Of a DNA stretch of 64,000 bases, positions 1 to 64,000 are shown one piece after another. Source of the stretch: Eledone cirrhosa. Lineage: Eukaryota. Every line of letters begins with the position of its first letter. Positions within the stretch are counted from its first letter, which is position 1. Under the pieces are notes generated by a model. The model saw only the letters and a list, made by a program, of their open reading frames with translations. It was not told the origin of the DNA and did not search any database. Made by a program: the position numbers and the translations under genes. The stretch spans positions 187,736,001-187,800,000 of the forward strand of contig OZ024740.1 of the NCBI GenBank assembly GCA_964016885.1, in the 5' to 3' direction.

Positions 1-590
1 AATGAATTGAGAGAGAGACTAAGCATAAGCGGTATCAAATGTTGTGTGCAGGAGAGGAGATTGCGTTGGTATGGACATGTGATGTGTATGAAGGACAACA
101 GCTGTATAAAAAAGTGCAGAGTGATCAAAATTTATGGAAGCTTCAGAGTAGGTAGACCAAGAAAAACCTGGGATCAGGTGATAATAACCGACCTTGCTCA
201 CTTACACCTTTCTAAGACAATGTCACTGGATTGAGATCTTTGGCCCTATGCAGTTATACAGAAAACAGGCTTCCCAATCATACAAACTTAAATCTACTGT
301 CAGTAGACACCTCTTAACCAAATATACACCCCACCCCACGCACCCTTCTCCATCCTCCCATTTCCGTCCACTGTAATGTGGTTGTGTAGGTGACACGTCA
401 AAAAGCACCTAGTCCACACTGTAAATGTGGTTTGTGTTAGGAAGGGCATCCAGCCGCAGAAAACCTGCCAGAAACAGTTCTGTATGAGGCAGACATGGTC
501 TCCCGACCAATCTCGCCTCAAGTGGGACAAAACCACTCAACCCATGCTAGCATGGAAGATTGGTGTTAAACGATGTTGATGATGATGATT
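1..590 (+). mobile_element. RTE-clade LINE, 3' end (ORF2 C-terminus, 3' UTR, (GAT)n tail)
   Basis: ORF 7-234 reads VQERRLRWYGHVM...GRPRKTW, the RTE ORF2 C-terminal motif. The 3' UTR has ttaggaagggcatccagc...cccatgctagcatggaa and ends gatgatgat. Homologous to 62945-63545. Confidence 0.85.
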
Positions 591-2119
591 ATATATATAT
601 GAGAGAGAGAGAGATCAAAATATCTGAAGATTAAGGATTTATGTACACATCGTGTTATATAGGAAAAGTAATAATAAAGATTTGAAAAAAAGCACCCAAT
701 TTATTTTATTTAATATATATATATATAAATATATATATACATATATATAATATATATACTACGTGTATGGTACACATGCAAGAAAAATTGAGATAAAAAA
801 GAATAGTTTTTGTACGTAACTGGTTTCACTTAAACAGCTTTCCAAAAGTTTTTTCATTCCTAGCTTTCTAAGTTTCCATTCATAATGTTATCATTGCTTA
901 TAAGCAATGTATTTTGTGAACATAATTTTAGCTTACAAATCATTGATTCATTGCATTTCCAACAATAATGACAAAAGAATTTCAGTGCAATTTGGGTAGA
1001 ATAAATACCACGAGGTATTTATGTTTTAATACATTGGATTTTCAGTTTTCTTGCCAATGTTTACTCCTTTAACTGATATAGATTGACACAAGATATGCAC
1101 ATGCAAATACCTTAAAGCTGATTACTATTTTGTTTGTTGCTGAAGGGATCTGATACCAATACAGAACATTTACAAAAGAAATACAGTGGGTCTTGAATAT
1201 GTTTAGACACAAGCACAAGATGGGTGATTAATATAATTAAGTACATGAGAAAAATGATATATCTCTGGATATAAGAAAAACAATATAATATAATTATAAT
1301 GTTAATTACAATTCGAAAAACATTTATATTATGACAATAAAAAAGGAAAAAAAGAACAAAATTAAAAGGAAAACTGAATTCCAAACGAACTTAAACAAGA
1401 AACAATCCACCACTTTATTTTCAGCTACCCAGTTCTCACAAAAACTGAATATATTCAAAGATACTACTCAGCATATAACTGTATCTGTTGGACAAAGGAT
1501 TGGTAGACACTTTCCCATAAAATTGGAAGCATGTAATGTAAGCATACACCGAATCTAGTATATGGTTTGGGCAAGAATGATGATATTGGCAAAATTACTA
1601 AATAGATCTACAACTATACTATTGTAGAACTGGGAGAAGCAAGTTGCTTTTGGTGTCTCAGAGTAATTTGAAGTCATGTGGGATGGCATTCTACTGGAAA
1701 CATAGGGTCTAACCTGGGATAAGGCATGACAGCCCAGTAATCATAATCACTTCAATGATATGTATGTTAGCAAATTTCAGGGGCAATGATGATGATGATG
1801 ATAATAATATTAATAATAATAATAGGATTGTAGAGATAACGAAAATGTATAGATTAAAACTAGAAGCAATCTCTGTAATAAGTGCTTGGGAATGAGAAAA
1901 AAAATCTACTCAAAGACATAATTACATGCACAGTACTTTTACATAAACACGACACACACAGAAAATAGCAATACTAGATTCTGTATATACATTGTGTAAA
2001 ATACTTTCAAAACGAAAATAAATCAATGCACATATCCAAGGTACACAGTGCAGTGAAAGAATGCAATAAAAATATGACTACTGAAATATAATATTCATTA
2101 TTTCTAACATATAAACTAG

Positions 2120-2970
2120 CCAGCAAATTCAGGGAGAGGAATGACAGGATTGACATACACAACTGGGTTGGAAGTGGTGTCTTGACTGGCAGGTGTAGGA
2201 TCAATTAGCTGGAATTTGCTGGTGACATGGTATTACTTAACTCATTAGAAGGTGATCTCCAACATGCACTTGATATGTTTTATGCCAAATGCTGCATGGC
2301 TTGAGTGAATATCAGTGTTGCAAAGACTGAGCTACACATCCTCTCAAGGAATCCTGCACAGTGCACACTACATGTGAATGGAGTTCCATTGAAGCAGGTG
2401 GAGAAGTTCAAGTATCTTTGGGCTATGTTCTTGAGTAATGGAAGGTTGGAGGCTTAATTATGTGCAAGAATTGCAGAAGCAGGTGAATTAATGTGCCAGC
2501 TTCAGCATTTGGTAATCAGAAGGGGAGGTAAGTGTAAAGAAAAAAAATGGTATCTTCAATTCGATATTCGTGCCAACCATTACTTATGGTTATACATCTT
2601 GGGTAAGGACCAAAAGAATATGAACACGAAAACAAGTGGCCAAAAGGGGGTTCCTCCGAAGTGTCTTTGCAGTAACGTTACTTGATAGAGTGCATAGCTC
2701 AAGAATCAGAGTTATTCCAGTGTGAGCTGCTACTGCACCAATACTATGGGCATATAGTTAGAATGTCTCAGAAAATAATTACTGGGGAGATTTTATGGGT
2801 AAGAATGTCTGGTAGGAGACCCAAACAAGATAGTTGCATAACATTCATAAGCTCAGCTGGTCTCACTTGGGGATCCAGCCAGATCAACTGGAGATGGTTG
2901 CTTCTAACAGGCCCTACTCCAAGGTGTTTGAAACTCTGGCCCCTACAACCCTCTCAGAAATAAGTGGGAA
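2120..2970 (+). mobile_element. Decayed RTE-like LINE RT/C-terminal fragment
   Basis: Manual translation gives LEFAGDMVLL..DLQHALD (degenerate FADD region), ISVAKTE, KQVEKFKYL, YYGHIVRM and GRRPK, with multiple stops and frameshifts. Confidence 0.65.
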
Positions 2971-5325
2971 AAGAAGGAATATCAGTAAAATTGACACCCA
3001 TACTTTATTGGTACACTTTATTTTATTGACCATGGAAGAAGGAATAGCAGTTTGACTTTGGCAGAATTTGTTTTTAGAATGGAAATTGCTGGAACAAATA
3101 TGGCAACCACTGCCTTGGGAATAAGTAAAAAACAAAAAAAATCAATATGCAGACAAATACATAATCAAAGCCATGGGGTTTGCATATTTATACATCATGC
3201 AGGAAATAGCACTACAATACCCTGCACATATATTATGTAGTGTGCCTTCAATACAAGAGAAAAAAGCAGAGGAAAATAACATGCACCCAGGGCACAAACA
3301 GATGCACCCTTTTTGCAGGGAAAATGTGCAATCAAAAGATGGCTATTGTGATGATGATGATACTGATAATAATTGTTCCTACATTTGGCTCAAACTGGCA
3401 ATTTGAAAGGGGGGGAGTTGATTAAATCGACTGCAGTACATTAATGGCACTTTATTTCATCGGACCCATGAGGATGATCTGAACACAGAATCTAAAGGGA
3501 TGTAACTATATGCTACAAAACGTGTTGTCAGTCAATTTACTGCTACTGATTACTGATGATGTAATGATAATGATATTATTATTATTTGCAAGAATTTATC
3601 ACTCATTGCTTTAAAAATATTGAATTTCATAATGCTAACTTCTTAAGGCCTATACAGAATAGTTTTCAAAACTGGCATTTATTATTTATTTGTTAAGATA
3701 ACATATTTTTATCATTGAATGTGTAACACTAGTTATGGAAAGTGCATATAAAGCAGAAAATATAAAATAATATTTTGTAGCCAATTTTGTTTGACTTAAA
3801 CTTTTCTATATACTTCCTTCTTTTTCTGTATAGCTTTTTACTTAGCTCTTTGTGCAAGAGAAAATACTTACTTTGTGAAAGTTATTGGGTTCGCTTTTAC
3901 TTTTCAATATGTGATTAAAACATTAGTGTTGATTTTCATTGGTTATTCCTTTGGAATTATGGCTAAATCAACTTAACATTCTTGATTAATTAATTTACTT
4001 TTTTATTCCATATATTGCTATTTCTTTATTGTAATATAATTTTTTTAATTTTGATATTGGATGGAAGTTTGTAAAATGCATTTCTCATAAGTTTCTGCCA
4101 GAGAGTACCCATTAATATTATATTTTAGCTAATTGACTGGAAACTGAAATATTTCATGTTAAATGCTATAAAGGATATATTAAGTAAACAAGATAAAATG
4201 TGAAAATTGCATGTAAAGTTCAAGCTTTGCGTTAATAAGAGTGATAAAAGGCAAGAAACCAATAATAAGAAAAAAACAGCCATAGAACATTCTGAATACT
4301 TTTTCCAGAAAATATGGCTAATTAGCTAATGTATACTAACATGAATAAATGTAGATTATTGTAGATGGGTAAAGTGTGGAAGGGTAACAAAATCAAATTT
4401 TTGTTGGAAACAATGAACTATTGCTGCAAGAAGGTACTTGAACAAAATTGTTTGTGAATTATCATTTATTATAGAACACATTAACCCAAATGATAAGCAA
4501 TTTTGTGTAATAATATTTGTTGGCATTGAGAAAATATACTATCAATATTTAAAAAAGGATAAACTTGTAATATTCTTCTGCATGTACTAGTTAGCCAAAA
4601 AAGGGCTGTAATAACTATATGCACAAAAATACTATGGGATATTTGAGGACAAGAAGCATATTATGAGGAGATACCAAGATTTAGGTGTATCGGAATCATA
4701 AATAATAATATATGTAGTTATAGTCTGGTATGTATGGTTGTGGCTATCATTCTTCATTGTGAATAATGTCTTAAAGACATTAAACTGAGATTGCAATTTC
4801 AAAGATGATAGAATTTAAGGGAGATTTGATTCTACATTGATTAGTGGATAATCCAAGATGAATGTAAATTCGAACCATGCTTTAATCTATTAAGTTATAT
4901 TGGCATCTACTCACAGATGTCATAGGTAGTGCATTCAGAAAAAAATATTTGAATCGTCTGGGAAAATAGTGTTTGCTAGGTATCAGAAATAAAAATTATT
5001 GTGAAAGACAAACAGGTGATACTTAAGAATGCATAATGCTTCAGTTTTTCAGTGTGTAGTCTACATTCTATTCTGGTGATTGCAATTTTATTGGATTAAA
5101 TGGAAATGTGAATAACCCAACATTATTGCCAATTTATATCAGACATTAATTTACTAAACAGTTCACTGGTATCTACTGGTAGTTTGTAGAAATCATAGTT
5201 AACAGTAGAATTTATAGTAGCAGTAGCAGATAGTGATTACAACATCTCATGAGATTCAGCCACTTATAGTATTATGATACAATATTATTTACTTACAATT
5301 TTTACAAGCAGAATGAGTAATATGC

Positions 5326-5603
5326 TGACTGGCACTCCGTCAGTTACGATGATGAGTGTTCCAGTTGATCTGTTGAAACGAACAGCCTGCACGTGAAATT
5401 AACATGCAAGTGGCTGAGCATTCCAGACATGCATACCCATAACTTAATTCTTAGGAATGTTACAAGGTTGGCCATTCAAACTACAGGCACAAGTCATTTT
5501 TGCCAGTTCAGTCAACTGGAGCAACATGAAATAACCAGGAATTGAACTAATAAACTTACGGTTATAAACTGAATACCCTAAACACAACGTCTTGCACCTT
5601 CAC
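5326..5603 (-). mobile_element. tRNA-derived SINE, decayed
   Basis: Minus strand has a tRNA-like head (gtgaaggtgc...tagggtattcag...agttcaattcctgg, B-box-like). It continues atttcatgttgctccagttgactgaactg, similar to the body at 63846-63874. Confidence 0.55.
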
Positions 5604-6301
5604 ATAGATTGAGTAAAATTTATGTAGTAGCCCCCTTGTTGATTTGTGCTTCTTAGGGTCAGATATATTACATTACTTGCAGTAAAGCTATTATATATCA
5701 TGATTTATGAAGTGGCTATGACAGGTGTAGGAAATTGACTACCCTGCTTTGACATTGTCTCCTTACATATGATGTGTGTTAGAAGATTGATTGTAATATG
5801 ATTGTATCATAAAAATGCAACATGATTGTGTATGTGAAGAATAAAGATTATAGAGGAATGTGTTTAGAAGTTGTTGGATGTTAAGTCTGATTTTTTTTAC
5901 GAGACAAGTTGAGAATGAAGAAATTGATTAAGATACTGAGTATTAGGCATCAGTCACTATGTGAAAGACTATGTATTGTTCGAGCCAACTTTATTGCACT
6001 GAATAAAGAAGTTAGATCCCACCCGATGAGGGTAGGACTCAGAGAGGAAATAATAAGTTCAGGATGTATTGCAGGTTCATTAAAATATTTTTATGATGAC
6101 TGGATTATATTGTGCTAGCAGTTTTGATATTAAATTTCAATATCAATCATAATTTTTGCATCATTGTGTCTGTAATTGCAATAGTATATAAACTGTCTTG
6201 CTCAGGATATACATTAGACTAATAATATTTAGGATAGATACATTTATTTATGTTTGTATGGAGAAAATACTAAAGTGGTAGTGTAACATATATATATATA
6301 T

Positions 6302-6795
6302 GGTAAATTTCTTTTAGTCGTTTGGAAGCCTTGATAATGAAAATGGGTAAATCTCCGGGTAACAAGATCCGGTGGTGGGGAGAGAGATGTAAGTGGGTGT
6401 ACGTTGAGATGCGTGGCGTGTATAAGACGTGTAGAGGAATGAAGGAAAAGCATAAAGGATAAAATAAAAATAACAACACGAGAGAGAGTTACCTTGGGAG
6501 AGATTTAATTGTCTCTATATATTTCGGATTCACATCCATCAACTGGGTTTTTTTTTCCCGGGTAACTCTCTCTCGTGTTGTTATTTTAATTTTATCCTTT
6601 ATGCTCTTTCATTCATTCCTCTACACGTCTTATACATGCTACACATCTCAACGTACACCCACTTACATCGCTCTGTCCACCACCGGATCTTGTTACCCAG
6701 AGATTTACCCATTTGCATTGTCGAGGCTTCCAAACGACTTAAAGAAATTTACCTTATTATTCCACAATGCTTCAAGCAAACTTCAATACTCTCTT
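6302..6795. repeat. Fold-back insertion in (TA)n: ~190-bp inverted arms plus 42-bp one-sided tail (probable PLE pLTR remnant, family D)
   Basis: 6302-6494 is the reverse complement of 6559-6753 with scattered mismatches. Unique tail at 6754-6795. TA runs on both sides. Confidence 0.75.
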
Positions 6796-7081
6796 ATATA
6801 TATATATAAGTCCATTTCAGAATAATACCAAAAGTGACCGGGTGTATAAGCCCATCAAATACATGTTTCTTTCTGGATGTTTGGATGATGAGGGTCCAAT
6901 TAGGTCTAAATACCAATTAAAGGTGTTCTTGTCATTTTTTTGATTTACAGGAAAATTCGTATTTTTCTGGCTTGTTTACCTGTCTACTTATTAGATATGT
7001 GTAAATTTATATACACATTGGTATGGTCTCAGTTACCCCATCTCTATTTATACAGATAGAAATTTATATATATATATATAT

Positions 7082-8901
7082 AGTAATAATAATAAAATTG
7101 AAGACTAAAATCCAAAGAGGGCTCGATAAGGAAAATATATATCAAATATATAAGAACCGTAGAGCAAATATTTATTAAAATAACAGATTAAAGTTTAAGC
7201 AAAGAATCGCTGCTTTCACCCTTAACGGGATCTTCTGAAACTAACAAAGTCAATCTGTAAACGCAGAACTGGATATTTCAAAAAACGTTGCAACCGGAGG
7301 AAGACAGGAAGACGATACTTTGGTTCGTGGTAACGTTCGCTGGCAAAGAACGGGAAAAAACGAATAATACGTCATTAATAGGAGCGGTGAAAAACAATTA
7401 CGCGCAAAGACAAAACCACGTTTATGGTATAAAAGATGTCGTAGACTAATGTTCTCTTAAGTGGTGCATAGAGACGTTCTCTGGCAATGAACGAAAAAAC
7501 GAAGATAATAAGTCATATGTGGAGCGTGGAGAACAATAGCACGCAAAGACAAAACCACGTAAATGGTATAGCAGAAATCGTAGACTAAAATTCTAACTAG
7601 GAGACCAAATGAATCTCCGCTACAGAGTTAAGAACAAAGTAAATAAATACAATACAGAAGTAATAGAAACAAATAAATACATACACGCAAACAGATACGT
7701 ACATACACAAGCATACGCAAAACCTTACCATGGGTATACAAAACCACGCACATATAAATATGTGTGTGTGTGTATGCTTGTGTACAAATAGATAAATAAT
7801 TATATAAAATTATATAAGTAAATAAATACGTATATAACAAGCGCACACGCATACCTACATATAAATACACGAATGTTCGGAGACGTAAGTCAACTAAAAC
7901 AAGAAGTACACATATACACACACCCACCATACGTACGAACCTGCACACTGACGCGGACGCAAAACTCCCGTATACACATAGCCAAACCCTAAATACCAAA
8001 ATATGTAAAAATGATACGCTATAACAGTCAAGTATACGTACGAGAAGGTATACATACCTTCACAAAACATACGGGTAATATATACTTACCTATGCAAATA
8101 AGTAAAGGAATAAACAAAACATATACTTAGCTCCCACATCAAGACGTAAAATATCCAGTATAGATCGTGGTATCCGTTAGGGTATAACGTGGGGCTGTAA
8201 TACAGGAAAGTTTAGTGCAATTTATGTTTACAAGCCGAAATTGCCTCAGATTTTTGGTTTAAGATGTGGTCTGTAGCGTAGAGTATTTCCAGGGCCTCAG
8301 CGGCGCAGAGGTCACATGGTCTTTTATTTCCGTTATACGATCTAGCCCTAGCTAGGATCTCCCAGTGTAACTTATATTGGGTGTGGTTGTCTTTTAGACT
8401 CCAGATATAAGCTGAAAGTGACGTCATATTCCTTCTTAGAGGGTAACGAAAAGAATGGGTATGCATGTAAAAACGCTGCTTGAAACTATTGGCGGTTAAC
8501 CCTATGTAGGCCCTACGGGACGTGGGTGTTACAACCTTACATTTGTAGACAATGTTACTAGAGAGGCATTTCCCGGATAGGGGGCAATCAGCCCGATTCC
8601 TACAATTACAGTTAGTACTAACTACAGGGTTGCACGTGTTCCTACGGCTAGGTAGTTTAGCTAAATTTGAAGCTGTGATGTTATGTGCAAGGTTAGGAGT
8701 CGTAGAGTAAGAAATTTTAATAGTATTTCTATTAAAAATTTTACTATATTTATGTGTAGGGGGAACATGCTTCATAATAAGGGAAAGAAAGATCTTAGCT
8801 AATGGTGTGGCCACCTCCATATTATATGGTGGGTTAAACCAACAAATGCGACGGGATCTATTTCTTCTAGGTCTATTTTCGTACTCTGTAATATAATAAA
8901 T
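7082..8901 (-). mobile_element. Penelope-like element family A, 5'-truncated: GIY-YIG endonuclease, 3' UTR/pLTR and tail
   Basis: ORF 8212-8820 has [15 protein letters not shown] (CxCx5Cx5C), NIVY...AYIGLT..FKQR..H, CDLC and CKH. Near-identical to 21745-23503. Flanked by (TA)n. Confidence 0.9.
7192..7242 (-). ncRNA. Hammerhead ribozyme-like motif (type I) with variant core CAGAAGA
   Basis: Minus strand reads AGTTT-CAGAAGA-tCCC gttaa GGGt-GAAA-GCA gcgattctt TGC-TT-AAACT. Stems I, II and III pair. Same motif at 23432-23480. Confidence 0.65.
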
Positions 8902-8924
8902 ATATATATATATATATATATATG

Positions 8925-9185
8925 TATCATCATCATCATCATCTTTGTTTAACGTCCATCTTTCACACTAGCATGGGTTAGACGGAAGTTGTCCCACTTG
9001 AGGCAAGATTGGTTGGGTGACCTTTGTTTCGCTCATATAGGACTATCTGGCAGGTTTTCTACAGCTGGATGCCCTTCCTAACACCAACCAAATTTACAGT
9101 GTGGAACTGGGAACTTTTTACTGTGTTACCTACATGGCCCCATTACAGCGTGGACTGTGTGTCTTTTTGTTGTGTCACCTACACA
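8925..9185 (-). mobile_element. RTE-type 3' tail / SINE tail
   Basis: Begins with (CAT)n, then ctagcatgggttagacgg and cagctggatgcccttcctaacacc, the reverse complement of the tail at 400-590. Confidence 0.7.
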
Positions 9186-11714
9186 ATGTATATATATATT
9201 ATTAGAATATTTTGTGATACAATTATAAATATCTAAAATGAAATAAACAAAATACTTTTAAATATTATGTTGATGTTACACCACATAAAAATGTATTATT
9301 AAAAACATAGTTATTTCCAAGACTTTTACAAACCTTCAAAGTAGCTCACTTTATTTTTGTTTAAATGGCTTATCTTTGGATTGTTTGGTTTTGGTTTCTA
9401 ACACTTAACAATTGAACCACTATGTTATACTGATTATCAGTTTATTGGTTTCCATGGAAATAGGAGGTAAGATAAAGCCAGTAAAATTCCTTAAAAGGTT
9501 TTATAGTATTGTTTTGTAATATTGATCAATACACATTTTTTAAAGTGTTTCTCTTTTCTTTAATTAGACTGTTTGGAAGCATCGAAAAAGTTTTATGAAA
9601 GAGTAAATCTTCAAATCATGTGATAGTTGTATTTAACTTTGCTGAATGATATTAGTCTATCTTATTTTATTTTTTCACTTTTATCTTCAAGTAATACATC
9701 ATGTAATCTTATTTTATTATTTGTTTTCTGTCCAATAGTGTATGTTCAATGACCTGTGCATTATTTCCATTTACAATTCCTACAAAATTGACAATGCTAA
9801 AGTAATTCACTACAAAGAGTTATTCGTTTCTTTTAGCATTAGGGTACAATCGACATAACTTGAAAGGATAAATCTTTGGATTAAGTTATTGAATCAAGCA
9901 AGTATAGAATTGAGAAACGATTTTGTTCATTCTATATTGGTTCCAGCTATCTTTGAGAAGACCATTAATAAGCTCTGTTTAGTTTCCTACAAAACCAGAA
10001 TCTTCAATTCAATAAGATGTAAAAATGGCTGTTGGAAATCGGAAAAGAACATAACAGTGCCAAATATATGCTTTAAATATGTCAATGTAAATCTGTTTGA
10101 ATTTAATGTTCATTTTTAATGGCTTTAGTGAAATACTGAATTGATGGCTACATCTCACATTATAGATCTTTATTTAACTATAAAAAATGTGAGTTATATC
10201 TAACTCTGTGAAGGGGAAGAATGGTTTCAGTAACATGAAGAAATGCATAAAATTCTAATTATTGCATTTGATATTTTGAGCTCAAAATATTCCAGCAAAA
10301 CACTTTCAATATGATAACATAGTAAAAACCTTTCTAAGTATGTAACAATTATCACTTTCAACTAAAGTTAAATATGTCTGATTGTTAAATGAAAATTGGA
10401 TTAACTTTTTGATAACAGTTTTAGTTTCAAAATACTTACCTATACAACCTAAAATTGGACTGTGTATATATCTCATTCTTTCCTTCTAATATCAGTTTGT
10501 CTGTTTAGATTTTTGTTTAATTATTCATTTATTTTATTGAAGATATTTAATGTTGATTAAATTTTATGACATTCATATTTGAAAGAAATTTTTGTATGAC
10601 AAAAATTCAGTCAGTCAACTCTGTAAGGTGGTTGTGTTAGCAACATGATAAAAAGCACCCAGTCCACGTTGTAAGATTTGGAATTAGGAAAAGCACCCAG
10701 CTAAAGATAACCAAGCCCCAAATAGTTTATATGTATAAGCCATGGTTTTGTGACCTGACTAACTTCATAACATGACAGCTCGTCTAACCCATGCAAGCAA
10801 AGAAAATAGATATTAAATGGAGATGATGAAAGAAAATACTGTAGTAAATTTTATCAACTGTATATCTCCCCTACAAATGTCAGTATATAAATTTATGTTC
10901 AATGATATTGTGGGTCTCTTATTTTCATGCACTGTCGTATGACTATGACATCTAACTTCTTTATACATTTACTAATTTCTAATATTAAAGTATCTACCAA
11001 CATTATTGATATATCTGAACTAAGATGTCTAAAATAAGAAAATGTGCTTAATTTCCTTATGAATTTCATGTAGTTTGCAGGCTATACCTGACACATTTTA
11101 TATCATGAATTTAGGGACTACATTATATAAAGATATAAACAGGAACAATATAAACAAATCTAACAGAAAAGCTTTACCTATTCAAAATAACTCAGTATTA
11201 CTTAAAGATATAAATTTGAGTGATGGACAAGTTTCATCTTTTGCAAACATAACTTGCAACAGGTGAATCTTGTATAATGGTGATCCTCAAGATTTATTAT
11301 TTAATCTCTGTATTTAGAGTCTTACCTATTTGCTTTCTGAATCATGAAAACTTTGACCAAGGAAAATTTATTTTCTGAAGATTCATTTAACATAATCTGT
11401 TACAGCCCAAAACATCTTGTGTTACTTCTATTTTTATTTGTAATTATTTTAGTTACTCTCACTCTGCTAATTTAGTCTTTTTGTTATATCTGGCATCCTT
11501 CATAAACTATGATAATACTGCTTACTGATATGTATTTCCAATGTAGTTCCTTTGATTAAATGTATTGTCATTCTCTTTGACTTTATTAATTCATTCACCT
11601 TTTGCTATATTCAATATGAATTATAGCTTAATGTTATATTGCTAATATACAATTTGTAATATACATTTTTATATTCTTTGTTGTATTGTCTCTTGTTCAT
11701 TTTCTTCTCAGTAG

Positions 11715-11872
11715 TTGATAGTCTACCTGCAGAATTGTTAGAACATCAGATAGAATGCTTTGAGGTATTCATTTTGGGTCTCTGTTCTCTGAGTTCAAAT
11801 CCCATTGAGGTAAACTTTGCCTTTCCTCCATCTGAGGTTGATAAGAAAATTTCCAGTTAAGTACTGGAGTCA
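11715..11872 (+). mobile_element. tRNA-derived SINE (same family as 37090-37260)
   Basis: B-box gagttcaaatcc followed by gaggtaaactttgcctttcctccatctgaggttgataa, matching the minus-strand copy at 37.1 kb. Confidence 0.6.
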
Positions 11873-13415
11873 ATTCTTCTATATCTCTTTCTCACTTTCA
11901 TTCTTTCACCCCCTATCTTCTCGAGAAAAAATCTACTCCCTTCAGACCTGGAGAGTTAATGGGCTCTGCATGATTTACAAAATGCCTTAGAAATGCATGT
12001 CAATATGGCACCCCTATGATTCCCTCGGGAGTTTGGGAATGTATACATGCAGTTGATAGTCTATATCATGCATACATGTATTTCATAGTCTATTTCCTTA
12101 ATTTGTAAATGTTCTTGATATTGGACCATATATAAATATATTAATAGTTTTGATATTTACAATTGTGTTTCTAAATATTATATGCCTTGAGACTGTTAGG
12201 TTTTTTAAGCACTATACGTAACTAATTCTTATATATTTAAAATACAAAGGATTATGACTCTATGCCACAAAGCAAGTTGTCCAATGCTTTACTGACACTA
12301 ACAATGCAATAATTAAAGTTTTAGAAATAATATTACAATGGTTATTTGCATTTGAAATGTTGGCCTTCTTAAAGTTGAAATTCAATGCATGTGAATATGT
12401 GTGTGTGTACATGCACACATGCAATTATGAACTATTTTTATTTATATTAAACTCTTATATTACACAAATTCAATGAAATCGTCTGGCTGCATTGAAATAT
12501 ATAATCGCTGTCTCTGGGGATAAATTTATTTAAAATTCTAGATGCTTGTAAATATCTATAGTAAAAATCCTACAGTTTCTAGTTACTGCAAACAGTTGAA
12601 GCTGTTTATGTCTTGAATGAACTACGAAAATGTTAGTTTAGATTTCCTACTATAATTTCTAATTAATTCTGTTTGAAAATGTATTTAATATATTTGTAAA
12701 GAGATATTTATTTGGTAAATATCCAGGTTAATATGATAGCATGCTTTTCAGTAAAAATAGTTTTGAATTCTAGTTGATACCTTCATCAGGTCTGACAAAT
12801 AAATTAGATTTCCTTTTTCATATTGTTTATGATGAATAGTAATGAAACTTGTGTAAACGTCCATGTAGAAAGTTAATTAATTCTGTATATGAGACCAGGT
12901 CAGATTTAGTCTTTATTAATTAATTTTCAATATACATATTTTCTAATTTTAATTTCATGTTGAAAGTTTTTTTAATAACTTTATTATACGTAATCGTTTT
13001 CATCATTTTGAAACTGTGATGATGATTAGAAAGTCTTAAACAGTAAATGAAAATTATGTAAAGGGCTGTACTTTAAATTAATTAATAAAGAAAATCTGAA
13101 TCTCTATCTTTATGTCTGTCTGCCTCTATATTTATCATAAGTGTGAGTATTTCTGTGAATAAGACATACAAGATAATGTATATCCGTATTGACAATACAA
13201 AAACTATGTTCTGAATTTACATTGTGCTCACAAATATTATTGGTTAAAATGTAATAACTTTAACTTATAGAATTTTATTTAAAATTGAAGATATTGATAT
13301 GATTTCTCCATTTTAAAAATACTAGTCTGTTCATGTGAAACAGATATATGTATGTATGTTTATGTGTGTCTGTACATGTTTGAGTATGTTTTCTATGCAT
13401 TCATTCTATCTAACC

Positions 13416-13418
<3 letters not shown>

Positions 13419-13482
<64 letters not shown>
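13419..13482. repeat. (TC)n microsatellite
   Basis: Uninterrupted tc run. Confidence 0.95.
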
Positions 13483-13485
<3 letters not shown>

Positions 13486-13619
13486 TTATATATATATGTT
13501 GAGTGTGAAGTGCCTCCTTATCTTTCATTGAAAATAATCACAAAAAAAAACTTCCAGGCAATCTATTGTCTTTATTTTTTATAGTAACATATACAATTTT
13601 TATCACTGTTAAGAAAAAT

Positions 13620-13885
13620 GCTCAAAATGACCATCTTCCAAAGATATGCACATATCAAATCTCTTCACAATATGGAAGGGGATTTCACTGGTTTTTCCAA
13701 TGAAGCATATGGGTTCTCACTGCCCCAAATAATTGGATTATGGCAATTGACTCTGCCATCAATACAGAAAGATGTTTCCTCACCAAATAACAAGCTTTTC
13801 AAAATTTGACCACTTTCACGGATCTTTTCTTTCAATTCAGTGTACATGGTAGCAGCCTTATCAGATGGAAACAGTTGTTGCACAT
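13620..13885 (-). pseudogene. Tc1/mariner-superfamily transposase remnant (first catalytic D region)
   Basis: LFGEETSFCIDGRVNCHNPIIWGSENPYASLEKPVKSP resembles the mariner-like FSDEAxFxLxGxVNxHNxxIWGSENP...SP block. The catalytic D is mutated and no TIRs are seen. Confidence 0.6.
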
Positions 13886-13934
13886 TTCATATATATACAT
13901 ACATACTTACATACATACATTCATACATACATGT

Positions 13935-14748
13935 AAGGTCCATTTTTCCACACTAGCATGTGTTAGATGAGTTGTCCTGTTGTGAGAAATTCCTGATCAG
14001 GTGACTGTGTTGCTCATACAGAACTGATTTGGGCTTGGTTTTTACAGCTGGATCTCCTTCCTAAATGCCAACCACATTTACACTAAGTGCTGGCTGCTTT
14101 TTATCAAGACACCTACATGACCAATTTGCAGTGGATTGGGGAGGTGGGCATTTGGGTGTGTGTGTTAGGGGCAGAGTATTAGGACATGGGAGGTAATAAA
14201 ATAGGTGTTGGTGGAGCATACTAGATGTATGTTTCAGCCTTTGCACATGGGAAGGCGGGTTTTCTGTATCATTGCATAATGCCAGAGATCTTAGTGCTGT
14301 TTCATTACCTTTGAGAGGTACAGTTGGGCAAGATCAGCTTTTATCACTTCATTCCAAGTCTTTCTGGATCTACCCACTCCATTACTTCCATCAACTTTCA
14401 GCATGCTGCACCTTTTTATACCACTGACATCTTTCATACACATCACATGTCCATACAGGCATAATCTCCACTTCTGTACACTGCATCAGATTAGATTTGT
14501 CTTATGCCTAGTTTTTCTCTATGTTCATCTATGCTTTGCTGTTCATGCATATTACTGTTACACATCCATTAGAGCATGCAAGCTTCTTTTCTTTCCAATC
14601 TTCGTAAGTCTTCTGCACACAGTGCCCAGGTCTCACTACTATGCCTTTCATTTTGAGGGAAAAGCCTGTTGTAGCTCCCTGAACTTCTTTCATCCCATTC
14701 TCACTGTGGCTACTGTACTTTTGAAACACCCACCTCCACTGCTAATTT

Positions 14749-14750
<2 letters not shown>
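13935..14750 (-). mobile_element. Decayed RTE LINE 3' part
   Basis: Minus strand is homologous to 62690-63540 (ggatgaagaagttcagggagctac, ctgtatggacatgtgatg, tail motif gaaggagatccagctgtaaaa). Confidence 0.7.
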
Positions 14751-14790
<40 letters not shown>

Positions 14791-17229
14791 TTATCATTAT
14801 CACCATTTAACATCAACTTATCTATGCTGGCATGTGTTAGACAAATTATCCTGTTGTGAGCATGCCAAGTCAGTTGACCATGTCTTGCTGATTTGGGCTT
14901 GGTTTCTACAGCTGGATGCCCTTCCTAGCACCAACCTCATTACAGTTTACAGTGAATACTGTATGCTTTTCGATGTGTCACCATCACAACCACTTTAGAG
15001 TGTGGGCTGGAGCCTTCACTGGATGTATACTTCAGCTTCATCTAATGGGGGATATATGGGAATGGGTGGGGTTGGTCATATATATACACACATATATATA
15101 TATACACATACATATATACACACATACACACACATACATATATACACACATACACACACATATATATATACACATACATATATATATATAAATATACACA
15201 CACACCACACATATATATATATTCTCATGTGAAGACAAGTGCACAGTCAAAATATTAGCACTCTTAATTCAGCTTGAAAATAACAGCAAAACTGCAATAA
15301 TACTGCTAAAAGTTTTATTTTATACATAGATCAATCAATATATTTGTATATAAATTGAAGCTGACATAATATCACAAGATGTTAGCCAAATATGAAAAAT
15401 GTGTATTGTAAAACATTATCTAGTCTACTTCCATAACATTATGCTTTGAACGTAAGTGTTCAAAAAGAAATTTATACCATCTGACCAATATCTTGAACAA
15501 TGCAAATTCTTTTCTTTATGTAAATATACACATATGAACAAGCGGACAACGCACACATACATATGGATAAATAAAATACACACACGCATGCTGAAAGTGT
15601 ATAAATGTGCGTGTCTGCATATTTTTCGCATCATTTTTATTCAACAAAGAATTTTAGTCAAAAAGAGTAGTGAATATTGACTGGATATTTGTGTTCTGTA
15701 GAGCATGTATATAAGCATCTGGTTTGTTAACTCCACCTTGGAAATTGCCTTGAATCAGATTTTTCTCTTGTGTGCCTTTCTTTGAGGTTATAGTTTTATG
15801 TGAATGAGAGTTTTAACTACTTAGTCAACCATGACTAAAAGTATAGGTTCAAAGCATAGAAAATATATTTGCTTTTTGTTTTATATATTTCGCTTTCTTT
15901 ATATTGAATGTCTTCATTTTGTTATAAACCTTTTTTCAAAAGTCTCTGGAAGTTAGTTAGTTTCATGCTGTTCAATACAAAAAAAGTAAAGGAGGAAGAA
16001 ATAAAGAGATACATGAGATGGAAATCAATGTAAACTTAACGTTATTCCCTTAATAAAATATCCAGGCATTGCCAAAATAGACCACTAAGGAAAATTAGTT
16101 TAATCATAAAAAGAAAATTGACAAAATTATCAAATATAGAACAAATTTCTTTGAAAGGTGCCAAAAATTACAAATACAAGTAAAGCAACATTGTTACTTG
16201 TATTTTTTAATCAAATAAAACAAAAGAAAGTTTCTGCAAAATTCTTTAAAATTATTGCTTTTTTAACATCTGAATTTTATTTCATGTTAAAGAGAATTTG
16301 ATGATAACAAATGAAAAATGCTTGCTACAAATCTAGAATAATATTAATGTTTATTAGTTATTCTTGTGGAATTAATTTACTCTTTATTATCAAGTATGAT
16401 ATCTGTATACATTATATCAATACATGAGTAGCAGCACATGAATGCATGCATTGCATAGAATTCCTGCATAAATGCATGAACATGAATTATTTGCTGTCTT
16501 ATATATTTCACTTAAATTCTGCTGTTCTTATGTCATTCAGAGATGTGCAACTTTGACAAATATCAGAAGGATGCAGGATTTAGCTTTACTTCCCAATACT
16601 TTGAGTGGTAATACTGCTAGATTTGACCTTTCAACTTTTATGGTCAATAAACAATTGCCAGTAATACTACAATAAGCTCAAGTTTGATTAATTATATTTT
16701 TGGCTCATTGAAATAACTATGCTAGCTCCCATTTAACTATATTTTTATGAAGGTGATCCTTGGCAATGGCCCCATCCTCAACAATCTAATAATTTTATTC
16801 AAGTTGTCATGCCTGACAATGTTTATATATTTAAAATTCTTTCACTCATCTAAAACTGGGAAGTAATAAGACTATGCATTGCTGAGGAGGTTCAACAAGA
16901 CTGACATCAGACTATCTTTCCTGCATACTGTCATTGAAATTTTTATTGATTTAGATTTCAGAGTTATCTCCTCTTTTCGTGACTTATTCATTTAAATAAT
17001 GGGCTTTTCTCTTCCTATGGGTGTAATTTTAATTGATGTAAATAGTTGGCTCACATCATTAAATATGTTGATCCCCCACATAACTGAAGCTTATCTCTGG
17101 ATAATCCTGAGTCATTCAATTAACTATGCAAAATAAAAATATATATATATCTGTTAGACACGTAGTGACTAACAACAGAATATTTTAAGTCTGCGTGTCT
17201 GACATATATGCGTAGCTTCTCAATAAAAT

Positions 17230-17433
17230 ATTCAAGGGGTGTCGCTGGCCGTGGTGATCGCTGCCAAACATGATTTGTAATCTATTGTCTTATTGGCTAA
17301 TCAACCAACGAGAGTAATTGTTGATCAAAAGCATCCGCCATTTTGTTTGCACATTTATTTATCGTTTTGCTTTCGAATCTTCCTCCTGTATTTCGTCGTT
17401 ATTCATCAAAATATTTTTCTCGTTTTGGTAAGT
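17230..17433 (+). promoter_or_regulatory. Candidate Pol II promoter and non-coding first exon
   Basis: Local CpG cluster in CpG-poor surroundings. ATTGG (reverse CCAAT) at 17292-17296, YY1-type CCGCCATTTTG at 17335-17345, pyrimidine-rich leader, and TTG|GTAAGT donor at 17428-17433. Confidence 0.5.
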
Positions 17434-17879
17434 TATATTGTTAATTTATATATGATTTTTTTAATTTATATTAACTATTTTTTTTAGTTCGTTATAACAT
17501 GCTTATAATATTGGTTGTATCATATTTACTTGTATATTTGTCCATATTATTGTTCGTTTTATATTAGATTATTTTATTATTATTATGTTAGATTTTTTTT
17601 TTATTATTGCGTCAGACTATTTGTATGTAATATTTAATTTTTATTAATTCAACTATAACAATTATTATGTAAAATATATTTATTTAATATTGATTGTTTT
17701 CTGTAGTTGTTTATATTAAAAGTCTGAAAATATTTTTATACATCATACAATAATATTTATAAGATCATTTATAAAATAACAAATATATAATCTAATTACA
17801 TTACAACGATAATTTATTAATAATGTATATATCATGTTTAACTAGAGTTATTACAAGCGTTGCCTTAAAAAAATATTAA

Positions 17880-18325
17880 ACTAGACCTGAAAAATGTGCA
17901 AGCTCAAAAGAGCCACAGAATGTTATAATAAACCTTCAAAAGTGTGGGACTAGAGTTGTTGCTAAAAAATATTGTAATCATTATATATCGTACACTCTGT
18001 GGTATCCTTTTATAAAAAAGAGACTCATAACGAACTCAAGACGACACGATAGTTATTTTTTAGAATTTAAAATATAGAATTCGGTTTAAGTGCATTCCGT
18101 ATTAATCATTAGTAAACATCTAATATGAGATATTGAACATTAGCTTAAATAATTATCGTGTCGTCTTGAGTTGGTTATGAGCCTCTTTTTTATAAAAGGA
18201 TGCCACAGTGTGTACGATAGATAATGATTACAATATTTTTGAGCAACAACTCTAGTCCCACACTTTTGAAGGTTTATTATAACATTCTGTGGTTCTTTTG
18301 AGCTTGCGCATTTTTCAGGTCTAGT
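17880..18325. repeat. Fold-back element: ~180-bp inverted arms, right arm abutting (TA)n
   Basis: 17880-18058 (actagacctgaaaaatg...) is the reverse complement of 18147-18325 (...catttttcaggtctagt). Spacer about 90 bp. Confidence 0.85.
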
Positions 18326-18350
18326 ATATATATATATATGTGTGTGTGTG

Positions 18351-18381
<31 letters not shown>

Positions 18382-18404
18382 GTGTGTGTATATATATATA
18401 TATA

Positions 18405-18435
<31 letters not shown>

Positions 18436-18500
18436 GTGTGTGCATATATATATATGTGTATATATATATATATGTGTGTGTATATATATATATGTGTGAG

Positions 18501-18583
<83 letters not shown>

Positions 18584-18622
18584 GTGTATATATATATATG
18601 TGTGTATATATATATGTGTGTG

Positions 18623-18653
<31 letters not shown>

Positions 18654-18732
18654 GTGTGTATATATATATATGTGTGTGTGTATATATATATATATATGCA
18701 TATATATATATGTGTATATATATATATGTGCG

Positions 18733-18786
<54 letters not shown>

Positions 18787-18828
18787 ATGTGTGTGTATAT
18801 ATATATATATATATTATATATATATATA

Positions 18829-18869
<41 letters not shown>

Positions 18870-18916
18870 ATATATATATATATATGTGTGTATATATATT
18901 TATATATATATATATA

Positions 18917-18963
<47 letters not shown>

Positions 18964-19022
18964 ATATATATATATGTGTGTGTATATATATATATGTATA
19001 TATATATATGTGTATATATATA

Positions 19023-19113
<91 letters not shown>

Positions 19114-19132
19114 ACATATATATATATATATA

Positions 19133-19177
<45 letters not shown>

Positions 19178-19206
19178 ATGTGTATATATGTATATGTGTA
19201 TATATA

Positions 19207-19273
<67 letters not shown>

Positions 19274-19308
19274 GTGTATATATATTTATGTATATATATA
19301 TATATATA
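18326..19308. repeat. Compound (TA)n/(TG) microsatellite array
   Basis: About 1 kb of TA with G interruptions. Confidence 0.95.
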
Positions 19309-20312
19309 ATTTCAGGTTATCAATAATGTAGTGATAATATATCGTTACGTTAGAGATGAACAGCGTACGTGCAGGTTTGCTCAACGAGTATAAATTATAT
19401 TCCGGAGAAATGTAGAAAGGATGAATATAAAATGAAAGTGCTTTTGTTAAAAAAGGAATTTATTAGTTATTGACATATGTTTCTGTAACAGACCGAATAC
19501 CTATGTATCGCTGCTTGCGTAATCATATAATGTTAGCAAGTATTCGATAGCAAATGTATAATCAGTTGTCACTTCTTCAGAGATTTTGGATAAACTGGAT
19601 AAAATCAGAAAAATTGAAGTATTTATATTAGTAAAAGAGGAAGGAACAGAGGGGATAGTATATGACAGATGGTAAAATAATTTACTGCTAAACAAGTATA
19701 TAATGGGTTTTTAATGAGAATACCATGAGTAAATCTAAATAAGAATTTTGGGAGTACCAATTTTAATCTCTACTTGACCAACTGGACAGTGGACAGGGCT
19801 GGTCATTTGGTGCAGTAGTATTAATTATAAAGTGTCAATTGGGGAAGGGGGAGATTTCGATTGCTACTAAATAACATCAATGCTAGTAGCCAGCTGGTAT
19901 ATGCATTAGGGAATTGAATCAAGAAATCAGAAATCTCATTTTATCTATAGCCGTTTGTATTAAAAGGTAAATAATAGAAGAGTTGATTGAATTAAGACTA
20001 ATAAAGAATGTTCATATCTATTTTGACAATCAAACGGGGATAGAGACAGGCGTTCAATCCTGGTAGTATTTATAATATGAAAATGTAGATTTTAAGCGAT
20101 GGTTACAGTATAACGATCGCTCTATTCTGTTATTTAATAAAATGTTTTTGGATTTCATAATACAAAATAATTCTACATTACATAATTTACAAAATTCCTG
20201 TCCATGGGGTTATGGGGTGGCAGCCGCTATTATATCCCATTTTAGGTGAAATTGTTGGTTATTTAAATTCCTTTTTTAACAAAAGCACTTTCATTTTATA
20301 TTCATCCTTTCT
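19309..20312 (-). mobile_element. Penelope-like element family G, 3' fragment with inverted end piece
   Basis: Manual translation of 20054-20263 (-) gives [51 protein letters not shown], a PLE endonuclease C-terminus. 20264-20312 is an inverted copy of 19413-19462. Confidence 0.8.
19466..19586 (-). ncRNA. Hammerhead-like motif with long stem II (stem I degenerate)
   Basis: Minus strand reads CTGAAGA-aGTGACA...~80 nt...TGTTACa-GAAAC atat GTC. Palindromic stem III ACATATGT. Stem I pairs poorly. Confidence 0.5.
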
Positions 20313-21408
<1,096 letters not shown>

Positions 21409-21502
21409 AGTAATAATAATAAATTTGAAGACTAAAATCCAAAGAGGGCTCGATAAGGATAAATATATATCAAATATATAAGAACCGTAGAGCAAATATT
21501 TA

Positions 21503-22463
21503 TTACCTCGACGTTACCCTCAATTTATTGAATGGGTTGTATTACCCGTATAGAAAGCCGAATGATACGCTTAATTGCATAAGTAAGCATTCCAACCATC
21601 CTGCCAGCATAACCAAGAACCTGGTAAGAAACGTTTCGTTGAGGCTTTCCCGTCTTTCCACCAACGAGCGTATTTTCAACGACCATTCCACTTATTACAA
21701 TGAAGCTCTTGCTCGAAGTGGATTTGTCGATAAGGTAGCATATACAGAGTACGAAAATAGACCTAGAAGAAATAGATCCCGTCGCATTTGTTGGTATAAC
21801 CCACCATATAATATGGAGGAGGCCACACCATTAGCTAAGATCTTTCTTTCCTTTATTACGAAGCATTTTCCCGCTACACATAAGTATAGTAACATTTTTA
21901 ATAGAAATACTATTAAAATTTCTTACTCTACGACTCTTAACCTTGCACATAACATCACAGCTTCAAATTTAGCTAAACTACCTGGCCGTAGGAACACGTG
22001 CAACCCTGTAGTTATTACTAACTGTAATTGTAGGAATCGGGTTGATTGCCCCCTATCCGGGAAATGCCTCTCTAGTAACATTATCTACAAATGTAAGGTT
22101 GTAACACCCACGTCCCGTAGGGCCTACATAGGGTTAACCGCCAATAGATTCAAGCAGCGTCTTTACATGCATACCCATTCTTTTCGTTACTCTCTAAGAA
22201 GGAATATGACGTCACTTTCAGCTTATAGCTGGAGTCTAAAAGACAACCACACTCAATATAATTTACACTGGGAGATCCTAGCTAGGGCTAGATCGTATAA
22301 CGGAAATAAAAGACCATGTGACCTCTGCGCCGCCGAGGCCCTGGAAATACTCTACGCCACAGACCACATCTTAAACAAAAAATATGAGGCAATTTCGGCT
22401 TGTAAACATAAATTGCACAAAACTTTCCTGTATTACAGCCCCACGTTATACCCTAACGGATAG
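21503..22463 (+). CDS. PLE polyprotein fragment (RT thumb, Cys linker, GIY-YIG endonuclease), 5'-truncated
   Basis: 311-aa ORF-track frame extended upstream to the junction. PLE motifs [27 protein letters not shown] and CDLC. Confidence 0.85.
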
Positions 22464-23431
22464 TACGATTTATACGTCTTGATGTGGGAGCTAAGTATGT
22501 TTTGTATATACCATTACTTATTTGCATAGGTAAGTTTATTTTACCCGTATGTTTTGTGAAGGTATGTATACCTTCTCGTACGTATATTTGATTGTTTATG
22601 TTATATTTGATTGTTTATGTTTATGTTATGTTATAATTTCATATATTCTGGTACATATGGTTTGGCTATGTGTATACAGGAGTTTTGCGTCTGTGTGAGT
22701 ATGTAGGTTAGTACGTATGTAGGGTGTGTGTATATGTGTACTTCATGTTTTGGTTGACTTACGTCTCCGAACATTCGTGTATTTACATGTAGGTATGTGT
22801 GTGCGCTTGTTATATACGTATTTATTTATTTATATACGTTTATATAATTATATATTTATTTGTATACACGCATACACACACACATATTTATATGTGCGTG
22901 GTTTTGTATACCGATGGTAAGTGTTCTGCGTATGCTTGTGTATGTAAGTATTTGTTTGCGTGTATGTATTTGTTTGCGTGTATGTATTTATTGCGTGTAT
23001 GTATTTATTTCTATTACTTCTGTATTGTATTTATTTACTTTGTTCTTAACTCTGTAGCGGAGATTCATTCGGTCTCCTAGTTAGAATTTTAGTCTACGAC
23101 TTCTGCTATACCCTTTACGTGGTTTTGTCATCGTGTTCTCCACGCTCCACATATGACGTATTAATCTTCGTTTTTTTCGTTCATTGCCAGAGAACGTCTC
23201 TATGAACCACCTAAGAGAACGTTAGTCTACGACCTCTTTTATACCATAAACGTGGCTCTGTCTTTGCGCGTAATTGTTTTTCACCGCTCCTATTAATGAC
23301 GTATTATATTCGTTTTTTCCCGTTCTTTGCCAGCGAACGTTCCCACGAACCAAAGTATCGTCTTCCTGTCTTCTTCCGGTTGCACCGTTTTTTGAAATAT
23401 CCACTTCTGCGTTTACAGATTGACTTTGTGA

Positions 23432-23480
23432 GTTTCAGAAGATCCCGTTAAGGGTGAAAGCAGCGATTATTTGCTTAAAC
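23432..23480 (+). ncRNA. Hammerhead-like motif, variant core CAGAAGA (family A)
   Basis: GTTT-CAGAAGA-tCCCgttaaGGGt-GAAA-GCAgcgattattTGC-TT-AAAC. Confidence 0.65.
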
Positions 23481-23532
23481 ATTAATCTGTTATTTTAATA
23501 AATATATATATATATATATGTGCATATATATA

Positions 23533-23765
23533 AAGGTTAACATATACATAAAGTTATAGATATATACATGTTGCAACTGGTCACTTTTAAGCTCTATGGA
23601 GAATTAATAACTTAAAAAATCAGAGCAATATATCATAAATCATGTCTTTAGAATCATCAGATAAAATATATACTATTTCTTCTTCTAATTAGCATAATTA
23701 TGCTAATTAGAAGAAGAAATAGTATATATTTTATCTAATGATTCTAAAAAGATGATTTATGATAT
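23533..23765. repeat. Spacer-less ~135-bp palindrome plus ~95-bp one-sided tail in (TA)n (family H)
   Basis: 23630-23765 is a near-perfect palindrome centred on gcataattatgc. 23533-23629 is unique. Confidence 0.85.
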
Positions 23766-23768
23766 GTG

Positions 23769-23841
<73 letters not shown>

Positions 23842-23850
23842 TTGTGTGTG

Positions 23851-23881
<31 letters not shown>

Positions 23882-23898
23882 ATATATATATATATATA

Positions 23899-24037
<139 letters not shown>

Positions 24038-24128
24038 CGAAGGAAATGTGGTAAGGAACCAGGTGGACCATAACGCACCAAAGTACTCGATACTTGAGGT
24101 AGTAGAGTGGGTAATAGGAACCAGTAAG

Positions 24129-24222
24129 ACCCCGACAGCTGAGCTCAAGCCGTTTCGACGGCTAATTCTGGACTAAATGAAAATTTATCCTGGTATTTAA
24201 ATAGCCGATCTTCTCAAGGGGT
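24129..24222 (-). ncRNA. Hammerhead ribozyme, U3-A8 variant
   Basis: Reverse complement of the motif at 25138-25231. Confidence 0.75.
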
Positions 24223-25137
24223 AATTCCATATATGGTCAAAGTGATTGTCAAAAATCAGTAGTAATTCTGTGGTTGCAAATTAGTAGGGGAGATGGTGGC
24301 TAAACCTGCCAGTAGGAGAAAGAGGGGAGGGGGTGGAGTAGACCCAATCAAGCGTTGGTAGTGCCAGCTACAGCTGGGCATGAGGTCAAAGAAGATACAG
24401 GGGAGGGGGAGGGAGAGGAAGTCGGAACGGTAGGTAGAACAATGGGGGGTAGAAATAGGAAAGAAAAAATACTGAGAGTGAAGAAAAGCAAATAAGTGTA
24501 AAGAAAAAAGTAAAGTAAATTAAATTCTACGACCTAGGTCTCAGGCTATTGTTAGGCTAGAATAAAATAAATAAAGAAAGAAAGAAGTAAATAAATAAAT
24601 AAATAAAGAAATAACGAAATAAGTAAAAGAACTAGGTGGGACGGAATAGGCAAGGACCCTTTTAAGAGGTATAAGTACGTAAATGATACGGTGACGGGTC
24701 AACAAGAGGGGCCAAAATACTAAAGAAACTACCACGAAATAAACAATAAAGGTTTCCATCCCGGGCCAGCAACGACCCAGTGCAGCAAAGTGAACTTGTA
24801 CGAGATAATAATTCTGAGTCCCGAGAAAAATATATACTAATGCTAACTCTAAAAGATCTAAAACAAGCTACATGAAAGTTCGTACGAAATAAAGGTAGAA
24901 TACGGAGAAATAAATTCAGAATCCACCCCGCCCAGAAGAAAAGCGAAGCAAGAAATACTGAAACGAAAAAATAAGGCATAAGTGCCACTAAGAAATATAG
25001 AGGGCACCGAGAATAGTGGGAGCGGTCGGAAAAAGGGGGCAAGTATCCGGGGTCTAAGCCAACTGCTATAAAGGGCGGAGTCCGCCAAATCTATCATAGA
25101 CTGATTTTTGATAATCACTTTGACAATATATGGAATT

Positions 25138-25231
25138 ACCCCTTGAGAAGATCGGCTATTTAAATACCAGGATAAATTTTCATTTAGTCCAGAATTAGCC
25201 GTCGAAACGGCTTGAGCTCAGCTGTCGGGGT
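25138..25231 (+). ncRNA. Hammerhead ribozyme, U3-A8 variant, GUC site at 25224-25226
   Basis: ACCCC-TTGAGAA-GA(t)CGGCTA...TAGCCGTC-GAAAC GGC ttgagctca GCT GTC-GGGGT. All three stems pair. Confidence 0.78.
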
Positions 25232-25258
25232 CTTACTGGTTCCTATATATATATATAT

Positions 25259-25357
<99 letters not shown>

Positions 25358-25751
25358 AAAGAATAGAGGTGTGACACACAAGTTATTATATATTGGTAAA
25401 CGGAATAGAAAATGCTGACAAATTGTTCACGGTTGAAAAATGGTTTAATTAGGAATAAAAGAGTATTAGTGATTGTATGGGTTAGTATTCAGTTGTGGTT
25501 TTAAGTTTTTAAGTTTTTACCGGTTGCGCATTTCTAAATGCTTTTCAAAAATAATTTTGAGATAGAGTGTCCGTGCTGTTTGCTCTGATCTGATTAGTTT
25601 TGGGAATTCTACCTGTTTTTATGTTAAAAAAGTGGCTCCAGCGTTATTTTTGTGTTGCAAAAATGCTTGTGGTCAAACAATTTTGATTGGTCGGTAGAGG
25701 TCATGTGAATGTAAAAAGTTGATTTTGCGCCAAGACTGTTTTTATGTTAAA

Positions 25752-28721
<2,970 letters not shown>

Positions 28722-29590
28722 ACGTTATTCCGGGTTGAATCGGAGGTAACCACAGTAAGTAAGGTACTCAATACATAGCAGAGTATAACAGTTTTAATAT
28801 AGATGAGATTCTACAGGACTAGAACTGTTTCATTCATTAGAAATCATCAGGAATCTGGGTATCAAAAAATAAATATGGTATTTATAGGTCTCTACAAGTG
28901 GTAGGAGAGGGTGGGGTGTGGGATGGGTGCAGGTCATTGGTTGATAGAAAAGGGAATTCATTAAAAGCTAATTCTACAAAGCTATAGTTAATTTATATTT
29001 ATTTATGTTTTTAGAGTAACAAAGGCAGACAGAATTCTATAAACAGGTTCCGGATGGCATACCATTCCTTGTCAATAAGTTTCTCTTAAGCTAGCAGATG
29101 TCTATAAAATCAGTGGGGGGTCATTCATGCTCGATAGAATTAAAGAAAAGGGAGATTCTTTAAAAGCTAAAGTCATTAAGGTTCTACTAAGTGACAAAGG
29201 TCTAGGGAATTCTGCAGACAGATTCAAAATACTGAGTGCATATCTTACTATTATCTTCGAACTTCTCTTAAACTAATCAACAATATGCCAAATCAACAGA
29301 CACATTCACAAAAAAACAAAAAAACCCCAAAAAACAAAAAAACAGATAAACAAAAAAAACCACACCTAAAAAACAAAAAAACAAAAAAACACACATACTC
29401 ACTCACACATTTACGCGCAACCATAAACACACACACAAACACATATACACACATAAAAACACACACACATATATAAAAAATATATAAATATATACAAATA
29501 TATATTCATGTACACACACATACATACACACATACATACATACATACATAAATAAAATACATATACACATATACATACGCACACATATAT

Positions 29591-29665
<75 letters not shown>

Positions 29666-29768
29666 TACATATACACATATATATATATATATATACACAC
29701 ATACACACACACACACATACATACATATATATATACATACACATATATATACATACATATATATTCAA

Positions 29769-29850
<82 letters not shown>

Positions 29851-30090
29851 ACACACACACATACACATACATACACACATACACACATATATACACAAAT
29901 AAATACACTCACACGCATACATACAAACACGAGTATACATATGTATAAATATCTATACACACACACATACACACACATATATATATATGTGTATATATAT
30001 ACACATATATATACACACATACATACACACATATATACACATATACATATATATATACATACACATATACACATATATATATATATATAC

Positions 30091-30131
<41 letters not shown>

Positions 30132-30414
30132 CACACATACATACATACATACACACACATATATACATATATCTCTATACACACACATACAGATACATAT
30201 ATATATATATATATATACATACACATACACATATACACACATATATATATATATATATATACATATATGTCCATACATACACAAACATACACATGCATAC
30301 ACAGACCTATACATAAATATACACATATATATACAGACATATAACGCACATATACACACACATATATACATACACACATATATATATATACACACACACA
30401 CTCTCTCTCTCATG

Positions 30415-30494
<80 letters not shown>

Positions 30495-30765
30495 CATACA
30501 TATACATACACATATATATATATGTATATATACACACACACATACAAATACATACATACATACACATACACATATATATACATATATACATATATATACA
30601 CATATATATATATACATATATATATACACACATGCATATACATATACATATACAAATACATACACATACATACATACACATACACACATACATGTACATA
30701 TACACTCATAAATACACACACATACACACATATATACATATACATACACACAAACACATACATAT

Positions 30766-30805
<40 letters not shown>

Positions 30806-30839
30806 GCACACATATACACACATACACGCACACACACAC

Positions 30840-30892
<53 letters not shown>

Positions 30893-30981
30893 CATATATA
30901 TACATATACATACATATATATATATATACATAAACATATACACACACATATACAAACATACATATACATACATATATATAT

Positions 30982-31020
<39 letters not shown>

Positions 31021-31230
31021 CATATACATACACACATACATGTACATACATATATATATATATACACACACATATACATGTATATATATATACACACATA
31101 CATACATACATACATACATATACACAAACACATACAAACATATACCTACAAAAATATACACACATAAAACACGTATTCACACAAACATATATACATACAC
31201 ACATATATATACACACATATATATATATAT

Positions 31231-31287
<57 letters not shown>

Positions 31288-32385
31288 TATATATATATAT
31301 ACACACAACACATACACATATACACATATACAAACAAATATATACACATACAAGTAAATAGGTACTCAATAAATATACGCATATACACAGGCACATAAAG
31401 ACACCTCTACAGGCAGAAAAAGTAGATACAAATGAGGTACTCCCATGACCATTGTGGCCGTATTCCAGGTTGAGGAGGGGTGGGGGTAGGGTGGGGAGGA
31501 GGTATAGGGGCCAATAGGGGGAGGTCGTTTTTAGCCATCGGGCTTTAACACTGGCTTAAAGTGTTTGAATGTTGCAAAGTTCTTGTGCATGCAGTTCGGG
31601 CAGTGTTCAGAGAGTTTGTTCAGTAGCGGGCCCTTGGCGAATAAAATTTCGTAGCTCTCTGAAATACAAAGGTCGCAGCCCTTGTGTCCTCCGTTGTAAG
31701 AGCGCGCTTTCTGGAGTATTTTCCAATTAAGCGTGAAGGGGGTGGAGTTCCTTTTGAGGTCCCAAACGTAGGAGGCGAGTGTTGTTTGGTTTGATTTATC
31801 CGGTCTTCTGAAGGAGTGGGTATGGGCATACCAGCGGGTCTTAAAGGTGTTGGAGGTCATGCCGATGTAAGTTTTTTTGCAATCCTCGGTGCCCGAGATG
31901 ACATCGCATTTGTATACGATGTCGTTTGTGAGGCATTTGTTTTCTAGTGGGCATGTTTCCTTATTTAGGCAATTACATAGAACCCCAGTCCGGGGATTGG
32001 TTTCGGAGGTGGTAGGCTTATTTAGTTTAGAGTTGTGGTTGGCTATATTCCTAGCTAGGTTAGGTGTGGTGGAGTAAGACAGTCTTATAGTGTTCTTATT
32101 AAAGATGGTGTAGTACCTATGTTGTATGGGGAAGTGTAATTTCAGTAAAGTGAACAAAAATGCTAGCTATCGGAGTGGATACCTCTCTATTGAAGGGAGG
32201 GTTGTACCAGCTAATCTGCCTATGTCTATTCCTCCTCTGCAATTTTGCGGTGGTTTCTAGGTAAGTTATCTTATCTTTAAATCCGCTACGGGCTAGGGCG
32301 TCATTGTAGTAGGAGGCAGATACATTAAAAATATCTTTGTTGGCGGAGAGGCCAGATATTCTAATAGAGACGCTTTTTACTAGGT
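28722..32385 (-). mobile_element. Penelope-like element family E, 5'-truncated, with microsatellite-expanded 3' UTR
   Basis: ORF 31531-32157 has CNCLNKETCPLENKC, IVY...TYIGMT..FKTRW..H and CDLC. Thumb-coding sequence continues to about 32380. (CA/TA)n expansion at 29390-31400. Hammerhead near the 3' end. Confidence 0.85.
28806..28856 (-). ncRNA. Canonical type I hammerhead ribozyme (GUA site)
   Basis: Minus strand reads AGATTC-CTGATGA-tTTC taat GAAt-GAAAC AG ttctagtc CT GTA-GAATCT. 6-bp stem I, intact core. Confidence 0.85.
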
Positions 32386-32424
32386 ATATATATATATATG
32401 TGTGTATATATATATATATGTATA

Positions 32425-32567
32425 TAGGAACCCCAGAATTAGCCGTCGAAACGGCTTGAGCTCAGCTGTCGGGGTCTTACTGGTTCCTATTACCCACTCT
32501 ACTACCTCAGGTATTGAGTACTTTGGTGCGTTATGGTCCACCTGGTTCCTTACCACATTTCCTTCGT

Positions 32568-32568
<1 letters not shown>
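32425..32568 (+). mobile_element. Family B mini-insertion (half hammerhead, tail, ~9-bp inverted end)
   Basis: 32433-32568 is the reverse complement of 24036-24171. It starts with ataggaacc, the inverse of the internal ggttcctat. Confidence 0.8.
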
Positions 32569-32610
<42 letters not shown>

Positions 32611-32688
32611 GTGTATATATATTTATATATGTATATATATATATATGTGTATATATATTTATATATATATATATATATAAATGTGTAT

Positions 32689-32722
<34 letters not shown>

Positions 32723-32762
32723 ATGATATGTGTATATATATTTATATATAATATATACATAA

Positions 32763-32817
<55 letters not shown>

Positions 32818-32846
32818 TAAATATGTATATATATATATGTATATAT

Positions 32847-33138
32847 TAATAATAAAACTCCTAATAAACAAGCTAAAACACCTAAATCAATAAATCTAAC
32901 TAAAAATGTGTGTGGTGAGGTCATTAACAATAATTCTCTTAATAAGCATCAGGATGCATCCTATAAAAACAATAAACAACATCGAAACCGTAATAGACGA
33001 GTTACTTGTTACAATGCTCCATTTAATTTACAAATTAAGGATAATATACCTAAAAAATTCTTTAATATCCTAGAGAAAAAACTTCCCGCCAAACCACAAA
33101 TACTATCAAATCTTAAATAGATCAACGGTTAAATTCTT
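32847..33138 (+). mobile_element. Fragment of PLE family C (linker region)
   Basis: Near-identical to 41812-42100 (NKQHRNRNRRVT.YNAPF). Confidence 0.85.
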
Positions 33139-33792
33139 AAGTTGAGTATGAAAATGTCTACACATGAACGCGTATGTATGTACATGAATACATGTGTGTA
33201 TATATATATGTATGCATGTGTATATGTATGTAAGTATGAATATGTGAATGTGAGTATATGTATTTTGTAGAGGTGTGCAAATATATTTGTGTGTGAATGC
33301 GTGGGTGAAAGGATACGTACACTTGAAAGAAAAATTTAAGTCTGAATGTTAATTAAGTGCAAACACAAAACCAACCACGCATATCTTTACTATCTCTAAT
33401 CCTTCTATAAATTTAGAAAAATAACCAATAATATATTCTATAAAAATGTCAAAACAACAGATGGGAATCTAATTACTCACTGCCACCAAAAATTCTCACT
33501 GCTATCAACAAACCACTCCCTCAACTATTCTTCTAACAACTTCACCCCTCCCTCCTAATATTCTCTATAAAAACCAAGTAGGTCCTCAATAATATTATTC
33601 TGATGAAATGACAGTAAATAATAACATTGAAATATTGAATGTCTGCATAACTAAAACTTTGTAGATAGCAGCTGTTTTCAGGTTATGTAACTGTTATAGA
33701 AACACGTGTCAATAAATTCCTTTCAACTAAACTGTATCCATTCAAATCTTTCTATATATATATATATATATATATACATACATATGCATATA

Positions 33793-33884
<92 letters not shown>

Positions 33885-33904
33885 CATACATATGCATATA
33901 TATA

Positions 33905-33956
<52 letters not shown>

Positions 33957-33976
33957 CATATGCATATATATATGTG

Positions 33977-34024
<48 letters not shown>

Positions 34025-34039
34025 CATACATACATATGC

Positions 34040-34089
<50 letters not shown>

Positions 34090-34102
34090 GCATATATATA
34101 TA

Positions 34103-34147
<45 letters not shown>

Positions 34148-35532
34148 GCATATGCCATGTAAAACTATATATATACATATATTATTACTGTCATTATTGT
34201 TCTATTATTGTTCTGTTACTTGTCCTTATTCTGTATACGGACACAAGTTTGCACCTCATACTACCTGTGTGTAGTATATCACATGGATACACGCACCTTC
34301 TACTGTACCCCCACCCCCGTTTTTTATTTTACCCATTTTTCATGTACCTATTTATGACGTTACATACAGATTTTAGTGTATCCTAAAATATTGTAAATTT
34401 ATTTATTTATTTTATTTTAATTGTTATGCTATTGTGTTTATATTCGCATGTTTCTATGTGTGGACCTGTGCGTATGTATATGTATGTGTGCGTGTTTGTA
34501 TATATATGTATATATATACGTGGGTGTGTATGAGGGTGTGTATATGGGCATGGATGCGTGTATGCATGAGCCTCCGAGCGCGTGTATGTGTGGGCATGTG
34601 TGAGTGTATATATATGTGTATATATGTATATATATATATATATGTGTGTGTGTGTTAGTGTGTGTGTATGCATGAATGTGTGTGTGTGTGTGTGTGTGTA
34701 TGCATGAATGTGTATGTATGTGTGTATGTATATGTGTGTGTGTATGAGTATGTATATATATATAAATGTTTATAAGGTTGTGCGTATGTATGTGTGCGCG
34801 CGTATGTGTGTATATGTGTGTATGTTTGCGTAGACCATGCTTGTCCGACCGGATATATGGCGCGACTTAAGCAGCCGTTATAAGGTTTGTGGTGATATGT
34901 ATCTAGAAGTTGGTGTGAGTCCGTGGAAGTGATGGAGAGCGTGTGTGTGTGTATATATACATATATGTATGTATGTGGGGAGGGGTGTCTACGCATGTTG
35001 GCGTACGTGTGTGTATGCACGAATGTGTCTGTGTCTGCATGTGTGTGTATATGTGTATGTATATTCGTATGTGTGGGTGCTTACTCTGGAGTGTGAACAG
35101 ACGTGTGAGATACTGAACCCAGCATGACGCCATTGAAATGTGTAGGACGGAAAATGGCTGATGACCCGTGTAGCAGTAAATACCTACCAGAACTTGTGAT
35201 CACGTGGAGTAAAAACAGCCATTGGCATCACAAGTGTGGAAGAGGGTTTTTTTAGTTTTTATTTTGAAAATATCTCCCCCAGTGATAAAATTTGCTCCGA
35301 ACGAAATATCCTTGTCTGAAAGAACCTACAGTCGTAGAATCAGCCAGATCCATACAGGGACCATGTCTCGAGCTACCTGCCGGCGAAACAATTGTAACAC
35401 GCAATAAATTAAGTCCAGATGCATCACTGATTTTTCGTTTTCTCTTTATACTATCTACACTCTACTCTGCTGAATATCGAGTGCTAATTTTGGCATACCG
35501 CCTATGGAAGCACCATAGCTACCATTATACAC

Positions 35533-35581
<49 letters not shown>

Positions 35582-35649
35582 CCGGGTGAAACTATATATA
35601 TATATATATATATACATATGTATATATATATATATATATATATATTTAT

Positions 35650-35965
35650 GGCGGATGATGTGTTGTTTACTTGAGCAAGACACATTGCTCCAGTTTACTC
35701 AGCTGTAGAAATGATATGATAGAACTGGGGTCCCTAACATTCCACTGCAACCTAGTCGTGGAGGTGCCATGGCAAAAAAGCACCTAGCACTCACTGTAAA
35801 TGCGGTTGGTGTTAGGAAGGGCATCCAGCTGTAGAAATCAAGCCAGAATCAGTTGCCGTATGAGCAAGACAAGGTCAGCCGACCGGACACTGCCCACAGC
35901 AGGAAAATCCGTCTAACCCATGCTAGCGTGGAAGAACGGACGTAAAACGGTGATGATGATGATGC
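35650..35965 (+). mobile_element. SINE body with RTE-shared 3' tail
   Basis: cttgagcaagacac...ttgctccagtttactcagctgtagaaatg followed by ggtgttaggaagggcatccagctgtagaaa...cccatgctagc...gatgatgat. Same family as 63771-64000. Confidence 0.75.
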
Positions 35966-37089
35966 TACATTAATGTATAAAAACATGTTTATATTGCAGT
36001 ATGTGTTTTAAGTAATCTGGTGTGTTCAAAATTAGTGAGAATTATATTATTTGGCATGGCTATATGTGGTTAATCCATTACAATTTCTATTGATATCATG
36101 GGGCAAACATACTGATGTCATCTTATTTTTGTGATTTATTTATGTGTTGTATTATTTCGTAGTTGTCTCAAAAGTCAACAAATATAGACGTTAAGATGAG
36201 GTTATTATTGAGTATGAAATATCCCACTGCAATTCATTGAGTAGTCTGTGTATACTTTGAGATTATGGTGGACATTGATGCTCCTTCATAAATGTGTTAC
36301 TTTAACTCTGTGTCATAGGAGATTTATTTGCATGTAGTCAAGTTCAAATAGGAAACAAAGTGTCCCAAAGACACTCTCACAATATATATGAAGAGTCAAT
36401 AAAGTAACAATTAAATCATCAAATACAAGTATAAAATGCATGCTACAACATCTACTATTCATCATATTTGAAGTTTAAGATTTATATTTTTATTTTCATA
36501 TAGATTGTATGAATGATAAAGCATTTCATTTCTTCGAATATAATATATTTTATATCAAAATTATATTTAACTCAATAAATTTATATTTTTGATCATTTCT
36601 GATATGGCACAATCAATAGGCTGTGAACCCTTGATACAACCGAGAAGTTACAATGATAAAATATACCCAAAACATTCTGTTAAATGCTGGATCATATCTA
36701 CGAAAGATGTGGGCCGCTGACCCATATCAGAAATAGTAGCTCCAAGTTCTGATGTGGTCTCTGTCAGCAGGAGAAAGCAGATATTAAATGGTGATGATGA
36801 ATGGATTTGTTGGGTTGTAAAATATAAAACAAAGTTCTACTTTAAAATTAATACTACAATTATAATTACTGTGAATAAGATTACAATATACTGAGTGCAA
36901 AGGGTTTTATTTGTGCAATAAGTGAAGTTATATTAATGACACTAGATAGTAATTTTATCAACTATTAATGCAGAGCGATATAGGTATTGATGTAAAATGT
37001 CATGCTCCACCGTGTTTAATAGATTTACAATAAAGTTGCTTATTTTCTAACGATGTATTAACAGAAATGTATAATAATAATAGTTTATA

Positions 37090-37260
37090 TTTTTGACACA
37101 AGGCCAGAAATTACTCAGTGCATTGCTGGTACTTTATTTTATCGACCCCGTAAGGGATGAAAGGCAAAGTTAACCTCGGCGGGATTTGAACTCAGAATGG
37201 CAAGGGCCATAACTCTATGCGTCAAAGCATGGCAACCGACCCTCTACCGATACTGCTAAT
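37090..37260 (-). mobile_element. tRNA-derived SINE
   Basis: Minus strand has A-box-like tagcagtatcgg, B-box gagttcaaatcc, and body gaggttaactttgcctttcatcc...ggggtcgataaaataaagtaccag. Tail also at 37400-37465 and 60985-61040. Confidence 0.7.
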
Positions 37261-37469
37261 AATAATAATAATATGAATGCATTGGTGAATTAGGATACAG
37301 TGACGATTGAACATCCATTTTTTTCCATATTAGACTATTTGCTATAGTCAATTTACAGTGAAAGCTTCTAAATTTATTTTCGATAATAATAATGATAATA
37401 ATGTTTCTACTTTTGGCACAAAGCCAGTAATTACCCCAGTGCATTACTGGTGCTTTATTTTATCTCCGA

Positions 37470-38883
<1,414 letters not shown>

Positions 38884-38959
38884 ACTACCTTTGAGTAGTC
38901 TAAGATGAGGCTAATAAGCTTGGTCATCTTTACGACTGAAGCATATGTATATATATATG

Positions 38960-38990
<31 letters not shown>

Positions 38991-39039
38991 ATGTATATAA
39001 ATATATGTGTGTGTATATATATATATGTATATAGATATG

Positions 39040-39639
<600 letters not shown>

Positions 39640-40541
39640 TATATACATATATAAATTAATAAAGTAATGAATAAACAAAGAAACAGTTCCTTATATTAAA
39701 AAAATTCATCATTTTACGATCGTATCTAGGATATATATGTGTTAGTGTTGGTATGCATATTCTATAGATCTATGTAAAATACCTGAACAAAGCCTTGATA
39801 TTTGCTAAAAATAGATCTAACTTAACTTTGGATGACATTAATATTATTACACATGCCAGGCTAACACTATTGGAATTTCAAAATGAATACTGGACCAGAA
39901 ACACATATAGTAATCTATTCGATATTACTATGGGCTCAAGCGATTCTGCCCAAATTACTGATCTTGTGGGCCTCTTTCTTCTTTTCAATATAAATGCTTC
40001 CTTTCCCCACCTTAAAGGTGGTTTATATCGTGACGACTGTCTTCTTCTTTCCAATAATCTTAGCCTTTCAGAGATAGAAAAAAATAAAAAGCTTATTAGA
40101 ACTTTCCTTAAAAACTATTATAGTCTAGATATTACATTTGAAAACACAAGTAAAGTAGTTAATTTTCCTTGATATAACATTAGACTTATCTACGGGTATC
40201 TACGAACCTTACCATAAACCTAACCAAAATTTACACTACATACACTCACAATCTAATCACCCTAAATCTATCCTTAAAAACCTAGCATATAATATATCAC
40301 TTAGAATTTCTAACCTTTCGTCTAACCAGGATGTATTTGATAAAAATGCGACATTTTATAACGAAGCTCTAGATAGAAGTGGCCACAAAAATAAATTAGT
40401 ATATATACCTTGTACCAATAACACTATAAACACACAACCTAATATTACCAACAAACACCAAATGAAACATACACACCTAAATGCCACTCACACTATACCC
40501 CAAAATACCAACATAAAAGCAAATTTCTCTAACTCTTCTAA

Positions 40542-41757
40542 TCTATATATATAAAACTGAGGTTGTCTGTCTGTCTATCGATTTTTGGCACACATCTCCT
40601 CTTAGAATCTCTCACGGAATTGCACCGAAATTGCTATACTTGTACATTGAGCCCTAGCGAAGACGTCGGAAAAAAATATTTCAAATTGACCCGCCCTATC
40701 TGACGAAATCGAATATAATGTATCGATTTTTGAGCGTAAGTGATCAGTTATTTCCCTTTGTTCTGTTTACATTCAGCGTAGCGTCTTACGTTCTCTTTAC
40801 ATTTTCTGCGTGCAAAAATTAAAAAAACTGATTTCCCTTTGTTCTGTTTACATTCAGCGTAGCGTCTTACGTTCTGTTTACATTTTCTGCGTGCAAAAAT
40901 TAAAAAAATTACGCTGGCAAAAATTAAAAAAATTACGCTGGCTTTCTCAGCGTTTAAAATGACATTAACACAATACACGAACAGTTGTCGAGCCAGCAAA
41001 ATTTTGACCTGCAAAATTCATCAGTTCGAACACTAAGCTTCCGTTTTGCTTCATTTCCATTTAAAAGCCTTTTAAAACAATATTTTTACTTGAAAACAAG
41101 TCTATTTAAAGACTACGTAAAACAAGCAAATATTTCGTAAAAAAAAAGCAAAAATTATATAAGTTTATTTAAAATATATGTATCTGTAAATTTCGTTAGG
41201 CGTACAGACAGACAGTCGTGCAGACAGACAGTCGTGCAGAGAGGTGATATAGGCGTGCAGACAGACAGTCGTGCAGAGAGGTGATATAGGCGTGCAGACA
41301 GACAGTCGTGCAGAGAGGTGATATAGGCGTGCAGACAGACAGTCGTGCAGAGAGTTGATATAGGCGTGCAGACAGACAGTCGTGCAGAGAGGTGATATAG
41401 GCGTGCAGACAGACAGTCGTGCAGAGAGGTGATATAGGCGTGCAGACAGACATAACTGATAATTTGGTTACGCTAATGTTTTTCTCTGCCTTGCAGTGTT
41501 TACATTTTCGATCTTTGTTAATAAATAACCAGTGCAGTTTTTATCCCCAGCATCCTCTTTTGTTATAACATTCGGGTTATCGTTATGTTTTCTTAACTTC
41601 ATAAGGCATATTGTTGGTTGAGGGAATATTAATCAAAAACACCACATGCAAGTCTGCACAGTAGACATTACAGTTTTTAAGCCAAAAAAGAAACTTAACA
41701 TTGTAACTTTAACACAGCTATTGAGCGACCCCGAGCAACGCCGGGCTTTACTGCTAG
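40542..41757 (+). mobile_element. Non-autonomous Helitron-like element
   Basis: 5' A|TCTATATATATAAAACTGAGG. 3' hairpin cccgagcaacgccggg then ctgCTAG|T. No TSD. Removing it restores the PLE reading frame. Confidence 0.88.
41198..41452. repeat. 37-bp minisatellite (~6.5 copies) inside the Helitron-like element
   Basis: Unit aggcgtgcagacagacagtcgtgcagagaggtgatat starts at 41251, 41288 and onward. Confidence 0.95.
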
Positions 41758-42934
41758 TATACAATATAGTAACTCTCAAAAAACCACTCATCCTACAACT
41801 CTAATAAATGGTAATAATAAAACTCCTAATAAACAAGCTAAAACACCTAAATCAATAAATCTAACTAAAAATGTGTGTGGTGAAGTCATTAACAATAATT
41901 CTCTTAATAAACATCAGGATACATCCTATAAAAACAATAAACAGCATCGAAACCGTAATAGACGAGTTACTTGGTATAATGCTCCATTTAATTTACAAAT
42001 TAAGGATAATATACCTAAAAAATTATTTAATATCCTAGAGAAGAACTTCCCGCCAAACCACAAATACCATCAAATTTTAAATAGATCAACGGTTAAATTC
42101 TCCTACTCAACAACCAAAAACATAAAACAAAATATAAGTGCCTACAATGCATATAAGTGTAAAAAAACCATGAGTATACCACCAGTACATCAAACTAACC
42201 ATAATATCTCCTCGGATACAGGATTCACGAAAAGTTGTAACTGTAGAAACAAGGTAAACTGCCCATTAAAAGGAAATTGCCTTGTTAATAACATAGTATA
42301 TAAATGTAAAGTTAACACTAAGGACTCAATTTATTCCTATATAGGAGCTACCTCTAACAAATTTAAGGTAAGATTTAATACCCACAAACATAGTTTTAAA
42401 AATGCCGCACTAGCTAATACAACATCTCTAGCTGAAATAATTAATAATTATAGAAAGATGAATATAGATTATGACCTGACCTGGAGTGTGCTCAAAAGAG
42501 CCACCCCTTATCAAAATAATAGATATGAATGTAGATTATTTTCTCAAGAACTTTTTGAAATAATGAAATCTAAGGATATCCTATTAAATAAGCGACAGGA
42601 ATTAATAATATCGTGTAATCATAAACTGAGAAAAACCTTTAAATATTATAAACCTAATTAATATACATTTTAGAAATTAATATATAAACTGTTTTTAATT
42701 TAGTTAACATATAATTCATATTCTACTACTGATGAACTACATAATTTTACTTTCCTTCTTACAACTATCATTTCCTAAAACTGATACCATTAAGTAAACA
42801 TATAATGCTTTAATTTCAGGTTATGAATCTATGTTCCTTGAAATCTCTATATATTTATTATTTCTCACTAATAAATATAACTCCCCCCCCCCAATAATTA
42901 TATGTATGTGTATGACTGTATATGTGTATGTGTA

Positions 42935-43001
<67 letters not shown>

Positions 43002-43740
43002 ATGTGTGAGTATGTATATATATATATAAATATATATATATATTATTTTTATATTCTTTTAATTTCCCCTCATCTTTAACAGCACTCTCCAACTACATCT
43101 AACTCTTATTTATCATATCTATATGCATTAGTATAAATTTATCAATATAAATATACCCATCAATTACATTAATTTATATTCTTTTCATGGATGTATTCTT
43201 TTCACTAACACTCTTATTGTAACATTTTAGTCTCCTTAGATATTTGCATTGGCATTACTATTTTATAACACCAACTGTTCGTATACCTTTTACTGACCTG
43301 ACCTATTTTCACCCCTAAAATAACTTTATCATTCTTCACAATCCATTCAAAACTGAAATCTACCTTCTTCTAACCCTAAATTAAACTTCAATTACTACTA
43401 TTTTACCATTTGGCCAATTATTAACTCTCTATTGGTTAATTCTAAACCTGTTACCAAACAGACAGACTATATTAAATCTTTGTTGGTTTTATTCAATGAA
43501 CAAATATAATTATTATCTGAGGTCAGCATACGACCTATTTTCATCCCTAAAATAATCTTTCATTCATAATATTCTTTTCCATCCAAAACTGAAATCTACC
43601 TTCCTCTACCCATAAATTAAGGTTCTTTTACTACTATATTACTATCTTGACCTTCACTATCTTTCTATTGGTCAATTCAAAACCTGTTCCCAAACAGACC
43701 TATTGTATTAAATCTTTGTTTTTTTTCAATAAACAAATAT

Positions 43741-43880
43741 CATTATTTCTGAAGACAGCATATATATGTGTAGGTATGTATATTCCCTCTGATAGTTTGT
43801 ATAAATATTTTACATACATCTATAGAATATGTATACCAACACTAACACATATATATCCTAGAAACGATCTTAAAATGATG
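43741..43880 (+). ncRNA. Hammerhead ribozyme with ~105-nt stem II domain (family C)
   Basis: CATTATTT-CTGAAGA-cagcATATATATGTGT...ACACATATATATccta-GAAAC gatc TTA-AAATGATG. 8-bp stem I. The inverted duplicate near 39715 retains gatcGTA. Confidence 0.7.
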
Positions 43881-44068
43881 AATTTTTTTAATATAAGGAA
43901 CTGTTTCTTTGTTTATTCATTACTTTATTAATTTATCTTGACTCTGTTTTCCATTAATTTTCACCGAAAATAGTTTTTGAATGCATCTTCTCTTTTCATG
44001 ATATCTGGATTACAATGAGTTCTTCATACGGATTGGACACTACCGTAAATTTTTGGTAGATTTATCTA

Positions 44069-44069
44069 C

Positions 44070-44143
<74 letters not shown>

Positions 44144-44348
44144 GTATATATATATGTATATATATATGTATATGTATATATATATGTATATATATATGTA
44201 TATATATATGTATATATATATATGTGTATATATATATGTGTGTATATATATATGTGTATATATATATATGTGTATATATATATGTGTATATATATATGTG
44301 TATATATATATCTGTATATATATATATATATGTGTATATATATATCTG

Positions 44349-44379
<31 letters not shown>

Positions 44380-44495
44380 GTATATATATATGTATATATG
44401 TATTTATATATGTGTATATATATATATATACAAACATATATATATATATGTATGTATATATGTATATATATATGTAAGTATATATGTATATATGC

Positions 44496-44527
<32 letters not shown>

Positions 44528-44654
44528 GTATATATATGTATATATATATGTATATATATATGTATATATGCTTATATATATATATTCACATATATATATT
44601 CACATATATATATATATATGTATATATATATTTAAGTATATATGTATATATGCA

Positions 44655-44694
<40 letters not shown>

Positions 44695-44976
44695 GATGTA
44701 TATATGTATGTATATACATGTATGCATATATGTATATAGATACATATATGTATGCATATATGTATGCATATATATATGTATATATGTATATATATGTATG
44801 TATTTATATATATATGTATATATATATATGTATATATATATGTGTATATATATATGTATGTCTATGTATATATATATATATATATACATATATGTGTTTA
44901 TATATATATGTATGTATATGTATATATATATAAATGTGCATATATATATGTGTGTATATATATACATATGTATATA

Positions 44977-45023
<47 letters not shown>

Positions 45024-45056
45024 ATACATATATATATACAGATACATATATATATG
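44069..45056. repeat. Compound (TA)n/(TATG) array
   Basis: Direct reading. Confidence 0.95.
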
Positions 45057-45310
45057 TATCATCATCATCATCATCATCAACGTTTAACGTCCGTGTTCCA
45101 CGCTTGCATGGGTTTGGACGGGGGTAGTCCCACTTGAGACAAGAGTGATTGTCTTGCTCGCATAGGACTGTCTGGCAGGTTTTCTACAGTTGGATGCCCT
45201 TCCTAACACCAACCACATTTACAGTGTGGGTCTGGGAGGTTTTTACCGTGTTGCCTACACGGCCACATTACAGCGTGGACTGTGTGTTTTTTTGTCGTGA
45301 CACCTACACG
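45057..45310 (-). mobile_element. RTE-type 3' tail / SINE tail
   Basis: (CAT)n, then gcatgggtttggacg and ggatgcccttcctaacacc. Homologous to 8925-9185. Confidence 0.7.
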
Positions 45311-45701
45311 ATCTCATTTGTTTCGGCCTACACGATCTCATTTGTTCCGGCCTGGATGGCGCGGCACCAACATAACTTTACATAGAACGGGGTGGTGTGG
45401 ATGGGGGGGGGGGTGTATTTTGTTAGAGATGCCTACTGGCTGGAGTAGGTTTTACTATATATATATAGGTAAGGCGGGTCTTCTCTGTTACTGAGTACCG
45501 CCAAAGGTCTCGGTCCAGTGACATTGTCTTGGAGAGGTGTAAGTGTGTGATGTCGGAGTTTATCAGCTCGTCTCAGGTTTTACTAGGTCTGCCTATTCCG
45601 TGACTACCGTCTATCTTTATTGCCCTGCACTTTGTTATACAGCTATCGACTTTCATGTGCATCACGTGTCCATACTAACGTATATATATATTTACATATA
45701 C

Positions 45702-45740
<39 letters not shown>

Positions 45741-45789
45741 CATATATATATATATACATATATATATATGTATATATATTTACATATAC

Positions 45790-45821
<32 letters not shown>

Positions 45822-46011
45822 TTACATATAAATATATATATATATGTATATATATATATACATATATATATACATATACATACATATATATATATGTATA
45901 TATATATATACATATATATATATACATATATATGTATATATATATATATACATACATATATATATATATATGTATATATATACATATTTATATATATATA
46001 TATGTATGTAT

Positions 46012-46154
46012 TTATGACGTAAACATTTACGACGAGATCTGCTAAGCAGATACACAACAAACTAAAACATGTCGAAGTCTCTTTCAAACTAATTCAAAAC
46101 CATTTCGACATATTTACTCTAATGGACAAACACAACAACAACAACTACAACCGC

Positions 46155-46188
<34 letters not shown>

Positions 46189-49100
46189 GCCAGGAAGCCA
46201 GGAGCAACCACTACTGAATTCAAGCATAATCGCTGAACTACTAAATGACAGTTTTCACTCAGGCAATCACTCAGTCATTATCGCCATCACCATCACCACT
46301 GCCACCATCTCCTGCCACATCTACATCTTCTCCCACATCTACATCTTCTGCCTCACCAACTGCTAGTAATGGACCACTGCTCTCTCTCCCACCACAGTTG
46401 TCATCATCATCATCATCACCACCAATGCTTTCTTCCCGCACATTACCACCAAAGCCATGACATAGTCAAAAGAACTATAAAAAAAAAGTTCTATGGAGCA
46501 GTATGCACCTCCCACTAAACATACTAGAAACCCCAAAATATGCCGCTATTCACTACGTCAGAGGCTATGCACACGTAGCGACTGTATATTTACCCATTTA
46601 CTGGGTACTAGGTGCACTAACACTGACAGCCATCACCAAAGCAGGCTGCCTGCACGTATAGGTTGCAGTCCCAAAATCTGCCAACATTCCCAACGTGAGA
46701 GGCTATGTCTGCTGACTGACTGTCCCTTCACTCATCTTTCTGGGACACAATGCACAAACAGAAAAGGGGCTTCATGCCAACCCACAATCCACAATAAAAC
46801 CACCCCCTGCTGCGGTAATGCTGCTCCAGTCTCCTCACAAAGACATGATTACAACAACAAAAACAACAAAAGTAATGCTGCTCCAGTCTTGTTACAAAGA
46901 CACGATCACAACAACAACAAATACAACAAAAATAACGCTGCTCCAGTCTTTTCATAAAGACACAATTACAACAAATACAACAAAAACAACAAAAGCGGGA
47001 ACTACAACTCTATCCAATGTTGTAACCACAAATCCAATAAAAAAACTGCTCCCTGAACAAAAAAAAAATCTTTCTTTTTTAGCCATGAACCTGGAAAAAG
47101 AGATAGAGAAAAACATTTTAGCCATCACCCAACACCAACCTTGTTGTCACTAACACACAATCACAAAACAAGCCCCCTGCAACAGTCAAAACCAGCCACC
47201 TCACTAGCCTCCACATTCTTACTCAATACACAAGGTATCAGCCCATCCATCAATGCACAGAAATGGAAGATCCAATTCATTGAGGATTTGGTTGGTAACC
47301 ATCCATTTCACATCTCCTTCTTCATTCTTACTGAGACCCACCTTGACAAATCTCCCACTTGGAGGCCGAAGTAAGAGTGAGAAATATCACAACCATCCGT
47401 GCGGATTGTATTGGCAGAAGGAAGGGTGGAACTGCCATTTTCCTGCATGATTCCTTTACGGCAGATGGCAACACAACATTCTCTAATGGATACTGTGAAT
47501 CAGTCACTGTGCACAATAAAGCCAATGACCTGACATTAGTTGGGCTCTATAGGCCACTACAAACACCCATAATCTGTTTCAAAGAATGCCTCAACAGTAT
47601 TAAATGCTTTATTAAACAGTGCCATTCTAGCAACATACTTTTGATGGGAGATTTTAATCTACCCTGTGTCGATTGGTCTACATGTAGTTTGAAGCCAGGC
47701 TCCACAGCCTCAACCACTGACAAAGAGGCTGTCGAGTCACTTCTTTACTTCATGAATGAGTTTTTCTTGTCCCATCTTGTCCTTGCACCAATGAGGCATC
47801 AGAAGAACATTGTGGATCTAGTCTTTAGTAACCACACTAACACTATACATAATATTACAGTGGAAAAAACCCTTCTCTCAGACCATGACATGGTTCTTTG
47901 TAACCTGAGATTCCACCAGCCGAAAGCTAATCCCAGGGTCCTCTCTCCAGCCCTCCCATTTGATCTCTACAATGCCAACAGGGATGCAATTATGAATGAA
48001 CTATCACATGTCAACTGGTCTTTTACACACGCACACACTTCCACCAACATCAAAACATCTTGGCAGATCTTTGTAGACACTGTCACAAATATATGTACAA
48101 AACACACCCTACCAAAACCTGTGAACAAAAGTGCAGTATCCCCCAAAACAGAATATCAGAAAAATAAAAAGAACAAACAAAAAAATTAACATACTAAAAT
48201 ACTGCCAACAGCAACACACACATTCAATGGCTATCACCCTGCTTTAGTCAAAAAAATATAAACTCCAGCAATGCATGATGACCATCATCAATAACCAGAG
48301 AATAGCTGAAGAGAGGTGGGCCATAGAGAAAATCAAACTCAACCCCAAAGTGGTCTTCTCATTTGCTAATAAAACACAAGGTCACCGTCTCCACTGTTGG
48401 CCCCCTAGTTGATGAAAATGGCACACTCCAGGACAATGCCAAAACCAAGGGCGAGATACTGCAGAAACAATACTGCTCTATTTTCAGCAACCCTGATATG
48501 GCAGATCTGGGCCGTATCAGTCATATAAATCCCCAACACACAATATCAGACATAACGTTTGGCGCCCCTGATGTCTTAGCGGCAATAAACAAAATTAAAC
48601 ACAATTCAGCAGTAGGCCCCGACAGGTTCCCTGCTTGTGTCCTGAAGGTGTGTTGACACCAACTTGCAACTCCTCTTGCTAATCTGTGGAGGAACTCACT
48701 GGACACTGGCTATATTCCTGAAAACCTTCTGTCCCAGTCTGTTGTCCCAGTCTTCAAAAACTGATGTCACTGATGTCATCTACCTTGATTTCAGCAAGGC
48801 CTTCGACAGGGTTGATCATAAAATTCTACTGAAAACACTATCCAATATTGGTGTCTCTGGAAGATTACTACAGTGGATCAAATGTTTCCTGACAGGCAGA
48901 ACCCAGTATGTTGTAGTCGAATGAGTAAAATCAAGCCCTGCCAAAGTCAGCAGTGGCGTCCCAAAAGGGACTGTGTTGGGCCCACTTTTTTCATCATCTA
49001 CATTAATGACATTACTGACATCATCAAACACAGCAACATCACAACCTTCACAGATGATTCCAAGCTCCAAAGTCTCATCAATGAGGTGAGTGACCGGACT

Positions 49101-50022
49101 TGCCTTCAGTCAGACCTATTGGCTGTTATCCAATGGGCAGAGATGAATAATATGTTGTTGAATGAGGATAAATTTGAACTAATACACTTTGGATAAAAGT
49201 ATGCCCTGAAACTACCATACTCTCTTCCTTCGGGTGAAACTCTAGTGGTTTCCAATAACATCAGAGACCTTGGAGTAATTGTGGACAAAAATATAAGTTG
49301 GGCCCCTCATATAAACAGCAAAGTTGATATGGCCCGCAGAATGAGTTCCTGGATTCTCAGAACATTCCAGTCGAGAGATATCCACACTCTTGTTAATCTC
49401 TTCTCCACTTTTGCCCAACCCCACCTGGAATACTGTTGTCCAGTGTGGTCACCCCACATGAAACAAAGTATCATGAAAGTTGAAGCACTCCAAAGGTTAA
49501 TTAAAAAAAAAATAGTTGGCATGACAGGCCTTGACTATTGGGGTCGATTAGAACAGCTCAAACTTTATTCTCTTCAAAGTCGCCGTGAGCGCTACATTAA
49601 CTGTATGATGTGGAAAATATTCCATCAGCTTAGTCCAAATGATGATGGCATCACCTTTAGTGTACACCCAAGTCTTGGGCCCCGTGCTATCCGCCGCCCA
49701 CGACAAAAATCCCACTCGCATCACATAACAACAATGCGGCACAATTATTTCACCTCAATTGGCCCTGCACTCTTTAATATTGCACCAAAACACATCAAAG
49801 CAGAAACAGACCCCATCAAATTCAAGAAGTCTTTGGATAAATCCCTTCAAGAAATCCCGGATAAGCCTCTTACATCCGGATATGCCTCCGTAAACAATAA
49901 CTCTCTGCTCGAGTGGGCAATGGTGCCCAAACACTGATTTGTAAGACTTAGCTAGGTGGTGCTATGAAGTTAGACATGGCCTGGGCCTATACTGGCCGAA
50001 ACCTATCAAAGTTATCAAAGTT
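46012..50022 (+). mobile_element. CR1/L2-group LINE, decayed (CCCH zinc-finger region, APE, RT)
   Basis: Two KIC..S.R.RLC...DC.FTHL repeats. APE motifs LTETHL, GGTAI, GLYRP, LLMGDFN, DLVF and SDH. RT motifs SAVGPD, YLDFSKAFD, SGVPKGTVLGP, FTDD, RDLGV and PHLEYC. Ends in a tandem tatcaaagt repeat then (TA)n. Many frameshifts and an RT-internal deletion near 48760. Confidence 0.88.
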
Positions 50023-50122
50023 ATATACATATATATATATACATATATATATATATACATATATACATATATATATACATATATATATACACACATATAT
50101 ATATACAAATATATATACATAT

Positions 50123-50388
50123 ACAGTATTCAAGTTGGCGTCGGGGCAAACTGGAGAAGAGAAGGACAACAGTGTGGATATTTCTCGACTTGAAAGTTCT
50201 GAGAATCCAGGAACACATTCTGCGGGCCATATCAACTTTGTTGTTTATATGAGTGGCCCAGCATATGTTGTTGTCCACAATTACTCCCAGGTCTCTGATG
50301 TTATTGGAAGCCACTAGAGTTTCACCCAAAGGAAGAGTGAATGGTAGTTTCAAGGCATCCTTTTTTCCAAAGTGGATTTGTTCAAATT
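50123..50388 (-). mobile_element. Inverted fragment of the same CR1-like family
   Basis: Encodes [34 protein letters not shown], a diverged paralogue of 49170-49435. Confidence 0.85.
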
Positions 50389-50402
50389 TATATATATGTA
50401 TG

Positions 50403-50469
<67 letters not shown>

Positions 50470-50482
50470 GTATATGTATATA

Positions 50483-50531
<49 letters not shown>

Positions 50532-50770
50532 GTGTATATATATATATATGTGTATATATATTTATGTATATATATATATTTATGTATATATGTATATATA
50601 TATGTATATATGTATGTATATATGTATATATATATGTATGTGTATATATATATGTATATAGGTATATGTATATATATGTATATATGTATATGTATATATA
50701 TATGTATATGTATATATATATGTATATGTATATATATATGTATATGTATATATATATGTATATGTATATA

Positions 50771-50809
<39 letters not shown>

Positions 50810-51068
50810 ATATGTATATATATGTATATATATATATGTATATATATTTATATATATATGTATATATATGCATATATATATATATGTATATATATATATG
50901 TATATATATGCATATATATATATATGTATATATATATGTGTATATATATATGTGTATATATATATGTATATATATATGTATATATATATATGTATATATG
51001 TATGTATATATATGTATATATATATATATATGGATACATATATATGTATGTATATATATATATATGTG

Positions 51069-51099
<31 letters not shown>

Positions 51100-52157
51100 G
51101 TATGTATTTATATATGTATATATATATGTATATACATATATATATATAATATTAACAGAAATCTCTTAAATACAACGACTCTCGCTAATAAAATCTGGCA
51201 ACTCAAGGATGCAAACATGGAATATAAAATCACCTGGACGAAGCTAGCAAAAGCAACGGCCTATCAAATTGGTATGTCCCACTGCGGTCTTTGTAATATG
51301 GAACTTTTCCATGTGTATTTTAAATTACAACAAAATACTTCTTAACAGTAAAATTGAAAGAACTATTTTCTGTCGACATAAATCGATGACCAAATTTAGA
51401 CCAGCTTACTTCCATCTTATCTATTCCATAACCAAGATTGTACCACTTACATCTATTATAATATCACATTATCAGCATCATCATCATTATGATTATGATT
51501 ATAATTATAATTGTCATCATCTATCAAAGAACAACATCAAAACCTCTTATATTTACATTCTTATTTTATATATCTCTATCTTTCTTTCCTAAATTTATTT
51601 CATCTCTTACATTTTATTTTATCATATAATATAACTTAAAACTAATTAATTCATTTATTTATTAAAATAACCAATACACACATAAATATATTTAACATTA
51701 TCATATTTTTACCTTCATATCTCTCATATTTTAACAATTCTCAAAAACCACTCTCAATAATTTTAATGTTTAAATATTCTTCGCACATTTTTACTTTTTT
51801 ACGTATTTATTTTCATTTTTCATATTTCACATTTTATATCACATTAGATGTAATTTATTTATCTATTTTTTATATATTCATTTTTATTTTCATTTATTCA
51901 TATAGTAACGTTTATTCATTTATTGCCGATATCATTACTTTTTCCTATATTTTTCTTTCTATTTTACGTTACTTCTTATGCTTGCCTCTCCTCTGACTAC
52001 CATCATTTCCATATATTTTCTCTCTTTATATTTTTCTCTGTAATCATTTCTCCTGCTTATGCTTCTTTCTCTTTTTCCTTCTTTTTTCTTTTCCCTTTCC
52101 TTTCTTTCTTTCTATCTCCCTTTCTTCCTTCTTTTCTCTGTCTATCTTTATTATTAA

Positions 52158-52751
52158 CTAGCAGTTGTACCCGGCGTTGCACGGGATAAGGTATTTTGGA
52201 ACGCGGGCCGCAAACAGACCTAATCGTGGAAAAACTGCATGCCTGGACAATATGTAAAGAAAATAAACTGAATACTCTGATGGCTGGATAATCTTTAACA
52301 TTTTCCTCGATGAAGCAGGAAAAATACAGGTTTTCACCTAATGCGAGGCTTAGAGGATCAAGAAAATAATTTTTTTTATGTGCATAATATGCCTTGAAAT
52401 TTCGAGAAAAGCGGCTAGACGTAACGCCTCCAAAAAGCCCTAAAAAGCTGAAAAAATAAATTTTTCACCTAATGCTGGTCCTAGACCATGAAAAAGTAGG
52501 ATTTTCTTTGCTCCCGGTATGAAGAATAGACTGAATAATACATAGTTACAATTTCAAGGAAATCGGTCTGACGTACCACCTTACATAACCCCTAAATACC
52601 TGAAAAAACGCATTTTTTCGCGTAGGAGATTAACAAAAATTGAATTTTTTAATGTGGATAACACTCCCTGAAACATAAGTAATACACATGTAAAGTTTGA
52701 AAAGAATCGGTTGGGTACTTATCGAGATTTACGGATTCAAACTCACACACA

Positions 52752-52811
<60 letters not shown>

Positions 52812-53114
52812 TCCTCAGGGAAGTGACGTAATGCAAACAGCCAGACATACAGACAGATATTATAAGGGCAGGGCGTTATAAGTATGTATCTATCTAAAAA
52901 GAGAAAGACTAAGAATTATAGAGAGAGATCGTCAAATCGCCTAATGCGGTCCCTAGGGCAATGAAAATTCAAAATTATTTTGGCTCACGACATTTCCCGA
53001 AACACAAGTATTACATGTATAAAGTTTGACAACAGTCGGTTAAGTGCTTCTCTAGTTTTAGGTTTTCAAACTCACACACACACAGACAGACATCCTCAGT
53101 TTTATATATATAGA
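52158..53114 (-). mobile_element. Non-autonomous Helitron-like element (same termini as 40542-41757)
   Basis: Minus strand runs TCTATATATATAAAACTGAGGATGTCTGTCTG ... cccgtgcaacgccggg tacaactgCTAG|T. Confidence 0.85.
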
Positions 53115-54099
53115 CTAGCAGAAAACCACCCGGTGGGCGGTTTTCTGCTAGAAAATCTAGTGTATATACTGATATTGTTGAGATTTGGATGAGAAATGTT
53201 TTCGGCACCACATGTTCACCGTCTCTCGGTGTGTCTTTTAAGCATGTATAAATATATATGTTATCTATACGGTGAAATCTTTGAAATAAATATATGTTAA
53301 AACAAAAAAGGAGAAAATAAATAACTTGCGGTTAGAAAAAAATATTCCTATGAAATTTTGATCATACCATTAGGTGTGAATAAGGAAATATTTTTTCATT
53401 TTCAAAACAAATGTTCAAAAGTTAAACTTAAATTTTTTGAATTATTTCCAATTTTTTCATGAAATTGAACACTGGACATTGGCTGCTGGAAATGGAAATT
53501 AAATCGTATTTAATTGTATTTAAATTTCTAACCTTATTTTATTATTTATATTTTTTCAATAAGAAATAAAAAAAAACAACAAGAAAAATTGAAGAAAAAA
53601 ATTGAATAAATCAAACGTAGGTTATGGAACTGCGCAATCTGATTAATAAATTACCTCATCAGCAGCAACCTTCTTCAAATGGTCCTTATTATCAGCAACA
53701 ACAACCACAAATTCAATGGCAACCTTCTTCAAATGGTCCTTATTATCAGCAGCAACAACCACAAATTCAATGGAAACCTTCTTCAAACCACAAATTCAAT
53801 GGCAACCTTCTTCGCATGGTGTCAAATCAGAACCGCCTCGAACTGGTTACTGCTGGCTTGTGCAAGGTGTCTCTATAGCAACCAGCGATTCCCTCGGCCT
53901 TAGTGACAAAAGTCAGTGGAGAGGGGAAGGTAATGTTTCTGTAGCACTTGTTTTAGAGTCTATTCACTCTCCCTCTCTCCCTCCCGCTATCCCCCTCTCG
54001 TAGTCTGTCTCTTTCTTTCACTCTCACTCTCTCTCTACGCACGTGTTTCCACTGTCGGACAGACAGACAGAGAAATTGCTGGTTATATATATAAGTAGA
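53115..54099 (-). mobile_element. Second Helitron-like element, head-to-tail with the first
   Basis: Minus strand 5' end is A|TCTACTTATATATATAA...ctgtctgtctg. The 3' end is the palindrome ctagcagaaaacc-N11-ggttttctgCTAG, directly abutting the TC of the neighbour. Confidence 0.7.
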
Positions 54100-54160
54100 T
54101 ATTATTGATGATGTAATTTGAATTTGTAAATTTGCCGGTTATATATATATATATATTATA

Positions 54161-54272
54161 ACAGTTTCCGAAGATCTGATCAAGCTAACATCGTATTAAA
54201 AATTGAGTGGCACTGCCTCTAGTGTTCAGCAATTTTTAGACATCTTTATCAATGAAACAATTGTTAGACTGT
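54161..54272 (+). ncRNA. Hammerhead ribozyme-like motif, long stem II, core CCGAAGA
   Basis: ACAGTTT-CCGAAGA-tcTGAT...AAAAATTG..CAATTTTT...ATCAat-GAAAC aatt GTT-AGACTGT. 7-bp stem I and palindromic stem III. Confidence 0.7.
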
Positions 54273-54405
54273 AAATAAATCCCCGTTTTTGTACTGTTGA
54301 CCACGTTTTTCTCCACTTTTTCAATTATATGTATATATATATGTGTGTATATATATATATGTATATATATATATGTATATGCATATGTATATGCATATGT
54401 ATATA

Positions 54406-54448
<43 letters not shown>

Positions 54449-55081
54449 GTATATATATGTATATATATATATGTATATATATATATGTATATATATGTAT
54501 ATATATATATGTATATATATATGTATATATATGTATATATATATATGTATATATATATATGTATATATATGTATATAAATATATGTATATATATATGTAT
54601 ATATATATGTATATATATGTATATATATATGTATATATATGTATATATATATATGTATATATATGTATATATATATGTATATATATATACATATATATAT
54701 GTATATATATATACATATATATATATGTATATATATATACTTGTATATATATGTATATGTATATATATGTATATATATGTATGTATATGTATATATATGT
54801 ATATATATGTATGTATATGTATATATACATATATATATATGTATATATATATGTATATGTAAGTATATGTATATATACATATGTATATATATGTATATAT
54901 ATATGTATATGTAAGTATATGTATATATACATATGTATATATATGTATATATATATGTATATATATGTATATATATATATATGTATATATATATGTATAT
55001 GTAAGTATATGTATATATATATATGTATATGTAAGTATATATATATATATATATGTAAGTATATATATATATATATATATA

Positions 55082-56152
55082 CATCCGCGTATTCCTCACC
55101 AGACAACGGGTGTGGGCCCCGTTCGTGAGGCGAGCCTTCCCACAACTCGTCTCGCTGACCGAGCTGCAGTCCTGGGTCAAGCAAAGACTGAGGAAAATGG
55201 GCGACTGGCACATGGTATGTGCTCAGGCGCTCTCAGACCTCTGGCAAACGGACCTGGCGATCAGTGGTGACTCCAATTCGACATTCTATAGAGGGTTGGT
55301 CTGCAGCAAGTGCGACGACACGCTCGGAGAAACGCTAGGCGTAGAGGATGACGAACTGGCCAGTCTGTTCGGTAGTACCTTCCGCCCGAGACCAATGGAC
55401 AACTTCCAAAAGTCCCTGGCCTGGCAGTGCAACCCAGGAGCTCTACCAGTTCGAGACAAGCTCTACAGACACGGGCGCGCGGATAGGGACCCTTCGAAAA
55501 AGATCTGTCCGAGATGCGTGCGCGACGAGGAAACCGTCGCACACGCATTTATACACTGTCCGGGCGTTATCGACCTGTCGGGCTATGTAGAACGACTATT
55601 GTCGCGGATGGCACCAATCCAGTTGACCATCGAGTCCATTGTCATGATCAAACCGCCCCCCTCCTTCAAAAACGAGGGAGAGGTGGTTTTCCTATGTGTT
55701 ATGGCTATGGTGAAAGAGCTTATATGGTAGACGAGGTTAAAAGGGCTGAGGTCAGACACTTTTCTCTCCGGCGAGCAACTGATTCGTTTTTCCAAATATC
55801 ATTTTGGAAGAAGAATCAGGATAGAGAGAGAGGTTCTGTACCCCAGAAAATTTTAGAAAAGGTGGTTGAATGTGACAAAGAAGGCCTGAGTGGTTGGGCC
55901 TTCTCTCTATATTAGCCTGTAGATTGAGGAAAAAGAGGAAGTGAGGAAGGGAGTACTCACTCTTGGTGCTCCTGGAGATGAGGGTTGTACATTTTTTCGG
56001 GGTGTGTACAACCCCTGTGTAACATCTCCCCCCTATTAGGGATTTCAATTGTTATTTGTTATTGTATTAATAGTTTTATTTTCATATACCTGTATGTTAA
56101 CTCCCCATTTGTATTTGTCCCCTTCTTTTGTGCCCTTGTGGCTAATAAAGAA

Positions 56153-56156
<4 letters not shown>
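55082..56156 (+). mobile_element. L1/Tx1-group LINE 3' fragment in (TA)n
   Basis: ORF 55110-55730 has ALPVRDKL...CPRC..DEETVAHAFIHCP (C-terminal CCHC, zf-RVT-like). T-rich 3' UTR with AATAAA just before (TA)n. Confidence 0.8.
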
Positions 56157-56220
<64 letters not shown>

Positions 56221-56530
56221 ATATATATGTATATGTATATATATATATTTATATATATATGTATATATATGTATTTTTATATGTATGTATATATGTATAT
56301 ATATGTATATATATATATATATATATGTATATGTATATATGTATATGTATATATGTATATGTATATGTATATATGTATATATATATATGTATATGTATAT
56401 ATGTATATATATATATGTATATATATATATGTATATATATATATGTATATATATATAGGTATATATATATTTGTATATGTATATATGTATATATATATAT
56501 GTATATGTATATATGTATATATATATATGT

Positions 56531-56596
<66 letters not shown>

Positions 56597-56751
56597 ATAT
56601 AAATTTTGAGTATATGTTGGTTGTATACCAACACCTCAGAATGCAGATTGGAGCACTTGACGAAGTGCGCAGTTTGGTTTTGTTTATCTGGAGTAATGTA
56701 AATTAAAATAACATAAATAATTCAAATGTTTAAAATTTGGCTTCGTTTATT

Positions 56752-56806
56752 ACTGCTATATATATTTCGGTGACAGCCATCTTTGGCTGTGACCTCTTCA
56801 GTCAGT
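56752..56806 (-). ncRNA. Hammerhead ribozyme (canonical core, (UA)n stem III) in a ~325-bp pLTR-like insert 56600-56925
   Basis: Minus strand reads ACTGa-CTGAAGA-GGtcACAGCCA aaga TGGCTGTcaCC-GAAA TATATATA-gCAGT. Confidence 0.75.
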
Positions 56807-56929
56807 CCGAATTAGTGTGGTACAGACGAGTACACATGTTGTTGAGGTGTTTAACGTTGTCAATACCCTGATATGCACAGTTCCTGGTTGGGTTGTTATT
56901 TCACGGAGGAACTGGAAACATTTTGTATG

Positions 56930-56962
<33 letters not shown>

Positions 56963-56966
56963 ATGC

Positions 56967-57098
<132 letters not shown>

Positions 57099-57175
57099 GT
57101 ATGTGTGTATATATATATATAAATGTATATATATACATATATATGTATATATATATATAAATGTATATATATACC

Positions 57176-57209
<34 letters not shown>

Positions 57210-57226
57210 AATGTATATATATACAC

Positions 57227-57280
<54 letters not shown>

Positions 57281-58012
57281 ATATATATATATATATACAT
57301 GTATGTATATATATACATACATATATTTATATATTTATATATATGTATATATATACATATATTTATATATATATATATGTATATATATACATATATGTAT
57401 ATATGTATATATATTTATATATGTATATATATACATTTAAAAAAAAGACCGCGATGATATTGCTTTTTGCTGAGCTTTTTTTGTAGAGTTTTCTTTCGGA
57501 ATGTTTTTGACTGTTGTTTCATGTAAACTAACATTTGTCTCATTCTGACGTCACCAGCCCTGTTTTTCCACATGTGCGTTTATTTTAATAACCACGCATG
57601 ATGTTAAAGTAGTTTGCTTCTAAATTCCCTTTTTGGCATATTACCAGTGAGACCTTGTTAACCATGTTGAGCTCTGCTGATGAACGAAATCCAACCGTGA
57701 TCATACCCACTGAAAGTTTTCGTGAAATAGTCTTTTCAAGACTATACAGAGCATTTGAAGTTGTCCCAAATAGAAGGTTGAGTACTTTAGACTTTGTTTT
57801 ATCATGAGTTAAGGCTCTATTGATTTTTCCCTGGATTTCTCTAAATTCTCTTGGATAAATCTATATCCTGATTCCTTTTGAATTGAGTCTGAATTATTTT
57901 TCCCATATCTTATGTTAACTATTTTCCCATTTTGACGCTATAGTCACATATATGTTATGGAATACTCTTAGCTTCTCGCCACAACAATTTCTATATTTTT
58001 CATTTATATATA

Positions 58013-58129
<117 letters not shown>

Positions 58130-58140
58130 GTGTATATATA

Positions 58141-58185
<45 letters not shown>

Positions 58186-58194
58186 ATATATATC

Positions 58195-58231
<37 letters not shown>

Positions 58232-58278
58232 GTATATATATATGTATATATATATGTATATATATATGTATATATATA

Positions 58279-58328
<50 letters not shown>

Positions 58329-58344
58329 TATATACATATATGTA

Positions 58345-58741
58345 ATTAAGGATATATTGTGAAAGAAGTAGAAGAGTGGATGAATAAGTGTAATATGTAT
58401 AAGTTAGATGGGCATGAAAGGGAGAAAAAAATAATGAATTGAGGATGAATAATCTAACGTCAAAAAAATGTTTATGTTTACGAAGGATTTTTTCAAGGTG
58501 ATATTATGAAGTAAGAATATATTGTGCTGAGTAATAATGATAATTGAGAAGTATCTAGGAAGAAAAGGTACAGATTAGAGGTTAGAAATTAAAAGAAAAA
58601 AAAAAAGAAAAGAAAAACGGAAAAAAGAAAGAAAGGGAAGTGATAAATAGGAGTGATATAGAATGAGTAACTAGTATTATATAATGTATAATAAATAACA
58701 TTGAAATAAGATAGAAAGATGGGTATATTTTTAAAGAAATA

Positions 58742-58775
<34 letters not shown>

Positions 58776-59580
58776 CCTTTGAGAAAAGGATTTTAAATTG
58801 GTAAAGTATTAGATATTAGCTGTATACTTTATGGAATATTCTGTGGAATTTATGCAAGCAGAGAGAAAACAAGTCAGTGCGTCTATTTATTATAGAATCT
58901 AAATTAGATATAATGGTAAATTTTTCACATAAACAGAGATTGCATGTCTTGGATAGAGAACTATTCAAGTATGGAGAGCAGAAAAAACCTTCTTCCAAGA
59001 GATGTTATAGATAATAATTTTGTCTTTCAAGGACCATATGAGTTCTGAGAGTCCAGTGTTGGTTCTTTTAAGTTGGTATTTAAAAGTCGAATGATGATTA
59101 TAAAGACGAGCTTTAAAGGAGGTGGAAGTGGAGCCAAAATAGGTAAAGGAATTGGTGTCAGTTATAACTTTACATTCGTAGATTAAGTTTGTTTCAAGAC
59201 AATGGTTGTGGAGAGGACATTTATTTTTAACAGGGCAATTGCAATTGCGATTAGAGAAATTAACAGAGTTATTAACAAGTGGCCTAGTGTTATCTATAGA
59301 AGGAATTGGATTGGAGAAGTTATTTACGATAGGAATAATAGTTTCTTGATTTAGAATGGGATTAAGAACATTTAACGAAGTTGCGTTTGACGTTGTATTT
59401 GGGTTTGCAGAAATTAGCTTAGAGTTAACAATCACGTCGGGAGTACTATTACTATTATTATGATATTCAGTGTTGGAAGGAAGAGATTTAGTATTTAGTA
59501 TTTTATTGTTGTGTTTAGAGATAATGTTGGAGGAGGTCGAATAGGAAAATGTTATAGTGTGTTTGTTAAATATTTTACTA
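58345..59580 (-). mobile_element. Penelope-like element family F fragment (Asn-rich linker, GIY-YIG, 3' UTR)
   Basis: CNCPVKNKCPLHNHC, LIY...TYFGST..FKARLYNH. After a frameshift, CNLCLCEK...INRRTDL..CLHK. Confidence 0.85.
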
Positions 59581-59592
59581 TAGATATGTGAG

Positions 59593-59941
59593 CTACGACT
59601 TCAGCTATACCATTTACGTGGTTTTGTCTTTGCGTGCGATTGTTCTCCACGCTCCACATATGACGTATTATCTTTGTTTTTTTCCGTTCTTTGCCAGAGA
59701 ACGTCTCTATGAACCACCTAAGAGAACATTAGTCTACGACTTCTTTTATACCATAAACGTGGTTCTGTCTTTGCGTGTAATTGTTTTTCACTGCTCCTAT
59801 TAATGACGTATTATATTCGTTTTTTCCCGTTTTTTCCCGTTCTTTGCCAGGGAACGTTTCCACGAACCAAAGTATCGTCTTCCTGTTTTCCTTCGGTTGC
59901 AACGTTTTTGGCTTAAACTTTAATCTGTTATTTTAATAAAT
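59593..59941 (+). mobile_element. Family A pLTR fragment with the hammerhead deleted
   Basis: Matches 23094-23503 but lacks about 23394-23472. Confidence 0.85.
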
Positions 59942-59947
59942 AAATAT

Positions 59948-60060
<113 letters not shown>

Positions 60061-60106
60061 TATATATACACATATGTATATATACATATTCATATATATA
60101 TACTTA

Positions 60107-60182
<76 letters not shown>

Positions 60183-60783
60183 TATATATATATACATATA
60201 CACACCAGTGATAAAATGTTGTTTGTTTGGGTGTTGTTATTCCATTCCAATAAATGGAATAACAACAAGACTGACCTAAGAGAAGTATAAATAAATAAAT
60301 ACATACACAAGCACAATAACAACAAACACAAATAAACACACACTAGTAAAGATAGAATATATTAACCAATACACAGCCACCCAATCACGAACACACATCA
60401 AACAAATCACTATACACACACGCAAACGCATGCGCAAAGAAGACAAAATAAAATAAACAAATAAATAAATAAATAAATAAATAAACAGACTAAATAAAGA
60501 TGGCGTAGGCATACAACACAACGGGAGGAAACATAATAGCACCACTGACAATGTTGCAGATGTGCAACGAAAGAACTTTCATAAACCATGTATATGTGTT
60601 TGTGTCTATATTGTATCTGTATTTTTGACTGTTGGTCAGTCAATGGCAACATTGAGGACCGAATAAATTAGATTCCGATATAAAAGACACAGAAGCGAAA
60701 AGCGATAACCAACCAAACAGTGAGTGTGTTCTGTTATTAATTCTGGCAATATTACACAAATATGACCCTCCCCAAGTATAACA

Positions 60784-60814
<31 letters not shown>

Positions 60815-61661
60815 ATTCGGTCTAGATTACCATCTATGGACGATCTACTTATATTATAACTCCTCGCCAATCTAGGCATATGAAACTGATTGGAATAACT
60901 TCTACGGTGGATATACATATGTTGTGACTACTCGCCAGATGTGCCTTATACAGGGACTAAACCATATTTGTTGTGTATTATAAGTACCAGTAATGCACTG
61001 GGTAATTGCTGGCCTTGTGCCTAAAGTAGAAACAATTATTTGCTTCTGCTTGATCCTGCATTAACCCTGCTATGTTTGTGCTTGGCTTGTATTGATGTGA
61101 TGCCTGTCTATGTGTAGGTTTATCACCGCTGGTCCACGTACTTCCGTAACCTACTAGTATACCCTGATTATGTATACTATGGAGAGGAATAAAATCCCCT
61201 TTGGACTTTCTGAAGGTACCTTAGGGGCCTCTTAGTATTTCTATAACTCTAAGTTATGGAAAACTAAATCACCTGTTCTATATAGCTTCCTCTGGCTTTT
61301 GTGTGCTTTAATTTTTTATTTAGTTTTAATGTGTGCTTCTTAATTTTTTATTTAGTTTTAATTATTTATTTATCTTTTTATATTATTTATACTATTATTT
61401 TTTAAAACTTTATTGTTATATGTTTTAACTATCGTTAAATGCTTTATTTGTTTATGTGCGTCCTCACGTGCTTCCGCCTCTTGTGAGAAAATCTGCCTAT
61501 ATCCTCATATGTAGTTATAATGTTGAATAACAACCCCATTATGCATTCTCTCCATCCTTTCCATTTCTGATCTCCCTCTTATTACCCTGTACTGTATTTC
61601 TAATGTTCATGTGACTAAGCTTTGTCGAGCTTATACTCAGCACTGTATTTTTGTTTATAAA

Positions 61662-61706
61662 GCTCTGATGATTCCTACCTCATGGTATGGATGAAACATT
61701 GTCAGC
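61662..61706 (+). ncRNA. Minimal type I hammerhead ribozyme (GUC site) in pLTR-like insert 60813-61852
   Basis: GCT-CTGATGA-tTCC TACC tcat GGTA t GGA t-GAAAC att GTC-AGC. Confidence 0.8.
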
Positions 61707-61916
61707 AAATTAAAATTGTATGAGTATGTGGGCGTTCTTTGATTTGTTTTACATATAACGCCTCTGTTCTTGTACATTGAGCTAATACAATACTGTCACA
61801 AATATGACATAGTACAGGTGCATTTATGCATATACGATTCATTGTCTACGTAAATATATATATATATGTATATATATATATGTATATATATATGTATATA
61901 TATATGTATATACATG

Positions 61917-61947
<31 letters not shown>

Positions 61948-61984
61948 GTATATATATATGTATATATATATGTATATATATGTA

Positions 61985-62067
61985 TAACGAAGGAAATGTG
62001 GTACGGAACCAGATGGATCATAACGCACCAAAGTACTCAATACTTAGGGTAGTAGAGTGGGTAATAC
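61985..62067 (-). mobile_element. Solo tail of family B in (TA)n
   Basis: Matches 24036-24116 and stops at the gggtaata boundary. Confidence 0.8.
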
Positions 62068-62087
62068 TATATATATATGTATATATG

Positions 62088-62135
<48 letters not shown>

Positions 62136-62136
<1 letters not shown>

Positions 62137-63545
62137 CAATGAGTATAGCGAGGAATTTAGCGTACAGGTCGGTGTCCATCAGGGCTCTGTACTTAGCCCT
62201 CTCCTGTTCATCATAGTCCTGCAGGCAATGACGAAGTAATTCAAGATCGGATGCCCATGGGAACTCCTGTATACAGATAAACTCGCACTTATAGCTGAAT
62301 CTATGGTAGAACTAGAGAAGAAATTCCAAACTTGGAAGCAGGGACTAGAAAGAAAGGGTCTCAAAGTCAATCTGACAAAGACTAAGATCCTTGTAAGTAG
62401 ACGAGCAAACAGAACCCAGATCCCCTCAGGGAAATGGCCTTGCTCAGTATGTAGGAAAGGTGTAGGTAGGAACTACATTCTCTGCCCCAAATGTAAACAA
62501 ATGGTACACAAGAGATGTAGCGGGATCTCAGGAAGCTTAACTAAGAATGTAGGCTTCACATGTAACAGCTGTACTGGGACAGTAAGCAGCAAACAGCTAC
62601 AGGAATAAAGTACCACCAATCTCTGGGAAGGCGCTGTAGAGACAGTAGACATCTTCTGCTACCTAGGTGACCAAATTAGCAGCAGAGGTGGGTGTTCAGA
62701 AAGTACAATAACTAGGGTAAGACCGGGATGGAAGAAGTTCAGGGAGCTACTGCCACTGCTAGCTGCAAAAGGCTCTTCCCTCAAAATGAAAGGCAGACAG
62801 TATGATGCGTGTATACGAACAACAATATTACATGGTAGTGAGACCTGGGCACTGAATGTGGAAGACTTGCGTAGATTAGAAAGAAACGAACCCTGCATGC
62901 CCCGATGGATGTGTAATAGTAATATACGCGAACGGCAAAGCATAGATGAATTGAGAGAGAGACTGAGCATAAGAGGAATCAAATGCCGTGTGCAGGAGAG
63001 GCGGTTGCATTGGTATGGACATGTGATGCATATGAAGGATGACAGCTGCATAAAAAGTTGCAGAGTACTAGAAGTCGATGGAAACCACGGAGTGGGGAGA
63101 CCCAAGATGACCTGGGATGAGGTGATAAAAGCTGACCTTAATTAATTACACCTCTCAAAGGCGATGACATACGACCGTGACCTCTGGCTTCACGCAGTAA
63201 TACAGAGTACCTGACCCCCCACGGGTACAAGCCGAAGCTGAAGCATATAGACAATATGCCCCCACACCCTCCCACTGCAAAGTGGTCATGGGGATGCCAC
63301 GGTATAAAAGCACCCAGCCCACACTGTAAAATGGACGTGTAGGCACCACGGAAAAAAGCACCCAGCACTAACTGTAAATGAGGTTGGTGTTAGGAAGGGC
63401 ATCCGGCTGTAGAAATCAAGCCAGAATCAGTTCCCGTATGAGCAAGACAAGGTCAGCCGACCGGACACTGCCCACAACAGGACAAGCTGTCTAACCCATG
63501 CTAGCGTTGAAGAACTGACGTAAAATGGTGATGATGATGATGATA
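62136..63545 (+). mobile_element. RTE-clade LINE, 5'-truncated, with Cys-rich insert in ORF2
   Basis: VGVHQGSVLSPLLF, LLYTD (YADD region), GLKVNLTKTK, KWPCSVC...CPKC...HKRC...CNSC, LHGSETW, RLHWYGHV and GRPK. (GAT)n tail. Several stops. Confidence 0.9.
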
Positions 63546-63627
63546 TATATACATATGTATATATATATATGTATATATATATATGTATATATATATGTAC
63601 ATATGCATATATATATATGTGCATGTG

Positions 63628-63663
<36 letters not shown>

Positions 63664-63770
63664 CATATATATATGTGTGTGTGTATATATATATGTGTGT
63701 GTGTATATATATATATATCCATACATATGTGTGTGTATATATATATGTATATATACAAACACATATATAT

Positions 63771-64000
63771 TGGCCTTGCAATCGAAAGGTTGTGAGTTCA
63801 ATTCTCAGACCGGATGATGTGTTGTTTCCTTGAGCAAGACACTTTATTTCACATTGCTCCCGTTTACTCAGCTGTAGAAATGAGATGATAGGGACTGGGA
63901 TCCATATCATTCCATTGCAAAGTGGTTGTGGAGGTGCCACGGCAAAAGAGCACCCAGCACTCACTGTAAATGAGGCTGGTGTTAGGAAGGGCATCCAGCT
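63771..64000 (+). mobile_element. tRNA-derived SINE with RTE-shared tail (runs off the window)
   Basis: B-box gagttcaattct, body ccttgagcaagacactttatttcacattgctcc, tail ggtgttaggaagggcatccagct. Confidence 0.75.

Follow-up and report, generated by a model that had tools for sequence, protein, structure and literature searches.

Head-to-head insertions of putative Hydra-clade Penelope-like elements in Eledone cirrhosa pair two recurrent end points and may reflect twin priming

Described systems and the identity of the element

Penelope-like elements (PLEs) are known to carry an inverted piece at the 5' junction and a tail at one end (PMC8557442, PMC3846280, PMC8969392). Fold-back at palindromes has been proposed for Penelope elements (PMC3846280), and the tail has been ascribed to resolution mediated by the endonuclease (EN) (PMC8557442); the formation of the tandem and inverted ends of PLEs is named an open task in the latter account (PMC8557442). 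Within this group, the Hydra clade is diagnosed by a C-terminal EN, a CxCx5C linker in place of CX2-5CxxC, the motifs CxxC and CxH around a conserved E and N, the lack of a CCHH motif, RWK and DKT motifs in the N-terminal part, and insertion into (TA)n (Craig et al., 2021, PMC8557442). For PAc, a Poseidon element of Anolis, in vitro work located two start sites of reverse transcription, one at either end of the tail, and showed cleavage and extension of each strand of the target; a dimer is predicted for its protein, and the later insertion steps are left unvalidated in that paper (PMC11167929). Twin priming is known for L1 (PMC2912911); 66% of twin-primed L1 insertions show an internal deletion and 17% a duplication, with medians of 14.5 and 22 bp, and these deletions and duplications are ascribed to under- or over-run on one RNA (10.1101/2024.08.27.596794).

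The window analyzed here, a stretch of 64,000 nt from Eledone cirrhosa, has an AT-rich sequence with abundant (TA)n/(TG)n microsatellites; the insertion at 21410–23503 is composed of two pieces joined head to head and sits between TA tracts (Table 1). In its right piece, the frame 21504–22460 (RT/EN) is open for 319 codons and holds, in this order, an RT thumb, a linker, and an IYK..YIG motif. A search among longer proteins yielded 31 full-length homologues (565–884 aa, E 7e-72 to 2e-38). The linker of the predicted product, CNCRNRVDC, has the form CxCx5C, which is present in 26 of the 31 homologues; CDLC..E and CKH in the family A protein correspond to the CxxC and CxH that flank the conserved E and N, and a cysteine pair between the halves of the GIY-YIG motif (CCHH motif) was not found in this protein. 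Of the 31 homologues, 18 have RW[KR], and most have DKT or a near variant of it; the family A copies lack that N-terminal region. All four family A places have (TA)n at their ends. Judged by motifs and homologues, the body of 21410–23503 is probably a 5'-truncated PLE of the Hydra clade, the RT core being missing in family A. It shares with the published clade the C-terminal GIY-YIG-type EN, the CxCx5C linker, CxxC and CxH around E and N, the (TA)n target, and a candidate hammerhead near the 3' end (PMC8557442); the RWK and DKT motifs of that account occur in many of the full-length homologues found here (PMC8557442). Pfam gave no match for the family A protein or for three full-length homologues, and a PDB profile search gave none; the top Foldseek matches of an AlphaFold model (pLDDT 80.5) were GIY-YIG nucleases at non-significant values (E at least 0.78).

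The candidate hammerhead of family A differs from the Hydra clade pattern in its non-canonical core (PMC8557442); its helices are short and its fold is not above shuffles, and an Rfam scan of the whole window returned no matches. Hammerhead cores of the form CTGANGA...GAAA occur in relatives at outside loci. These loci come from one scan of genome contigs that recovered 20 loci with relatives of the family A protein; the contigs are recorded as bacterial, and their (TA)n tracts and PLE ends indicate that they are probably host contamination.

Layout of the insertion at 21410

The TA tract adjoining the insertion on its left is about 820 bp long, and the inverted piece lies at its very edge. 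Over its 96 bp, this piece aligns to 7083–7177 of the family A reference copy with 94 matches, one mismatch, and one gap, a correspondence that, on the alignment, is not a chance match. The right piece, from 21506 to the motif TAATAAAT, aligns to the reverse complement of 7170–8890, and its identity to the copy at 7083–8901 is about 96.5% in the ORF and in the last 200 bp; at its 3' end it halts at TAATAAAT (23496–23503) and runs on into (TA)n, with the tail absent there. Nothing is shared by the two pieces except the 8-nt motif (or 10 nt with the flanking AT included), and the 21505/21506 junction has no TA tract and one TA at most. In the reference copy, the tail beyond TAATAAAT occupies 7083–7169, or 87 bp. 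The 11-nt stub at the 5' end of that copy (8891–8901) is ambiguous in origin; it can be read as an inverted site 1 (8 nt plus 3 of filler) or as a direct site-2 end (13/14 nt).

The original prediction had placed an inverted, complete tail at the 5' junction and had the same tail missing from the 3' end. Alignment of the reverse complement of 7082–8901 with 21409–23503 confirms both the inverted tail, which matches at 94/95 and lies at 21410–21505 rather than 21409–21504, and a tailless body that ends at site 1, the motif at 23496–23503 being followed by (TA)n; the pieces overlap, as predicted, only at the site 1 motif, by 8 nt. The predicted tail of 95 bp exists as such, and its length has to be corrected: it measures 87 bp proper, and 95 bp only when the motif is counted. 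The proposed (t)ta microhomology between the inverted tail and the RT frame requires TAC (Tyr) as junction codon; among the 31 homologues this codon is Tyr in 16 and Phe in 15, and Phe in the closest one, in which case there would be no microhomology. The body upstream of 21506 is covered by no copy in the window.

Two end points recur in this and other copies. Site 1 (TAATAAAT/ATAT) is used at 23503, 26702 (minus strand), and 59944, and also appears at 8894–8901; it is the fixed end at four family A places and in two family B copies. The sequence TAATAAATATAT has four occurrences in the window, three of which are family A ends. Site 2 (TTAC/TATA) is used at 7083, 21410, and 26787. By analogy, sites 1 and 2 may be the same kind of start site as in PAc, across clades; the inverted piece 21410–21505 would then be a cDNA primed at site 2, and the sequence from 23503 back to 21506 a cDNA primed at site 1.

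Table 1. Features of the insertion at 21410 and of the other copies compared with it. Pairs give the length of the site-1 piece / the reach of the site-2 piece past site 1; L-numbers denote outside loci.
Feature	Coordinates	Strand	Pair	Detail or basis
Left flank and insertion target, (TA)n/(TG)n microsatellite	20586..21409	.		No target-site duplication readable in it; sequence
Two-piece insertion, family A	21410..23503		about 2000 / +9
Inverted piece: site-2 end (G21410), 88-bp tail, site-1 motif TAATAAAT (21498–21505)	21410..21505	-		94/95 match to 7083–7177
Conserved tail hairpin	21445..21493	-		GCTC / inner helix / 2-nt bulge / GAGC, then CCT
Predicted 5'-truncated ORF: RT C-terminal motif (YLDV), thumb, CxCx5C linker, GIY-YIG-type endonuclease with CxxC and CxH	21504..22463	+		Motifs, homologues; clade definition PMC8557442
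3' UTR and pLTR, ending at site 1	22464..23503	+		Alignment to 7170–8890
Minimal hammerhead-like core, candidate (CAGAAGA...GAAA, non-canonical at core position 4)	23436..23459	+		Pattern scan
Site 1 motif TAATAAAT, then (TA)n 23504–23532	23496..23503	+		Same end in 4 family A places: 23496, 26708 (-), 59934, 8894
Family A reference copy: site-2 end, full tail (7083–7169), reads through site 1	7083..8901	-		Sequence alignment
Second non-overlapping family A insertion: site-1 piece of about 50 bp (-) joined to distal 39 bp of tail (+)	26702..26787		50 / -48
Family B: long site-2 piece (-, probable direction) and 147-bp site-1 piece (+)	24037..25243		147 / about +990
Family B: 9-nt inverted site-1 stub and site-2 piece (tail + 58 bp)	32427..32567		9 / +58
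Family B solo tail, ending within site-1 motif	61987..62067	-
Family C, Hydra-type PLE: 131-bp inverted site-1 piece and long site-2 piece with 132-bp tail	39654..44068		131 / >3000
Family G: long site-2 piece (-) with EN remnant and 50-bp site-1 piece (+)	19310..20313		50 / +850
Short two-piece insertion, palindromic junction: tail + 68 bp (-), 68-bp site-1 piece (+)	23567..23765		68 / +68
Insertion at 6303	6303		196 / +263
Insertion at 17833	17833		179 and 267, either assignment
Outside insertion, unlike pair	L005 2874–5222			758-bp arms, identical
Outside insertion, unlike pair	L008 3322–5247
Outside insertion, unlike pair, non-overlapping	L008 6708–6807			51 bp + 50 bp distal tail
Outside insertion, unlike pair	L008 6856–7598
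Outside insertion, unlike pair	L017 5136–5419			Nearly equal arms, palindromic junction
Outside insertion, unlike pair	L017 5827–6240
Outside insertion, like pair: site 1 at both ends	L017 1324–5119			Arms identical but for 13-bp deletion
Outside insertion, like pair: site 2 at both ends (probably)	L010 77–2059

Pairing of sites and extent of the inverted piece across insertions

A census of the window, in which 59 islands between TA-rich tracts were screened and a masked self-BLAST was run, gave nine clear head-to-head insertions; all nine have one tailed and one tailless end, and none has like ends. The count leaves aside the copy at 7083–8901 with its doubly readable 5' stub, the two-family junction at 59592, and the single-ended copies at 61987, 35535, 28723, 33752, 38773, 56602, 61854, and 31353–32384. 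An inverted pair at 49168–49436 and 50123–50391 was classed on visual inspection as a LINE-like repeat and was not counted. The insertions at 6303 and 17833, which lack an ORF, a hammerhead, and a hairpin, are putative PLEs by their layout. The predicted pLTR duplications at 24036 and 39651 were found, at 147 bp with two mismatches and 131 bp with four mismatches, respectively; in both, the long piece carries the tail and the short inverted piece starts at site 1. The direction of the copy at 39651, which is broken by a frameshift and a foreign insert, follows from its ORF; that of the copy at 24037 is suggested by strand composition, its pyrimidine bias being 0.68 on the minus strand compared with 0.53–0.67 on the sense strand of nine known 3' regions. 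The pLTR of this family B copy carries a U3-A8 hammerhead, a variant described previously (PMC4209133).

In the outside loci, eight insertions have both ends readable, and six of them pair site 1 with site 2; the remaining loci (L001–L004, L006, L007, L009, L011–L016, and L018–L020) were left out, with an end off the contig or unresolved. Unlike pairs thus make up 15 of 17 insertions (9/9 in the window and 6/8 outside), with p=0.0012 against a null of 0.5, which is the most lenient null in that it represents the highest discordance that independent choice can give. Restricted to families with sites fixed by other copies, 9 of 10 pairs are unlike (p about 0.011, by hand arithmetic). As a caveat, the pairing sample is small, hand-curated, and drawn from mixed hosts, and in 6 of the 15 unlike pairs the sites were defined within the same copy (two of these being 6303 and 17833). 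The pairing of site 1 with site 2 across head-to-head PLE insertions, together with the existence of non-overlapping copies, is what is new here.

These counts bear on the possibility that the copy at 21410 records two separate events, in which a solo tail inserted into the microsatellite next to a 5'-truncated body already present there. Solo tails do exist (61987–62067), (TA)n tracts collect several insertions, and at 59592/59593 two different families meet head to head without a TA tract, so unrelated pieces can abut in this manner. Such a coincidence would nevertheless have to bring together two pieces of the same family, on opposite strands and with complementary start sites, at the edge of a tract and with no TA between them, and it would have to do so repeatedly, given that the same pairing recurs in 15 of 17 insertions while independent neighbors at the loci have 5 or more TA units between them in six of six cases. 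With a tail divergence of 1.1%, compatible with the body divergence of 3.4–3.5%, separate events appear highly improbable.

The junctions themselves are heterogeneous. Where both references are present, microhomology amounts to 4 of 5 bp at 26.7k (CCCT beside one mismatch, in the insertion 26702–26787), 10 of 11 bp at L017 U, and 1 bp at L008 X2; among the inversion junctions with both references, three show overlap and three show none. The junctions L008 T and L017 X3 have no microhomology and two to three extra bases.

The inverted and direct pieces do not overlap in 3 of the 15 unlike pairs (21410–23503, 26702–26787, and L008 6708–6807), and site 1 is read through in the other 12; this comparison of non-overlapping and duplicated classes, called for by the original prediction, covers the window and the outside contigs. 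In a fold-back or self-priming origin, a palindrome would let the cDNA, or an antisense template, fold onto itself and serve as its own template, with EN resolution taking the tail off one end. Such a copy necessarily repeats part of the direct piece; in the three non-overlapping copies, however, the inverted piece is only tail sequence that the direct piece lacks, and in vitro the RT starts at either end of the tail (PMC11167929). The palindromic junction with equal arms at 23567–23765, the nearly equal one at L017 5136–5419, and the published frequency of palindromes at inverted junctions (PMC3846280) speak for fold-back, but palindromic junctions would also be expected from two like-sense cDNAs annealing at a palindrome. 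Fold-back is therefore regarded as improbable for the copy at 21410, if less so than separate events.

Among site-2 pieces shorter than 350 nt, 3 of 13 end within 10 nt of site 1, an enrichment with P of 0.04 under a uniform, 0.24 under a log-uniform, and 0.09 under a permutation model, and with one of the three stops at an uncertain site 1. The original prediction that the tail cDNA halted where the second primer sat may hold, but the counts do not demonstrate it: stops at site 1 are not clearly enriched (P 0.04–0.24), and 12 of 15 copies read through. The near-exact stop of the copy at 21410, taken alone, is not shown to be beyond chance, and blocking by the second primer is a doubtful cause for it. 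The two cDNAs do not correlate in length (rho 0.11), and partial duplications with a longer site-1 piece show no deficit (2–3 observed, 3.5–3.7 expected). Two insertions, L017 U (147 vs. about 210) and L008 T (82 vs. about 600), refute the notion that the cDNA from site 2 cannot end within the stretch covered by a longer site-1 cDNA. Since stops are not clearly enriched and the two lengths are independent, the copy at 21410 is best seen as one end of a continuum and not as a separate class.

Duplications have a median length of 82 bp and reach 758 bp. They had been taken to imply a second template or a tandem pLTR, a conclusion that is not necessary, since duplications in L1 are ascribed to read-through of a single RNA (10.1101/2024.08.27.596794). 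Over-run on one RNA accounts less easily for duplications of hundreds of bases, and for this reason two primers acting on two RNAs are retained as an unlikely but substantial alternative. Here a dimer would hold two RNAs, or a tandem RNA with two pLTRs would be used, each strand copying its own template and an asymmetry favoring site 1 versus site 2; the site-2 cDNA of the copy at 21410 would simply have ended after 96 nt. Besides the long duplications, the independent cDNA lengths, the like ends at L017 1324–5119 and probably L010, the two-family junction at 59592/59593, and the existence of tandem copies with an internal tail (L007, L013, and L002) agree with this scenario. It needs an extra rule for the 15 of 17 unlike pairs (under a symmetric dimer carrying two RNAs, unlike pairs should not exceed one half), and the spacing of the two sites in the folded tail, 28–53 nt, comes naturally with two active sites on one RNA.

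The tail hairpin, a possible mechanism, and comparison with known systems

The sequence RCTC, 2–6 nt past site 1, with its complement GAGY downstream, was found in 8 of the 11 tails with both ends known, against 0.1 expected in shuffles; this outer-stem pattern was defined on the same tails in which it was counted. Beyond a 2-nt bulge follows an inner helix of varying sequence that was not part of the search pattern and that averages 3.4 pairs, compared with 0.65 in shuffled sequences (18 tails, window and loci). The first hairpin pair is G-C in 14 and A-U in 4 of the 18 tails, and the first inner pair also changes on both sides; the covariation score was reached by 0 of 500 shuffles, a result that relatedness of the sequences can inflate. 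By folding energy, whole tails do not stand out from shuffled sequences (z between -0.7 and +0.7), and the case for the hairpin is therefore one of conservation, not of stability. The eight hairpin tails are 59–132 nt long, and 28–53 nt with the hairpin folded out; tails of other PLEs are given as 30–40 nt (PMC8557442, PMC11167929). Neither tails of 59–132 nt nor a conserved hairpin is met in the available parts of the Hydra clade account (PMC8557442), and a literature search, with older subscription papers and figure-only supplements outside its scope, found no description of a PLE tail hairpin. The short, bounded spacing would fit a protein that holds two active sites a set distance apart along one RNA; a single enzyme with two start registers would be compatible with it as well.

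These observations can be accommodated by a mechanism in which a single protein–RNA complex would introduce a nick into each strand of the (TA)n target, which is self-complementary, and the two free 3' ends would be extended on the same element RNA, one from site 1 and the other from site 2. The two start sites would flank the conserved hairpin, which may position two active sites; the dimer premise is taken from the Poseidon paper (PMC11167929). The unfinished cDNAs would then be joined head to head by end joining that tolerates microhomology. If the site-2 enzyme stopped before or at site 1, a non-overlapping product would result, as in 3 of 15 copies, that at 21410 among them; if it displaced the site-1 cDNA and read on, the outcome would be an inverted pLTR of the familiar kind, with a tail on one side (12/15); and if both enzymes stopped at a palindrome, the junction would be palindromic.

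Two primers and head-to-head joining are a highly probable part of this scheme, and the 15 of 17 unlike pairs (p=0.0012) support programmed priming at site 1 and site 2. For the single template, non-overlapping pieces, the lack of TA at the junction, microhomology, and hairpin spacing were counted in favor, and the two like pairs, long duplications, uncorrelated lengths, the junction at 59592/59593, and the extra bases at L008 T and L017 X3 against; that both cDNAs derive from one RNA may be given slightly better than an even chance. Of the originally predicted one RNA with two primers, the two primers, one per start site, agree with the pairing counts and with the precedent in PAc (PMC11167929), and the single RNA is slightly the more likely reading. 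Programmed twin priming on one RNA is accordingly favored, by a modest degree of confidence, as the origin of 21410–23503. In a wider and more tentative form, to which we would give somewhat less than an even chance, twin priming may be the normal, hard-wired insertion route of the Hydra clade and perhaps of all endonuclease-bearing PLEs: a dimeric RT-endonuclease would grip one RNA at the bulged hairpin, with site 1 in one active site and site 2 in the other, and both cut strands of the palindromic (TA)n would be extended. The tail would then correspond to the stretch of RNA that bridges the active sites, and a race between the enzymes would yield solo tails, palindromic junctions, and inverted pLTRs alike.

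The copy at 21410, considered alone, shows ordinary PLE anatomy that would not surprise a specialist; the useful part is the pattern across copies, as the pairing rule and the non-overlapping copies turn the formation of PLE ends into a countable, testable question. Programmed twin priming would explain the long-noted inverted ends of PLEs; if it is real, a telomerase-related retroelement would do routinely what L1 does by accident, and the tail hairpin would become a candidate cis-element for mobilization as well as a marker for annotating Hydra-clade ends.

With PLEs in general, the copies described here share the inverted piece at the 5' junction and the tail at only one end; the published examples, as far as these accounts present them, duplicate the pLTR, whereas the inverted piece of the copy at 21410 is tail alone, and the explanations given there are self-priming or EN resolution, not twin priming (PMC8557442, PMC3846280). 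An explanation of inverted PLE ends by twin priming was not found in the literature search, which had the same scope as that for the hairpin. The likeness to PAc extends to two RT start sites bounding the tail, an AT-rich target, and cleavage and extension of both strands (Frangieh et al., 2024, PMC11167929), and further to a stem-loop at the start region and a predicted dimer (PMC11167929). PAc differs in being a Poseidon element, of another clade, and in the parts of that study considered here extension of both strands is not tied to an inverted 5' piece (PMC11167929), nor are one and two RNAs distinguished (PMC11167929). In L1, as proposed here, each of two target ends primes its own cDNA, head-to-head joining follows, and small deletions or duplications and microhomology occur at the inversion point (PMC2912911, 10.1101/2024.08.27.596794). 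The second primer of L1, however, anneals at a random internal spot by chance complementarity, in contrast to the two fixed start points found here; since site 1 is fixed and not random, the process would work like twin priming without being the L1 process. Inverted copies form a subset of L1 insertions; in the elements of this study the inner-primed cDNA can be the long one, and the duplications are about four times longer at the median than in L1 (82 vs. 22 bp; 10.1101/2024.08.27.596794).

Ends and junctions of the family A elements

A second family A insertion of the non-overlapping kind, in which the inverted piece of a head-to-head pair holds sequence absent from the direct piece, lies at 26702-26787 of the window; it consists of a site-1 piece and the distal half of the tail (the tail being the hairpin-bearing stretch between the two recurrent end points, sites 1 and 2, of these Penelope-like elements, PLEs). 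The family A reference copy ends at its 5' side in an 11-nt stub (8891-8901) with two possible readings, inverted site 1 and a direct site-2 end. Under the first reading, the stub stops at the base where the inverted tail piece at 21410 also stops, a match that would be a hint of pausing 8 nt upstream of site 1.

Among the outside loci with relatives of the family A protein, L009 carries an apparently full-length copy (2726-5281), whose 5' end starts at the tail hairpin, shortly past site 1 of the upstream pLTR; in L009, L002 and L013, this first hairpin is followed by a second one. All 20 loci (L001-L020) show (TA)n tracts and animal-type retrotransposons within contigs from records titled as bacterial genomes, probably reflecting host contamination of these assemblies.

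Junctions and interruptions involving other elements

Two distinct Hydra-type families meet head to head at 59592/59593 (within 58345-59944) without TA at the join; a two-template event and a later insertion with deletion are both candidate explanations. The RT-EN linker is long and asparagine-rich in the element at 59250-59590 and in family C, which is broken by approximately 1.1 kb of foreign sequence bearing short tandem repeats (40545-41699). A LINE-like element (46011-50388) has the terminal repeats (AAAGTTATC), and a 269-bp inverted fragment occupies 50123-50391 within a TA tract.

Hammerhead cores and further PLE-like ends

The family B hammerheads, which were not detected by Rfam at either position, have a helix II with a long loop, and the GUC site is present. 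The hammerhead-like core of family A may be a degenerate or variant form; in the family A copy at 59593-59944 it has been lost by deletion.

Hammerhead cores and PLE-like ends in the window
Feature	Position (strand)	Characteristics
Family B hammerhead	24130-24220 (-); 25140-25230 (+)	U3-A8 core variant
Family A hammerhead-like core	23436-23459; 7214-7237 (-)	CAGAAGA in both copies
Further PLE-like 3' ends (one end of each defined)	28723-29300; 33420-33752; 35420-35535; 37492-38773; 56602-56923; 60815-61854	Hammerhead cores or tail hairpin; terminate in (TA)n
Two-piece insertions in TA	6303-6794; 17833-18324	Tails of 39 and 47 nt

The insertions at 6303-6794 and 17833-18324 contain neither hammerhead nor hairpin, and are possibly the ends of a different PLE clade, for example Naiad.
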